Source: Amoebophrya sp. A120 (Eukaryota > Protista > Dinoflagellata). From it: 64,000 bases of DNA. The number at the start of each line of letters is the position of its first letter. Position 1 is the first letter of the stretch. The notes below the pieces were generated by a model. The model did not search any database and had not been told where the DNA came from. It was given only the letters and a program-made list of their open reading frames with translations. Below, one piece after another: positions 1 to 64,000 of the stretch. A program made the translations under genes and the position numbers. The stretch is from contig CAJINV010000002.1 in NCBI GenBank assembly GCA_905178155.1, positions 8,637,224 to 8,701,223 on the forward strand. The letters are read 5' to 3'.

Positions 1-2403
1 TTACACGGATCGACGTAGCAAAATACCTGGGGATCAACATCATGATAGGTTTGATTTATGATTTCTGATTCTTCATCATACATACTGAAGGTGAGTTTGC
101 AGCTGAAGTTTGTTGAGAAATGATTGAGCAAAACAAATTGAACTTCAAGCACTCCTACTGTTTGATGCCGTGTTTCTACGCTGGATTTTTTCCAGAAATT
201 TGTCAAATAATTCTCCGCAAAATGAAAAAAATCACACCTGCGCGCAGTTGGGGAAATTCAAACCGCCATGATTCCGATCGCTTTTCACGTCAGTCGATGG
301 ACACTCGCCATTCCAAATGTCCTCGCCCCAGTTTGCCTGCGGCATGTCCCACGCATTACAGAACGAGCCGAAATAGGGACTCAGCTCGATGACCTGGTCC
401 TCATTATCCGTCTCCGCGGTGGTAGACGCCGACTGCCCCGCGTTTGCACGATCTTCTCGACGAGTCTGGTGAGTTTGTAGCGCACTGTACGAGGACGAGG
501 ACGACATGGACGCTGAAAAATCATCGTTCGTGAGCGGCGGCACCTTGTCGTTCTGGCTTTTTTCCAAGGCCTTTGGCTGACCGAAAGTCGTGTCCCATTT
601 CACGACCAAGTTGTCTGGGATGGAAACTGACTGTTCTGTGCTAGAAGTAGTACCTCCTGCAGTAGATGCTGACCCCCCGGACGAGCTTCTGGTACCTGCA
701 TTCGACGAAGATGAAGAAGAACCTCCTTGTTCCACTGTTCCGTCGTACCCTTTCAGCTCGTGCTGCAAGTCCGTCGTCCGGTGGTCAGAGTAGGAGGAAA
801 CGTCCAACGGCAGGCGTGCGCGTATTTCTTCCCACGATAAGCAAGCGCAGTCACTGTCTCCGTAGTCGTACTTCACCTCGTTGCCGCCTACCACGAAAGA
901 CTCCTTCGTTTTGGGTTCGGCATTTAGCCCGCTGCTCGACTTTTTCAACAATCCGGATGGTGTGCCGTTCTTTTTGTTCTCCTTGACGACGTTGTTGTTT
1001 CTTATCCCGGGAACAGGAGAGGAATTTTGATCGGTTTGCTCCTGCATGCTGTCGACTTTCATGACACTGAGCGCGCCTTCCCCGGCATCCGCTGCTGGCT
1101 GCAGAGCACCGGTGTTCGTGAACAGCGCAGGAGGTTGCTGGGCCCCTGTAGTTCCTACCGCGACTGCGCCCGGAGCTGCAGTTCCTGCAGTGCCTATCAC
1201 CAGGGGCGGGCTCGTCGCCGGTGGGGCTGCTGCGGTGACAGGCACGTAAATGATCGGCGCTTGCTGCGGCAGAACACCATTATTTGCGCTCGTTGCGACG
1301 ACGTCCGAAGTTGCACTGGCAACAGTCGAGGACGTGGCCGAGCCGCGTTGCTGGATATCATCTACTTCTGGCTGCGGGGACGTCAACAACGCCCCATTTC
1401 CGAGATCCTTTCCGTTGACGACGATGGTGATGCGCTTGTTATCGTTGTTGTTCCTGTTTTCTTCGGAGCTTTCCTCCTGCTGTTGTTGACCACTGGATAT
1501 ATCATACCCGCTAGACAAAACTGCGTTATTTCCGACCTCGCCGCCTCCTTCTGGCTCGGACGAAGAGGCTGAGCCACTGGTGCTTGAAGGGATTCCGGAC
1601 GACCTGGTGATAATCGCCACAGTCGTTTTCCCCGCCTGGTCGTCTGCCGAAAATCTTTCCTTTTGCCGACCGACGTGCTGCTGTTGGTGTTCTTTCGCGA
1701 CCTCCAGAGCTGCAGTTGAGCTGCGAGGAGCAGATGGAGAAGCGGCTGCTGCTGCTGATACAACGTCACCTGCTCGAGTGGAACTACTAGTCGACGAGCT
1801 GTCGCTGTCGGGTGGTAAGTGCGAATCTTGAGGGTCTCCACTCTTGCTTTCTGATTCCCCGCGTCTTTCTCCACCATTTTGAACGACACTGCTTTCACCG
1901 GGTAAAATTGTTGTCGACGATTCATCTCCCGATAATTTCGTGGCTCCACTGGTGCCAGTTTCAGCAACTGCCCCTTTTCGTTTATTTTGTTTTTCCTGCA
2001 GTTCCCTATACCGAGCCTGGAGTTCGGCTGGACTAAGCTCGTCGAGCTTGTTCATTTTCTCCATGTGTGCGTTCAAAGAGGCGAGGGACATGCGCCGCTG
2101 AAATGCGCGCACTGTGAGGAGTTCGGACGGAGATGTTGAAATAAGCGTGAAGTAGAGAAAGAAGGACCACCAGCACGACCCGGTGCACAAAAACGCCCGC
2201 GAGGATAGTTCTTTGCAAGTGGAGGACGAACGTGGTGCTATTTCTCGTCGTCTTCTTGTACAACTTCGCGTCCTCGGCGGGGCTGGACGAAAACCTCCCG
2301 AGCTCGCGGCGACGTTCCTGGGACGGTCGTACTGAGTGGCGCCGCAAGCATTTTCCGCGAAGAAGACGCTCACGGGAGGCCGTTGTCGTTGTGCGTGCGG
2401 CAT
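1..2403 (-). CDS. Hypothetical low-complexity protein with N-terminal hydrophobic anchor and C-terminal Cys-rich (kringle-like) module; 3' end runs off the window. Exons 2403-238 and 26-<1
   Basis: Long ORF 232-2472 with first ATG at 2403 (MPHAQ); hydrophobic stretch FLCTGSCWWSFFLYFTLI. The ORF ends at a CAG|GTGTGA donor, and the CCCCAG acceptor at 27 continues in phase 0 as NCAQ|VFCYVDPC. Cys pattern DCAC...FGSFCNAWD...C...C..FCYVDPC. Start codon uncertain. Confidence 0.7.
27..237 (-). other. Canonical GT-AG intron (211 nt, phase 0)
   Basis: Minus-strand GTGTGA at 237 and CCCCAG ending at 27; AT-rich interior; splicing keeps the frame and completes the CYVDPC motif. Confidence 0.75.
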
Positions 2404-3097
2404 CTTCTGCCTCTTGATATACGGGGTCGCTATCCAAGGCTTCAAGGGCGATGGCACCAAAGACAAGTACACCTACAGTGATGCTCAAACCTACCTTCTT
2501 ATTATTTCGGTTATACCAGCTTTTTGAATGTGCTTTTTCTAAGAAAGTAAGTAAGCGTGAATTAGAATTCTGATCTTGCTTAGACCAGCTGGCCGGATCT
2601 TGCTTTTCGCCGTCCTCGTGGTCAGGATCCTGGTTCCGTCCCACTAGTCACCCACCCGGCCGGGCGGATGAGAAATGGGACGGCCACAACTCGTCAGAAT
2701 TTGTTACCCCGCTCAAAGCAAACTTTTCTATCAATCTCTCTCGTCACACAATAAAGCGCGAAAGCGAGAATGTCCCTCGGTCCAAAGATGGTGAACATGG
2801 GCTCGACTAGCTCTCGCTCATAGCAGACAACTAAACCCCTCACGGTCGCGTCCTCGGCATGTGGTGCGCGACAGCATGCACAAAAGAAATTGTCCTGTAC
2901 CACATCCAAATCCATTACGTTTACGGCGCGACACGCGTCGGTGAAAGAAACGAAAAGTCCAAAATTGTGGAAGTTTGTCGGACCGTCCATCCCGCCTTCA
3001 GCTACACAATTCGCTGCAATGGATATGGACGTATTTTCGTCGCCCACCATGGGTATCATGTTAATGAGTCTTCATTCTAGTCGTAGTTTATGCGATT

Positions 3098-6000
3098 TCA
3101 ATACCGTGGTCCCACGATGTTGCAAAAGCTGCAAGCCTGTGTCGTTCTTCCATAAAGCTCTGCTGCGAGCAAACTCTTGCATCTATCCACATCACTAGCA
3201 GTTTTTGTCTGTCGCGACCTCACCACGAGGTCACTGCTCCTGCCGTCAAACTCGACGAAACCACAGCGCTTGCAAGCAAGCACCTCCCGCAAAATAGTAG
3301 TCTTCTCGTGGAGCAAGTAGTTGCTTCGTGATTCATCTTCCAGCAAACCCGCCCGAAGACCAACATCAGCAAAGGGGAAGAGTGGAGCTTCCTCGTCGAA
3401 TTGTTTCTTTACCAATGTGGCATCAGGGTCCTGCAAGAACAGGGTCTTCACACAGCATGGCAGTTGCTGATCGCGCTCCACTGGCCGATTTTTCATTTCA
3501 GGAGGAAGGCCGCGATTTTTATGCTGAGGTGTGCGATCGCGATCCCCACTCGTCACAAATACCCATTGCATGCGGTAGACATCAAGCTCGATCGCCGCAC
3601 CGCAGTTTTCACACCGAGCTGAAAAGGCGGCCAGCGGTTCACTATGCTGCTCGTTGCTGCCGCCGTACTGTCGTGGCACAAACGTCCCAAGCAATAATTG
3701 CTGTCCACAACACGGACAGCGATAATTGAAGTGTCGCGCCGGAACGTTCTGTCCTCGCGGAAACCTGGCGACGAGGTTTACTGAGGAGGTGCTAGCGGAG
3801 GCTTTTATTCCAGTAGATGGGAAAAGCTCCTGTGCGCTCCTGACCGCGTGGCGGTCTCCTTGTTCTGTTACTGTTGTCAATGCATCACGATCGCGTGCTT
3901 CTTGTCCCGCAGCGTTGTCGTGTCCTATTTCACTAGAGTCTGCATGTTTGTCCTGTTGCACTGTCAAACGTTCATGCACGAATCGTGCCGCAGCAATTTC
4001 GTCGTGGTAGAGAAAGTGTTCGAAACAGAACTGGTACACCTGGTCCAGGTGATGGGTAGAAGTTCTTGCACTCCTTATGGTACGATGCCCGCTAGTTGTC
4101 ATCTGGGCCGCAGGAGGAGCTGCTCGGTTCGTGCCTGCCTCGTCTACTTCAGTTGGGGGCGAAAAAGCGTGTTGTCCATCCGAAGGGATTTGGATTTGGC
4201 TCCGCGTTTCTTGACTCTGACTGCGGCTGCTGCCAGAGGGCGGCGATGAAGAAGAGGAGGTGGAACTGGATGAGGACGCTGAACCGGCGGGTGCGTTCAC
4301 ATTCTTCACAGGATTAGACCGCTCTTCGCTTGAGCTGCCGTGGTCCATCTCTCCAGCAACTTCTTCGTCACTGGCGGTATTTTTTGTCGCAGCTTGGACG
4401 AGCTCTCTTCCGTCTGCAGATGGCGGAACGATGGTGTTGACAGGAAGCGGAGCACTCTCTGTCCGTAGTGTTTTCACGCTGACGTGCAGGAGCATGACCA
4501 GAGAGTCCAGAAGCGTTTTCGCCCGATGGTCTGGAGACAGAGGGTTCGTTTTGAAAGAACTGCTTGGTTGTCTCCCGCTTGTTTCGTGTGCTCGTGATGA
4601 GCGCAAGGGCGACGTCGACGGGCGTTGAAGGGCAACGGAACCTCCCAGAGGACGTCGACCCCCAGGAGCTCCACCTGCGCCGGCGCTTGTAAACCGGGCA
4701 GCAATTGATTCCTCCCCGTGCTCTAAAGTTTTTCTTCTTTCTCGCTCGCGTCGCTTCGACGGACTAGTGCAGGGACTTCTGAGGCCGGTTGTAGTCTCCG
4801 CAGCCACACTCACACTTGGATACAACTTTTTCCCTGTCCGGAGCTGCGCGTCCGAGTCAGACGACGTTCGCGGTCGCATTGGGAGCCAACCGAACTGAGA
4901 TTGCGGAAGCGCATCTTCATGTAGAAGTCCTAATAGAGCTTCTCCCCCGAGGGAAATAAAACTCGAGGGCGGCGGGGGTGGTGTGACAACGCGACTCTGG
5001 TGCTGCACTCCGTGGCCTCTTTGCCTTAGCTCGATCGAGGTTTGCGGCCTTCGCGGTAGTATCGGCTGCACCTGCCAGGTATGTGGGTGAGCTAGTCCCG
5101 GGGTAGTTCTCGGCAGCACTGCAACCGGGTTGGCACGAACCCCGCGGCTGTCACGCACAATTGCAGTTTTCGCTACTTCCTTGCGGTGCGCAGCGGCAGA
5201 AATCTCTTTCGCATGGCTCGTCACATAATCCTCTTGTGCGATCGCGACGTATTGGAGGGCGCGTCCAAACCGATAAAACTCGGCCGCGAAGTGGAACAGA
5301 TCTTTCTGGTAAGTGCGGTCGGTGTACGAGGATTCGTCAACAGCAGAAACGGTTGCAGACCGAGACCACGGACTCACGTCGCTGGCGTTCAACTCTGTCA
5401 CCAAATCGCTGAGTAGTTGCATTCCCGCGGAGAAGTTCTGCTTTTGGAAGAACAAATCAAACAGCGTGTCTGCGAGCTTCTGCTTAGAGAAGAGAGATCG
5501 GGCCCCATCTGTGGTCATTCGCATCGGGTCAAGTCGAGAAGCGCGCGTCGCCCGCAGACTCATCGGTATCAAACTGACGGACTTTTTCACGGCTTGTTCT
5601 AGTTCTTGTGCGGTTGTACTAGCACGTGGTGGACTGCCTTCGCCGACCGCGCCCTGGCCTGCTGTCTGATCAACGCCGAGGCCTTCTCCACCGACCTCCA
5701 CACTGCTGGAAGAAGAAGACGCGGAGGCTGAGGAAGACGATTCTTGCTCTTCGCTCGACGTCTTTGCTTCCTGCAGCCCCGGTTGATGTTCCTCGGTACC
5801 ACCTTGCGCGCCGGGGCCGGCACCTCCTTTCCTACGACCAGCAGCGGCCTCGTCCTGAAGGATTTCGTCATCCGAAGTCGATGTGGTTGACACGCCCTCG
5901 ATTTTCGAGCCTGTCTCTAGGACCCCAAACGCCTTTTTTTCTTCTTCCTTCATCGCGTGCTGCATTCCAGAGTCGTCCGCTGTGTCGGTTCTATCTTCCT

Positions 6001-9000
6001 CGTCCGAAGCCACTTCGAAAGGGAAGGCGACTGGTGCTACTTGACTGTAGTCGTCCAGTGCAGCGGCTCCAGATCTTGGTGCCCCGCTCCGCCGGCGACT
6101 GCGACCCAAAGCACCAGTGGTCGCTTGCAATTGCTCAGCTCGACCGCCTGTCGCGCCGCCACTGCCGTAGGCAGAAGAGCTTCTGCCCGCAGCAAAAGTC
6201 AACATCCCAGCATCTTCCTTGTCACCCTGACCTCCGCTACCAGCGCGGAATAAGTGATCCGGTGGAGAGCTGATTGTCTGGTAATCGACTTCACTCGCGA
6301 CTCCTGCAGCACTGACCCTCGCACCTGCAAACTTCTCGTTTTCTGCCACGACCGGCTCGGCCAGAACGCGCAGCTTTTTCGCTCGAATCGCGAGTTCGCC
6401 CGTGGACAACGGCGTTGTCGCGGTCTGGCGCAAAGCCTCCACGGCTTTCGCTTTGCGGTAAATCCGAACCTCTGTGACTTCGTTGCTGTAAACGGCAGGT
6501 GGAAGTTGTTGCTGCACTGGCATCTGTGAACCTCCGTGGGACAGGTGCAAGTCGGTTTCCGATTTTTCCAGCATCATCTGCATGGTTCCAAATACCCGCC
6601 AATGGAATAACTGACCTGGGGGATTCTTTTCAATCTTTTTCTTCAGCTGCAGCCTCCACTCCAGCATGTAAAAGTCCTGGCTGCGAAGATTTTGTGCGTC
6701 TTCAATGTAATTGTGAATGAAAATCCTCAACTCATCGCCCTCCCGCACCACCGCCACGTGGTGCCAGCAGTCGTCCAGCAGCCCGTCGTGCGTGTGCGGG
6801 TGGTCTTGCGCAACGAAGTCTTGAATTTCGAAGCTCTTATCGCTGCTCGTCCCCTGCTGTAGGTGCTGCCCGTAGTCTAGCGCGTGGAAGGTAGTTGCAG
6901 GAGCGGTGGCTGAAGTTCTGTTGTGGTCCTCGAAAATGGCTTCGTTCGCCGTACCTGATTCTGTGCTTCGATTCATTCTTTCTTGACGAGCGAAAACAAT
7001 CAACTTCGCCTCAGGGTCGTCGACAAGCACGAACAGCGAAAACTGCGATTCCTGACTCGCGGTAGCAGTTGCTGGTGATAGACGACGGGATTGCGCAATT
7101 TGTTCCGGGACCGGCCTCCAATAGAACTCCAAGGTCCACGCATGTTGCTTGTTCCCCTGCTGATCCATTTGGGGACTTAAGCCCGCGACCGCGTCGCTGT
7201 GGTGCACAAGCGTGACGAAAGAGGAGTACTGCAGAGTTGATGTTGAGGACGCCTGCGGCCCGGCGTTTTCGCTTGCTTCAATGCCGCGTGCCTCTCGCTC
7301 TACGCTTCTCTGCATTCTGCTCTCACCGCGAGGCGACCGCGACGTAAAAAAAGGATCATCTTCACCGCTTTCGTCAAACAGCCCCAGGCCCCCGCCCATA
7401 CCAGAAGATCCTCGCTCCCTCCCCGATCCTTCACCCCGCGCAGCGCGATTCGCCGCCTTCGGGCTGCTCAGATTTCGCTGCAAATCCAGGACCGCGATAG
7501 TGTTTTCGCTGTCCGTGCGACGCGGCAGGGTTTTCGACCCGCTTATGCTGGTGCTTCGGTTCAGGTACGGTGGCGACCAATGCTGCTCTCCTGCGTCGCT
7601 TGCGCCTCCACGACGGGGAGTCTGCAAGGGGCTAGCACTGCTGCCTCGTCCCGGCGTACTGCCGGGCGGAAAAAGCAAGTTCTTGCGTAGACCCCCGGAC
7701 TTCTGCATTGCGGCTGCTATGGCCCCGGACCGCGGACTTTTCAGTCGTGGGTCGAGGTTTCTCCCCCCACGCGGCGTAAAGATCTCGTCCGCGGTCCGCG
7801 CATTCGCGCTGCTGGAAGTAGCAGCTCCGAAGGAATGAACTGCAGGTCCTCCGCGAGGAGTCGCCAGGCTGTCAGGGTCCCGCGGCGTCAAACCCTGTTG
7901 ACCAGGCCTTGGGGAGGCGTTTTGCGAACGCGTCTCCTGGTGGGACTGGTGGAGGCGCGCAACCTCGGCCATTCTTGTCGTGAGGTACACGCGCTTCCCG
8001 ATCTCCGAGGCATGCCGGTAGAACAGAAACGGGGGGCCGGTGGGTTGTGCGGGAGGGGGGTCGGTCTCGCCGTCTGCACGTTCCTGTCGCCCATCGGTAG
8101 CATCAGTGTTTATCCCCATATGTTCAACCAGGAGATCCTCCGGTATGTCACTGAAATCAAAGCCAAATTCCGACTGGTCGGGGCTTGGCATCCAGTGCTG
8201 CCCTTCACGATCGTGAAGGCCCCGCGACGACTTCCGCTTCTTCCGTTTGATGGGGTTTTCTGTCATCTGCATGTTGTCCTTTGACGTTAGAGAAACCACA
8301 CCACCAGATGAGCCCCCAAGTCGCTCTTCCGATACGGGAGAGAGCTTTTTGCTGCTCGCCCGACCTGGGGAACTGAAGGCTGACTCATTGTTCAAAAAGC
8401 CAGCAGCTCGCCCTTGCGCGTCGTAGTTAGCCTCTGCTCGAGGCTGCCCCGTTGCGGAAATAGACAGCACGCTGTTGTTGCTGCGTGCGGCCAGACGGAA
8501 TCGCAAGGCGCGGTTGGGCTGCAATGCCGTCCCCCACTGGTCCTCCTGCTCAACGGGGAAAACAGAAAAATCGATGTCCCCGAGCTCCCACTGCGGCATC
8601 GTCCTGGGCGGGGTGCGGGACTTAATGTTGGGTGAATACGTGGTCATGTGATCGGTGGTTAACCTCATGGTCACCAGATAGGCAGCATCAATCATCTGCC
8701 TCGACCCCGGTGTTCCGGGTTCTCCGCCGCGTCTTTCCCCAAAACTGCCGAATTGCAGGTCCATACCAACGGAACTTTCTCCGCCGTCGGGTTTGTAGGA
8801 ATTTTGTAGCTTTTGCGTGCAGGTGTAGTTGTAGGGAAGTTCAAGACCTTGACGACTCTCTGCTGTTTTACTCTCTCTAGGAAAGAGCTCCGCGCACCGA
8901 AAATACGCCAGCAACGTACTGCTGCCATCTTGGGAAAACTCAGTTTGGTGTCCTGCCTCTTTGTGCTGCAGTACTTCCATTTCTGTCGCGACGAGTCCGC

Positions 9001-12000
9001 TCTTTGTCAAAAGTTCTCCAACGTCGAAGTCGTTTGCCGAGCGCACAGCATTCACGACCTGTTCAGCCGTACTTACCGCAGAGTGTCCATGCGTTTCCCT
9101 TTCGTTCTTCTGCATCATGGGCAGCATCGACAACGAACGCTGCACGTCCCCGGATCGCGGGCTTTCCATTGCAGAAACGCCTGGCTTCGGACGTCGCTGT
9201 TGATGCCCATACTCGTTTTCTTGTTTACCACCAACCCCGTCGACAACCGACATCGACAAGTAATACTGGAGGCACGCAACGCTTTCGCGGCTACGCGAGA
9301 AACTGGACCCGAGAATGCTTTTCAAGACAGAAGCATTGGAACGTCTGCCACGACTTGCAGTCCTCTTCTTCAAAGACTTGCCGATCTTCAGGTTCGAGCT
9401 CCTGTGGCCGCCCAGTAGAAGACCCAGCAGCAAGGGGGCGACGTCTTGCTGTTGCGTTTGTCCGAGAACGTTTTGTTGTCGGTTGAGTTGTTCCGTGGAG
9501 TCGTTACTTTTCGTGCGCGGGACAATGTCATCGTCATCGTCCTCGGAGTTGCCCGACGACGCATGCTGTGACTTGCTTTTACGCGATGAAGATCCAGGTT
9601 TTTTCTCTACTTTCTGCTCCTTTTTCTCGATCTGGGAAGAAACCACCTTCTGGATCTGTTCGATTGCGCTGCTGCGTATTGATCGATCACCCGCAGCCCT
9701 TGCTTGACTCGCCCGTCCGGGAAAGAACCGTTCCAGTTGGTTCGTTTTCCGCAAGAAATGGTCGAGACCCACCACCACAGCATACCGGCTTGCTCGCAAC
9801 TCGATGTTGCGCACGAATGCTTTCTTCTCTTCGTCATCGAAGCTGAGAAGCAGCAACCTGGCGATTGCTTTCGCGAGCGATGGGTGAAGACTGGAATCTT
9901 TATGCGAGTCGCCCAGCAGCAGTATACCCTGGTCGACGTCGGACGTAGATGGTGCAGGAGCCGAGCTACTTCTGTGCAGATCTAGGAATCGTTGAAATTT
10001 CTCCCGCTGCTTCGACAATGTCGCGTATTGTTCCTGATTGATCTGGGACAAAGCTTCCGCAAGCGGGTGCGTCAGAACAGTCCTCTGAGGAGTCTTTTGC
10101 TGAGGAGCAACATGTGATGACGTTCCAACTCCAAAGGCTCCTTTGTTCGCCAGATTCATGGAAATCGGAATCGGTTTCTTCACTCCGCCAGAAGTTTGAT
10201 GCTGCTGCTGCGCTCCGGCGGATGACAGAGTTGGCGAGAACGCCTGAAAGGTCGTTTTGCTGGTGGAGTTCGGGAAGGCAGGGCTGCTTGAGGAGGAAGA
10301 ATTGCTGCTATTGGGCTCGTGCGAATCTTTGTTCTTCCCGTTGGCAGCTGCTGAGGAAGACGACCTGCTGCTGCTTGAACTCGACGAATTCGAATTCCCG
10401 GATGACGATGACTCCTTGCTTGCCTTAGCCCCACTCGAGGACGACGAAGAAGAGGTACTACTGCTCGTACCAGCCACTGGGTTGTTGCTCATGCTCCCTC
10501 CCGCGCGCTTCGCGTTTGCGTTTCTTTCCTTCTTCAATCTGACCTCCCGTTCGCGGATCTCTGCCTTAGCCAGGTCACAAAACTCCACCCCGACGGTAAC
10601 AACAAACCGCAGCTTCAGCAGCAAGACCTCCACCACTGCGGCTAACCGCTCGTAGAAAAGCAGCCCCCCGTCGTACGCTAAGACCCGGGCGCAATTCTGC
10701 TCGAACCCCCTCCGCAAAGCAACAGCTCTCTGCTTTTCCGAGTCGCGGGCGGAAAGCGTCTTGGCGCGGGGGGTTGTGAACTTCGGAGTCGACGGGGAGA
10801 CGGATCGCGGCGTGAAGGGCGGCAATTGTTGCCTGCTACTATTCATTTGTTCCACCGCTCGGGGCGTGGGTGACGGAGAGCGTGGCGTGATTTTGTCGAG
10901 CAACTGCTCGGAGCTCGCCAGCAGGTCGTGCTCCTGGCTGCTGCCGAGTACCAAACGCACACACACAAAGTGGAAGACCTCGTACAGAATCGTGAAGTGC
11001 TGATCCAGTTTTTCCTCGTTTTCGTCCACCAAGTGTTCGAGTTTGAAAATTTCAGAATGGCGTTCTACTTGGCGACCGGCCAGTTTGGCGCTAGTAGGAG
11101 TTTTGTTGATGTCCACACCGCCCCGCTGATACCGCAGGCTGCTCGTAGCTGCTGCTGCTGAGGTCGTTAGCGCAGCAGGTCCCGCAGCGGGGGCCAACGG
11201 ACTGAGAAATTGCGCGCACAATGGTGACAGCTGTTTAGTGATGATCATCTGCTGGGTAGTTGTACCTCCCAACATGAAGGAGTCTGTGCAACCTCCTCTG
11301 CTGTTGAGAATGCCCACCGCTTGGCCAAACTCCGGAGTGACCGCGACGAGGTGCAAGAACCTTTCCGTGTCAACATCGAGGGAAATTTTGTCGATTTTCT
11401 CAGTGTCGACCGTCGTCACCAAGCCCGCGTTAGTGCTAGTGGTTGCAGACGTTCCTTCGTCGACGGTCGTGCGCGTCTCGTCGTCAACTACCACAGTCGT
11501 GCTGTGGATATCTGACACGGTTGAAATCAGAAGTAACTTTTTTTGTCGCGAAGGGTTTGTTGACAAGTTTTTCGTTGTTGAGAAAAAGTCAACTCGTCGC
11601 TGCTCCCTTGTGTCTCGCATCAAGACCATGTTTTCTCCATAATTTACCTGCGGCTGCGTAAGTAGCATCGCCGACACGGTCCGCAGAGTGCTGATCATGT
11701 GCACACACTCCACTGAAACCCGTGGCTTCGTGTACATCGCAGCGGGCTGGTTATTATGTTGAAATTGTGATGAAGCTCGTTCTCGTTCTACGAACAAAGT
11801 TTCTTGGAAACTCACTCTGAGCAAGGCCACACACTGCAGCATGGGAAGCGCCACGAGCCAGGCCTCGCGTTGCGGTAGGCCGGGATTATCCTTATCTTGG
11901 CGGCTCATCTTCCGGGGCCGAGTTGCAGAAACTCGGAGTTTCGACCACACTGGCCTTGCAACCAGGTCCGTTGGTGTGGAATTCTCGCTGGGCTTAGAAA

Positions 12001-15000
12001 GTGAGTCCGAAGCAGCCGACCTTCTGTTTTGCGCAGCGGGTGACATCTGCCACAACCGCAAGCCATACGGGTTGAAATCGTTAGGAGAAAAGCGACTCGG
12101 CCGTATTTGCTCTATTGCTTGCGGATCTTTCAACGCTGGAAGTGGGTTGGTCCTCATCACTTTAGTACTTTCCGCAGTAGTTGCGCCCGCTCCTCCAGGT
12201 ACTATTTGTGCGGAACCAAGAAACGGCGTTGTTGCCAGAAGATTGGCCGAGCCCACGAGCATCCCGCGAGTCGGAATCCAGTAGAATACCGCCGAGTGGT
12301 CCAGAAACGGCGTCGGGACGGCTTCGATCGGAAACTCGAACTCCCCCTGGAACTTCACCTTGCTACTTGTATTGGTTGCAGCATTCTGCTGTCCAGCTGC
12401 GGGAACGACATTCGTGTTGGTGGTCCTCGCTACGGTCCCTGTAAAAGCTGGCACAGCCCGTGTAATGAGTGTTTGTGTCCCCGCCGACCCTGGAGGTGCG
12501 CTCTCGGCTCCTTGTTCACGATCACGACCCCAAGAACCATAATTCGGATTGATGTTGTGCATTTCGTCTGGCTCTCGGTTTATTGGAGGAAAAAAATCGG
12601 CTCCACCGACCTCAAAGTGGTCCTCTTGTTGCTCCGGGTAGAACAGGTAGTTGTCACTGCCGACAAAATTTTCTACACGTCCGGCTCGCGACCGCGCCGA
12701 ACTTGCTCGCCGCAGCCGCGGTGGCACGTCGTCGACCGAACTTACGGTTGAACCGAGCCAGGCAGCGGGCGTGACCGTTTCCAGCTGCTGTGCAGATTGG
12801 TAGGTTGGGGAGGAAACGGTGCCGGAACTATTTTCTTGCAATAAATCAGGTCTTCTGATGCCAGCACGACCATTAGTTCTGCCCCCTTGTAGCTGCTCTT
12901 CCAATACGAAGCTGCTCCCCGCCGGCTCCAAGCTTGGTGACCCTGTTTCGATTTGCAAGTTTTTCGGGGCGCGGCGTTTCTGCTTGGAGGGGGTGGGCAG
13001 GTCCTCGTAAGTGTTCGTTTTCGACTGCATTTTTGCGTACGGATTGTTCATATCGGAACGAAAATTATCTTCCTTGTCAGCACCGGGGGGCGCTTCATCG
13101 TCGTCGTCGTGAAACTCCTGATGCTGCTGGTGGTCAAAGACAAGAGGTGACTCACGGAAACCTTCTCTCTGATCTGCTCGCTCGTTATTCGGTCGTCTTG
13201 ACGCGTGATGTGCAACTCCAGAGGGTCCTCGCGTAGTCCTCTTTGCAGGCTTTCTGATCCTGTCTTCACTCTGCTCGAGCTCCCCATGGGCGAGATTTTT
13301 CTGCACCGCAGTTGCAGGATGAAGGTCTCCAGGTGCACCCTCGTTGTTTCTTCTCTGGTGTTGTGAAAAAGGCCCAGGAGGCTGAGCCATTTTGACATTT
13401 TTGCCACTGCTGAGTGCTCCGGCTTTAGACCTCGCCGAGAGTTCCTTTTTCCGAAGCTGACGGTCGTGGTTTTTCAGCAAAATAGGGAGAAGATCTTTGA
13501 ATGCAATGGGCCGGAAGGTGATCTCCGCGTCCCTCTCACGCAAGGACAGAATCCCGGTCGGTAAGAGAAAGATCGCACTCGTAGGCGAAGCGGCGTGAGA
13601 GCTGCTGGTGTCCGGCGGTTCGATATCATGCAACCGCAGAACAAGATTGGTATCCGACAGCGCGGCCGTTGGACCGGAGCCAAAATCGTGATCCTCGTTT
13701 GCACTAGTTGGGAAGGACGACGTTGCTCCGCTGTCGTCCAGAACCACAAGCACCATGCTGCTTTTCTGGCTCGTGTCTCCTGCCGTTCGCAAGCGCAAAA
13801 GCAGCAGCGTGACCTTTTTAGAGGACCTCTCGCCGATTTGGGCAACATGTTCTGTAGTCGTCCTCCTCCTAGCAGGGTTATAGGCGTATTTACCAAGCGA
13901 ATCGGCAATGTCCAGCGAAATGGCATCCAAAATGTCGATGCCAGTTGTCACTTGTTGCGCTGCAGCTGCTTCTCCGCCCGTCTTGGAGGATGGCGCCGGC
14001 GGAGTTACGTCAATCACATCAAAGTGAAGTGAAGAGGAACCCGCAGCTGTTGTGGCTGCAGTCAACATCCCCGAGCTGCCGACAGCTGCAGCATTTGTTT
14101 GCGTCCGGTAGCGAAGCAGCTGTGCTGTGTGCAGTCCAGAAGATCGTGAGACAAGGTAGAAAGACGTGTCAGGTAGAAGCACTGAGTGTTGAGATGATGA
14201 AAAACTTCCTAGGCAGAAGTCCCGCGGTCTTGCAAAATGTGCAGACAGTTGTAATCTGGAAGCCAGCCACAACCGAAAATCCACCCAAATGTTGCCGTTC
14301 AGAATCAGAAAGAGTGCGTCCTCGTCATTTATGCGATGATCGTTGCTCGTGGTACTAGCAGAGGTTGCTTTGGTGCCCGAAACCCTTGTCGACGTGATGC
14401 TGGTCACAGCAAACGCGGTATCCAGCTTTGCAAGCAAAACCGCACTGGCGCTCGGCAGCGGAGCACTGTTGCTTCCCATGTTTGAAGCAGCGGTAGCCGT
14501 TGCTGATGCTGCAGTCGGTGAAGCGACGACTTCCCAACACAGGACTCCGCCCCGTCCACCGACAAAAAGGAGGTGGGAAGTCGCGGTCGTAGGAGCGGAG
14601 CTTCGGCTAGAACTCCCAAAGTTTCCCGGAACCGCATGGATTGAGTTCAGCTCCCAGGTTTCGCACATAATCAGCCTCTTGCTCGTCAAGGTCGACCACA
14701 CGCACAAACAGCCACTGTTTGGGAGAAACTGTGGGCGCTGCTGGGCGTTCGTGTCGCTTGGTGTAGTGCGCGCGCCGCAGGCGATCACCAGGTCGTCAAC
14801 ATTTGCGGCGGAGCAATTCTCCACGAGTGCAAAGTCGGTCGGAAACAGGCCAGTTTTTTTTGATTGCTGCTGCTCCATGATCGCGCTGCTGCTTGTCGTT
14901 CCTGCGGACGTCTGCTCTTGGGCGCTATTTCTCTTCTTTTTCCCCGACGAGGAAGAAGATTTGCAGCTCATTGCCAGCTTTTTCCACAATGAAGTGCTAC

Positions 15001-16615
15001 CACTTGTTCCAGGTTTTGTCACGTTAAACCCCTCGTAGGTCTGGAGCAGCTGCAAGTGCAGGTCTTGAGGATGGTCTTGGCTGGAATAGATCGCGTACAC
15101 CAAGATCGTCCCGCTTCTCGTACTCATCGCAATTTTGGGCGGCTCGGAAGACACCCCGGTCGTCTCGGCGGCAGTGTTTAAGCTTGCGCTGTTCTTCTTG
15201 CCCTGCAGCGATTGAATTTTCGTCGCGCGGCCAACGCCGGGCGGCAGAGAGGTCTGCCGGAGCTGCTGCCCCGATGGTACCTGGAAATAATTGTTCCAGT
15301 TTTCATTCGCTTTCCATCATAAATAGGGAAGCCAGGCGTCACTCCTGTGTCCATACGACCAATGCAATTGCAACAAGATATACTTTCATATTTTCGCGCA
15401 TTCCGAATCCGAATATTGTTTTAGCAGCAGCTACTCTGCGAATTATTCAACGCAGCTGCGAGCGTGCGCACAGTCATACTTGTTAAATCAAGCTAGAAAG
15501 CGTAAAAGTACACCAGATAGTGCCGGAATTTTGTGTTCGCGACGAGCATTTGCATTTGTTCCTGCCTTCGCGTTGCACCGGGAACCGTCGCCCCGCCGTC
15601 CTCTAGCACGCAAACGCAATCACCCTCCTCTAGCACTACGCCGCACCAGCTTGGCGTGAGCTTTTCCACATTCAGAGAGACTTCTGGTCCACCTCCAGGA
15701 GTAGACCCTGCTATCTGCTCGATGGGGACGTGCAAATGAAAGACCGTCCGCAGCTCAGACTTGTTTTTCAAAGTCGCGGATGGCCGGCGCCGGGCTTTGC
15801 CACGTGTCCCCCCACTCGAGGATGATGAAGATAGCAACTGTGCCGGCGCTGAGAGAATCGCTGCCGCAGCACCGCCAACGCCACTTCGGAGGTTCTGTTC
15901 GTTTTGTTCTCTCCTCGTGCTGCTGTTCATCATTGCGCGCTGCTGCTGATAATCCTTGTAGAATCTGCACCCCGGGCACCACTGAACCAAAACGGCGACG
16001 CTGACCGAGTTTGAAGATGGTGCGCGCGCTGCTGCTGGACTAGCGAGATTGTTCCTGCGACTCGATGCTGCACTGCGCACGTTTTCATCCAGCCGTATGG
16101 TTGCCACGGGATCGAGTTGCGGCAACAGCATGTCGAAGTACTCGTATCCAGGAAAAAACACCCATCGATCCCCATCCATTTTTTGCATGACAAATAGTGG
16201 ACTTTATGCATGTTTTGCATGACAAATTGGATGGGGACGATGGGTGTTTTTTCCAGGATAACTCGGCCCATAGCCCGATTTCCGCGAGCGGCGGCAGCGC
16301 AAACGTTGCCGTCGGTTGTTTCGGCAAGGGTAAGGCGTGGTCGTAGCACTTGACAAAAAGGTTCGTGGGTGTGGAAGCGGTGAGAAAGAGGAGAAACTCT
16401 TTGCTCGGAGGAGCAAAAGCGTGCTGATGTTGTAGATCGTCACCGTATGAAGCTCTACTTCTAGCGGTACAGGGTAGCACGCAGTGTCCCGCATGGCTGC
16501 TGCTCTCATCCAGTTGGGAGGAACTGTCGGGAGTGCTCGTGATTTGTGAGCTATTGGGAGCGAACACGCGGTGCACCTCCACTCGCCGCAACAAGACCGC
16601 ACTATCGGACGCCAT
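3098..16615 (-). CDS. Giant ~4387-aa protein: possible degenerate beta-propeller N-terminus, LamG/concanavalin A-like domain (~6410-7140), C-terminal CxxC zinc-binding motifs. Exons 16615-16263, 16141-15514, 15280-3098
   Basis: ORFs 16085-16678, 15493-16188 and 3098-15154 join in frame after removing a 121-nt introner and a 233-nt GT-AG intron; ATG at 16615 (MASDSAV). LamG-like motifs WTLEFYWRP, WHHVAVVREGDELRIFI, VTEVRIY. C-terminal CPCC, CENC, CKRC, CSFC. Confidence 0.85.
15281..15513 (-). other. Canonical GT-AG intron (233 nt, phase 0)
   Basis: CTG|GTGTAC donor at 15513 and TTTCCAG|GTA acceptor at 15281 give RHYL|VPSGQQ, in frame with the 4018-aa ORF. Confidence 0.8.
16145..16260. mobile_element. 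Inverted-repeat introner (MITE-like non-canonical intron), 116 nt, 5-nt target-site duplication
   Basis: ~33-nt terminal inverted repeat (tatccaggaaaaaacacccatcgatccccatcca / tggatggggacgatgggtgttttttccaggata), flanked by actcg at 16140-16144 and 16261-16265. Removing the element plus one repeat (121 nt) restores the frame as LWAE|YFDMLL. Confidence 0.9.
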
Positions 16616-17192
16616 GTTGACTCTAAGACAAATGAACAGGGTCAACTCATAGTCTCGCTTCGCTATGCCCTGAATCAAACCAAAACCTTAATCACACCCA
16701 AAACCACGAACTCAGAATTGGTTTGACAAACACCAAGCAAAGAGATAGAGTAATAAAGTAAACGCAAACGCACAGAAAACTCCACTAGCAAGAATTTTCT
16801 CGACCGCTTTGTCTTGCCTGGTTCGTCACGAGGTGGTGGAGCAATGGTTTTGTCTTTAGGCTTTGTAAAATCTTCGATAATCTTCTTTCTGACGCTCTTC
16901 ATCCACTCTGTTGCCTATGCCTTCTCCGACGAACAGACGACTGCTGACTCATCACCGGCCTCGCATTGCCAGTACGGTGGACTGGATATTGCCAGTTTTC
17001 GCCTCCAAGAGACACAGACATCTGTACTTCTCACCGATCAGTGTGTTGATTCTTGGAAATTCATATTCAGAAAACGAAACAAATTGAAACTGCTTCATAC
17101 TTTCTCGATTGCAGTTTTTTCGTCAGGAAAGCGAAACGAACGAAACGCAAACATAAACATATTCACCTTGCTTTTTGCAGTAAAAATCACTT

Positions 17193-17735
17193 CTACTGTC
17201 CGGGACTACCCTCCTCTTCCGACGACGAGTTCCGGTCTTTCGTCGGGTTGGGCCGCGGCGACTTTTGCATTTCCCCTACGCGCTCCGCCACGCTGACCCC
17301 CAGCCGACTGGGTCGCTTCGGCAACGAGGGGTGCTCGGAGGACTCGTCCGGGTGCTGGTCGATCGAATGCGCGATGTGCAAGCCTTCCTCGTCCAGGATC
17401 TGCTCCAGCGCCTGCTGCTGCGTGTCCTCGCCGAACAGCTCCCGGTCCATAAACCCTTGGGTCGCCGCGTTCACCGGAGTGCCCAAGATTCCCCGGCCGA
17501 TAATCTTGTTGTACAACGGCTTAGGCTCGCCAATACAGCACGCGAACATGTCCTCGAGGAACGTCGATTCGTAGATGGTCGCGAATTGCTTCGCAGGGGC
17601 GGGTTCCGGGTCCGCAGCCGCCGCGTCGGTGGTTGTGCCCGGGACTCCTTCCGGCGGTGGGGTTCCTGGTTCACCACCTTTGCTTTCCTTCTTGTGATGA
17701 TGGTGGTGGTGATGGTGGTGGTGTTCCGCGGACAT
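17193..17735 (-). CDS. Small hypothetical protein with N-terminal poly-histidine tract (may have a further 3' exon)
   Basis: ORF starting MSAEHHHHHHHHHHKK with an ordered-looking core (FATIYESTFLEDMFACCIGEPKPLYNKIIGRGILG); co-oriented with neighbouring genes. Confidence 0.7.
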   Translation of the reverse strand: MSAEHHHHHHHHHHKKESKGGEPGTPPPEGVPGTTTDAAAADPEPAPAKQFATIYESTFLEDMFACCIGEPKPLYNKIIGRGILGTPVNAATQGFMDRELFGEDTQQQALEQILDEEGLHIAHSIDQHPDESSEHPSLPKRPSRLGVSVAERVGEMQKSPRPNPTKDRNSSSEEEGSPGQ

Positions 17736-18700
17736 TGTCAATTTCGCTCCTGGTTGTAGTTACCTAGGTCACCAGCTCTGCCTCTTGCTCGTACTTCGAA
17801 TCAGTGTGCCTTTGCTGCTTGCCAATGAACATGACAACAGTTGCTTCGGGACTCAACGATGAAGCTACCACAGCACTTCTTGGCCTTGCCTTGGACTCCA
17901 ACATCGTTTTTGAGCGATGACGATCAACCTACACTCACAGAAACGCGCGTCGGCTGTCGTTTTCTTTTACGCGTCACTCGGCGAAAGAATTCTCGTCTCT
18001 CTAGCCATGTTTCCTCGATAAGACAGTCTAGTTCCGATAGCCTTTTCATTTCAAACAAAGACAGGAGGAGGAGGATCCTTCACACCTGTTTTTAGCTATA
18101 CATATTGCTACTCAAGTGGAACATGATGTCGCAGACCACCCGGAGGAAACGAGCAGGGAGGCACCGCTCTCAGGAGAAACACCTACTCGGCCAGCATTTG
18201 CTCCTGTTCCTTGTACCAGACGCGCCATGTTGCAACTACCACTCTTCGAGTTGCGGGCACTGAGGTACACTGTTGCAGCTTCTTCTCTTCGAGCCGCGGC
18301 CGGGTGCGCTCCGTCTGCTCACAAGCTTACCCTCTGTGGTGCGGCTGTCTACTCTGGGACGGTCCGGGGCTTGGGCGAGTTTAGGGTCATATCGGGCACC
18401 ATATGTGTTAGGTGCTTGTCCCTTAACTCTGTAGACACTGCGCTGCCTCCGCCCTGGAGCAGCTTGAGGCAGAGCTCACCTCCCGATTTTGTCACGATCA
18501 GGCGCTTCAAGGTGGTAGCATATTTGTCATGCTGCCACCTTCTCTCGGGTGGTTCTGGCCGGACCTTCGTCTCGTTCTACAAAGTCCACGTCTACGAATG
18601 CAAGACGCGAACTTTAGCTGCGCCCTAAAAATCTGAGATTCTTCCACTAGGCGGCTGCGCTGGATCGTGGGGAATTCTAATATGTATGGATCCGCACCTT

Positions 18701-18811
18701 GAATCGAGAAAAGATAGAGATACATCTGGAATCTCTATCAGAGAAAATCAATATCAGGATCTATCGACATCTCAGCAGCTCCTGGTCCAGATGTATATCT
18801 TTTCTTCATTC
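18701..18811. repeat. Degenerate inverted repeat / hairpin
   Basis: gaatcgagaaaagatagagatacatctgga (18701-18730) matches the reverse complement of 18786-18811 (gaatgaagaaaagatatacatctgga) with a 4-nt bulge. Confidence 0.55.
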
Positions 18812-19249
18812 TCCAGGCTCCGCGCCCTCGTTTTCCGCTTTCTCGTCGTGGTCTAGTTTGCTTGTGCTTAGACTAGGCGTGACCTGCTAGCTTTCGTTCT
18901 TGCACCTTGTACGCTCGTGGCAGTGGAAGAGAAGATGTGAACCCGTCCAAAGAAGATGTTGAGAGCCAGAGCCCGCCACAAGAAGATGAAACTCTGCCGG
19001 CGCTGTGGAGAGGGAAATCGCCGACAGGGACCATATTTCTGGATGGAATGCGCACACAGACGCACGGGGCGCTGAGGCTCTACCTACTTTCTACTGTAAA
19101 TGGGCACAGCTGACCCGCCACGTACGGGTGTCTAACTATTTTGCTTCGAAACTCCATCGCAAGGAGTCGGGGGAGATACCGACGTGGCGTCAGTGGTGGT
19201 AAATGTGTGTGTGCGATGGGTCTAACAACTACTCTACGGCATAGCTCCC

Positions 19250-19312
19250 CCTGTTCTAGATTTTTCGGATCTCAGGCAACAAGGAAAAGCCTTGAGCCAA
19301 AATGGCTACGGA
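19250..19312 (-). ncRNA. Dinoflagellate spliced-leader (DinoSL) copy, probable SL RNA gene; leader exon 19312-19291, 3' end uncertain
   Basis: Reverse complement of 19291-19312 is TCCGTAGCCATTTTGGCTCAAG, an exact match to the DCCGTAGCCATTTTGGCTCAAG consensus. It is followed by GCTTTTCCTTG, which can pair back across the junction (CAAGG/CCTTG). No ORF follows. Confidence 0.75.
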
Positions 19313-19479
19313 CAGAGAACACATTGCCTAACGGAAAACAAAGCGCAGACGAAACAGAAACTCTGATCGGCTGCAACAGCAACTGGCGCCGGAGCTATAT
19401 TTTTACATTTGACACGCCTTGTTCTGCGGCCCTTCTTGCGAGCACTTGCGTTTCAATACTGAGGATACACACAGCCGGG

Positions 19480-20120
19480 CTGGGCCAGGCGCCGTAACGC
19501 AAAGGCCGCGGGGCACGCAGGTGTGACCCTGGGCGGCGCAGCAAGTTCGTCTCGCTGACTCGTGGCCCAGCGCACTATGTATACTGGTGACGCCGCCCGG
19601 GGCGTAGGGGCCGGACCAGGAGCACACTAGCGCGCAGGCCCCCCCCCCCGCTCCACGGCGGGAACGCCCGCCCACCCGCCGAAGTGGCTCGTAAGCATAG
19701 CGGACACCCAGGGCGGCGCGGCCTGCGAATTAGGGCAGGCGCGCGCGCGCGCCAGGTTGGCGCAGCCGTTTGGGCGGCGCTGTTCCGGCGGGGCAGTGCG
19801 CGCCGCGCGCACCCATTGAAAATCGCCCGAGTCTCCGCCCAGCCGCATCATGTCCGTCGCCCTCGCTGATCGACATTTCGGCTTGCTCGATCAACTTCAT
19901 GGCGCCGACGTTGTTCATCACCGCTTGCCAGGTGGCCTTTTTTCCAAACCGGCGCCGCGGCGGGCCGCTTCGCCCCAGAGGTTCGGCCTCGGGCCGCTTT
20001 AAGCAGTAGCGAAATAATGCAAAGAGAAAGCCCAAAAGCCGGCACCCACGCACACGCACTCCGCTGCCGGGGGAAACCGTCGCCACAGGTGAGGACACGC
20101 GCCAGCTCACCACGGAAGCA
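19480..20120. repeat. GC-rich block upstream of the SL copy; probable dispersed repeat or regulatory segment
   Basis: Abrupt rise in GC content with C/G runs and (gc)n tracts relative to flanks; only short low-credibility ORFs. Repetitiveness cannot be shown from this window. Confidence 0.35.
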
Positions 20121-20790
20121 TGTTCTTGCGCGTCTCAGATGAGATTTTGACTAATTGCGATAATTCAATAACTCAGATTGGTAAAACTTTATGGGTTTAA
20201 TACTCGTCTTTCTTGCATCAGTTGCGGTGCACACTCGCAGTTGCTGTTCTCCTTCGGCTTGCTGCATCATGATAATAACCTAACTTCCGCTGGTTCGGTT
20301 CTCTCTGGCTCAGTTTCCTCGACAAGGCAGTCTACTTCCGCGTTGGAGAAATCAAACACCTTTTTCTTTGCGGAGTCTCTTCTCGAATAGCGACAAGGTC
20401 GAGGTACCATAAAAATTGTAGTACTTGGTACTGGTAGTTGAGCGAACAAATAAACCCGGTTAGTCATAGTACTTCGGAACAACGGAGGCTCATCTTGTTC
20501 ATGCGCCATTTCAATGCTTTCTTAGCTGTGCAAGTGCGGCGAAGAGTTTCGCTATGAACAAAAAAACAGTGCGGCATGCCGTCTTGTCCACTGAAAAAGC
20601 AAGTCCATCGTCCTGGTGCTATGTTCCGTCGACAAGTACATTGCAAGTTTCCACCTTCGAATCGAAATCGAATCGCGAGCAATTTGAACGGGCGTATCTT
20701 TTCTTTGCGACTCTCTTCCAATCACAGCTAGACATCCTCACTCTACTTTTCTGCCTAGTCCACCCATGTCCTTGTCGCTTATCGGCCATC

Positions 20791-23700
20791 CTACCTTCTG
20801 CTGGAGAGTTCCAGGTATCTAGCTTTGTCTTCCGAACTAGCTTTGTACACACGGGACTCGGACTTCTTGAACTTTTCCAGCAATTTGTTCGTCTTCTTGT
20901 TCGCTGCTAAAGAATTTACTTCCACGTCAAGCACGTCCAAAGGGCGTAGCCAGTGCTGCACCTCCTCCTCGTTCATTTCTTGCAGCGAAAAATCGCTGTC
21001 GTTCTCGATTTCGGAGGAATGCAGGGTACACTCGGTCTCTCCCAGGCTGTCCTGGTCGAGCTGCAGAAGATACAAGTCCTCCGGCGTCTTTCCGTCCTCG
21101 TCGCTGTCCGGCTTTTTCCCAGCGTCACCGCATTGGTCACCCTCCTGTCCTCCATTTGCACCAGAACTTCCTGCTCCATCACCATCTCCAGTGTCGTTCG
21201 AGGTGAACATGGCGATGACTCTCTCCGATTTGTCCTTTCTCTTCTTCCGCGCCTCCTCCAGCTGCGCTTCCCGCTTCCTGCGCTCCTCCTCCTTCTTTTT
21301 CACTTGCTTTTCAAGTTTTTCCAAGCCCGTTTTGAACTTCGGGTAAACGGTTGCCCAGTAGTCGCTGCTGCGATACACGATCGTGTGGTGGTTCTTTTCG
21401 AAGCGCTTTGCTCTTCTCTCCGCCCGTTTCGCGAATCCGTTGTCCTGACGTAAATCGTGGCAGACCTCCCTCCGCACCCGCTCCCAAACGCCTTGCTTTT
21501 TCGTTGATTTCTGCTCTTCTTTCAACTTTTCGGTTTTCTCCGCCAGTGGCAAATGCTTGACGAACTGCTCGTGGTTGTCAAACATGGCCAACTTGCACCG
21601 GACCAACCGCCACCACGCGCGGTTTGCCTGCGCTTTGATCACGGTGCCCTTGTTCAGCCCGTCTTGCTTGTGCGGCTCGGCGGTCGCCGTGGAGATTTGC
21701 GTGTAATCAAGTTTCCCAATCGTCGTGCCCGCGAACACGCTGTGCGCCCACTGCGTCGCGTCGACTTTCACCCGCGGGCGCTGACTGCTGGACTCGACTT
21801 GCCCCCAGTGAGCCACGTTGTCCTTCGTCACCACGCGAACGCGCTGCCCTTTCGTGAAGGGGAGAGGGCGGATGAAGTTGAAGGCTTTTTTCCCGCCAGC
21901 ATCGCCCCTAGCCGCTGCGCCGACGCCGTCCTCCTCCTCTTCGCTCGGCGATGCGGCAAGAACTTCGACGATCACCCGCTTGTTCTTCGTGCTATCCGTA
22001 GCATCAGAATTTGCTGATTTCAGCACCTCCTCCACCCGTCCCTTTACCCAGTCGTCCTCCACCCAGTCGCGGACCTCGACCATCTCGCCGACCTCGTACG
22101 CCACCCGCGTGCGGTGTTTTCGCTTCGTCTTGCTGTTGTCGTCGTCCACGTCCATTTTGTCTTCCTCGTGAAAAAAATCGTCCAGGGCCGCCTCGGTTTT
22201 GCCGCCCTTCAGACACGCCTCCTCGTTGCTATCCTCGTAGTGATCCGAATCCAGCTGCAAAAACGTTGCTGCTTGTGAAGCCACTCCGTCTGCTGCGGTG
22301 GGGATCGAGGGTTGGAGTAGCTTGTTGGAGATGTTATTGGGGTCGTGCTCATTCATTTCCTCCACATCATCCACACCTATTGTTTTGCGGTCTTCTCCTG
22401 CTATCCGCTCGACCAGTGTTTGGTCCTTCTCCCCTTCCGAGCTGTCGAACTCGAACGAGTACTCCAGCTCGGTGTACTCGTTCTCGGTGCTAACGACGGT
22501 CTCCTCCGAGACTAAATGGTCTGTGTAGGACCAGTCGGAATTCGGAAACGCGCCCCGGTAGAAGTGCTGCTGGCGCTTATTGTGCCGTGATACTTCTACA
22601 GCCGCAGTGCTAGTACCGTTCTTGACTTCATCTACCTCCTCGCTTGAGTCGTCCGTCGTCACTAGGACTTTGCCGTGCCTCGCGGTTCCGCCAATAGTAG
22701 CGAAGGCGTTTGTAGGATCCATCAAAGAAGCTGTCGCTAACCCTGTCGCACCTGCACGGCCACTGCCTATCAGGTCTTTGTAGCAATCCGCGGTTGCTTT
22801 CTCAGACCCCTCGTCGAGATTGCCGAGCAAGGTTTCAGCTTTCTTGGGTCCTGGTCGGAGGGCTCCAGAGGACCGCGTTGTTGCACTTTCGCCACTGTTG
22901 TTCGGGAACTGCACTAGGTCCGTCGTGTGCAAGTACTCGTCGGCGCGGGAAGTGAGCGTGAGAGACACGCCGTGTGGCCGCATTTTTCTTGCGTAGGCCG
23001 CGGATGATGAGGAGGAGGATGAATGCCCTGTTAGCTGCTCCGATGGGATAACTCTACTCGCAGTTGCGCCTTCGCTTCTTGTCGCACGAACAACCAGCTG
23101 CGCGGCCTCTTTTCCATATTCGAAGCCAATTTTGCTGCTGAAGCTGGTACTACTGTTTTTCCCGTCTGCCCCTACGCCTGATATGATGCTGCGCTCTTGT
23201 CCCTGGTGCTCGTCCAGTAGTCGTTTGTACAAGCCCTGCACCTGCTCTTTGAACCGCATGTCAGCCCACCCTTTGCCCTCAAACCCGACCGTTCTACTGA
23301 CCGCGTCGACGTGGATGCGCTTTGTCGTGGAGAAATACTTTTGCAGCGATCTCTCCGGGTCTTCGTACAGATCCTCTTTGAGTCTTGACTGCTTTTTCCT
23401 CGCAGGAACAACTCCACTATTTTGGTTTGTTCCCGTCTCGACGTAAAGGCTCCTTTCCGTTCCTGCAACAAGGAGGTCTGCTGAAGACGCTCCTGCTTGG
23501 TTGGCTCGCACCGGGCTCGGACTGTTCAAGATTTTCCGTTTTCCGCTATTTGAGGTCGAGGTTGTTGGCCGCATCTTTGAAGCCGTTGCAGCTCCACCGT
23601 CTGGTACTATTGACGAACCTCCCACGATTGCCGCCGGGAAAAAATCTGCGAAACTCTCCCCAAGTTCATCTTGTTGAACGAAATCAAATTCTCCGTTGGC

Positions 23701-26107
23701 GATCGCGTTTTGGCGGATCTTGTCCAGCACACTGCGTAGTCTCACGGTCGACGGCGCGGTCTTCCGTCGGTACATATCAGCATAGGAGATGTCTCGCGGC
23801 CACGGCGCATAGTTCGGCTTCAGCAGCTCGTCGGAGGATGACTCCCCGCTGCTCGTCGGCGGCGTTCCTGAAGAAGACTCAGCAGGGGCCGCCGCGCTCT
23901 TTTTCTCCAACGCTGTAGTGGCAGTCTTGCTTTTCATTTTTGCTTTGGGTTTAGTTTTCGCGGTAGCGTCATTGTTCTTTTCACCCAGTGCTAGTTCCTT
24001 CTTGGCTTTTGCAGCGGACGCGGCAGTCTCGCCTGCTTTGCGCGGCACACCGTAGAACCCGGTAAATAAACACTTCGCTCCAATCTGCACTGGAAGCAGT
24101 TCCGGCACGACCGCACCAAAGCAATCCCGGGGTTTCTCGCTCTCCTTTTCGGTAGCACCGAGCTTCGGTCGTGCAGGGTCGGCGCCTGTTGGGTTTGTGT
24201 CTTAGTAGGTTTTGCTGTCTACAGGAGGTGTACGAAGATATGTATCGAAAAACAAGCAGAATTGCGTGTCGTACCCATAGTTACTTCCTGCGTGTAAACG
24301 ATACCGACGCAAAATCCTTGATGATTTTGATATAGTACAGCTACCGCTGTAGCAATAGAATGCGATGCATCAAACAAAAAACACGACAAATCTAGATCAG
24401 CATGATCCCACCTTCTTTCACATTCACGTGTTCCGCCATCGTTTCTTGGAAATCGTCTGCGAAGTAAATGTCCGCCAGCGCGGGTAGAAAACAGCAATTC
24501 AAGCAGAATTTTTTCGATCTGTGCAGCTCCCGTATCTCTTTGTTCCGCATCAGCTTCAACTCCCGCTCTGTCGCTCGCCAAGTCGTGTCCTTCAGCCCCG
24601 ACGCAACAGACGCAACGTCGTACATCTTCGTCGCGTACCCAGCCTTTTTTGGTAAGCAATCCTCCCGAATGGCGCAGTGGATCCGCTCTTTGGCGTCGAT
24701 TTTCACCTTTTGGCGGTCCTGCACGAGAAATTGCGGGCCCCGGGCGAGTTGCATGCGCTTTGCCGTGCCGAGGGTCGAGTAGGTATCGGTTCTCTCGGCC
24801 CGCGTCGCGATGCACACCTTCGCTTTTCTCGTATTACAAACCTGCTGGATAAAGTTGATGCGCGCGCCATCTAAATCAGATCTCTGCGTCTCCCAGCGGA
24901 ACACCCGGGCGCCGCGGTCGTAGCGGTCGGCGTAGCGATTGCCGTGCGCGCTGTTGAACTGGACCTTCACTTCTTTCGGGTTCACGAAGAGAATGATGCA
25001 GCTGTTCGACGGGGTCATCGTCTCCCACGTCACGCCAGCCTCCTGCACGCCCAGAATACCGGACCCAAACGCCCCGAAAAAAACCTGGAAATTCTTGTGC
25101 TCCTCGTCTTTGTTTTTCTTCGACGAGGACGAGGCCGCGTGTCTGCCACTGTCCCCAGCTGCTCCGTCGCTATGTTTGAACACGTCGCTCATGACGAACT
25201 CGTATTGATGCCGGTACAGTCGCTGAAACGTATTGCGCTGGTCTTCGTCACAAAAACGCACATTCATGACCGACGCCTGGTCGGCATTCGTGGTGGACGC
25301 CGGGAGATCCTCCTCGAGGTCCAGGTTGATATCTCCGTCGACGTCTTGGTTCTTGTTACTCCTCTTGTTTTTGGTCGATAGCACGAGTGCACTGCTTTTC
25401 TTGTTTTTGAAGTTAGTACCCAAAGAAGTTTCATCTTCGTCCTCCAGGCAGATGACATCGTCGTTGTCATCCAAAACTTCTTCCTGATCCCGCTTATTGC
25501 TGGAGCTTGGGCGCTTGATTATCTTCTTCGGCCTGCTGCTCTTAGCCGGAGCGGGTGGAGAGGAGCCAGTAGCAGGCTCTGGGGCTTTGTTTTTGTTCTT
25601 TTCGTCCGCGATTTCCTCATCGGTATCAGGCAGCAGCTTCTCGTCGTTCAGCTTTAATTTGCCACTACTTGCACCGCCAGCGCCTGCACCCTTCGGGGGC
25701 TTGGATGTTGCGTTTTTGTCACCTTTGATGTCCCGCTCTTTATTCTCTTTCACCGCAGCAGTTTTTGGGGATCTATTGGCTTTGCTCGCTCCCGAAGATT
25801 TGCTTTTCTTATCGTGGTCTTTTTTTGGGCTCGGCTGCCGCTGCGCTTTATCGTTTCTTTCATTGGCAGCTGCACTTTTCTTCTTCACAGAAACCAGCGC
25901 TGTTGATGTTGTATTTTTCTTCTTCACAGCACTCGAGGGTGGCGGCTTCTTGCTTTTCACCGACGCACTATTCTTCCTGACCGGAGCGGGGCTCGGACTC
26001 CCCCGTCTCGCGTTTTTCGCAGCAGGTTTGTGCTTTTTTGCGTCTTTTGGTTTCACCTTCTGCGCAGCGCCTTTTTTCATCTGGATCTTCTTGGGCGGGG
26101 GCGGCAT
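20791..26107 (-). CDS. ~1700-aa putative chromatin-associated protein: Lys/Ala/Pro-rich N-terminus, DUF3427 (SRA/PUA-like) domain, tandem Agenet/Tudor-like repeats, C-terminal coiled coil. Two exons
   Basis: ORF 24392-26185 (ATG at 26107, MPPPPKK) joins ORF 20791-24108 through a phase-1 GT-AG intron. Motifs IILFVN..RYADRY..VFRWETQ..VCIATR..YSTLG and YEVGEMVEVRDWVEDDWVKGRVEEV / FIRPLPFTKGQRVRVV..WGQV. Confidence 0.8.
24186..24411 (-). other. Canonical GT-AG intron (phase 1); acceptor at 24186 (CAG) or 24201 (AAG)
   Basis: GAAG|GTGGGA donor at 24411. Both acceptors are in frame and lie downstream of the in-frame TAA that bounds the second exon, which has no ATG of its own near its start. Confidence 0.65.
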
Positions 26108-27816
26108 CTTTGAAAACGTCAATGTTGTTAGGAACAATCTCCGCGATCGGTATCTATACTTGAGTATCAGGTCAGAAGAGATCAAGATAGGCAGAAAACA
26201 AAGATACGTCCATGATAGAGTCGTGTGGCCGAAGTCTTGAGGCTTTCGAACATTCTATACTTCTACACAAGATGCTCGTCGTGCGATTGTGAAGTAGCGC
26301 CGTAACATAAAAGATGACGCGCATCTTTCGGTCTCAAACATCTTTCTCGAATTCGGATCAATCTACACACAAACCGCTGTGGGTGGTGGTAGATAAAATG
26401 CTGCTCCTCTTGTAAACTGAAATTGAATGTGTCTTCCACTTCTCATCATGGTCAACGACGTGCCGACATCCTCAAATTGCGCAACACGCCTGATGAAGGC
26501 TGTTTACTACTGACTACGTAGACTTTCTGCGTTGCATGATTTTCGCTCATAGGCGGCGTGTGAGATGGCACTTTCTGTTGCTCCTTAACCTTATACTAGA
26601 CTCGTCTTCATCTCACGCATAAAATTTTGAAACACCACGCCACTCCGCTGCGACGAACAAGTTCCCGTACCAAAAAACACACAAACGCGTTGTCCGCCTT
26701 TTATTGCGTGCGGAAGTTGTGCCGACAAGCAACTAGTTATCTTTTTGCATGCATGCTACAACCGCTGTCCTTTTGACAAAATTCAACAAAAAAGAAATAA
26801 TCTCAATTGTGACCACATTCACACAAGCACAGTATTCTCGTAAATCGATCCATGTTGGCGGATGGAAACTTAATGTGCTTTGGCGGCAATTGTTTTTGCA
26901 GCAGCGATTTTCTACATTTGAGCACAAGATAAGGGTTCGTTTATTGCAGGAGTAGAACGGAAGAAGATCATTAAGACAGAGATTCACTTCGTACCAGCCA
27001 TACTAGTCCTAACGTAATTGCTTGCGTGACGAAAAAAAAGTATCTGTATTGACAAGAATGCTTGCATGTAATTGAGATGCATTGTAACGCTTGATGATAG
27101 TTGCTCTTGCTACTTAAAGAGGTATACTTTCTTTTTTAGTCAAGTATATTCGGTTGCCTCTTCTGGACATTCAGGCGCGTAGAGGGTCTAGACCTAGATC
27201 AAAGTTCAAAACGATCGGGCTTTTACATCCATACGACGATCAGAGCGATATTCTCTAGAGTGCACGTGAGGCAGGAAAGTTGTCGAATACAACATACTTG
27301 TAGTACCAGTCGTGATACCAATGTGGATTCAGCGCCTGCAGCACAGCAGGTGCCGCTATGATGATTTAAATCTGTTCGACTCTAAGCCTTAGATTGTCCC
27401 TTATCGACTCCTATTCTTCTACGTCCCTGGAGTCTCATTATAGCTTGAGTAGGTAGTTGTTGGCTTTGGAAAGACGCGGCGGAAGAAGTGCTGTCGTTTT
27501 GTGCTGTTTTTTGGGTGCCTTGCTGCACCCCTTTGGTTATTTGTCGCCAAAGATTCCGGTCGAGACAGTCGCGAACCGTTGCGCGCCTTTTGGTCACGTC
27601 TGCGTGAACTTCATGCAGCCAGGTGCCGCTATATTCTCAATCTCAACAACGCAACGAGAGAAACTAATTATAGCAGGAGCCCAGGCCTATTTTCCAATTT
27701 TTATGTACTTACTTTCCGAAGCTGTCCTTTTCTTTCCGTGTTGCATGCTAATTTTTCAAAAACTGTCCTATGTGTTATAGTACTTATTTCTATTGCATCC
27801 AAAACTGGCAACAGCA

Positions 27817-30800
27817 TTATGGCGCGGGCATTGATGGCGCTTCCATTGTCCCCGGCCACAAGTCATCATCCGGATCATCGCCTTCCTGAATGTCGGCCCA
27901 ACTTTCCATCCGAAATTCCCTTTTGGTGCTGGAAGGCGTGGCCCCCGCCGCACTCGAGGGGGTTCCAAAAGACGAGGATCTGAGGTAGAACGGAGTTGTA
28001 GTTGCCGCGCCCGCTGTCGTGCCGGATGCAGTTGCTGCAGCTCCTCCTCCCGACGAACTTGCCGTTGACTTCGGAGTTTCGAAGCGGGAGTGAGTCGCCG
28101 GCGTTAGATCGTTGCTCACTGCAGAATCTTCAAGTTGAAGCCTCCTTTTTCGCCGAGAAGTACTAGATGACGAGGCTCCTCCTGCGACCGGTGTGCCAAA
28201 GTTCTTTTCGTCAAGCCTCGGAGGCGCGGGGCGCTGCAGCTCACCCCGCCCGAACTGGAGAGAAGATGGCTTCATCTTCATCTTCTGGGGGTGTTCTTGA
28301 GTAGTTCCACTCCGCTCCTGCTCCTCCGCTTCAGAGCTCCGCTGGTTCCGGTTCCAGGGCTCCTGTCCGATTGGAAAGCGCCGCGCGCTACTGTTCTCTT
28401 CAACAGCTGGAAAAGATTCCCGGTCCAACATTCTTTCGTCCGATGCTGGGTCATGACCCGCTGTGAAGACGGCGGGAGCACTGTCTTCACTTTTTTTAAC
28501 AACAGTGGCTTCTTGATGCGCAAGGACTGGAGTACGCTTGTACTTCATCAGTCTTGCATTGAATTCGTCCGCGTTGCGGAAAATAGGAGAATCCGTTCTC
28601 GTTTTCATCCCGCTACTTGAAGATCCCGAACGGGGAACGTTGTCCTTCTCTCGAGTACTTGCTTTATTATTTTCGGTATCATGCCAGGCCTGCTGTTCCC
28701 TTGATTTCATCGCTTTCGCTTTTGGCGCCGGACGGACAGCACCATAAGCTTTCCACGCCGGGGCAACATGCGTGTTACCGTGTGGCTCCTCTTGACCAGC
28801 AGCAGCAGATTCGTCCGATCGCTGACGATCGAAGCCCTGCAGCTTCCGAGCACCGCGAGTGCCGCGTCTGCTGTGTAGATGACGGTCTTTCGCGCCTTTC
28901 CTAGACTGCTGGTCGTCAGACAACATCATATCTGGTGCACTGCCAGATGCACGACGACTGCGCTGATCTTTACTTCCAGCTGCCATGCGCTCCGCCACTA
29001 CAGCTTCTTCTTCTCTTTCCCTTCTTGCCTCTTGCTCCGCCGCCTGCTTTGCGAGTAAATGCGCGTGCGCCTCCCAGCCCGCGAGGTAGTCGTCCTCAAA
29101 TTGTTCGGCAACATGCTCGTAGCAAGCATTAGAGGAACACGCAGGGGAAGGTGGTCGCGGCTCCCCTAGTTGTTCTGGCTCTCGTCCTGTCATATTGAAA
29201 TTTTGGGCACGCTCCGATGGCGCAGAGGAAGATCCTCGGGCACCTGTTAATACCTCCTTCGCGTTTATCGCAGTGGAGGAGGACGCGGATGACACCACGG
29301 ACTGCCAGCATTCCGGAGCCGGACTTCTGCAGGAAAACGCATCTTCCTCCTGCTCGCCCACACTTACAAAGCCCTGGGAGGAAGAATTTCCCTGTTCAAT
29401 AGAACCGAAAGACTGTGAGTGTGGTATCTTCTGGCGAACAAGTCCTCTCGGGCCTGCTGCACCAGAGGAACTGGGGATTGAAACGTGCTGGCGTTGCCGA
29501 TCCACCGGCGATCCCGTGGGAACCCGACTTTCCGAGCCGATAGAAAAGTCGCCGAGAAGAACTCCAGCCGTCGAGTCTTTACTTGCGTAACTCGAGTATG
29601 TAGTGGCAGCAGGCTCCTGCGTGCTGGTAGTGGACGCGAACGACCAAGGGTTCGACTTAATGCCGCCTCCAGGAGGTTGTTGTACGCCAACAACTCCAGG
29701 AGAGCTCCTGCTTGTGCTATTTCGGGCAGGAGAAGCGGTTTTTGCGGACGGACTAGAGGGATCATCGACGTGATTTCCTCCTGAGTGTGCGTGTCGGTAG
29801 CTTCGCCCATGATCAGCGGGCTGCAACAACTTTGTGCTAGATTTCTTGTTTCGGCCCCTTTGTTCTTTCTCCCGAGAAGCCTCTACCGCGTCGATCAGGC
29901 CGTCTACCCACTTCCCTCCGGCAGCGTCGTCGTCGGGGCTATAGTCCTGCAAGGCCTTTTCCCATCCCTGCTCCTTGGTTTTGTCCGGAAGCTGTTTCAG
30001 GGGCAAAAACGTCAGCCGCGGTTCCTTTTCGTAGTCCGCGTTCAGGAGGTCCCGAGCCGCTTGCGCAATCCGCTCTGTGTTGTTGACCGTGGATGTTGGA
30101 CTCGCTCCTGCGGGTGCTGGTCCTTCATTTTTCGGGTAGGTTGATTGTAATTGTCCACCGGGTGTTCTCTGCACCACGCCCTGCGCCAATCGCATACGCC
30201 TGTTTCGCTCATCTCTGTCTTGTTTCTTGAACGCACGGAGCATCTGTGCAGACACAACAGTGCGACCAAAACCAACCTGTGGATTATATGCTTGCATTAG
30301 TGTTTGCGACTGGGACGAGGTGTCAACAAATTCTTGTCCATGATCGCCTCCATGATAACTCTGACCGTGATTTAGTTCTGCCATCTGGTTCTGCTGCTGT
30401 ACGGACGGCCCTGCTTGCTGTTCTACTACCGCAGCTGCGGTGGTCTTCCCTGTCGCAACTTGATGTTGTGCCTTCTGGTGCAAGCTCGCTTCATCCCTCG
30501 CAGACTGCATGTCGCGGTACTGGAGCCGGAAGGGGTTGTTATTCGGAAAAACGCCACGCAGGCAAGCCGCTTGGCAAAAGGACTTCAACCCCGCTCGTGG
30601 CTCGCAGACTGTTTTGTTCGGCAGCTGGTGTTGCACGTTCTGTTCCGAACTTGCTGCCTCAAGAGCCACGTCTTCACTGTTCTGCCCTTTGCTTCCACGC
30701 CGCTCTTCCGCTTTCAGCGCCACTCTCGCTTCTCTCCGCGCGCAGTTCCGCTGCTCCTTCTCTCGCGCAAGACACTCGCCCGGGCAAGTTGTGCGTCCGG

Positions 30801-33800
30801 AGTTACAGCTGTCCATGATCGCGGGCACTAGGACCATCTGGCACCACATGTTCCGATCTTGCTCGCTCCAATACTCGTCTACCTGGACGGAATTGTACAC
30901 GAGTTTCGTGAGCTTCTTCTGCAGCAGCAACGGGTAGGGAGTAACTTCCGGCACGAGATTTTCCAACTCCACCAATGCCGCAAGAAGAGAAACGATTTTC
31001 CTCTTCGGCAGGCGCGGCTGCACAGGACGGGATTGCTGATCCCGATGGGCGACATCCACGTCCGTATCTGCTTGCACCAGCACCGCGGTCACGACCAGGT
31101 GCAGGAATTTTCGCAGCACGCTTCTATCCTGCTTCGTAATCAGCTGTGCCTGCGAGGCGATAGGATCCGTATTTGCGCGAGCTCCTTCGGCGGGGGAAGA
31201 AGACGGAATCTTCTGTTGCGGCTGCAGGATAACTACACTGCGGACGGTTTTTGAGAGCATGTATAACAAGGGGGTGAGGAATTCCAGGCTGATTTGCCGC
31301 TGATCGAGCATCTTCTGAAAATGCGGGCTCTGCTCTGGATCCGCATTCGCAAAAGCGAAAGACAGCGGCGCTCCGGTTTTGGGATCATAATCATCTGGAA
31401 TGAAACTGCCAACATCGAAAAAATCAACATTTGCGGTACTAGTACGTCCCGCCGCACCAGCATCTCCAGAGGTACCGCTGCCAACAACCGACCCGGCTGC
31501 AATGGTGGTGAAGGTCATATTGCTCGCTCCTGACCGGGTGCTCTCAATCGAAATCTGGCGGTCGTAGCGGTCATGCAGAGGCAGGTTGCGGCTCAGGTGA
31601 TCCGCGAGTTCTTGCTCCTCCTCCGACACATTTTTAAGCGCGTTGAGGTTCTGCGCACTCTTGTCTTGGTGTCCCATCGACAGCAAAGCTGTTGCACCGT
31701 GACGCTGCAGGTGCAGCAATGTTGGGTCTTGTGCAGCTTGTCTTCCGTCCGCAGCAGCTGCAGTGGTAGTTGCTTTCGAAGATCTGGACGAGGGCGCTAC
31801 AAACGGCTCCAGTAGTGATCTGATCAGTTCGAACAAGAAGTCCTTCAGCGGAAAGCCTGCGTTCGCACCCGAGGGTGTTGCAGTTGTACTGGGTCGTCCA
31901 CCATCGTCGCTATCCTTCAAAACCAACCCCTGGACTTGGATAGACTCGTAGAGTGATTTCAGCTCCAGGTTCTCTTTCGCCCCCTCTTGGTAGTGAAAGG
32001 GTTGCTTGGTCGTTAGCAACCAACCGAAGCGCTCGTTCGTTTTCGCTTCCAGTTTTTGGAGTGCCTGGTCCCGCTCTTCCGTCCCGGGTGCAGCAGAAAT
32101 CCGCAAACTTGCGCTCTCCTCGTCGAGGAGGACCGCGTGCGTCAAGATCTCCACGATCGGCACTGTTGTGTCTTGCCAGATGGTGTCTGCGTGGTCCAAT
32201 AGAGGTGCCTGCTCACTGCTTTCTTTAGCCAGTTCTGCCCGCCGGTTTTTGAACCGTTTCAGCTTCAAATGCAACACGTTGGTTGCGTAGGCAAACGAAT
32301 GGTGCGTGAGCCGGTTCAGACTCTCTTCGTAGCCCGTCAGCTTATCCAGTTCGTGCTGCAAGAGCCGCGCGCCCTGATCCATGCCGGCCTGCTTCGACGT
32401 GAGGATGTCATTTTCAAATTGCATAATCCGGCTCACAAGGGAACGCCGGGTCTCCGAGAGGAACGTCACAAGCGTTTGAAGCAGCTTTTTCACCGTTTTG
32501 GTGTCTTTCGGCAAATGCTGATACAGAGTTGACTTTTTTGGCTTGCTCGCCAACAGCGGATCACGCGATGCAGTAGTGCAAGAGCTGGTACTAGCAGGTG
32601 ACGAACAGTCAGTATGCTGGGAAGATGTCACCCGAGTCGTGCTGCTGCCGCTACTGTCCGCGGTTCCTTGCTGCAATGTCGCTGCCACGACCTGGTCACG
32701 TGAAGCACCAGTTCCTGCCTCTTGCATCGAAGAAAGTGGCGTCGGTGACAACTTCGCAACAGCTTGCGCTTCGTCCAAAGACTGGTCGTAGATCTGGTCC
32801 AATTTCACTTGATCCTCGATCTTTTTCATGATAATCGGAAACAGGCGCTGGTTGAAAAGCAGCAGGATCGACGGCGTGTTGATAAACGACGTTTTTGTGG
32901 CTTGTTCACTTGTTGCTCCTTTTCGGGACGGCGCGGACCCATCCTCTGGGCCGTATGGAATTTGATTCGTCGTGAAGAGACTCAGCCGCGTCAGATGCTG
33001 AAACACCGTGACCATCTCGTCCAACTTCACCCACTCGCGAATCAAATGGTTCCACTTTAGGCTGCTGGTCGTCCGCGTCGCCTGAAGCAGGACAAACCGG
33101 TGCAGAATGGCTTCCAACTGGACTTTCTCGTGGATGGAAAATTCGGCCAGCAGTCTTTCGTTGCCAAGGACACCCTCGGCAAGCGCTGTCAAAATCGTGT
33201 TGAAGTTGGTGAACTTTGCCGGCTGGTAGAGCAGCTGTTGACGCCGGTGTTTGTGCGACGACTGTGCGGCACGCTTCACCTCTCGCGCAATCATCTCCTC
33301 CATGCGCTTCGGCAACGGGATCCGAGGCGGACGCTCCTGATGGACAACATGACTATGATCACCCAGGAACTTAATGTTGCGCGCTGCAGATGACACCGAC
33401 AAAGACTCGGCGCACGACTCTTGTTTTGCATTGTGCGGCGCTGAGCCGGGCTTCAGATCCGGCGACGCCGCCGCTGACGCTGTGGTCGAGGTGCAAGCCG
33501 GAGAAGATGAAAGAAATGCAGCTTTTCCAACAGCTGCAGGAGAAGGAGCTGTATCTGCTGCACCCGTGCCCGCGCCACGACGAGCCTCGTCTTTCGGCCG
33601 AGCGCCCAGGACGGAGACGTACTCTGCAGCCTCCAGCATGGCAATGTGTCGGGACAGCAAGTCCAGAACCCGGAGCCACTGTCGCTTGTCATCCGGTCTC
33701 AGGACGTGCACCGCGGAAGCGATCCTTGCAATGTCGGCCCAACCAATCTCGTAAGACTCGTCTGCTGCTGCTAGACAAAAATCATCAGTAGAACCATGTT

Positions 33801-36705
33801 GGTTGTCGTTCTCGCGATGGATGAACGTGCCCTGTTTCATCTCAGATTTTTCCTCAGAGGTTGTACCGCCCATGTCGTGGTCATCGTTTTCTTGTTGTTT
33901 GATCATGTGCCTCACTTCTTCCACGCCATTCTCTTGCACAAACTGCAGATACTCAATCTGCGCGAAGCAGGTTTCCACGACGGCCAACACCAAAGCCTGC
34001 ATTTGCAAGTTCAGCCCCTGCAGAAACTGGTCGTGTTCCGGACTGGTCCTCCGGTTCGCATCCCCGTGGGCTTTCGCAATCTCCTGCGGGATTTTCTGCA
34101 CTTTACCTAACAACATCCGCAATCGGTCCAGTATTCCGACCAGCCTCTGAAATTTCGCTTGCTGGTTTATTCCACTGCTACCGGCGTTGCAGCTGGCTTG
34201 CTCTTGAGGTCCAGCTCGGGCAGTATTTCTCGCAGCTTCGGCTCCTGCTGCGCCTTCGCTGCCCTTGCTATCCATTTCGTAGTTGTTCAAAATCGCAGTC
34301 AAAATCAAATCTAGCTCAGAGAACATCTCCCGCACAGCCGCGTACTCGACGTACTTTGAGTCGAGCGAACCAAACGCGTTTAGCTGCCATCTCAGCGACA
34401 TGGCGAGTTGCCGGAGAGCCTGCTCGGGCGCTTGATACTTGAGCTTTTGCAGGGTTTTCATTTGCTGGAGCCGCTGGTCGAGCTGTGAACTGGTCACGTT
34501 GCCGACTTTTGTGCCCGTAATTTTTGTCGGCTCATCTTTACCGAGGTCAGCGCGGAGGCGGGACGTGGTGACTTGTTCGTCTACTATCGTGGCTTTCGTT
34601 TCCGTTTGTTTGGCATAAAAATCCTTCTTTCTCAATGGTTTGGCTTCGTGCGCAGCTCCTCTCTTCGGTGCCGGAACGGCGTTCAACACGCTGCTGCCCG
34701 GCGTGGACTTGGCGACAACTCCAGCCGTCACGCTGCTGAGCGGCAACGACACGTTTTTTGGCGATGTCGGTTGAGTGTCATGCGCCAGAACGTACTGTTG
34801 ATGATCCTTGCTACCTGCACTGGTGCTCACCGCCCGGGTGTTCCGTGCCCCGACAAAGTACTGGACGCCCCCGTTTCCGGTGGTTTGCGACACGGGGCAA
34901 GACAGAATCCTCTCTGGCGGTTTGGTTTGCAAAGGGTCGTGCGACCACGTGCGTGCAGTTTTCTCTATTACGCTTCCACGACCGTCGTTGCAGCCCACGC
35001 TCGATCGTGTCGCGTCACCGATGCCGAGCGACGAAATCTCCCCTACCGGAAACGGCAGCTGCAGGGTGCTTTCCTGTTGTGTCGGCCACGGGTCCGGCAA
35101 CGCTGTAGCGCCTGGCGCGTAGCCTTGCCACTGTTGCTCCTCCGCTTTCCTTTCCCCCACTTGATGCTTTGCTGCGGCTTTCGCCCAGGGGTCCGCCCCG
35201 GCTGCGGTCCAAGGATCTTGTGCAACAGCGGCTGGATCACTTCGCTTGGCCGCATGAGGACGCGAAGGACGAGCAGTGGATTGTCCTCCTTGCGCGCGGG
35301 CCCGTGGGACCTCTTCCTTATATCCAGATGCACTCGAAGATGCCAAGCTTGTTGTCGACCAAGGATCATTACCGCCAGACCAGGGATCTGCTGCAGAGGA
35401 AGTGTCGCCACGACGTGCTTGTCCCATGGAAGAACGGGCATTCGCAGCCGTAGTTGCTGATGCTGGCGCTGGGCTAACAACTGCATTAGTGTAGGAACTA
35501 CCGGTAACCCCGCCTCTCCAATCGGGTCGAGTACCACGGTGTTCGCTGTGCCCGTCTTGCCGTCGCGGCTGCGGCTGCGTCGGCAGTTGCACATTTTGAC
35601 GACTTGCTCTGTCACCAGCAAGTCCAGCATTGTCATGGGCTATCGGTATTGCAGCCGTACCAGACTCAGGCATATACATTCCCAGTGCCGCTGTATTACC
35701 AAGCCACGGCGTTCCTGGATGGAATTCTTGCCCTCCGTGAAGGTATCTTTGATCGTTCTGCTGATTGGTGGGTCTTAGAAGCGGCTGTGCAACTTGTTGA
35801 CCAAGGTGGTCGTGCGCGCCTGTTGTACCCGTGACCGGATCCGGGGAAGCAAACTGCCAGGGCCCTGTCCAAGTGCTGTAAGCCGAAGCTGATGCTGAAC
35901 TGTCGCCGGCGTGCAGCTGCATATTGTACTGCGTACTACTTGGCGCAGCTCCTGCTGTGCCCGCGTGAAAGTGGCTGTGGTAGTGCTGCTCTGGGTGAAC
36001 AAAGGGCACTGCTGCTGCTACTGGCGTGACTGCAACTGCAACGGCAGGTGGTGTGTGATTATGCACAAGCATATCGCGCATGTGGATGGGTTGTAACTGC
36101 TGTTCTTGTGCCACCTGTAGAAAATCTCTTTCTAGCTGTCTCGTGTGTTCTTTTCTCCGCCACCGCTGCTCTCCGCGCGAAAGCGACCCTGCAGGAGCCG
36201 GCGCGGACGACGTCTCTTGCTGCGCACTCTGGCTCTGATCAACATATTGCGCCGCGCCGGGCGTAAACGTAGCTGCCGTCGCGGACAAGGTCACGGTTGA
36301 TGCATTTGTGCTGCTACTAGTGGTTCTGCTGCGGCCTTCTGCTTGTCGTCCTGCCGATGAGGCAGTTAGTGCTTGTGCTGTTCCCGCCGATGATGCAGCA
36401 GAAGAAGACGACAGTTCTTCAGTTTTTCTGTCGCTGTTGTAAGGGAGTAAACTTTGGTCCGAATTGCGCAGCTGGTCTGGTAGTTCTTCAACCATCGCAA
36501 CATCTTCAGTGGCAGAGGTACCGCGAACAGCAGCGCCGCTCGAAGAAGCAGGTTCTTCCACCACGCCGATGCGCATCGACGAATTTCCGCGGGCGGCTGC
36601 AGTCTCTCCGTGGTGCGTGGCAGTCGCGGCTGCCTCGGTCAGCGACAGAAAGATCAGATCCCACGCCCGAGCCATGGCCGATGTCTTCTTCGTCGTGAAA
36701 CGCAT
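27817..36705 (-). CDS. Hypothetical 2962-aa protein: disordered termini, central helical region, DPW motif cluster
   Basis: Uninterrupted 8.9-kb ORF starting with ATG; five DPW motifs at 35086-35388; no family recognised. Confidence 0.85.
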   Translation of the reverse strand: MRFTTKKTSAMARAWDLIFLSLTEAAATATHHGETAAARGNSSMRIGVVEEPASSSGAAVRGTSATEDVAMVEELPDQLRNSDQSLLPYNSDRKTEELSSSSAASSAGTAQALTASSAGRQAEGRSRTTSSSTNASTVTLSATAATFTPGAAQYVDQSQSAQQETSSAPAPAGSLSRGEQRWRRKEHTRQLERDFLQVAQEQQLQPIHMRDMLVHNHTPPAVAVAVTPVAAAVPFVHPEQHYHSHFHAGTAGAAPSSTQYNMQLHAGDSSASASAYSTWTGPWQFASPDPVTGTTGAHDHLGQQVAQPLLRPTNQQNDQRYLHGGQEFHPGTPWLGNTAALGMYMPESGTAAIPIAHDNAGLAGDRASRQNVQLPTQPQPRRQDGHSEHRGTRPDWRGGVTGSSYTNAVVSPAPASATTAANARSSMGQARRGDTSSAADPWSGGNDPWSTTSLASSSASGYKEEVPRARAQGGQSTARPSRPHAAKRSDPAAVAQDPWTAAGADPWAKAAAKHQVGERKAEEQQWQGYAPGATALPDPWPTQQESTLQLPFPVGEISSLGIGDATRSSVGCNDGRGSVIEKTARTWSHDPLQTKPPERILSCPVSQTTGNGGVQYFVGARNTRAVSTSAGSKDHQQYVLAHDTQPTSPKNVSLPLSSVTAGVVAKSTPGSSVLNAVPAPKRGAAHEAKPLRKKDFYAKQTETKATIVDEQVTTSRLRADLGKDEPTKITGTKVGNVTSSQLDQRLQQMKTLQKLKYQAPEQALRQLAMSLRWQLNAFGSLDSKYVEYAAVREMFSELDLILTAILNNYEMDSKGSEGAAGAEAARNTARAGPQEQASCNAGSSGINQQAKFQRLVGILDRLRMLLGKVQKIPQEIAKAHGDANRRTSPEHDQFLQGLNLQMQALVLAVVETCFAQIEYLQFVQENGVEEVRHMIKQQENDDHDMGGTTSEEKSEMKQGTFIHRENDNQHGSTDDFCLAAADESYEIGWADIARIASAVHVLRPDDKRQWLRVLDLLSRHIAMLEAAEYVSVLGARPKDEARRGAGTGAADTAPSPAAVGKAAFLSSSPACTSTTASAAASPDLKPGSAPHNAKQESCAESLSVSSAARNIKFLGDHSHVVHQERPPRIPLPKRMEEMIAREVKRAAQSSHKHRRQQLLYQPAKFTNFNTILTALAEGVLGNERLLAEFSIHEKVQLEAILHRFVLLQATRTTSSLKWNHLIREWVKLDEMVTVFQHLTRLSLFTTNQIPYGPEDGSAPSRKGATSEQATKTSFINTPSILLLFNQRLFPIIMKKIEDQVKLDQIYDQSLDEAQAVAKLSPTPLSSMQEAGTGASRDQVVAATLQQGTADSSGSSTTRVTSSQHTDCSSPASTSSCTTASRDPLLASKPKKSTLYQHLPKDTKTVKKLLQTLVTFLSETRRSLVSRIMQFENDILTSKQAGMDQGARLLQHELDKLTGYEESLNRLTHHSFAYATNVLHLKLKRFKNRRAELAKESSEQAPLLDHADTIWQDTTVPIVEILTHAVLLDEESASLRISAAPGTEERDQALQKLEAKTNERFGWLLTTKQPFHYQEGAKENLELKSLYESIQVQGLVLKDSDDGGRPSTTATPSGANAGFPLKDFLFELIRSLLEPFVAPSSRSSKATTTAAAADGRQAAQDPTLLHLQRHGATALLSMGHQDKSAQNLNALKNVSEEEQELADHLSRNLPLHDRYDRQISIESTRSGASNMTFTTIAAGSVVGSGTSGDAGAAGRTSTANVDFFDVGSFIPDDYDPKTGAPLSFAFANADPEQSPHFQKMLDQRQISLEFLTPLLYMLSKTVRSVVILQPQQKIPSSSPAEGARANTDPIASQAQLITKQDRSVLRKFLHLVVTAVLVQADTDVDVAHRDQQSRPVQPRLPKRKIVSLLAALVELENLVPEVTPYPLLLQKKLTKLVYNSVQVDEYWSEQDRNMWCQMVLVPAIMDSCNSGRTTCPGECLAREKEQRNCARREARVALKAEERRGSKGQNSEDVALEAASSEQNVQHQLPNKTVCEPRAGLKSFCQAACLRGVFPNNNPFRLQYRDMQSARDEASLHQKAQHQVATGKTTAAAVVEQQAGPSVQQQNQMAELNHGQSYHGGDHGQEFVDTSSQSQTLMQAYNPQVGFGRTVVSAQMLRAFKKQDRDERNRRMRLAQGVVQRTPGGQLQSTYPKNEGPAPAGASPTSTVNNTERIAQAARDLLNADYEKEPRLTFLPLKQLPDKTKEQGWEKALQDYSPDDDAAGGKWVDGLIDAVEASREKEQRGRNKKSSTKLLQPADHGRSYRHAHSGGNHVDDPSSPSAKTASPARNSTSRSSPGVVGVQQPPGGGIKSNPWSFASTTSTQEPAATTYSSYASKDSTAGVLLGDFSIGSESRVPTGSPVDRQRQHVSIPSSSGAAGPRGLVRQKIPHSQSFGSIEQGNSSSQGFVSVGEQEEDAFSCRSPAPECWQSVVSSASSSTAINAKEVLTGARGSSSAPSERAQNFNMTGREPEQLGEPRPPSPACSSNACYEHVAEQFEDDYLAGWEAHAHLLAKQAAEQEARREREEEAVVAERMAAGSKDQRSRRASGSAPDMMLSDDQQSRKGAKDRHLHSRRGTRGARKLQGFDRQRSDESAAAGQEEPHGNTHVAPAWKAYGAVRPAPKAKAMKSREQQAWHDTENNKASTREKDNVPRSGSSSSGMKTRTDSPIFRNADEFNARLMKYKRTPVLAHQEATVVKKSEDSAPAVFTAGHDPASDERMLDRESFPAVEENSSARRFPIGQEPWNRNQRSSEAEEQERSGTTQEHPQKMKMKPSSLQFGRGELQRPAPPRLDEKNFGTPVAGGASSSSTSRRKRRLQLEDSAVSNDLTPATHSRFETPKSTASSSGGGAAATASGTTAGAATTTPFYLRSSSFGTPSSAAGATPSSTKREFRMESWADIQEGDDPDDDLWPGTMEAPSMPAP

Positions 36706-38145
36706 GATCGCGGAACAGGTTCGTTCTCGCCGTCAGCTTTGCAGTTGCTTTTGCAGAAGAAACCAAAATGAGACTTGTTCGCAGGCAGCTGTACTATTGT
36801 CGTTGTCCTCCTAAACGTCTCTAAAATTACTATATCCACCGGTTTGTACACTATAGCACACTTCTGCGTCTGCACCTATGGATGCGAAGTGAAGGAAAGT
36901 CAAGCGCAAGAAAAATATTTCGCAAAAGCTGTTCCTTGAACAAATTAATTGCTGGGAATCAACAGAGTGAGACGAACCACTTCATAGCCAGTGATACAGT
37001 TTGTTATTGTTTTTTATTATACCTCCTTCCACCAAAAAGTTCTTATTTCAGTGCATCAAAATGTGTCAAAAAAAGACGATCGGAGAAAAACTAAAGCGGA
37101 TCATTCCAATCATGGAAAAGCAAAACACTGCCTCGACACTAGCTCCTATTCCCGCATAATTCGCACAAAGAAAAGGGATGACGAGTGAACCTGGATGACA
37201 TACAAACGAGTAATTCCAGCAACCACTGTGTCAATTGGAAACTGATGACTGTGACTGGCTTCTGCAGGCCGCACATTAACTTTAACTCAAACTCTAACGC
37301 TGCACGACGTAATTGAAACCGGCGCTGCGCGATCCTGTTCATTGAGTACCTCGAAGTGAATGCAATCGTACGGAGGCTGCCGCTAATATTTTTATTTTCG
37401 CCTTAGAGAAGCAAACTTCGAATGGTGTAAAGAACCGTCATAAAGCTAGTACTTATGCTTAAAGTTAAAATTGTAAATTCTTCATCGGATGATCACTTTG
37501 CCTTTCACAAATTAATAAACGCATGAGTTGAGCTTCCTTTCGTGGCCCGACGCAGTTCCTGGCAGACTTCTCCACCTAGCCTTTTGGACCGTGCATTCGA
37601 TGAAGAAGATTTAGATCTGTGCTCGCGGCGACCTTCATATTTTACGTGCTCTGCTAGGGTGGGAAAGGAGCATGCGCAGAGATTAATACACTCTCACAAA
37701 CACACAACGTGCTGTAGCGAGAGCGCGGGCGCGCTTTGCTCGCTGATGACTTGCGATTACTTTCGCACGCCTGGCTATGCTGAAATTATATGATTCAGCC
37801 TTTTTTCTCTTCGTTCTTCTTTCAGCTCAGTCGTGCGGTTTCTTCTTTCACTTGGAATCAGTGGCGAAGACCATCGGGCATCTTCTACAGCGGATGCTGC
37901 TTCGTATGCCCGAAGGACTTCCTTTTCTTTTCAGATTTATCCAACCGTGGTCGGAGCAGTAGATTTATGCGAGTACTAAAAAGTCTTCGCGAGGGCAATC
38001 GATTTACATTTCTTGTTGTCGCTCCTCCCGGTTTCCACTCGCCAAATAAAGCGACAAAGACGAGTTGGCTAAAAAGCCAAGAAACTCCAGGTCCGTCAAG
38101 AACGAGTTGGCAGGATCAGAGACAATGTCAGGTCGTCTCAACTTA

Positions 38146-38211
38146 ATGAATCGATCGGCCTGATTGAATAGGAGCCAGCTTGATGAATCGATTGAATAGG
38201 AGCCAGCTTGA
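38146..38211. repeat. Short tandem duplication
   Basis: gattgaataggagccagcttga occurs at 38162-38183 and 38190-38211, each preceded by atgaatcgat-like sequence. Confidence 0.7.
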
Positions 38212-39116
38212 GCTTGTAAACGTCGGATCATCGAAACAAGCAAACGAAGCGGCCTGTTCCCGGTTTTCCTGGGTATTCGGAGACGAGGGGCGGACTGACT
38301 CCGAAATGGCGGTCGAAGGGGTACGAACATCATCTTTGTCTGGAATAATTTGTGTATGCAACAAAACATGCCCCGAATATTTTGAAATTTGTCTAGTAGT
38401 ATTTGAGCGAAGAGCCCCTAGGGAGGGTCCAAGAATGAATAGTCTGCATAGAAAGGTAGCATGGGAAAAGAGGTGCGCTTTGACCCGTCACAGAATTTCT
38501 TTGGCTTTGAGAATTTCGCAGTACAGAGCTCAAGACCAAAGCCAGCAAGCGTTTCAGTTATATTGCAATTTGGCATATGCCATTCGTGACAGGGGGCATG
38601 ATTGTGTGCTTCCATAGGGCGGAGACGAATAGAAATCACACGGCGCAGTTGGTCGGCTTTTCCACTGTTCCTCCTTCGGAGGTTCCCTGCCACTGAGCGA
38701 TGGAAGTCTGGCCGCTAAGCGAATTCGATCAAAAAGTAGACGCAAAGCTTCCGATCGTGCGTCGGGTGATCGCTCAGACACATATCGGGTTGAGTACGGG
38801 AGTTGGCATTGTAGCTGGCGTGGGATTTTGTTCAGCTCTTGCCGGAGCCGGTGTTCTTTCCATTGCGAGAACTGTTCCTGGTCTGTTAGGCGTCAGCCTG
38901 TGAAACAAAAAATTACTTGTACTACTACTGCCATCATATATGCATTCAGGAGCCATAAAAAAACTAGCCTCATGCGCGCAGTTGTGGGGAATCTTGTTTC
39001 TTTCTTTATCTTTACACACAACTACCACATCGACGTATTATTTTCAATTACAATTTATTCCGCTCATTCATGCATAAAAAAGTCCCAGACTGATGGCAAT
39101 GGTGCAAAGTTTTATT

Positions 39117-41915
39117 TCAGTGGGTATCCCTAATCAATGCTTCCCTGTCCTTCAGCTCTTTATACCCCGTGACGTGCTCAATCCTCGCAAAACATGCACG
39201 CACACCATGACCATGAGGAGATGATATGACGAGGCTCGTCTCGCCTGCAGTGAAATCGATCGGTACGAGAGTGTAGTGGTACTTCGTTCGACGTGGAAGA
39301 ATACAAGAAATGAATCCATGCATAGAACCTCTTCCTAATCTTATGCATGAGCGTCAACATGGTCGTGTTTTATTTGCATATTGATATTTTCACTTCATAT
39401 CGCTGCCACCAGAGTAAACATTCAGGAAATCGGATTCGTTTCCGATACACCAGCAGTTTTCGAAGACCACATTCTCGCCCAGTCTCCCGACGAAAGGAAT
39501 AATCAGAAAACCTGAGTTTCGAATGGTTGCGCCACCTGCCAGTGCAATCCTAATGATCGGCGTATGTTGAATCAAATCAAGTGAGTAAGTCTAAATACGC
39601 GCGACGTCGCAAAGACTTCATGTTCATTCTTCATATGCGCAAATAGAAGCGAGGATCAGTTTGCATCTTCGACCAGCAATTCGGCCGTTGCTAAAAGGAT
39701 AGCACGCAGCTGCTTCCATGTTCCTGCCGGTATCCGTCGTGCGTCGATTCACGCTTAAAAACCTGAGGACAAGACGAGGAGATGCAATATGGATATGCTG
39801 CCCCACCAAAGTAAGAAAGAAGCTTATAAATATAGTTATATAAATATAAAACTATAATGTACCTCCGGGGCTCAGGAGTGCCTTCTGGGCCCGGGTTCCG
39901 AAGTTGTTCACTTCTCCAGCGAGAATCGGGATGTCGCCGCTCTGGTCGTCCCATCGGAAAACGCGCCGGCAGCGTAGGATGTGGCGCTGCGTCTGGATAA
40001 ATTCCATCCAGACCTTATCTTTGTTCGCCGGCGACGCACGGTTCATCCAGACTTCTGGGTCTATCAGATAGACTCCAAAAGAAGACTTCTTTTTGAAATC
40101 AAATACGTAGTTTCTTCCTTCCCTCGGCTCATTCTCGAGGGAGCTGCTGTCGGCTGCGTAGAGAAGCAAGCATGTAGGTCCCGTGAAAACACAGAGGAGC
40201 CGGCGCGGCAGATACACTGCCGCGGCACGGCACTTCTGCCGAGCCGGCGCACTTGTGCAACAATTTACGACCACGGAAGACTGATACAGATCGCACAAAA
40301 AATCAGTAACTAGAAACATGGACCCGTCGGCTTTGTCGATCTCGTTGCCGGCGCCATTTATTTTGATTGCCGTTTCTGTTTTGTTTTGCAATCAAATCAT
40401 AAAATAAGGGAAGGATTAGCTTCTTGTTGGATCAATTTTTCTACTAGCTGTAGCATCTCACAACATTGCAATAACTAGGCTACCCGAACCTGCACCACCT
40501 GGGAAGAACAACAACGAAAAGTTGTCGCTCTGCAGTTCGACCGCGGGGGCACGCCTAGATCTAGAAGTCTGGCTCACGTTCTACGTAATTCATCCGAAAG
40601 AATATGAAAATCATTGCAGGAACTTAACTGGCAAGCTCTCTCCAAAAATAAACACGCAGAGTGAGGAGGACTTACGATCGTTCGCCGGCTTGACCGTTTG
40701 GTACTTCTCCTCCGCTTCCTCCAGTAACTCATCTTGTACACTGCGACCGGGACCGGGATTGAAAGTCAGAAACTGCTTCACGCCAGGGGCCAACACTACA
40801 CAGCTGGGCCGCAGCGGCGATTTGTATGCTCCGACCTGCCATGCGTGATTCGTCATCTCCATCACCGTCGCTTCCTCATCATTGACGCGGCATAAATATA
40901 CACCCCTGTAGCCTATTTGCCCACTTGCGAAAACGGAGCAAGATACTCATCTGGACACGAGTTAGTTTACTTAAACTTAAGCGCAAATCCAAGGCACTCT
41001 AAAGGTAAACGTAAAGTAGACTGTTTGAGTGTATAAATATTTCAAATCTAACAAGCCCATATCTAAACCATAAAACGAGGAATGGACTTGCTCAGCCGTC
41101 GTTCTTCTAAGTAAACCTGTGTCAAAATTTTCTGAGGCCCTGCACACGACCACGGCGACAGTACGTATTTCTCTAGCTATTCAATCTTCAGCCGTCCCGT
41201 GTTGAGTTCTACTTCTATACTCTAATCCATCCATACTGTAATCCATCTAAGGAGAATATGCGGCGACTGCTCCCTCTTGACCTTGTTCACGTTGGCACCC
41301 GAGCTGACGCCGAGAGCATCATTCAGGCTCTGCTGGAGGTTCAAGTCGAATCGCAGCCCAGCCGAGTGTGCCCACCCTGAAGCCAGCCACTCCCTGGATG
41401 CAGAGAGGCGTTTTCTTCGTAATAAATAGCAGTCACGAGATAGTACTGAAGTCCGGAAGAGGCCTGTTGTCAGATCAAAATAGTGCAGTGAAACAAGTGT
41501 GTTGACTGTGCTGTTCCCATCCATGTATGTTATTTCGCAGACGAGGCGAACAATACATCACTACAAAATTATGAGTGCGAAAGAAAAGATTCAGGATCAG
41601 GTAGCTAAAAACACACACACAATCATGGCTAGAAATAAGAAACCGAGGCGCTTACCCGCCCGGCGGAATCAATGGGCCATTTCTGATCATCATCATCATC
41701 ATCATCATCATCTTCTTCAACATCTCCCTTCCAATGACTTGCAGCTGCTGCAACTGCAAGCGCAAGGCATTGGAAAAATCTTTTAATATATAAGAACTGC
41801 AATCTCCACAGAGAAGATCACACTGAGTTTGGAGAAACATCGGTGCTCGAGAGACAAATCAGAAAACTTTGAGCATGGCTCTTGATCTTGTTCTTTTCTA
41901 TTGGTTTCCATCTGC
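39117..41915 (-). CDS. Probable multi-exon hypothetical gene; exon structure only partly resolved
   Basis: Protein-like minus-strand segments separated by AT-rich spacers. Donors GTAAGC (~41655), GTAAGT (40675) and GTACAT (39862); CGCAG acceptor at 40154 is in phase with the 40675 donor. Segments include DVEEDDDDDDDDQKWP, GVYLCRVNDEEATV, YVFDFKKKSSFGVYLIDPEVW, IIRIALAGGATIRNSGFLIIPF and YHYTLVPIDF. Confidence 0.45.
41686..41712. repeat. (ATC)n microsatellite, probably coding poly-Asp on the minus strand
   Basis: atcatcatc run; reads EEDDDDDDDDQ just upstream of a GTAAGC donor. Confidence 0.7.
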
Positions 41916-42549
41916 ATCTGTTACTCTTGCTCGTCTAAATACAAGTGCATCCGATTCTCTGATCTTTTGACTTCTTTTGGTCCGTTGCGCAACCGCAACC
42001 GCATAGATAATTAGAACAGAATAGAATACAATCAACATTCCTACCTCTTCACAAAAAAGGCAACGACAGCATATGAACGAAAGGGGAGGCCGTTCGATAA
42101 TCATCTGCGTCGGAGGTGAAGCCAAAGCACTCAAACCATCTTGTCGAATGCAAGGCGGAAGCTTCATATGATTACAGGGAGTGCTGTAACGCAGAGATTT
42201 CTTACTGTCAGTTTTGTGCTTCAAGTTCAGCGCGAAAGCTCAATCGTTCCATGATATCCATCAACGTGGTTTTTTTCGTCTTTGCTCACGCATCATGTAT
42301 GGCAATTCTCTTTTTCTTTTGTCTGCCTAGAGCTCAAAGTATACTGTTTTTTTATGTTGGGAATAGTTGACGCGACGAATTCAATTGTCGCAAGAGACAT
42401 GCGATCGATGAAAAGTAGAAGTAAGAGATCGCTGAAAATTTTTTGATTTTTTTTTTACATTATTTGTCTACTAAGCATGAAAAAGTTTTCTAGAGTACTT
42501 TTGCTAGCCATTGACATTTGATTGAGGGAGCGCAAGCGCGTCTGCATCC

Positions 42550-43210
42550 TCAGCTCTTCAATCTTCCGCCGGAGTTCAACTCCAACCCCTCCGCCGCGAT
42601 CTGCTCCACCTCATACGCCAACGCTCTGCCCCTGACAACGTCGCCACTCGCACCGGAAAAAATGGTAAGTCGACTTCTCGGCATCAATTTAGCATCACCG
42701 GCACCACCAGTACTGTGGTTTGCTTGCGAATGGTGCGACTGCGAACTCGTCGGGGTGATCCAGCGGGCTTCCAACAGGAGCCTCGTCCCACAAGCCGGCT
42801 CACCACTCGGATGCGGGATGACAAAGATCTCTGTATTTGTAGATTATATGCGGTTGTATTCACCGGAACGACGTAGCAATTTTTGTTTTTTACGTAGGTA
42901 TGCTCAGCGGGAGCAGTGGACTCGCGTGTGATGTTAACGCAGCGCCGAGGAACAAGTATGTAGTTTCCCTCAGCACATAGACGAAATATCAATGAACATG
43001 ATTATGAGTGCCTGTCCATGCATACGTAAAGAAAAAGCAGAAAAACCTAGATATTAGTAAATACCGCCGGGCGCCATCTCCTTCTTCATTTCCCCTCGAA
43101 CGAAGACTGGCAGTCGGACTTGCTCGGACTGAGATAACGGCAACGCGATGGCCCGCCGGCACTCCATTTTCATCTTCATGTGCCAGAGAGGGTGTGTCTT
43201 CATCTGGACA
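42550..43210 (-). CDS. Possible small spliced hypothetical gene
   Basis: Two GC-richer protein-like segments (MECRRAIALPLSQSEQVRLPVFVRGEMKKE and LMPRSRLTIFSGASGDVVRGRALAYEVEQIAAEGLEL) separated by an AT-rich spacer; junction not resolved. Confidence 0.25.
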
Positions 43211-43506
43211 GCGCTGGGAGACGAGACGGCACCGCCCCAGGACCGCCTTCCGTTCAAGAGCGTCAGGTCCGCGCACTGCTGCGGGTCGAACAGGTAGCTC
43301 GTGCCTGTTTTTTTCGAAAATTTGTCAAGATGAAGCTGCGTGTGTCTATCTACACTCATTGCCCATTATCGTTCTTCTTCTTTTGCTTTGGTAACAGGAC
43401 CATGCTGCAACTTCAGTGAAGCTTTATGTCGGGTTGCGATGGATTTACGATAAAGCCGTAGTGGTACCGGCCTCTCAATCAAATTTTATTCCCCTAGATG
43501 GACAAA

Positions 43507-45408
43507 TCACACCGAAGAACAAAGCGCCTCAACTTTAAACGTACCTTCTTCAAACACGCTGCGGTCGAGGTCGTTCTCTTCCATTAACATCGCCAGATTG
43601 TAAGCCTGCCCGGTGAAGAGGTAAAACCTTTTCTGTTTTGGCGGTGTCGTAGTTGGCGTTGCAGCTACTGGAGGAGAACGCTGCTCTCCTGCAGAAACCG
43701 CAGCAGCTGTCGAAACGACCACTGGTGACCCATTTCGATTTGATGTGGGCGCATTGTCGCTTTGTGTCGTGCTGCTGTAGTTCGCTCCTCTACTATCTTC
43801 GTCTGCTACGGTGCTCGGCGTTGCCTCCACTTGTGTCTGCCAGTCGAAGTGCTGCTTCCCTCCGCTGTTTTCACTTCGCTGAGCCTCGCGAAATTTTTCC
43901 ATGAATGCGCGGGCACAAGAGCCAAAGGGTCGCCGTTTTCGCGCATTAGTGCCGTCATCTGTTTCTTTTTTCTCCGGCTTTTTACCAACCACGCTCACGA
44001 CGACCGCGTCGCTGTAGCATTCCCAGACGGCATCCAAAAGCTCGGGCCATTCCACATCGTCCGCGATATTGAGAGAAGCGGCAGCGGGCCCTTCGGCAGC
44101 GTTTTGCTGGTGATGCCGCGGAGTGTTTGTTTTTGAGCTAGACTGCGTTTTCTGTCCATCCAACCACAAGTACTCACTGTCCTCTCGCAGCTCCTCGAAC
44201 CGCGTAAACGCGCCTCCCATCGTCGGCACTGCGGTGTAGAGAAGGTAGAATTGCCGGGACTCGGGAAGCCGGATCTGCAACGGCAGCAGGTGGAGGACTA
44301 CTTGCTGGTTTGTCATGATTGCTGACGCGCTCTGTTGGTGTTGGCTTCCCGCAGCACGTGGCGGCGTATCCTCGCGCGCAACAGGACGCCCGGGTTGTTG
44401 GAACTCGTTTATTGCTGTCTGCTGATTATTCTGGTTCATCCCTCCTTGTGCTTGTGGCCCGCAGGACTTCGACATATTGCAATTGGAATTTCCATTGTGC
44501 TGCTCTTGTAACAATAAGGCTTCCGCAGAAGCCACGACGCTGCGGGAATCAGTTCCCACATTGGAGGAACTCGCGTAATTGTTGCTGTACTGCGAATTCT
44601 TCCCGCCAAAGTGCTGCAGACCCTCGTTGCTTTGCGGGTTGAACTGCCCACCGCCTCCGCCGCTATGAAGCTGTTGATACACGGCGCTCGTGTAGAAGCT
44701 GGTCTGCCCGGACGATGCTAGTGCGGCCCCCGAAGAGGCTCCGCCGGGAGTGTCACTTCTTGTTGTTGCCCTGTATTGCATACTCTGCTGCGCTGCGTTC
44801 GGCGTCGGGAGCAGTACTGTTTTTGGCCTTTCTTGGCTTTCGGGAGGAATTCGAATAACACCCTGATCAACAAACTGCTTAAAAATTTGCCTTTGAAGTT
44901 CCATTCTTGTTGTGTTTTGCTCCTGTTGCTGCGGGAGAATTACTTGTTGACCGCTATTAAGAATCTGAAGCAGCTGCTGTTGCGGTGATAGGTTAGCTCC
45001 TCCTGCATTGGTAGGCTGAGACCACCCAGACCAGGCTGCACCCGCGACGCCAGACGCTCCTCTCGAGCCCGCCAGTTGTCCCTGCTGGTTCGCCAGCTGC
45101 GCGACGTGTTTGTTGTACACCTCGACAAATCTTGGGTCTTGCATTGCTCCTAGGGTGAGCTGGTTCAGTGCTTCCTGATCTTGGCATTGCGCTTGCTGGT
45201 GACCATTTCCGTAGTGCTGTCCCGAGATGTGCGTCTGCGTGTCGTTTCCTCTATTAAATCCGCTCATCTGTGAGAGCAGCTTTAGCTGCTCACCATTCAT
45301 TTCTCGCAGCCTCTCTGGAGGGATATAAGAGCTCCCGGACATCCCCTGTGCTCGTTGCTGCTGCTGCTGGGCAGCCGCCAGGTTGCTGTTGCTCACAATC
45401 GACTGCAT
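43507..45408 (-). CDS. Hypothetical 633-aa protein with Q/N/G/S-rich N-terminal half and a folded-looking C-terminal region
   Basis: Intact ATG-initiated ORF, co-oriented; poly-Q tracts; hydrophobic patterning from VVLHLLPLQIRLP onward. Confidence 0.8.
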   Translation of the reverse strand: MQSIVSNSNLAAAQQQQQRAQGMSGSSYIPPERLREMNGEQLKLLSQMSGFNRGNDTQTHISGQHYGNGHQQAQCQDQEALNQLTLGAMQDPRFVEVYNKHVAQLANQQGQLAGSRGASGVAGAAWSGWSQPTNAGGANLSPQQQLLQILNSGQQVILPQQQEQNTTRMELQRQIFKQFVDQGVIRIPPESQERPKTVLLPTPNAAQQSMQYRATTRSDTPGGASSGAALASSGQTSFYTSAVYQQLHSGGGGGQFNPQSNEGLQHFGGKNSQYSNNYASSSNVGTDSRSVVASAEALLLQEQHNGNSNCNMSKSCGPQAQGGMNQNNQQTAINEFQQPGRPVAREDTPPRAAGSQHQQSASAIMTNQQVVLHLLPLQIRLPESRQFYLLYTAVPTMGGAFTRFEELREDSEYLWLDGQKTQSSSKTNTPRHHQQNAAEGPAAASLNIADDVEWPELLDAVWECYSDAVVVSVVGKKPEKKETDDGTNARKRRPFGSCARAFMEKFREAQRSENSGGKQHFDWQTQVEATPSTVADEDSRGANYSSTTQSDNAPTSNRNGSPVVVSTAAAVSAGEQRSPPVAATPTTTPPKQKRFYLFTGQAYNLAMLMEENDLDRSVFEEGTFKVEALCSSV

Positions 45409-46141
45409 CCTTCATGTGCGTTTCTTTTCCTTTTCGTGTTACGCTTACACGTACAGCATAGATAGCGAGTTTCGAATGGACTTAGAGTCCTGCCTCCTCG
45501 GCGAGACCACGAGGACAAGTGTACGGCGCAGCTGCTCGTAGTAACAGCGATAGCCTTGCCGTAGCCGTTGTTACACAGAGTAAAAAATCTTCGGTACTCA
45601 AGATCAACATCAAGTTAGGCATTACACCAAATCACGAATAAAAGATAAAGAACCGAGCGACAGTGACTGGGGAGAAAGAGGCGTCATTGACATTCTTGCT
45701 CACGTACTTTAGTTATCTTGACTATGACTTGTCCAGCGTGCTGATGCGACGAGCCAAGAACTATGTGATCTCCTGTCACCTTACGCTCTACAGTGAAAGG
45801 TCTTCTCGTCACGATATCAAAGGATCCAAGTGCAGCAGCATGTGGAACGTGTCGCATCATATCAGACCAGCGGAGATGATCAAACTATCTTTTCATGTTG
45901 ATGTGCCAGTGGTCCAGACCCCGCAGGATCTTAGTTGGTTCGTTGTAGGCCTGCAAATTCTTGGACACAAAAGAAAGATCACGATTGCCACTCGCTTGGG
46001 AGGTCAAGCGAACTCCAGTGGCAGCTTCTCGTCTTTTCGCACTGGTCATAGATACGTCCCTCTTGACGTCGTATTGTGGTGCAGCTTCTTTCGAAAAAAA
46101 TCCAGTGTAGTGTCACGACAGTAAACGATTAGCGTGCTTCT

Positions 46142-49100
46142 TTATTTTTTCCTGCTCAGCTCCACGTCTTTTTCTACTCTTTTCAGATACGCGGCTGCAA
46201 GTTTCGCGTTTCCCCGGTCGGCGGCTTCTTTGTACCTGCGATACAGCGGATGAGCTCGCAGCTCGTGGTCCTCGTTATCACCTTTTGGCTTTTCCGCTTT
46301 TTGGTGATTCGGCTCCTTCATCATCCCTTTCGAGGCGGCCTCTTTTTCTGTTTGCTTGTTTTCATGATGCTCTCCACGGTGCGGCAACGGTGCGGAATGC
46401 TCAGCGCTATTCTTTTCGTTTCCCGATCGCGCGACAACGTCTTTCTTCACTTTCCGCCCCGGCTGCACTTCGTTGCTCTCAGCTGAAGCTCCGGACGCTC
46501 CTTTTCTGTCCCGCTCAGCTTTGCGCATGTTGGACACCTCTGCCATGAGCGCGGCATTCCGTCCGAGAACCTCTCGCTTGGCATGCGCGTAGTGATTTTT
46601 TATCTCACCCGCATCTCCCTCATCCGCCCTACCACTTTTGCCACCCAAACCCATCGGCTTCAGATGCGGCGCGACGATGTGCTTTCTCGGCGCGGTAATA
46701 ACCTCCACAGCATTGGGGTTCAGCGACCCACGAATGTGGCGGTCCGGACTGATTTCGAACTGCAACCCCGGACTCAGTCTCGCCGTGTCCGCCTTGTGCT
46801 TCAGAATCTCCAGCTTGCGCCACTTCTGTGAGAACAGGGCCCGCAGACTCAGGTCTTTGCGGTCAAGGAATTCCAGTGCCTTATCCAGCTTTTTCTCTTC
46901 AGAATGTGATGGAACGCCGGCAGGTGGGGTTGCTCCGCTTGAATCCGGCCCTGTGTGCTCGTGATGGTCAGTGTGAGAAGTGCTGCCGTGATGCGTCTCA
47001 CTGTGCTGTTCTTTTATTTGATCATGATGACGATGGTGATGATGTCCGTGCTCTTGCAGTGGTCTATGGTGATGCGATTCGTGGCTGTGATGGTGCCCCG
47101 AATGAGACTTGTGTTGGTGATGTCCACTCTTCTGTGGCCTGGTGCGATTCCGAAAACGACCTGGGGGGGAGTTAGAATTTTGCAACTCCCTCGCCACGTC
47201 GTCGATCGCCGGTGGGGTGTTTTCCAATTGGCGAAGCCAGGCGTCCGTCTCCGCATTGTCGACTTCCTCCTGCCTTTCCGCTTCCAAGGCTTTGTTGCTC
47301 GTGAAGTCATCGTCTACATCGAACAAGTGCGGTTTCTGTCTCTCGTAGCGTCGCCACTTTTTTTCTGAATCGGCTAAGGCTGCCAAAATCTCTGTGCCCG
47401 TGGTTAGATTCCGCGGGACGTAGAGCGAGGGAGAGGTAGTGGTTGGTTGATACAGATGCGGGCTCGTTGGTTGTAGGCTCATGACCTGCAAGTTGTGATG
47501 CGGAGATGCAGCCATCATGGAAGCAAGTGCTCCTTCCTCGTCTTCCTCGTGCCGGTAGACTGGGACTAGTGCGTTCTGACTTCTTGTCTGGTTGCGCCGC
47601 CTTTCGCGCTCAATAGCCACCGCAGGATCATCCTCCGCGGACAGCGCCTTTATTCTCTGCTTCTGCGCCGATAATTCGGCACCTCTTGCTTCCATCAGCA
47701 TCTTTTGCAAATGCTTCGGAAAGATCCCTGCACGGCTACCGAACCACAGACTTTGACCGGAAAGGTAGAAATTACTCGGAGCGGTAAAAACTTCTTGCTG
47801 TCCCGCTGCGACAGTGTGGCTCGGTGGAGAGTTGTTCCTTTTGCCTCCAGAAGTCTTCAGTCCTTTACCCGTCGCGCCGCCGGTCAAAAACTCCATTTTG
47901 TCGTGGTCTTTCTGCACCAACGCCAAATGGTGCTGCTGGCTCGCTGCGTCGGCATTTTCGGTTTCGAACTCAAGAACCTCGTCGTGGTTTCCGTGCTCCG
48001 CTTCCAATCCCTCGAGTTTCAAGTGATGATCGTCCGCCACGACGCGCTGAAAGTGGCCCACCATGTCAAACACGACCTGCTTCCGCTTCTCCCCAGCTTT
48101 CATAAAGATGTCATCGAAGTCCTTCACAACAGTCAAACTTTTACTGTTGTGCAGATCCAAGCTGTTCTGCAGAACTTTATTTCCAGCAGTACTCGTTGCC
48201 GCCGCACTTCCACTGGTCCCACCTCCAAGCATCTCTGCAAGAACCAGCAAGACTAACCCGCGAATCACCTCGTCTACGTGGAAAGACTCCCAGAATTGCA
48301 CCGCTTTCCAAAGTTCCGCGAGCTGCGAAATGGAGAGGTTGAGTTGCAGCAGATTCAACAGCAAGAAGTCGCTCATTTTGTCGCACTCGTGCATCAGAAA
48401 ATGCTGGGCCTCAAGCAAATCTTCGAGCTCAATTTCCCGGTTGCGCCTTTCCTTGAGCGACTCCTGCCGCGAGGACCCTGTCTCGGTGTTGCCTGGTTTG
48501 GAGAAGTGAAACATCACACTGAAATGCTCGAGGAAGCTTTCGCGCTGTCTGGTACGCGGAGTGAGATTATCATGATCGATCATTTGTGGGGTCGCGTCAA
48601 CCTCAGCAGCCGCATCCTGTTGTTTGGACGGTGCACGCCGATCGGCAGGAGTGTGATCATGTCGGAGCTCCTGGTCCTCCAACTCGTCGTCATCGACGAT
48701 GTGCTCGTCCCACAGAAACTTTTCTTCTCTTGGGCCAGAAACTTCTTCTTCCTCAATCTCCAGGGAAACAGGCACTGGTTTCGCTTTTGGGGGCTTAGCT
48801 TTCAACGAATTCTCTTTCGCAGCATTATCCACCGCCTTCGTCTTTGCCAGCAAATCGTGAAGTTTTCTTGGTGCAGGTGCAGCCGGCTTCATGCCACTAT
48901 CTTGGTCAATGGTAGCTTCTTTCCGCTTTTGTGTCAGTCTCGCAGCCTTTTCCACCTCCGTGACACCAGCAACTGCTGGAGGCTCCTCAAATCGAATTGT
49001 CTTCTTTTCACCAGCGGGCTTAGCCTCTTCTTTGCCGGCCTTCATCTTAGCGGCCGAGCTGGCACTGCTTGTTTTGGTCGTGGTCCCTGCTGCATTCAGT

Positions 49101-52100
49101 GTTTTTTCTTCGCGATCTGTCGCAGCCTCACCACCGGTGGATTTTTTTTGTTCAACGCCTGCTCCGGAACTCACTCCTGCAACACTCGCAGTTGATGCTC
49201 CTCCTGCCGAACTAGGTCCGGCCGTATTTTCTCCAACCTTATTTCTCCTCCGCCCCAGCCGCGGACCCCTTGTACCAGTACCAGGAGCTGTAATCGGTGG
49301 CTTGTACCGAAATGGAAAAGCCGCCGTCTTCGTCTTAGAAGCTTCTTTTTGCGCCGTAGCAATTGTGGTAGTTGCCTTCGATCCCTGTGCAGCAGCTCCG
49401 GCAGGTGCAAGCGCTTTAGGAGCTCTCGCCGATTTATTCGTCATCGAATCAGCTACTGCAGCACTAACCGACGCAGGAGGTGGAGCGCCCCGCGGGCTAA
49501 TCTTCACTGACGAAACACCCACGACTTTCACGAGTACACCAGGAGTTGTACCGCGGCGTGAAGACGCATCGGACTCCGCAGCTGCCTTCTTCTCCCTCTT
49601 TGTCTTCACGATCTTCGTACTGCTGGTCTGCCCCGGTTCGGTTCCCGCTGCAATGGTGACGCTGAAGGTGGATTGGACGCTGGCAGCGAGCTCGTCCAGG
49701 TCGATACCTAGTTCTTCCTCTTCCTCCTCTTCCTCTTCGACGGTTTCAGGTACAGGCGCAAGACGAGCGGCAGCCTTTGCCTGTGCAACAGAAATAGGAG
49801 GCACAACGGCAGTTTTGATGATACTTGTGGTCTCAGTACCTGGTTTCTCTTGTCTCCTCTGATCACCGAGAGTCGCAGCAGTTGAAGTCCCTGCTTTTTC
49901 CAAAATTTCATCCAAATCCTCACCTGCACCTTCATCATCTTGCGCAGCCTTAGCTTCTTTCTCCCTAGCGGTTCTAGGAGAGGCTGCAAAAATTTCAATC
50001 GCGACAGGTTTCGTCACCGGCGCAACAGCAGTGCCTTCCTCCTTCGCAGATGAAACTAGAGCTAGCACAGGCTGCGTCGATGCAGTCGTCGTTTTAACCT
50101 TGACATCAGCGGCCTTCCCTGTCGCCTGCCCGATCAGAACATCCAAGTCTTCCCCGGGTTCAATGTCAACTGTTTCCGGCTGCCCTTGGTGATCCAAAAT
50201 GCGCACTTCGATCTGCGGAGTCGCACCATCGGCGTCCTCCTCTGCTCCTCGCCGCGGACTTGTGGCCGGCGACGCTATTTCTACTTCAACGATTGCGGGA
50301 TGATCCGGGGCTTGTGCAAAGGTATGCTGTTGACCTCCTTGTTGATCAAAAACACCAGCCTGCTGCCCGGGAGTTGAGGTGGACACCGTCACCTGAATAC
50401 TGGTCGCTGGCACTGCTGCCGCGATTTCGTCCAAATCCTCCCCTGCGTCCTCGACGTCCCCTGTCGCTTTTATTTGTTTATCCCGCGCACTTGCACCAGG
50501 CGACGCAATCTCGATCAAAACCCGGGGAGATGCCAACGCGTCTCCTGTGTCATCTCCCTCGTCAACATCTTTCTCTTTACCTCGGGGAGACACGACTGTT
50601 ACTGTCGTGACTTGCTGTCCAGGTTCGAAATCGTCTCCATCATCTTCCTCTTTCCGTCGAGGAGAAACGACTGTCACGGTGGTGACTTGCTCTCTAGCAT
50701 CGTCATCCTCTCCGCCGTCCTCCTGTCGCGGAGACTGCGAAACGGTGACTTTGACTTCCACACCCGACTCAGTCATCACAGTCGCCCCGGCGGCTTGTTC
50801 CGGTTGTGCAGATATTTCCTGTCTTTGGACAGCAGTCTGACCTTGGTCTGCTGTGTCCTCTGTTTTCACGGTGACTTTTACCACGGCGGAAGTTGGTTCC
50901 TCCTCCGCAGCTTCACGCGGACTGGCTCCTGCACCGCTTCGCGGACTAGCTGCCCCGCTTCGCGGACTGCCCGATGGAGAGGCAATGACGACTTTCACAG
51001 ATCGGGGAGAGGCAACACCTTCTTTTTTGGTTTTCTCATCCTCAGGCTTTTCCTCTCCGCCAGTTGTAAAAGCAAGAGCTGCAAGTGGAACGACGATGGT
51101 TGTGGTTTCATCTGGGCCGACCGATACTGCTTTAGCTTTACCAGCGCCTCCGGGTACCATTTTGCTGACGTCGATCACGGGTGGTGGAGCTGCTGCTCCT
51201 GTACCGGAACGACCACTATCCACTTTCACTTCAACTGTGACCTTTGCGGTAGCTGCATCCTTTCCCGCCGCGTCGATTGTTTCGCTAGCCTCCTCCGCCG
51301 GGGCTTCCATCAGCGCGAGCGGTGGAATGACCGGCTGCTTCGGTTCTTGAGGGTCCGCTGCGTTCGCAGCCGATGCGGAAGGTGGTGCGCCCGCTGCTGG
51401 ACCGACCTGAATGAAAACGGGCTCCGGCTGCTCTGAAGATGGGGCGTCAGAAGATACTGTTCCAGCGGGCTCTGGTTTTTGTCCTTCCTCCTCAACTTTG
51501 ACACTAACCACCACTTCCTCCGGTTTCGTAGCGTCTACAGAAACCTGCACGGAACGAGGGGAAAGTTGCTTTTGTGCGGACCGAGGGGAAGGCGGCTTTT
51601 GGATTTGTGCGCTGGTTGACTCCTCTGTCGTTCCTGCAACAACTTCGATGCCCACTTGAACCGAGCGAGGAGATTGCGGCTTCGCTTTCGCAGTTGCAGT
51701 CGCCTCTATCCCCCCGGTATCGGTAACTTGTACTTTTTCTTTTCCCGCCTCTCGCGGAGACGTTGTTTTAACAGTGACGAAAACTGCAGGCTGCTCCTGT
51801 GCAATTGTGGCATCTTTCGGCGCCGCCCTGGGCGAAACAGCTACTTGCACGATCCCGACCTGCGGCACCGTAGCCAGAGCTGCCGTGCCCGCTTCGGCTT
51901 TTTTTCTATCGACGAGGAGCGACTTGTCGCCCACGTGCACAACGATTGGCACTTTGAAAGGATCATCGTCGTCCATGTTCACTCGGTGCGTGAATCGCGG
52001 TGGCCCCTTTTCTGATTTTGTCGGCATCACTAAAAGGCTCTTCCCGCTGGCCCCACCCTTCAGCGCCGCCTTCCAGTTCGCAGGCAGGTCCCGTGACACG

Positions 52101-55100
52101 TCGATCTCCATCTTTCGCATCGCTTCCGATATGGTCACACCGCTGGAAGAAGTAGGACGTCTCACGAGTACATCAATCGGCCGCTTTTTCGTATCGGCCC
52201 CGTTCGTAATCAGAATCTCGGTGGCGAAATGCGCGTACTTTTCCTTCCCGACGAATTTGTCGTTCACGATGATCAATTTGTCCCCTGTCTTCAGCCCCAT
52301 CGCCGACGCCCAGGAGTTCGGTTTGATCTTTTGGATTTCGTTCACAACCGAACTGTCGGTCCGTAACTCCAGAATCCCGGTCGACTCGCCGTAATTCTCC
52401 ACGTCCGCGTCGGCGTTGATTTGCCCTTGCCAGTACTCATTGTCCGCGATTTTTCCCTTCAAGAACACAAAGGTCGCAATCTTCGGCTTACCCTGTTTAT
52501 GCCGATTGCCGACGAAGTTCAAGATCGCCTCGTTCGGGTCTTCTCCCTTCATTTTCATGACCATCGTGATTCTCTCCCCGCAAACGACCAAAAGCCAGTC
52601 CCCGACCGATAGGCCATATTTCTTCGGTCGCGAATTCGGGTGCCCAGTGTTGATTTTTGTCACTCTCACGATCGGAAAGTCGTCCCAGTTGACTGCAAAT
52701 TGAAAGGCTTCAAAAAACCGATCCTCAATTTTCTTCTTGCTTGTTGCGTCAAACACGCTCGCATCCTCGACGGAGCTCTGCTCCCAGCCGAATAAGCCGA
52801 CGGCCTTCAGATCGGATGCGGCGTACAGGAAACTGGGCAGAAACTGTGGCGGTTTCGCGGACTTCCGCTTCCCGTGTTTCCCGACCGCGAAAGGATCGGC
52901 ATCAGTCGGACGGACAAGCGCAATTTGGGGACCGCTGTCGGGGGAAACCAGGACTTTGTCTTGCTGCTTCACTGGTGGACTGCCTGCCGGATCCGCTGCA
53001 CTAGCACTAGGCTCTTCCGCTTCTTCCTCTTGCACAACAGTCATTATGCCAACCTGCGCGGCACCAGAGTCCTTCTTTATTTCTGGCACGGCAAGCTGCA
53101 CACCACTAGCACCTACTGACGTGGCCCCCGCTTTCGTTTTGTCCACCGCCAGAGACGCGTCTCCAACATGCACTACAGGCACCTTGAACGGATCGTCATC
53201 GTCCATATTCACTCTGTGCGTGAACCTCGGTGGCCCCTTCTCTGACTTCGTCGGTAGCAACAGACTCGCCTTCCCACTCCCGCCACTTTTCAACGCCGCC
53301 TTCCAAGGGGCGGGTAAGTCCCGCGCCACGTCGATCTCCGTTTTCCGCATTTTCGCCGTGATCTTCCCGATCTTCCGCCGCACCAAGAGATCGATCGGCC
53401 GCTTTTTCAAATCCGCGCCGTTCGTGATCAAGATTTCCGTTGCGAAGTGCGCATACTTTTCCTTCGCGACAAATTTGTCGTTGACTATCACCAAGCGGTC
53501 CCCGATCTCCAGGCCCATCGCCTCCGCCCAGGAGTTTTCCTTGATCTTCTGAATTTCGTTCACCACCGTGCTGTCCGTGCGTAACTCCAAGATCCCGGTC
53601 TGCTCGCCAAAATCCTCGACATCCCCGTCCGCGTTGATTTGCCCCTGCCAATACTCGTCGTCCGCGATTTTTCCCTTCAGAAACACGAAACTCGCAATCT
53701 TCGGCTTCTGCTGTTTGTGCCGGTTGCCGACGAAATTCAAGATCGCGTCATTCGGATCTACTCCCTTCATTTTCATGACCATGGTAATTCTCTCCCCGCA
53801 AACCACTAAAAGCCAATCCCCAACCGCCAAGCCGTACTTCGTCGGCCGCGAGCTCGCGGAGTTGTCAACTTTTGTCACCTTCACGATCGGAAAATCGTCC
53901 CAGTTCACGTTGAATTGAAAGGCCTCGAAGAAGCGGTCTTGGGCGGATTTCTTGCTGGTACTACTGCCATCAAACACGCTGGCGTCCTGCACGGAGGTTT
54001 GCTCCCACCCGAACAGTCCGACAGCCTTCAAATCGGAGGAGGCGAAAAGAAAACTGGGGAGAAATTGCGGCGGTTTTGCAGCCTTTCTTTTTCCCGACTT
54101 GCTCACCGCAAAGGGGTCTGCGTCCGTCGGACGGACTAGCGTCACTTTCGGGCCGCTGTCAGGGGTGTAAAGAACTTTGTCCTTCTTTGGTTTCGGGGAT
54201 GCGGTGTGGTCGACGTCATCTTTCCTTCCTTCTTCCACAGTACTCACAGTGAGCGTGAGCGCAGCAGAAGCCGCAGTCTCAGGACCAGCATCCGACGAAA
54301 TTCCGACCTGCGCTGCACTACTTGGAGCTACCTTCAGTTGCACGGAGGGAGCCGAGGCGGCTTTCTCTTTGTCTACCATTAAAGACGAGTCCCCGACGTG
54401 GACAGTTGGGACTTTGAAAGGGTCATCGTCGTCCATATTCACCCGGTGCGTGAATCTCGGTGGCCCTTTCTCCGATTTTGTCGGCAAGAATAGCGTCGCT
54501 TTCCCACTCCCCCCACTCTTCAGCGCTGCTTTCCAAGGCGCGGGTAAATCTCGCGCCACGTCAATTTCGGTCTTTCGCATGGCGGCAGAAATTTTCCCGT
54601 TGTACCGCCGGACGAGCAAGTCAATCGGGCGCTTTTTTGTGTCCTTACCGTTTGTGATCAAAATTTCCGTCGCGAAATGCGCGTATTTCTCCTTCGCGAC
54701 AAATTTGTCGTTCACGATGATCAACTTGTCGCCGACCCGCAGCCCCATGTTTTCTGCCCAGGAATTCGCCTCGATTTTCCGGATCTCGTTGATGCAATTG
54801 TGCCCTTCGTTCCGCAACTCCAAGATCCCAGTGCCCTCCCCGAAGGCCTCGACGTCCGCGTCACCGTTGATTTGCCCTTGCCAGTACTCATTCTCCGCAA
54901 TATCCTTCTTCAAAAACACGAAGCTCGCAATTTTCGATTTCCCCTTGGCCTGCTTGTCACCGACGAAGTTCAGAATTGCGTCGTTCGGGTCCGCTCCTTT
55001 CATCTTCATCACCATGGTCATTCTCTCTCCGCAAACGACGAGAAGCCAGTCCCCAACGTTCAAGCCGTACTTCTTGGGTCGGGAATTCGGGGCTGTTGTG

Positions 55101-58100
55101 TCGACTTTAGTGACTTTCACGATGGGGAACTCGTCCCAGTTCACGTTGAACTGAAACGCTTCGAAAAACCGGTCCTCCGGCTTCTTCTTCGATTTCGGAT
55201 CGAACACGCTCGCATCGTCCACCGGCGTCTGCTCCCAGCCGAACAGCCCGACCGCTTTCAGGTCGGAGGACGCGAAGAGAAAGCTCGGGAGAAACTGGGG
55301 TGGCTTGGCCGCCTTGCGCTTCCCACTTTTCGCAACCGCAAAAGGGTCCGCGTCCGTCGGCCGGACCAGCGTCACCTTGGGACCGGCGTCGGGCGTGTAC
55401 AGAACCTTATCCTTCAGCTGAATCACAGGCGGCGAAAAGGATTCCGCGGCAGCACCCCCCGCCCCTGCGGCTCCCGGAATCGCAAGAGAAACCGGCCCGG
55501 CATTGGTTTTGTCTTTCAGCAACGAAGTATCCCCCACGTGCACGATCGGAATCTTAAACGGATCGTCGTCGTCCATGTTTACTCGGTGCGTGAATCTTGG
55601 CGGCCCCTTTTCACTTTTCGTCGGCAGCGCCAGCATGCTCTTGCCCCCGCCCGGTTTCATGGCGGCCACCCAAGCGGGGGGCAGTTTCCGGGTAACGTCA
55701 ATCTCCATTTTCCGCATTTTCTCCGGGATCTTCCCCCCGACCCGGCGCACCAACAGCTCGATGGGCCGCTTCGAGGCGTCTTTCCCGTTGGTGATCAGAA
55801 CGTCCTGCGCGATGTTCGCGTACTTCTCTTTCGCCACAAACTTGTCGTTCACGATCAGCAACCGGTCTCCCTTCTGCAGGAACATCGCACTCGCCCAGCT
55901 GTTTTTCTCGATCACGTCAATCTCGCTGAAAACGCCAGCAGCGGGGTCGTTTCGGAAGGAAACGAACCCCGTCCCCTCGCCGTAATGTTCCACGTCCTTC
56001 GCACCGTTGATCTGGCCCTGCCAGTATTCATTCTCCGCGAGTTTCCCGTTCAAAAAGACAAACGACCCGATCTTTGATTTCTGTTTCTTGTACTGTCCGC
56101 CGATGTAGGCCAGAATCGCGTCGTGCGGGTCGACGCCCTTCAGCTTGACCACCATGGAGATCCGCTCTCCCACGAAGCAAATAAGCCAATCGCCGACGTC
56201 CACGTTGTATCGCCTCGGGAAGCAGTTCGGGTCTTCGCTGATCTTCTTCACCTTGACCACCGGAAAGTCCGTCCAGTCACAGCAAAAGCCGAACGCAGAC
56301 AGGAACCGGTCCTCCGGCTTGGTGGTTTTGGGGTCTGCCGGCTGGTCGAACACAGTTGGGTCGTTGATGGCACTTGGCGTCAGCTCCCACCCCACCACAC
56401 CGACGGCCTTCAGATCCGAGGTCGAAATCAGCAGCGACGGCAAAAACGGAGGGTCTTTCGCGGCTTTGCGCTTCCCCTTTTCACTGGTAGTGAATAAGTC
56501 GCCGTCGCTGGGCTTCACCAGAAACGTCTTTGGCCCGCTCTCGGGTGTGATCAGAAGTTTTGGCACCGGCGGCGGTGAGGGTGGGGCATCTTCCTCAGCT
56601 GTGGCCCCGCCAGGAGCTTTGCTTTTAGCGGGCGATGGCGTTCCTTTCGCGGTACTAGCCTTAGCTCTTTCCTTCGCCGTCGCAGGAGTCGCTGGTGCGG
56701 CTTTCTTCGCCGCTTTTGCTTTTGGCGCAGCAGCCCCTGCGGCGGCTGCTGGTGGTGGGACCTTGGCTGCGGACTTGCTCTGACTTTTTGCAGCTGCAGG
56801 TGGGGAAATGGTCACAGCTGCTTCTGCTGGTTTTGCCTTCGCCGGCGAGGGCGCAGGTGCTGGTGGTGGGGCTGCAGGCTTTACATCAACAACAGCGGGC
56901 ATAGAAGGAGGTTTCTCTTTTACCTCGACAGTACGCGTCGCCTCTTGCACAGGAGGCGGAGGAGATTTTGCCGCCTCTTTCTCACCTCCTCCATCCCCAC
57001 CTCTGCTGCCCTCTACTCCGCGCAGTGATTGCAGCCAAGCATTCCACTTGCCCGGGAAGTCTCGTTTTGTGTCGACTGCAAACTGCAAACTTGCATCGGC
57101 AAACGCTTCTTCTCTCTTCACCAGAATGTGCAACGGCTGCGCACAGCTTGCGGTTCTCAGTTTATCGTCGATTTTTGCCGGATCCTTCTCGCGCAGCGCG
57201 TCGTGGGCAACTACGATGCGGTCATCCTTGCGCAACCCTATTTGCCCCGCAGTCGACCCCGGCTCCACACGATTTACCACTTTGCCGTTCTCAACTTTCC
57301 AACCAAAGGCCTCCTGGTCAGGCTCCGTCAGTTCCAGCTGCAGATAGAACTTTTCGTATTTTGCCCGTAGAAACAGAAACCCCGCGACCGGGTTGTCTTT
57401 GCGATTGAATTTCCGCTTGATTTTTTCCACGATCGCATCGTCCGGGTTTTCCCCGCCGTTCTCCTGCTCTGCCGCGTTTTGCAGCACTGTGATCCGCTCC
57501 GTCAACGTTCCCACCATCAGCATGATATCGTCCACCTTCACGTTGTTTTTCACCGTGCGCGCCTCCGGGTCCGCGTCATTGACCTTCGAGACACGGACCA
57601 CCGGGTAGTCCCTCCAATTCAACTCCATGCCGAAGAGCTTCCAGATTTTTTCTTTTGGCGTCAGGGAACTATCCGTCAGGCAATCGCCGTCGATACTGCT
57701 CTGCCGCCAGCCGGTTAGCCCGTAGGACTTCAAATCCTTGCAGAGTCCGAGCAACTGTTGCAGGTACGGAGGTGGCGAGGCATTATTTGCTGTGTTTTTT
57801 CTGTTCTGCCCCCGTGCGATGATGCCAGTCAGTGTCGCCGTGCCCAGCGAGCCCGCACCGTGTTGCTCCCGCGCCTCCGCAGCAGCGACAGACAACCCCG
57901 TCAACGACTGGGAGCCCGTGCGTCCTACCGCTTCACTCTTCCCGGCCGCCGTTCCCAATTCGAGCGAGCCCGGCATCGTGGTGGTGCCCGCTGACGGAAC
58001 ACTCCCGCTGCCGTCGACCTTGGTCAGTGACTGGGTTCCATCATTTCCGAACGGCGACGGCCGCGAGACGTCGACCTCTTCGGCGAACGTCAGATCCGTG

Positions 58101-61100
58101 TGATTCCCCGACTCCCGCTTCACGAGAATGTGAAGTTTGAAATTGTCGTTTTGCCGGCTCTCCAAAAACTTCTGCACCAACTTCTGGATCTCCGCGGCGT
58201 TTTTTTCGCGAATGAACGACTCGTTAGTCTCGAAATCGTGCGCCACCACGATGCGGTCTTCCTTCTGCAAACCGAATCTATTCGCCGCCAGGCCGCCCGG
58301 ATCGATACTGACAATTTTCGCCGCTTCCGTCTCCATTTTTAGCACGTCGGCACCCGTAGAGCTGGCATCAGAAATCAGTTTAGCGCCGCAGAGTTCCAGC
58401 TGACAGTACCGCTTCTCGTACTTGGCGCGCAGAAACGCAAACCCCGCCACCGGGTTGTCCTTCCGGGCCGCGCGACTTTGCACCTTCTTCAGAATCACCT
58501 CTTCGAACGACTTACAGTGTCTGTAGTCCGGCGCGGTGACCCAGGACCCGATCGATGTGACGCGGTCCTTCAGCGTGACACAGGCAATCATTACATCGTT
58601 GACGCACACGTTGTTCTTCGCCGCGCGCGACGGCTGCCCGTCCCCAGTCTCGCGGTCGACCTGGAGGACACGCACTACCGGGTAGTGACTCCAATCTAGC
58701 TCGATCGCGAACAGCTTGCGGAATTTCTCCTTGGGGTCAAGACTCGCATCGCTCAACAGCTCTTTGTCGATGCTCGACTGCGCCCAGCCGGTGACGCCGG
58801 CGCTTGAAAGGTCCTTGAAGAACGAGAGCAGCTGCTTCAAATACGGCGTGGCGGAGGAGCTGGCTCCTGGCGGGGCGAAGAGGAAAACTGATGAAGAAGA
58901 AGGGTTCTTGCGGTGGATCTTAAAAGTTGTAGGAGGGTCGTCATGTGATGTGGAACCTTGATTGTCTTTCTCTTTGTCGTCCGGAATACAGAGCGTCGTT
59001 GATGCCCTTGGCTCCACACTAGCGACTAGTTCGTCCAGGTCGACCCCACGATGAAGGTCCGCGAAAACAATTTCGTCCATCCGCGGTACCGAGCAGTTAG
59101 ACATCAGGGGAAGTAGAGCGGCATTTCCATCGAACTCGTCATGAACTTCTTCCCTCGCAGCCTCGAGTTCCGCTAGAAAGTCGTCCCCGCCTCCGGATAA
59201 CAGTTCTTCGGAGTCAACAACTTCTTCTGCCTCACTTGTGTGGCCGAAAAAGGCGTCCTGATCCTCCTCCAGGTCGTCGGCCGAGCTCGACGTTGTATTT
59301 GCTAGTACGTCAGGACCGATAAAACTTGGACTACTACTGGTACTGCTTCGCGTGTCGTGGCTCCTAGCACTACTTCCCTCATCATCGCTTATGATCCCGT
59401 GATCATCTTGCTCTGGATAAAACAGCAAAGGACCGCCCGCTGCTCGCCCACTAGCGCCGTCAAGGGGGACCTGTTGATCGCTTGCACTTGCAGCAGCCAC
59501 CCGGCCACCAAACTGCGCCCAACCTTTTCTGTTCTTTTTTCCAGCCTCGTCCGCTTTTGCTGCTTCTGGCAGATATTGGTAGTTACCACGGGGATCATCC
59601 ATGATCTCGTGTTGCTCCACTACTCCCCCACCCTGCTTGCTTTTCCTTTCGTCTTCCAGCAACATCAGTTCGATCTCGTCCTCTAGCTCCTGTTCGAGCA
59701 GTTCGTGTTCCTTCCGCACCTCCGTCATTTCCTCCGCCTTCATAGCAAAGTATCCTGTGCAAAGTATCGCACTCGTAGTAATTGCAGTCATGCACTACAA
59801 ATCTCGTTCCCAAGGCAAATCAGCACGGCAAATTGCATTTGCCATGCTGAGGAAATTTGTAATCCAACTCATACTATTACGATGCAGCTTTTGCAGTTCA
59901 TACAAAGTTTTTCGCTACGATTTTGGTCAACCCCGCAAAGCTCCCCCGCATGGCGGCCGCGTGCTCCTTCACCTCGCGGCTCGCTTCCGCGTTCTGCACC
60001 GCGCGGTGGTGCAAGACCGTTGTCAGACCGTGGAACTGCTCCCGCATCGCCTGCTTGTGCTTCGCCTCGTTTTCCACCCGCAGCTGCTCCTGCCGCTTCC
60101 GCTCCTCCTCCGCCGCCCGCGTGTGCAGGCTCACCTTGTGCGCCAGGATGGTCGCCAGCCCCTTGGACAGCGTTTTGGTGCCCGTGGACGGCAAAGTCGC
60201 CTGGCGCACCTTGTGCGCCATGATTTTCGCCAGAATGTTCAGCGACTTCGTGCCCGTCGAGGGCTTAGTGCGCGTTTTCACCTTGTGCGCCAGTATGGTG
60301 GCAATGCCCGTCCAGTCGTTCGAGGCTGTGGAGAGATGCTTATGTAACTCGTCGTCCTCCTCCGTGATGTGGTGTAAGTGTTTCAAGTAAAAATGGAACT
60401 CCGCGGGCCCTAACTCGAAGAAAGCGTTGAAGAAGTGCCGCACGTCCTTTGCAAGGGTGTGCCGCAACTCGTTCGGACGAGTTTTTGATGAAGTAGTAGA
60501 TCCTGCGCCGTCAACGGTGGAGGACTTGTTTTCTTCTTCATCCAGCAGGAGGAGTCCCGCGAGCTTCTTCTCCAGATCGGCATGAAAGTCGCCCAGACGT
60601 TCCACAGCGACCTGCAGGGGCACATCCTGCAGACGAATCGCCGAAGACGACGAGCCTGCTTTACCAGGCGGCCCCGGAGCACTTGTTCCTACGGCTGCTC
60701 TTCTTGCATGCGGCCAACCTTTTGGGCTCGGGGAATAGGACTCTGGAAAGAACAAAACGCCACCAGAAGTGATGCGATCGGATAGTTCAGACTCTTCGGC
60801 GGGTCGTAGTTGCAACGCGTTGGAACTACGTGATATTCCGAGAGCGGACGGAGATATAATTCGGTGCTCATCGAAATCGCCGACGTTATTTTCCGGCAGG
60901 GACGATAGGAACATTGACTCGTCAGGAGAGTGTGAGTGTCCTCCGGGCGAGCGCTTCAAGTAGGTCGTGGTATCTGGGCGATTGGCCGCCGCCTCCTGCT
61001 TCAGCCGGTTTATTTTCCGTACTGGCGTCGCGTAGGCCGTCGAACTGGGAGCAACACCTGGAGTGGTTTGTTCTCTCGAATTCCGTCTTCTCGGCGGCGA

Positions 61101-61298
61101 GAAGCGGTCGTGGCTTTCGATATGCTTCCTGTCGTGTCGTGAGGCCGCACTACGGGTTGTAAACGGCACACCATGTGTAGCTGTCGTAGTTGCTCTTTCC
61201 TGTCTTTCCCGTAAGGTCTGCACTGTCATGTTCCCCCGAGCGTGCGGTGGCATCGCCGGAGTCGTTCGGCCGCGGCGCGGGGGCGTGAAGTGCTGCAT
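46142..61298 (-). CDS. Giant ~4999-aa scaffold protein with six tandem double-PDZ-like modules, V/T/E-rich SPR-motif region and His-rich C-terminus. Exons 61298-59904 and 59746-46142
   Basis: ORFs 59898-61298 and 46142-59791 join in frame (KIVAKNF|AMKAEE) after removing a 157-nt introner. PDZ-like signatures GLNVGDWLLVVCGE, IEANSWAENMGLRVGDKLIIVNDKFV, VEPGSTAGQIGLRKDDRIVV. Confidence 0.85.
51925..56560 (-). repeat. Four intragenic ~1.0-kb coding repeats (~340 aa each)
   Basis: Units at ~56560-55530, 55410-54390, 54180-53160 and 52960-51925, each ending PTKSEKGPPRFTHRVNMDDDDPFK(I/V)P..HVGD. Two more divergent units at ~58860-58060 and ~57770-57050. Confidence 0.9.
59751..59902. mobile_element. 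Inverted-repeat introner (non-canonical hairpin intron), 152 nt, 5-nt target-site duplication
   Basis: Flanked by caaag at 59746-59750 and 59903-59907. Ends tatcctgtgcaaa / ttttgcagttcata; imperfect full-length foldback with central tcagcacggcaaat-tgc-atttgccatgctga. Removing 157 nt restores the frame. Confidence 0.85.
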
Positions 61299-62155
61299 GG
61301 TGGTGTCCGATGAAGCGATGAAAACTTGTTCTTGGCTTCAACACAACCTGATTGAAGTGAGCAGTAGCAAGCGTTGGTGGCACATCTTTAGTCGCTGCCG
61401 CGGCGGCAAGAGGAGTAAAACAACGGCAGCTGCATACGCACACCAGAAATTGACACGACCTAAACGGCCTACTTCTACACGTATGTATTTATTTCCTGAA
61501 GGTGCTGGCTCCGAAAAGGCAAATTTTGGAACGACTATCAAGCCCAAGTACTTACCCCAAGCCCACGCGTGTACGACAATTTTGATCATCAATTTGATTT
61601 TCACGGATACCACTTCAAATACGAATGAAGACGATGTTGACATACGACATGCGATACTGGCAGTGAAAACGTCCACGAGCTGACGATCTTTGGTTCACGA
61701 TCCTTCGAAGGAGGTTGTTGTTCACCGTGACGTTTATAGCGATCAGATGGCGCATCACAGGTGCACGAGAAAACACGACAGGTGGCTGCGATTACCAGAG
61801 AACATTCATAGCGCCGATTGTTGCATTTCTCCGATGACAGAGACAGACTCAGAAAGACCGGATAGATTTTTCCATCAGTAAAACTAAAAGCGAACACCAG
61901 TCACACACTGTCACATATCAAGTCGCGACCGCCCTTTCCGACAGGCTTCTGCATCAGCGTGCGTTGCGCTAGTACCACTGCGCGTTGCAGACCTAGATCT
62001 TCAGGAGCATGTACATGATAGAAAGATGCATGTGCGTGATGTCGCGTCGTCGTAACCGTATATTTTGTGCTACTTCCCGAAAAAGCAGGACCGCCAAAAA
62101 CAAAGTGATAAAAAGTAGTTGTAGTGATGCCGCCAGGGCGAAATGAAGATTCCAC

Positions 62156-63226
62156 TCAACCTACATTCATCATTTTCGCTACTACGGCCTCTTTCAACGC
62201 TTCTCGCATCAGGCATTGGTACTCGTGCACGTCGGCTCGTGCCAGATCAAGCAGGTTGGGGAGCGTTGATATCCTCTTCTCGGAAGAAGTGTTTACTGCG
62301 AGGACATTTTTACTCTGCTGATGCTCTAGAAAGGCAACAGAGCCGGCCACTTCCGCATACAGGATGCTGCCACCACTTGAACTTGTTCGCGTCATATGCT
62401 TGTTCGAACGGTTTTCAGCTGCGCCAGAACCGCTCGTAGATGCCTTCGGTGTAGTAGTCAACATATCCTTCTCGAGCTGCTGGGTACTACAAGCACTTGA
62501 CGTTGCATTTCCACTTGCCTCGGCAACATCAAGGCCTTCTTCTGCATCACTGCAGCGAGATGAAAACCTCACCGCCAAGGCACAGGCCGACATCCCCACC
62601 AGACCCCGCAACTTTACGCCAGCGTCGGCAAGCGCGAGGCAGGCGGCCATCGTCGCAGCTGAGGCTGTCAAGGACAAGGGATTCGGGTTTGCTGTTCTGG
62701 CTACAAGTGCTTCTCCCGGAGAACAATCAGTAGACGAAGTAGCACTACATGATGGACCGCTGCTTCCGGAAATTTTTGTAGTGGAGCCTTTACTTGTGTA
62801 AAAACCGCTCGTCCCGCTGCCTTGCTGCAACACGACGATATCCAGCATAATGGAGCCGGAGACTTGCTCGCTTTCCGGGCTTTCCAAAGTCTGCAACAAA
62901 ACGGATTCCACAGTTTGCTTCAGCCGGTCGATCCACTGGCGCCGGTGCTTCGGCTTACTGGTTTGTTGGTGTAGTTCCTGGGTAGTGGAACTTAGAGCAC
63001 CAGAGGCAGCAGTCGTTGAGCCAGTTGCGTCGAAAAAGCCGCGCACGTTCAGATCCAGCACGCCGCGACGATCCCGCCGTCCGCGGTGCAGCACGAGAAT
63101 CTTTTCGTGTTCCAGCTCGACGTACCCGGACCCGAAACACGGCATACCACCGTCGGCGCCCGGGTGGCAAGAGGCGCGAAAAAGCGCATGTGGTCGCGGT
63201 GGTCGTGTTGGAGTTGTAGTAGCCAT
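62156..63226 (-). CDS. Exosome complex RNase PH-like subunit (RRP41/MTR3 family), divergent
   Basis: GSGYVELEHEKILV, LKQTVESVLL, IMLDIVVLQQGSG, AATMAACLALADAGVKLRGLV and the terminal helix LLDLARADVHEYQCLMREAL follow the RNase PH fold pattern. Paralogue identity not resolvable by eye. Confidence 0.8.
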   Translation of the reverse strand: MATTTPTRPPRPHALFRASCHPGADGGMPCFGSGYVELEHEKILVLHRGRRDRRGVLDLNVRGFFDATGSTTAASGALSSTTQELHQQTSKPKHRRQWIDRLKQTVESVLLQTLESPESEQVSGSIMLDIVVLQQGSGTSGFYTSKGSTTKISGSSGPSCSATSSTDCSPGEALVARTANPNPLSLTASAATMAACLALADAGVKLRGLVGMSACALAVRFSSRCSDAEEGLDVAEASGNATSSACSTQQLEKDMLTTTPKASTSGSGAAENRSNKHMTRTSSSGGSILYAEVAGSVAFLEHQQSKNVLAVNTSSEKRISTLPNLLDLARADVHEYQCLMREALKEAVVAKMMNVG

Positions 63227-64000
63227 TCTTTCACTTTTTGGAACGCTACTTGTTCACTGCTGGTCCTCAGGCTCGTCCAGCTCTAGATGATAAATTGAAA
63301 TGCTTTCATCAAAATGAAAAAACACTACCGGTTATGCGTCAAATAACCCTTCAAATATTTTTCTACCTCGCGTAGCAGGCTGGATGTGGTTCTCCTGGGT
63401 GTTCGTTGTTATAGTCGCGATATGGCGCTACAGCTACGTGTATGATCGTTCATTTTGATGTATCCAGCAAATGGGGATCCACACCCACAATATGGTTTGA
63501 CGTTGATTTCCACAATGATCTTTTTTTCTGGTGAGCAGAATCAATGTGTATGCGTGGATCTCAGGTGAAATTTTCGATCTCGATTAAAACCAAATGAAGA
63601 GCACACGTCAAAGATCAGAACCTTATATCAGTTTCGAGTCGCGGGTATGAGCGCAAATCGTCCACGGAATACACATATTGAACTTGTTTGCCTCGTCCTC
63701 ACAGACCAAACTACCACACATCAAAGATCTTTCACGTACACGATCGGACCTCAATTCAAGAACGCTTCCGAAAGCAGCGCGTTACTCTCTCCTCAGATTC
63801 CGCTTCACTATCTTCATGACAGTTTCACTGTGATGATTGGCTCTTTCTTTTCCCGGCTTAGTTCTTGGAGTTTGCTTCCGTGCTAGTTGATTTACGTATC
63901 GAAAACTGGCTTGAGCTGTAGCAGTTAAAGCTAAACAGTCACACAGTCGTTGGCTATGTAGTATCATCGTCAAATTATTTGTGTTTGTTGTCGTACATGA

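What the first reader, a model, noticed from the sequence alone, without database searches (positions are those of the whole stretch)
16140..16265. Young transposon-like intron with no usable GT-AG pair
Seen: a 116-nt element with near-perfect ~33-nt TIRs (TAT-N7-AAA start) and an exact 5-nt TSD splits a coding exon. Removing 121 nt fuses the frames, giving boundaries such as GT..GA (16262-16142) or TT..AG. The nearby GT-AG option is 122 nt and frameshifts into a stop at 15930. Established: IR-bearing non-canonical introns are described in Amoebophrya, but to my knowledge the splicing machinery and mobilising transposase are unresolved. High TIR identity suggests recent insertion.
Basis: partly seen in the sequence, partly recalled or inferred. 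Interest (0 to 1): 0.8.

Follow-up and report, generated by a model that had tools for sequence, protein, structure and literature searches.

The report
Known Amoebophrya transposon intron, cleanly removed
A 116-base hairpin-shaped mobile DNA copy sits in a gene of the marine parasite Amoebophrya A120 and is missing, with five flanking bases, from transcript-like assemblies; it is an ordinary, already annotated member of this parasite's published "introner" introns, whose removal, likely by a loosened spliceosome, is still unexplained.

Summary
A 116-nt element (16145-16260) has inverted ends matching at 32 of 34 columns and an exact 5-nt duplication. It interrupts a minus-strand exon. Three RNA-like contig sets of one sample skip exactly 121 nt; the DNA run does not. 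None of the six equivalent cuts is GT-AG. The 122-nt GT-AG option and the in-frame 124-nt GA-AG and 127-nt GC-AG options were not seen. The DNA run holds many relatives with other flanks.

It is not new. The genome is Amoebophrya A120, and the public gene model GSA120T00010462001.1 already removes this intron. The class was published in 2021: TAT-N7-AAA ends, 3-5-nt repeats, 29,850 copies. The likely cut is TT..AG (16261-16141), one base before and four after the hairpin. This copy cannot prove that, because its duplication is perfect; the scan proposed that rule earlier on other DNA. Removal by a loosened spliceosome is my best guess. The mobilising enzyme is unproven, but a 2025 paper gives an integrase-like lead. 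"Young" is plausible but undated. Interest is low.

The parts
16145..16260 (.). Introner element, 116 nt, TAT...ATA, no coding capacity
   Evidence: high depth and many different flanks in DNA run X1
16145..16178 (+). Left terminal inverted repeat (TAT-N7-AAA start)
   Evidence: 32 of 34 columns match the right arm
16228..16260 (-). Right terminal inverted repeat
16140..16144 (.). 5-nt target-site duplication, copy at the 3' end of the intron; supplies an AG
16261..16265 (.). 5-nt target-site duplication, copy at the 5' end of the intron
16174..16227 (.). Two internal 22-nt direct repeats (16174-16195, 16206-16227; 91% alike) with a near-palindromic core; possible transposase-binding subterminal motif (inferred)
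16141..16261 (-). 121-nt intron in the favoured register (TT..AG). The length is shown; the register is one of six equivalent ones and is inferred
   Evidence: register from earlier scan notes and the published NT-AN pattern
16262..16615 (-). Coding exon 1 of the host gene (118 codons from the ATG at 16615)
15512..16140 (-). Coding exon 2 of the host gene
15281..15511 (-). Canonical GT-AG intron (231 nt) of the same gene; internal control
   Evidence: (2 of 3 RNA-like runs)
15178..15280 (-). Exon 3 up to the stop of the 361-aa model GSA120T00010462001.1

Best explanation
This is a 116-nt element with inverted ends and a 5-nt duplication, one of many related copies in Amoebophrya A120, that interrupts a coding exon and is absent with five flanking bases from transcript-like assemblies; it was likely inserted by a transposase acting from elsewhere and is likely spliced out by a loosened spliceosome guided by its predicted hairpin. 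Steps: (1) Insertion made the 5-nt duplication (duplication and dispersed family shown; enzyme inferred, best lead an integrase-like protein). (2) In the pre-mRNA the arms fold into a long stem (predicted, -68 kcal/mol). (3) The cut falls 1 nt before the stem and 4 nt after it, giving TT..AG at 16261-16141 (inferred; length shown, register not resolvable here). In that register the element's first T is intron position +2, and the duplication supplies the 3' end, here with A at -2. (4) Element plus one duplication is lost, so the original reading frame is restored without a scar (shown at contig and gene-model level). Odds: A120 introner removed as 121 nt, about 0.9; spliceosome with the TT..AG register, about 0.55-0.6.
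For: Joint 16139->16261 (121 nt, 5-nt ambiguity) in X3, X4 and X5 (3 of 3 runs, one sample) and not in DNA run X1. These runs also skip two GT-AG introns (231 nt in 2 of 3; 226 nt in 3 of 3) and have zero depth in bins 19325-19808 and 26585-27068, so they behave as RNA. The 121+231 model is identical to public protein P0002 = CAD7935342.1, Amoebophrya sp. A120. In X1, summed contig depth is 10,946-12,704 at 16198-16202 and 54,790 at 16236 against 43 in the flanks (not a copy number), and 12 + 15 contigs end at 16144/16145 with unlike flanks. Hairpin z = -9.5, 0 of 200 shuffles as stable. Both exons score best in the fused frame (+10.9, +10.0); the element read-through scores -4.3. Matches Farhat's A120 definition; A120 keeps 83 of 89 spliceosome proteins and U2, U4, U5, U6 but no U1 was detected. 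8 of 9 listed A120 non-canonical pairs are NT-AN, TT-AG among them; Gozashti fam1 has NT at 892 of 1322 donors and AN at 864 of 1322 acceptors. In-frame GA-AG and GC-AG options 3 and 6 nt upstream are not used in the contigs, which suggests the element, not a donor dinucleotide, sets the 5' cut.
Against: The duplication is perfect, so this copy cannot fix the register. The 1+4 rule comes from unreviewed earlier scan notes that I could not test here: this is the only TAT...ATA element with a duplication in the window. The published NT/AN excess may partly reflect aligners that favour GT, CT, AT, AG, AC (recalled), and marginal counts force only 434 of 1322 copies to be both. All RNA evidence is assembled contigs of one sample, which drop rare forms; piece and loose-end tables were cut (586 and 73 rows not shown). 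No lariat, no branch point and no knock-down evidence; the element's 3' end has no good U2 branch match by eye. A hairpin between short direct repeats is also the signature of reverse-transcriptase skipping (recalled).
Confidence: 0.58

Rival explanations
1. The same 121 nt are removed from the RNA by a second, non-spliceosomal route that cuts at the base of the hairpin and ligates, as suggested for euglenid nonconventional introns.
For: Very stable stem joining both ends; no U1 detected in A120 and no clear dinucleotide signature reported; euglenid TIR introns are released as full-length circles (review section).
Against: A120 keeps most of the spliceosome; listed junctions lean to NT-AN, which resembles GT-AG; in the tunicate Fritillaria similar TIR/TSD introns are removed by the spliceosome.
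Confidence: 0.22
2. The skip is a reverse-transcriptase artefact across a hairpin between direct repeats, and the real mRNA keeps the element (a broken allele).
For: Strong hairpin plus exact 5-nt direct repeats; all RNA evidence is cDNA-derived contigs of one sample; no ortholog shows the protein is conserved.
Against: All three runs carry the skipped form, and no listed contig bridges exon into element at this locus (tables truncated). Retention truncates at 176 codons, whereas both exons look coding in the fused frame. Tens of thousands of such elements sit in A120 genes.
Confidence: 0.08
3. The spliceosome uses another register (GT..GA, 16262-16142), or splices the 122-nt GT-AG intron and one G is then restored.
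For: GT..GA keeps a true GT donor and gives the same product; a GT-AG pair lies one base out of register.
Against: GA acceptors are rare among annotated fam1 junctions (7 of 1322); Farhat estimate editing at only 2-4% of boundaries; neither option generalises to copies whose duplications lack GT or AG.
Confidence: 0.08
4. The element is excised from DNA (somatic excision or an empty allele), so transcripts come from element-free templates.
For: Precise loss of element plus one duplication is what a clean excision would give.
Against: DNA run X1 shows both element-flank junctions at background depth (43-45) and no joint across the site, though contigs drop rare variants and X1 may be the assembly's own source.
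Confidence: 0.04

Closest known systems
Introner elements (IEs) among the non-canonical introns of Amoebophrya sp. A120 (Farhat et al. 2021, PMC7789003)
   Same: Same strain; TAT-N7-AAA start, inverted ends, 3-5-nt direct repeat at the boundary, hairpin, repeated family, no transposase inside, non-GT-AG junction; TT-AG is among the listed A120 pairs (2%); the public gene model removes this intron.
   Different: Arms are longer (about 33 nt) than the 8-20-nt motif quoted, and the intron is shorter (121 nt) than the 240-nt A120 mean; neither lies outside the family range in Gozashti's table (terminal repeats of about 10 nt up to whole-element palindromes). I could not assign it to a numbered family.
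A120 introner family 38 (Gozashti et al. 2025, PMC12130899)
   Same: 5-bp duplication and TA/TA termini, TIR DNA element acting as an intron.
Ginger2/TDD transposons (Bao et al. 2010, PMC2836005)
   Same: TIR elements moved by an integrase-like enzyme; TDD-4/5 make 5-bp duplications.
   Different: Ginger termini are TGTNR; this element starts TATCC.
Non-canonical TIR/TSD introns of Fritillaria and of euglenids (review PMC11282704, section 6)
   Same: MITE-like introns without GT-AG, ends brought together by inverted repeats.
   Different: Fritillaria favours AG-AC/AG-AT with the spliceosome shown to act; euglenid introns have CAG/CTG motifs and leave as circles; neither is tested here.

Membership tests
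Amoebophrya A120 introner element (Farhat 2021) | Lies in the A120 genome | tested here: met
   Host protein is CAD7935342.1 / GSA120T00010462001.1, Amoebophrya sp. A120
Amoebophrya A120 introner element (Farhat 2021) | Inverted repeat starting TAT, 7 variable bases, then at least 3 A | tested here: met
   16145 onward
Amoebophrya A120 introner element (Farhat 2021) | 3-5-nt direct repeat at the exon/intron boundary | tested here: met
   Exact 5 nt
Amoebophrya A120 introner element (Farhat 2021) | Removed from RNA without GT-AG ends | tested here: met
   121-nt joint in 3 of 3 RNA-like contig sets of one sample, absent from DNA run; none of six cuts is GT-AG
Amoebophrya A120 introner element (Farhat 2021) | Repeated family in the genome | tested here: met
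   Depth 250-fold or more above flanks and 27 contigs ending at the left terminus with unlike flanks in X1; no second copy in this window
Amoebophrya A120 introner element (Farhat 2021) | Predicted hairpin joining both ends | tested here: met
   -68 kcal/mol, z -9.5
Amoebophrya A120 introner element (Farhat 2021) | Strain-specific position (empty site in the A25 ortholog) | tested here: inconclusive
   No ortholog found
MITE with a cognate autonomous transposon | Full-length partner with the same termini and a transposase | not testable with these tools
Ginger DNA transposons | TGTNR termini | tested here: not met
   Element starts TATCC; definition
Ginger DNA transposons | 4-bp (Ginger1) or 5-bp (TDD-4/5) duplication | tested here: met
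   5 bp
U2-type spliceosomal intron | GT/GC/GA donor with AG acceptor | tested here: not met
   The 122, 124 and 127-nt options exist but the contigs show 121 nt
U2-type spliceosomal intron | Lariat intermediate and dependence on U2/U6 | not testable with these tools
   Raw-read runs X9-X11 had 0 reads on this stretch

The most novel reading that the evidence does not exclude
A120 introners are removed by a U1-less spliceosome that has dropped the terminal G-G requirement and takes its coordinates from the hairpin: cut 1 nt before TAT (so the element's T is always intron +2) and 4 nt after ATA, with a preference for A at -2 supplied by the centre of the 5-nt target, and possibly one of the terminal ATA adenosines as an ultra-close branch point. 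This copy would be the cleanest test substrate, because it offers GT, GA and GC donors within 6 nt of a perfect AG and still gives the 121-nt TT..AG product.
Probability: 0.3. Interest if true: 0.6.

Novelty: already known. Interest (0 to 1): 0.17.

Why it matters
As a single copy it adds little: the class and this gene model are public. Its use is as a test case for an open question, how Amoebophrya removes tens of thousands of introns without GT-AG ends and apparently without U1. Here normal-looking donors and a perfect AG are on offer, yet the product follows the element's geometry. If the hairpin-ruler reading holds, any TAT...ATA insertion in either orientation is tolerated without a scar, which would explain how these transposons flooded coding exons.

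Tried and rejected
Terminus patterns gave 0 hits in metagenome and viral contigs. Raw-read RNA runs X9-X11 laid 0 reads on 15101-16900, so they are no test; X8 held only 2 contigs on the element interior and none on the exons. No run was on record as RNA holder; X3-X5 are treated as RNA from their behaviour. Orthologs: none for exon 2, the full protein or the downstream ORF; exon 1 gave only the gene's own model and two low-complexity hits, P0003 and P0004, which I rejected. No Pfam family for either exon; no Rfam match in 15000-28500. A second TAT...ATA candidate at 12581-12843 was rejected: no duplication, inside an open 4072-codon frame, and such pairs are as common in shuffles (5 real against 4-11). 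The terminus motif was not found in Gozashti file 3, which turned out to be a virus-hit table and so no test. Stentor-like branch idea: Stentor's branch A is at -6 (position 10 of 15), while the element's adenosines fall at -5 and -7 and lie in the stem, so it stays a speculation. I first read the spliced-leader match at 19291-19311 as the single SL gene (note); contig ends place it at the head of a multi-copy repeat instead, so I dropped that reading.

Full report
Observation. The element spans 16145-16260 (116 nt) and is flanked by an exact 5-nt repeat at 16140-16144 and 16261-16265. Its arms match at 32 of the first 34 aligned columns, with weaker pairing further in. It is 40.5% GC between exons of 57% GC and holds two internal 22-nt direct repeats. 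It is the longest inverted repeat within 1.5 kb spacing in the window, and 0 of 40 Markov simulations gave a comparable arm pair with a duplication. On the transcribed (minus) strand it folds into one long stem of -68 kcal/mol, z -9.5.

Splice options. Removing 121 nt fuses the frames; because of the duplication six cuts give the same product, none GT-AG. The 122-nt GT-AG option ends the frame at 187 codons (stop 15932-15930) and retention at 176 codons.

RNA and DNA evidence. Of 11 listed runs I laid 8. Contig sets X3, X4 and X5 (one sample; RNA by guess) all show the joint 16139->16261, 121 nt with 5 nt of ambiguity; DNA run X1 does not. They also skip two GT-AG introns (231 nt in 2 of 3 runs, 226 nt in 3 of 3) and lack cover in two intergenic bins, so they behave as spliced RNA. 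X1 carries both element-flank junctions at background depth. Its summed depth is 10,946-12,704 inside the element and 54,790 near the inner end of the right arm against 43 outside (the tool warns this is no copy number), and 12 + 15 contigs end at 16144/16145 with unlike flanks: a dispersed family with a sharp end. X1 may be the assembly's own source. Limits: contigs drop rare forms, and 586 pieces and 73 loose ends were not shown. Raw-read runs X9-X11 laid no read here and are no test.

Identity. A profile search with exon 1 returned a 361-aa protein, identical to the model that removes 121 and 231 nt and to none of the other seven models. It is CAD7935342.1, gene model GSA120T00010462001.1 of Amoebophrya sp. 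A120. So this intron is already removed in the public annotation; that model probably rests on the same kind of RNA data and is not independent proof. The protein has no Pfam family in its two main exons and no homolog, so no empty-site check was possible. Both exons score as coding in the fused frame.

What is known. Farhat et al. 2021 (PMC7789003; I read the abstract, sections 10, 12 and 16, passages covering section 11, and supplement search hits; figures not visible) define A120 introners by a TAT-N7-AAA inverted repeat and 3-5-nt direct repeats, count 29,850 in 1,954 families, report no U1 snRNA and no transposase in A120, and leave the mechanism open. Every feature I could test is met. 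Gozashti et al. 2025 (PMC12130899; passages, supplement legends, 56 of 58 A120 rows of supplement file 8) describe family 38 with TIRs and ORFs similar to Copia/Gypsy putative transposase. Their table notes a 5-bp duplication and TA/TA termini and labels it Ginger, while the text says it lacks Ginger termini. Ginger termini are TGTNR (PMC2836005, passages), which this element lacks. Four searches found no paper that resolves the splicing route or states a fixed cut; the library lacks most subscription papers, and I know Roy et al. 2023 only through a review (PMC11282704, passages and section 6).

How it likely works. A transposase from elsewhere inserted the element and duplicated 5 nt (enzyme inferred; the integrase-like lead fits the 5-nt duplication). 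In the pre-mRNA the stem brings both ends together (predicted). Earlier unreviewed notes of this scan, on other A120 windows, report a fixed cut 1 nt before TAT and 4 nt after ATA. I could not test that, since this window has no second element with a duplication. Applied here it gives TT..AG at 16261-16141, after an exon ending in AG. Published counts lean the same way: 8 of 9 listed A120 non-canonical pairs are NT-AN, and fam1 has NT at 892 of 1322 donors and AN at 864 of 1322 acceptors. These counts are not decisive: aligners favour some of these dinucleotides (recalled), and only 434 of 1322 must be both. A spliceosome that keeps U+2 and A-2 but relaxes the two terminal G, which pair with each other in the active site (recalled), is the smallest change that fits. 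What this copy adds is modest: GT, GA and GC donors lie 1, 3 and 6 nt from the used cut. The in-frame ones would escape nonsense decay, yet the contigs show only 121 nt.

Rivals. A second hairpin-guided route (0.22); reverse-transcriptase skipping across the hairpin, which cDNA contigs cannot exclude (0.08); another register or G restoration (0.08); DNA excision (0.04).

Age. The perfect duplication and close arms fit a recent insertion, but selection for the stem could keep the arms alike, relatives differ at several places, and no empty site was found. The age is undetermined.

Verdict. Real, spliced, and already known as a class and as an annotated intron. Interest 0.17. The bold reading, a hairpin-measured NT..AN code for a U1-less spliceosome, has probability about 0.3 and needs genome-wide and lariat data.

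Noticed in passing
window 18063-19312, minus strand: A roughly 1.25-kb multi-copy repeat (X1 bin depth 350-770 against 43) headed by an exact dinoflagellate spliced-leader match at 19291-19311 (0.01 expected by chance). It has no long open frame; probably a decayed SL-capped retro-copy. Farhat report a single complete SL-coding sequence in A120, which a multi-copy SL-headed repeat may not fit; an earlier scan note describes a 1.4-kb SL-headed repeat elsewhere.
   Followed up: partly
window 15281-15513 and 3101-15316, minus strand: The host gene's 231-nt GT-AG intron leads to a stop at 15180 (361 aa). A GT donor 2 nt upstream (233-nt intron) would join it in frame to the 4072-codon downstream ORF, giving 4387 aa. 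Contigs show only 231 nt but run on into the long ORF, so the short gene may be co-transcribed with, or split from, the giant one.
   Followed up: partly
window 27359-27575: Short intergenic repeat; about 40 nt (27359-27399) are shared with abundant RNA-like contigs that run on unlike at both sides; no Rfam match.
   Followed up: partly
whole window, minus strand: All long ORFs lie on one strand, and three are very long without stops (4072, 2971, 4550 codons), an unusually intron-poor region for A120; only one introner with a duplication was found in 64 kb.
   Followed up: no
window 51895-56200: About four diverged 1.2-kb tandem units (66-76% identity) inside the 4550-codon ORF, which has PDZ-domain matches.
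   Followed up: no
window 16170-16237 in run X8: A run of another sample holds contigs similar to the element's interior but continuing into a different terminus, and none of the host exons: possibly a related family or strain.
   Followed up: no

Follow-up and report, generated by a model that had tools for sequence, protein, structure and literature searches.

It has been recognized that the recognition domain of SauUSI is its DUF3427 part (PMC6765204), and that this part adopts an SRA fold, whose pocket has been modelled as Tyr831, Phe841, Asp858 and Trp868 (PMC7913695). A carboxylate in the pocket confers a preference for modified cytosine over thymine (PMC6212794). In UHRF1, which carries a tandem Tudor pair as well as an SRA domain, the aromatic cage consists of F152, Y188 and Y191 (PMC4615792). 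The literature on DUF3427, judged by its titles, is centred on prokaryotes. Dinoflagellate DNA is rich in both 5-methylcytosine (5mC) and 5-hydroxymethyluracil (5hmU), and writers of both have been described. PMC11572971 gives a 5mC content of 7.6-13.2% in core dinoflagellates, and the replacement of thymidine by 5hmU is reported as 22-45% in three core species. Our literature search found no paper naming a dinoflagellate reader of 5mC or 5hmU. Here we describe a gene of Amoebophrya sp. A120, lying within a stretch of 64,000 nucleotides (the window), whose product carries a predicted SRA-fold domain that occurs in other dinoflagellates too and likely reads modified DNA bases.

The locus is one spliced gene on the minus strand, running from 26107 to 20791 in two exons and encoding 1,696 amino acids. 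The coding part of exon 1 (24412..26107; 1,696 nt), which has transcript-like contig coverage, specifies residues 1-565 plus one base, and that of exon 2 (20791..24185) specifies residues 566-1696 through the stop codon. Between them lies the phase-1 intron that had been predicted to link the two open reading frames, 226 nt long with GT-AG ends (24186..24411). The exon joint is present in contigs from all four transcript-like runs (X1-X4), in which "RNA" is the tool's guess, no run being recorded as RNA, and which come from one study with two samples. In both DNA-like runs (X5 and X6) the joint is absent and single contigs read through the retained intron. Since the X1-X4 contigs span the joint, both frames belong to one transcript rather than to separate ones. 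The public model CAD7935351.1 / GSA120T00010458001 is identical to the spliced frame in length and junction peptide. Two raw RNA runs under the same species label (X8 and X9) reached 1 of 30 bins without touching the gene, and are uninformative either way.

Residues 290-563 (24419..25240, minus strand) are predicted to adopt the SRA fold and to be kin to bacterial DUF3427, on the combined grounds of a structural model, structure searches, profile comparisons and conservation. The original prediction had placed a DUF3427-like region at 24750-25060, and the peptides it quoted do lie there on the minus strand (IILFVN starting at 24997, RYADRY at 24937, VFRWETQ at 24904, VCIATR at 24817 and YSTLG at 24781); its location was right, but the true extent is larger (about 25240-24419) and a His/Cys insert had been missed. 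The domain model has a pLDDT of 85 and a pTM of 0.82. SRA-domain proteins occupy ranks 1-10, and 15 of the 17 top structural matches among 48,161 chains searched, which agrees with the SRA/PUA fold match expected earlier. The best match is residues 809-953 of SauUSI, its DUF3427 recognition domain (Z 8.0-8.2, rmsd 3.0-3.2, 109-119 residues aligned), top-ranked but tied with SUVH5 (Z 7.5), a Z of about 8 being middling on the search tool's own scale; the best non-SRA match has Z 5.9. Foldseek returned no match to the domain at E<=0.001, nor did a viral structure search, where a ScoMcrA-like SRA entry stood at rank 4 (E 0.11), and the ESM Atlas gave no usable match.

The assignment to Pfam DUF3427 was not borne out by profile search: PF11907 (gathering cut-off 27.7 bits) matched no window ORF at E<=1 and none of 26 phmmer-matched proteins at E<=0.05, and SAD_SRA (PF02182) had no Pfam match in either set. 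E. coli K-12 is without PF11907. Nevertheless, of the two profiles tested DUF3427 is the closer, although below Pfam detection. In HHalign the family profile aligned with 9 Pfam-confirmed DUF3427 domains at 82-83% (score 42-45), a small, motif-selected set whose selection motif the query partly shares, against 0.2% (score 13.8) for 10 Pfam-confirmed SAD_SRA domains. Removal of an insert of about 85 residues and a short N-terminal loop raised the DUF3427 value to 90% and lengthened the alignment from 67 to 99 columns. The controls scored 16.3 (reversed), 23.9 (best of 60 column shuffles) and 20.3 (best of 40 block shuffles), and the comparison with the search motif masked scored 29.9. In the alignment with this motif-selected set, the motifs Y-x-D...F-x-W-x-[ST]-Q and LFVR...Y-x-x-LG are in register, with LFVR replaced by IATR or VAVR. 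The set came from a second pattern scan with 16 matches, one of them due to chance; 9 of the remaining 15 make up the set. All 6 matches of a first scan were chance. Searching PDB sequences with the family profile brought up nothing but short-chain dehydrogenases (E 0.058 or worse), which we regard as chance. The insert itself (24485..24736, minus strand) lies in the last beta-hairpin and carries H477 (34/35 rows), C484 (35/35) and C535, C538 and C539 (33/33 each), a conservation that points to a likely zinc site.

The domain, about 250 residues long across the family, belongs to an unannotated family that is invisible to Pfam, has conserved pocket positions and has, to date, named members from dinoflagellates alone. 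Of 25 members, at most one was matched by any PADLOC or NCBIfam family. Two of the 26 phmmer matches (P0020 and P0023) were dropped as bacterial Ig-repeat proteins. Word-based searches, weak for such distant homology, found no relatives in metagenome contigs, GTDB genomes or phages, and a plasmid search, equally weak at such distance, gave two matches at E 4-5 that were rejected. The domain carries a thumb-like G348-S-G-I loop and a predicted pocket of F374, Y392, D394 and W405, residues placed by profile alignment and Asp-Trp spacing rather than by superposition. All 36 rows that span the site have W405, Q408 and D411, and all 36 have Tyr or Phe at position 392; position 394 is Asp or Glu in 23. 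The acidic residue is missing in the other 13 and is thus not essential to the family, and D394 is kept in all three Amoebophrya strains. Because this Asp, which selects for cytosine, is retained in the Amoebophrya copy, modified cytosine would be its likeliest ligand. Against this, nothing found points to methylation of Amoebophrya DNA: CpG observed/expected in the window is 1.08, and we found no paper linking Amoebophrya with DNMT. A real though minor possibility is that the SRA fold is kept but serves as a general nucleic-acid adaptor, binding single-stranded or unmodified DNA, or RNA, or a base that is neither modified cytosine nor 5hmU. The window shows no sign of CpG loss, the acidic pocket residue varies across the family, and many modified nucleic acids, RNA included, are bound by folds of the PUA superfamily (PMC4738411). 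However, YTH, EVE and PUA-type chains reach only Z <=4.1 against 6-8 for DNA-binding SRA domains, and the aromatic pocket residues never change class.

Outside the SRA-like domain, the first 205 residues (25493..26107, minus strand) form a basic low-complexity N-terminus of net charge +37 without a Pfam match. Its description as histone-H1-like holds for composition, the first 200 residues being rich in K, A, P and S, but finds no histone H1 match in Pfam; a likely role is non-specific DNA binding or nuclear targeting. An acidic-aromatic segment (about residues 1108-1145; 22450..22560, minus strand) is conserved with the AT5.2 orthologue within a divergent linker. The two Tudor-like repeats claimed earlier are present, starting on the minus strand at 22098 and 21858. 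Barrel 1 (residues 1262-1341; 21859..22098) has two long disordered loops, and barrel 2 (about residues 1342-1398; 21688..21858) is conserved in AT5.2. They are followed by a basic, charged and, as a long helix at the model end suggests, likely helical segment (about residues 1410-1560; 21200..21650, minus strand) and then an acidic tail. No recognised catalytic domain was found in the 1,696-residue protein.

Tudor-like barrels are predicted, weakly supported, while the Agenet part of that claim finds no Pfam match. Barrel 1 matches Pfam TTD at E=0.0019 (18.5 bits, below the cut-off of 29.1) and the TDRD3 Tudor domain at Z 8.1 on a low-confidence model (pLDDT 53), and barrel 2 matches SH3_1 at E=0.0009, also below cut-off. 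Foldseek matches of the barrels are tandem Tudor and KOW domains, none at E<=0.001, with Tudor, KOW and PWWP tied. No relative of the Tudor region was found among proteins of 30-931 aa. An IRP-x-P stretch, which we take to resemble Agenet, closes barrel 1.

It had been proposed that this is a convergent UHRF1-like protein coupling a modified base, through SRA, to methylated histone tails, through the tandem Tudor. Both modules do occur in one spliced transcript and in the AT5.2 orthologue; the best, though weak, sequence matches of barrel 1 are the UHRF1/UHRF2 tandem Tudors (E 0.4-0.55), and Tudor/Agenet clusters appear among the language-model neighbours at 0.80-0.84, which is no more than a lead. 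We consider the proposal unlikely, because the Tudor-like pair is weakly supported, found only in Amoebophrya (the fusion occurs in 2/37 family rows) and without a cage. The Phe that follows the aligned Trp in UHRF1, presumably F152, is replaced by V1279 in A120 and by Arg in AT5.2. The third strand ends in VEVLAAS or VKLLDSV in the two orthologues, with no aromatic residue, and by strand register the later cage positions appear to be non-aromatic too. In the one transcriptome studied, the H3 variants of Amoebophrya are without K9 and its H4 variants without K20 (PMC4751559). Nor does the architecture follow that of UHRF1, since UBL, PHD and RING are unmatched in Pfam and the SRA-like domain precedes the barrels. 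The barrels thus probably do not read methylated histones.

The Asp-keeping forms are those of Amoebophrya and one 11-row clade. A second clade, with Polykrikos kofoidii and a protein that clusters at 90% with one of Alexandrium monilatum among its members, has lost the Asp in 9/10 rows, making these non-Amoebophrya members candidate 5hmU readers. That the Amoebophrya protein itself reads 5hmU or another thymine derivative is quite unlikely, because it keeps the Asp favouring cytosine over thymine, and no 5hmU measurement for Amoebophrya was seen in the literature consulted; the abundance of 5hmU in the core species and the dinoflagellate-only range of the family speak for such reading. It is very improbable that the SRA/DUF3427 likeness reflects a common beta arrangement in an unrelated zinc-binding fold: identity to solved SRA domains is only 6-14%, with 109-146 of 274 residues aligned and Z at most 8.2, but two different methods, structure and profile comparison, agree on SauUSI/DUF3427, and the profile signal exceeds the shuffles even with the motif masked.

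Our preferred reading, to which we give about an even chance, is a chromatin-acting protein. Its SRA-fold domain would flip 5mC or 5hmC from duplex DNA into the Tyr/Asp/Trp pocket, the His/Cys insert would bind zinc as a structural element, and general affinity for DNA would come in addition from the basic N-terminus. The charged helical tail and the Tudor-like pair, which has no methyl-lysine cage, would bind nucleic acid or bring in partners. Gene structure, splicing and conservation are shown directly and both folds are predicted, whereas the pocket residues, the zinc, the ligand, the location in the nucleus and the role as an adaptor are inferred. Horizontal acquisition of the domain is plausible. 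We speculate, with considerable doubt, that dinoflagellates took a DUF3427-type domain from bacterial modification-dependent restriction, fitted it with a zinc module and let it diverge into paralogues, those with Asp reading modified cytosine and the Asp-less clade having switched to 5hmU. If true, this would add to the cases in which eukaryotic chromatin has recruited a bacterial defence module, and the Asp-less clade would be a reader of an abundant dinoflagellate base. The family varies naturally at the one residue said to choose between cytosine and thymine, which offers a direct experiment on how nucleosome-poor dinoflagellate genomes interpret base modifications.

Compared with known systems, the domain is most like SauUSI (PDB 7CLG) and the DUF3427-PD-(D/E)XK enzymes in structure (Z 8.0-8.2) and profile (82-90%), sharing Y-x-D...F-x-W-x-[ST]-Q and a hydrophobic strand followed by R...LG. 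It differs in the His/Cys insert and in one extra residue between Asp and Trp, and the protein is eukaryotic and spliced, with low-complexity tails and no nuclease or helicase detected. With the SAD_SRA readers UHRF1, SUVH4/5/6/9 and TagI it shares the predicted fold (Z 5.7-7.5) and, in its predicted pocket, the aromatic-Asp-aromatic pattern, but it has W-x-[ST]-Q where the SAD_SRA set has YTG-x-GG, no profile similarity (0.2%), and no SET or RING detected. The Agenet and tandem Tudor readers AGDP1 and AGDP3, and the KOW/SH3-like tandems of KIN17 and Spt5, resemble the barrels as tandem beta-barrels in Foldseek matches, whereas the cage aromatics of such readers are absent here. Like UHRF1 (UBL-TTD-PHD-SRA-RING), the Amoebophrya protein has a tandem Tudor-like pair on the same chain as its SRA-fold domain, and barrel 1 bears a weak resemblance to TTD-N; unlike UHRF1, its order is reversed, with the SRA-like domain first and about 700 residues away, and that domain is of a different lineage.

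The two minus-strand reading frames at 24392-26254 and 20791-24201 belong to a single gene. Excision of a 226-nt GT...AG intron (24411-24186) leaves an exon 1 of 1,696 nt ending in phase 1 and a spliced open frame of 1,696 residues, equal in length to the public counterpart CAD7935351.1, deposited for Amoebophrya sp. A120 as an unnamed product. The exon joint is present in contigs of all four transcript-like assemblies (X1-X4), which come from one study and whose RNA status was guessed by the tool. These contigs skip the canonical intron and end near the gene limits (20490-26359), and in each of X2, X3 and X4 both exons lie on one contig of 5.5-5.6 kb. The joint is absent from both DNA-like assemblies, each of which retains the intron within one contig (8.1 and 7.7 kb). 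The results bear out the original prediction that a phase-1 intron links the two frames, and the locus is a real, spliced gene.

Pfam matches occur in just one of the window's seven further long ORFs (PDZ-type plus a short MazE-type repeat), and the neighbours are therefore uninformative on the function of this gene. Several window ORFs are 3,000-4,500 residues long, intronless and mostly without Pfam matches, and every ORF of more than 600 residues between 232 and 63253 lies on the minus strand. A 4,550-residue ORF at 46142-59794 (minus strand) carries repeated weak PDZ-type matches, with E 9e-16 for the whole protein and no single stretch passing. A short repeated element at 27359-27500, present in one copy within the window and unmatched in Rfam, reaches a depth of 2,400 in transcript-like contigs and is the sole region matched by the raw RNA reads of runs X8 and X9; its TGATGA start is C-box-like. 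Repeated DNA in several variant copies is also found at 19000-19310, where depth in the DNA-like runs rises to about 800 versus 25-43 for single-copy sequence.

The central domain (residues 290-563) had been proposed to be DUF3427; its kinship with that family by profile and its modelled SRA fold both stand, while membership by Pfam failed. The predicted model of the 274 residues is confident (pLDDT 85, pTM 0.82). Foldseek with this model returns nothing at E<=0.001, its weak rows including MspJI, LpnPI, SUVH5/6, AspBHI and SauUSI. In an exhaustive structural alignment against 48,161 chains, SRA-domain proteins occupy ranks 1-10 and 15 of the top 17. The top match, in which a second comparison agrees, is residues 809-953 of the Type IV restriction enzyme SauUSI (Z 8.0, rmsd 3.0, 109 aligned), with SUVH5 tied with SauUSI (Z 7.5) and the best unrelated chain at Z 5.9; a Z near 8 may reflect a common arrangement, and the fold call draws its weight from the uniformly SRA top ranks. 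PMC6765204 describes the SauUSI C-terminal domain as its DUF3427 recognition domain, and PMC7913695 assigns it an SRA fold. Against Pfam-confirmed sets from viral contigs (9 DUF3427 and 10 SAD_SRA domains, the latter being the canonical SRA family), the family profile matches DUF3427 at 82-83% (score 42-45, 67-68 columns), at 90% over 99 columns once inserts are removed, and at a score of 29.9 (23%) when the set-picking motif is masked; reversed and shuffled profiles score <=23.9, and the match to SAD_SRA is 0.2%. This pattern argues that the domain is a distant DUF3427 relative, short of Pfam membership, and a bacterial origin is a reasonable inference. DUF3427 and SAD_SRA genes occur on viral or prophage contigs (L008-L023, L027-L036), so that domains of this kind may travel on mobile DNA.

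A phmmer search with the central domain against 1.84 billion representatives (E<=0.001) gave 26 matches, of which 24 are genuine, including the query itself; the other two, Ig-repeat proteins, were discarded. With six further members from a profile search and seven from cluster look-ups, the family set holds 37 rows, including near-duplicates and fragments and leaving out three later cluster members. Pfam assigns no family above cut-off over the domain in any member checked. The named members come from Amoebophrya A120, AT5.2 and A25, from Polykrikos kofoidii and, by way of a cluster-mate, from Alexandrium monilatum, and a few others are MMETSP transcripts; the label "dinoflagellate family" thus has these five names behind it. 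Full-length members have 339-549 residues, comprising the domain and low-complexity tails, the two long Amoebophrya proteins being the exception. The 501-residue metagenome protein P0004 clusters with Amoebophrya (100/100), and its similarity ends just ahead of the His/Cys insert, where an intron probably lies. A [KR][RK]-x-x-x-K[QT] motif (e.g. KRLRGKQ) directly follows the domain in 17 of the 37 proteins, including P0008, P0011 and P0027, and is absent from those of Amoebophrya. SUMO-consensus-like motifs number 96 across the 37 proteins versus 21.6 in shuffles, an excess that would fit nuclear proteins, but the count in the A120 protein alone is 1 versus 2.9.

In the SauUSI model, as given in PMC7913695, the flipped base lies among Tyr831, Phe841, Ile842 and Trp868, and Asp858 reads it. 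By profile register, F374, D394 and W405 are the putative counterparts of these pocket residues, and Y392 would form a second aromatic wall, like Tyr55 of TagI. W405, Q408, D411 and Y/F392 are conserved in 36/36 rows, F374 in 34/35, and G348 and G350 in 31/31. The three Amoebophrya strains all retain D394; in the family as a whole, 23 of 36 rows have an acidic residue (Asp or Glu) at position 394 and the other 13 have Pro, Ser or Ala. In a 27-row tree, from which 4 fragments and 6 near-duplicates were excluded, one clade (support 96/98) unites nine losses with one Asp, its sister clade (97/95) is acidic in 11/11, and one further loss falls outside. The tree needs three changes versus 8.4 with shuffled labels, a result that indicates clustering only, because kin share labels, and that is unchanged after deleting the specificity column. 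At the position directly after the Trp, the Asp-loss clade has Glu (9 of 10 rows) and the sister clade Ser, so that the acid may have been relocated; the Amoebophrya proteins have both acids. In our view the greater value lies in the family at large, in which one clade has naturally lost the Asp.

According to PMC6212794, a carboxylate in the SRA pocket gives preference for modified cytosine over thymine. Modified cytosine is the predicted and most likely ligand of the A120 domain, a reading that we hold with about even confidence. Core dinoflagellates contain 7.6-13.2% 5mC and 22-45% 5hmU, as reported in PMC11572971. The main gap in the modified-cytosine explanation is the base-modification status of Amoebophrya, which is not named in the searched text of that paper, PMC11071213, PMC6723414, PMC5890265 or bioRxiv 10.1101/2021.06.11.447926; the methylation content of PMC11453091, in its available portion, does not concern Amoebophrya, and our literature search found no paper joining Amoebophrya and DNMT. 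The observed/expected ratio of CpG in the window is 1.08, with no depletion.

The proposal of a UHRF1-like reader survives in architecture and not in methyl-histone reading. The Tudor-like barrels (residues 1262-1398) show conservation in A120 and AT5.2 (46% where the two align) and occur in no other protein of the collected set. A model from these two sequences is poor (pLDDT 53). Its barrel 1 resembles barrels of the Tudor, PWWP and KOW types, with TDRD3 scoring highest (Z 8.1), and among the Foldseek hits are tandem pairs of Tudor, Agenet and KOW domains, none of which reaches E<=0.001. By sequence, UHRF1 and UHRF2 come closest (E 0.4-0.55), and in these alignments the Phe following the shared Trp opposes Val or Arg. 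We take this UHRF1 Phe to be cage residue F152. The third-strand end of the barrel has no aromatic residue either; the UHRF1 aromatic cage is described in PMC4615792, and PMC4751559 reports neither H3K9 nor H4K20 for Amoebophrya. Methyl-histone reading is therefore unlikely. An acidic-aromatic segment at 22450-22560 is conserved in A120 and AT5.2 within an otherwise unalignable linker, and may act as a docking site or as a DNA mimic within the protein.

In the last hairpin of the central domain, DUF3427 has a short turn, whereas this family carries an insert. H477 is conserved there in 34/35 rows, C484 in 35/35, and C535, C538 and C539 in 33/33, which suggests a putative zinc site. Such a His/Cys insert is new in a DUF3427-type SRA domain.

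What the first reader, a model, noticed from the sequence alone, without database searches (positions are those of the whole stretch)
59746..59907. Older full-hairpin introner that must ignore a decoy AG
Seen: 152-nt foldback with a caaag TSD and the same TAT-N7-AAA termini as the 16.1-kb element but an unrelated interior and degenerate arms. The in-frame intron is GT..TT (59903-59747). A good-looking TTTGCACAG acceptor 8 nt earlier would give GAT ACT TTG CTA TGA, an immediate stop. In both introners a GT donor arises from TSD plus terminus and the next exon starts with G. Inference: the 3' site is set by structure or the direct repeat rather than AG; use of the decoy would give a ~470-aa short isoform instead of ~5000 aa, a potential splice switch.
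Basis: partly seen in the sequence, partly recalled or inferred. Interest (0 to 1): 0.8.

Follow-up and report, generated by a model that had tools for sequence, protein, structure and literature searches.

The report
Known Amoebophrya introner skipping its AG
A 152-base hairpin-shaped repeat of an already published class sits inside one giant gene of a marine parasite, and a related parasite's protein lines up without a gap only if exactly 157 bases are removed, so the cell likely cuts at a non-standard site and passes over a normal-looking splice signal that is simply part of the repeat's end.

Summary
The element is real: 59751-59902, TAT-N7-AAA ends, 5-nt direct repeat, significant hairpin, large repeat family. 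It matches the published Amoebophrya A120 introner class (PMC7789003), which this scan also noted before in many other windows of the same genome. New here: one Amoebophrya AT5 protein matches both flanking ORFs, so this was one gene. So the AG at 59755 is likely passed over. But it is part of the element's terminal repeat, seen in other family members, so it is not a special switch. Using it gives 469 aa against 466 aa for plain retention. The GT..NN|G rule is largely an artefact of the direct repeat: seven registers give the same mRNA. No RNA read or contig covered the junction, so splicing here is inferred. Gene fission by spliced-leader addition at that AG (in-frame ATG 11 nt later) is not excluded. 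Ordinary member of a known class; a usable test case for an open splicing mechanism.

The parts
59751..59902 (-). Introner / MITE-like element, 152 nt, TAT-N7-AAA termini, full-length imperfect hairpin, member of a large repeat family
   Evidence: contig depth 14,400-190,040 over most of it against 42.5-43.1 in the flanks (summed contig depth, not a copy number)
59903..59907 (-). 5' copy of the 5-nt direct repeat (target-site duplication); its last G plus the terminal TAT gives a GT donor-like site
   Evidence: sequence
59746..59750 (-). 3' copy of the direct repeat
   Evidence: sequence
59747..59903 (-). Inferred 157-nt intron (GT..TT register; one of seven registers that give the same mRNA)
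   Evidence: not shown by RNA
59755..59756 (-). 'Decoy' AG inside the 3' terminal repeat; out of frame with the 59903 donor; predicted unpaired in a 4x4 internal loop
   Evidence: same terminus in 2 of 5 loose-end consensus rows at 59761
59795..59796 (-). Internal AG, in frame with the 59903 donor (109-nt intron); a variant of this copy, buried in the stem
   Evidence: 97% of family depth has another base at 59795; P(unpaired) 0.0
59820..59850 (-). Inner 14-bp stem holding the 11-nt motif shared with the 16.1-kb element; one compensatory pair (59828/59842) against the family majority
59904..61298 (-). Upstream coding exon (465 codons before the junction; 466 aa if unspliced)
   Evidence: BLASTP to P0001 residues 46-305, 47% identity, E 1e-64
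46142..59746 (-). Downstream coding exon of a giant repeat protein with weak PDZ-like hits; in-frame ATG at 59743 (4533 aa)

Best explanation
A copy of a high-copy inverted-repeat element sits in a coding exon between two 5-base direct repeats, and it is likely removed from the RNA together with one repeat (157 nt), which would restore a 4999-residue protein. The 3' cut is likely set by a fixed distance from the paired element ends rather than by scanning for AG; the register one base before and four bases after the element (GT..TT here) is the likeliest, but the sequence cannot fix it. The AG at 59755 is the element's own terminal repeat read backwards and is likely passed over routinely. The machinery is most likely a relaxed major spliceosome. 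Shown: anatomy, family, one-gene ancestry, gap-free homology for 157 nt. Inferred: splicing of this copy, the register, the machinery.
For: Termini and repeat match the published A120 introner description exactly. 1079 of 264,029 contigs of DNA-holding run X1 and 2232 of 805,576 of X3 lie on the stretch, nearly all on the element, with unlike flanks at its end. P0001 (Amoebophrya AT5 g7086.t1) matches the upstream ORF (E 1e-64) and the downstream ORF to its C-terminus. Of 501 distinct in-frame junction peptides the top five are all 157-nt removals; precise removal scores 92 without a gap, against 72 (166 nt GT-AG) and 66 (109 nt GT-AG) with gaps; with the donor fixed at 59903 the score peaks at 157 nt. 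The gene's own preceding repeat unit has the same spacing. All 9 commonest A120 non-canonical site pairs have T as second base, with G, C, A or T first, as a cut one base before TAT predicts. U2AF35, U2AF65, SF1, SLU7 and Prp18 are listed for A120; U1 snRNA was not detected.
Against: No RNA read or contig covers the junction. Homology shows the ancestral state, not today's splicing. One other 157-nt register, AA..AG at 59911-59755, which uses the decoy AG with a non-GT 5' end, scores 93 against 92, so homology alone does not exclude use of that AG. P0001 is a single predicted gene model. The paper says splice sites are variable relative to the hairpin, and its site table may reflect how the aligner places ambiguous junctions. 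The decoy is predicted unpaired (0.90-0.94), so simple masking by structure does not explain why it is skipped. The largest loose-end row (121 contigs, X1) has a terminus without this AG.
Confidence: 0.72

Rival explanations
1. Same precise 157-nt removal, but by a spliceosome-independent, structure-guided activity like that proposed for euglenid nonconventional introns (a rival for the machinery only; it overlaps the best explanation on the outcome).
For: Full-length hairpin joins the ends; the GT..TT register fits pyrimidine|purine at both ends, as reviewed for euglenids; U1 snRNA not detected in A120.
Against: The euglenid CAG/CTG pairing at +4..6 / -8..-6 is absent (sequence); nearly all spliceosomal proteins are present; pyrimidine|purine is not a rule in the A120 site table.
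Confidence: 0.2
2. Ordinary GT-AG splicing from the 59903 donor to an in-frame AG (59795 or 59738), giving a protein with 16 extra or 3 missing residues.
For: Both keep the frame (5015 and 4996 aa); the donor looks canonical; 15% of canonical A120 introns carry such repeats.
Against: Both break the gap-free match to P0001 (scores 66 and 72 against 92); the 59795 AG is absent from 97% of family depth and is buried in the stem; both still require the 59755 or other AGs to be skipped or ignored.
Confidence: 0.08
3. The insertion split the gene: the 466-aa part ends at the element's first stop and the 4533-aa part is made by spliced-leader addition at the 59755 AG.
For: An in-frame ATG follows that AG after 11 nt; the AG is predicted exposed; leader motifs were found on at least 37.8% of A120 transcripts.
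Against: One AT5 protein covers both parts; precise removal restores a repeat unit that spans the junction; neither separate protein is in the protein collection by exact look-up, though only 1 of 10 window proteins looked up was, so this is weak.
Confidence: 0.07
4. The decoy AG is used at a regulated, sizeable rate as a switch between a 469-aa and a 4999-aa protein.
For: Canonical-looking donor and acceptor 149 nt apart; decoy exposed.
Against: No reads; the AG is a terminus feature seen in other family members; the product differs from the retained-intron product (466 aa) by only a few terminal residues, so the AG adds nothing that retention would not give.
Confidence: 0.06
5. The element is not removed and the gene is a disrupted allele.
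For: No RNA coverage of this gene in the three RNA-like contig sets that do hold family copies (no test).
Against: The 4533-codon frame is intact; about 22 stops would be expected if it had drifted as far as the element differs from its family majority (an upper-side estimate, as some differences may be inherited from a subfamily).
Confidence: 0.03

Closest known systems
Introner elements / non-canonical introns of Amoebophrya sp. A120 (Farhat et al. 2021, PMC7789003; read: abstract, sections 5, 10, 11, 12, 16, 32, 35, passages, supplement passages incl. Table S4, S6 and S7 rows; figures not seen)
   Same: TAT + 7 nt + AAA inverted-repeat start, 3-5-nt direct repeat at the borders, hairpin, repeated family, co-oriented gene block, splice sites other than GT-AG.
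   Different: Nothing in kind. The searched text has no treatment of an AG inside the terminal repeat being skipped; GT-TT is not among the nine commonest site pairs listed.
MITE-derived introners of Micromonas, Aureococcus, Polarella and others (PMC12130899 passages; PMC11282704 passages; PMC9860276 and 10.1101/2020.10.14.339549 search listing only)
   Same: Non-autonomous TIR element with target-site duplication that becomes an intron; a splice site can be lent by the duplication.
   Different: Micromonas/Aureococcus elements are described with canonical splicing motifs; here the required 3' end is not AG.
Nonconventional introns of euglenids (PMC11282704 passages)
   Same: End-joining hairpin, repeat at junctions, likely MITE origin, non-canonical ends.
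   Different: CAG/CTG pairing motif absent; different lineage; circular excision product untested here.
Non-canonical introns of Fritillaria (PMC13326754, abstract only)
   Same: A model for a spliceosome that accepts non-AG 3' ends.
   Different: There divergent U2AF paralogues do it; one gene each for U2AF35 and U2AF65 is listed for A120, and their divergence was not tested.

Membership tests
Amoebophrya A120 introner element | Inverted-repeat motif starting TAT, seven free bases, at least three A | tested here: met
   both ends
Amoebophrya A120 introner element | Direct repeat of 3-5 nt at the exon/intron borders | tested here: met
   perfect 5 nt (6 with the terminal A)
Amoebophrya A120 introner element | 8-20-nt inverted repeat joining the ends | tested here: met
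   imperfect: 9 of 14 terminal bases, continued by a full-length hairpin
Amoebophrya A120 introner element | Repeated in the genome | tested here: met
   many contigs with unlike flanks at the element's end
Amoebophrya A120 introner element | Junction supported by at least 3 RNA reads, non GT-AG | tested here: inconclusive
   0 reads laid from X4-X6; no flank coverage in X7-X9; indirect support from homology
MITE (non-autonomous TIR transposon) | Short, TIR, target-site duplication, high copy, no coding capacity | tested here: met
MITE (non-autonomous TIR transposon) | Cognate transposase in the genome | not testable with these tools
   no genome held; the paper found none in A120
Canonical U2 intron | GT 5' end | tested here: met
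   possible in 1 of 7 equivalent registers
Canonical U2 intron | AG 3' end at the cut that restores the ancestral protein | tested here: not met
   no GT..AG pair among the 157-nt registers
Euglenid nonconventional intron | Pyrimidine|purine at both junctions | tested here: inconclusive
   fits in the GT..TT register only; register not fixed
Euglenid nonconventional intron | CAG at +4..6 pairing with CTG at -8..-6 | tested here: not met
   sequence against the definition
Euglenid nonconventional intron | Released as a full-length circle, no lariat | not testable with these tools
   needs RNA experiments

The most novel reading that the evidence does not exclude
The terminal repeat of a whole subset of these introners carries a built-in AG that serves two routes: passed over in cis-splicing, but used as a spliced-leader acceptor. 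At this locus that would switch between a 4999-aa protein and a 4533-aa form lacking the N-terminal domain, so a transposon would split or re-join genes at the RNA level.
Probability: 0.07. Interest if true: 0.75.

Novelty: already known. Interest (0 to 1): 0.25.

Why it matters
How Amoebophrya removes tens of thousands of non GT-AG introns is an open question. This copy offers a canonical-looking donor and acceptor whose joint use would destroy a conserved protein, so it is a clean natural test that the 3' end is not chosen by AG. Because the AG comes with the terminal repeat, the test can be run on many copies at once. The element itself is not new.

Tried and rejected
No whole genome held, so no genome-wide test of any register rule. 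No RNA holder listed. Raw RNA runs X4-X6 laid 0 reads on 56000-64000 (no test). RNA-like contigs X7-X9 hold family copies (27, 21 and 11 records laid, some of them at 60066-60120 rather than on the element) but do not cover the exon flanks; no joints. The 16-nt terminus pattern in metagenome contigs gave 120 loci, none aligning over more than 30 nt: chance hits. Word-index protein searches found nothing for the 571-aa protein or for residues 18-700 of the downstream ORF among proteins of 2502-7963 aa; the search of longer proteins found only P0001. P0002 (E 9e-4) is a low-complexity chance match and was dropped. No Rfam match. The idea that this copy's changes spare the hairpin on the transcribed strand (loss 3.9 against 12.7 kcal/mol on the other strand) was not significant: 7% of 1500 random sets reach that asymmetry. 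The GT..NN|G rule was rejected as forced by the repeat. Paper searches and a term search in the main paper showed no treatment of a skipped AG in these elements; the library is incomplete and the supplement's figures S19-S25 were not visible. No earlier scan note near this place, on this sequence, or on a decoy AG.

Full report
Observation. On the minus strand a 152-nt element (59902-59751) lies between two copies of a 5-nt repeat, with TAT-N7-AAA at each end. It folds back over its length (-53.6 kcal/mol, z -3.84, 1 of 200 shuffles as good) and is A+T-richer than its flanks (41% G+C against 65% and 54%). Its terminal 14 bases match at only 9 places, which a loose scan does not separate from chance (6 candidates, 5.41 expected). 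It interrupts two long minus-strand frames, 466 aa upstream and about 4550 codons downstream.

What it is. The end motif and the direct repeat are those published for introners of Amoebophrya A120. The long frames of the window lie on one strand, as in that paper's co-oriented blocks. The only credible protein relative found is from Amoebophrya AT5. The element is a repeat: in run X1, 1079 of 264,029 contigs were laid on 601 bases, with summed depth from 24,658 to 190,040 in the bins over 59751-59876 (14,400 at the lowest listed position) against about 43 in the flanks (not a copy number). Loose ends at 59750-59761 have unlike flanks. Likeness of the laid parts was 17 / 182 / 372 / 508 for 99+, 95-99, 90-95 and under 90%, and the six longest relatives shown differ at 16-21 places over about 107-125 nt. 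This copy differs from an 85% or higher family majority at 7 places and lacks one base of the 3' terminal repeat. So it is a diverged copy; whether it is older than the 16.1-kb element rests only on arm identity (51 of 81 against 47 of 61).

One gene. P0001 (2162 aa, a predicted model) matches the upstream frame (47% identity, E 1e-64) and the downstream frame from its first repeats to its C-terminus. I scored 501 distinct in-frame junction peptides against P0001. The five best are all 157-nt removals. Precise removal of element plus one repeat aligns over 37 residues without a gap (score 92). Against my reading, a 157-nt register from 59911 to the decoy AG scores 93, so homology fixes the length, not the register; that register would not restore the pre-insertion sequence and needs an AA 5' end. 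The downstream frame is intact where about 22 stops would be expected under drift, so it is under selection.

The decoy. Donor 59903 with the AG at 59755 gives 469 aa; no splicing gives 466 aa. The AG is the terminal repeat read backwards. The same terminus ends the loose-end consensus at 59761 in 2 of 5 rows (X3, X7), not in the other three, including the largest; the 16.1-kb element carries it at the end that would be 3' in the opposite orientation. It is predicted to sit unpaired in a 4x4 loop, so it is not hidden. The internal in-frame AG at 59795 is a variant of this copy (97% of family depth differs) and is fully paired. I infer that AGs in and near these elements are passed over as a rule and that this locus is not a special switch.

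The GT..NN|G rule. Seven registers give the same mRNA here and six at 16.1 kb. If the intron is started at a G of the left repeat, the next exon must start with the matching G of the right repeat. At 16.1 kb the GT register has a different offset from the element; the offset used here (one base before, four after) reads TT..AG, which is among the nine commonest A120 pairs. All nine have T second and only three start with GT. This fits a fixed offset better than a G rule, with the caveat that aligner placement may shape that table and that the paper calls the sites variable. The 'one plus four' wording comes from earlier unreviewed notes of this scan on other windows; I could test only compatibility.

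Mechanism. Most likely a relaxed major spliceosome measuring from the paired ends: nearly all spliceosomal proteins are reported, U1 snRNA was not detected, and the 3'-site factors are listed. A non-spliceosomal route as in euglenids is the main alternative. Neither is shown.

Not tested. RNA gave no test. Gene fission by leader addition at 59755 remains possible because an in-frame ATG follows after 11 nt and leader addition is common in this organism.

Verdict. A real, ordinary member of a published class, seen before by this scan in other windows of the genome (40 notes fit). Added value: homology support for AG-independent precise removal at one locus and a clear list of junction forms to count. 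Interest 0.25.

Noticed in passing
window 16145-16260: Second A120-type element, 116 nt, 5-nt repeat, fold z -8.12; a 121-nt removal extends the frame from 176 to 333 aa, while the only GT..AG pair in the range scanned (122 nt) gives 187 aa.
   Followed up: partly
window 16185-16195, 16217-16227, 59823-59833, 59837-59847: An 11-nt internal motif is shared by both elements (direct repeat in one, inverted in the other); the family majority at 59826 and 59828 makes the 59823-59833 copy exact. A possible transposase or splicing-factor site.
   Followed up: partly
window 18522-18532: A third exact copy of that motif with no clear element ends nearby; a short inverted repeat at 18701-18811 lies close.
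   Followed up: partly
window 59828 and 59842: Compensatory pair against the family majority (G-C here, A-U in 94-97% of depth), suggesting a subfamily or hairpin repair.
   Followed up: partly
window 59745-59768: A 10-nt repeat spaced 14 nt apart (terminal repeat plus target duplication) allows an alternative closing stem.
   Followed up: no
window 46142-61298: The host gene would encode a 4999-aa protein with many internal repeats and weak PDZ-like hits; its AT5 relative has 2162 aa. Function not examined.
   Followed up: partly
window 24392-26254: The 571-aa frame holds a stretch that recalls an E2F/DP DNA-binding motif (recalled, no Pfam hit, no homologue found).
   Followed up: partly
whole window: Only two clear introners in 64 kb and three frames of about 3000-4500 codons without a break, far fewer elements than earlier notes report for other windows of this genome.
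   Followed up: no
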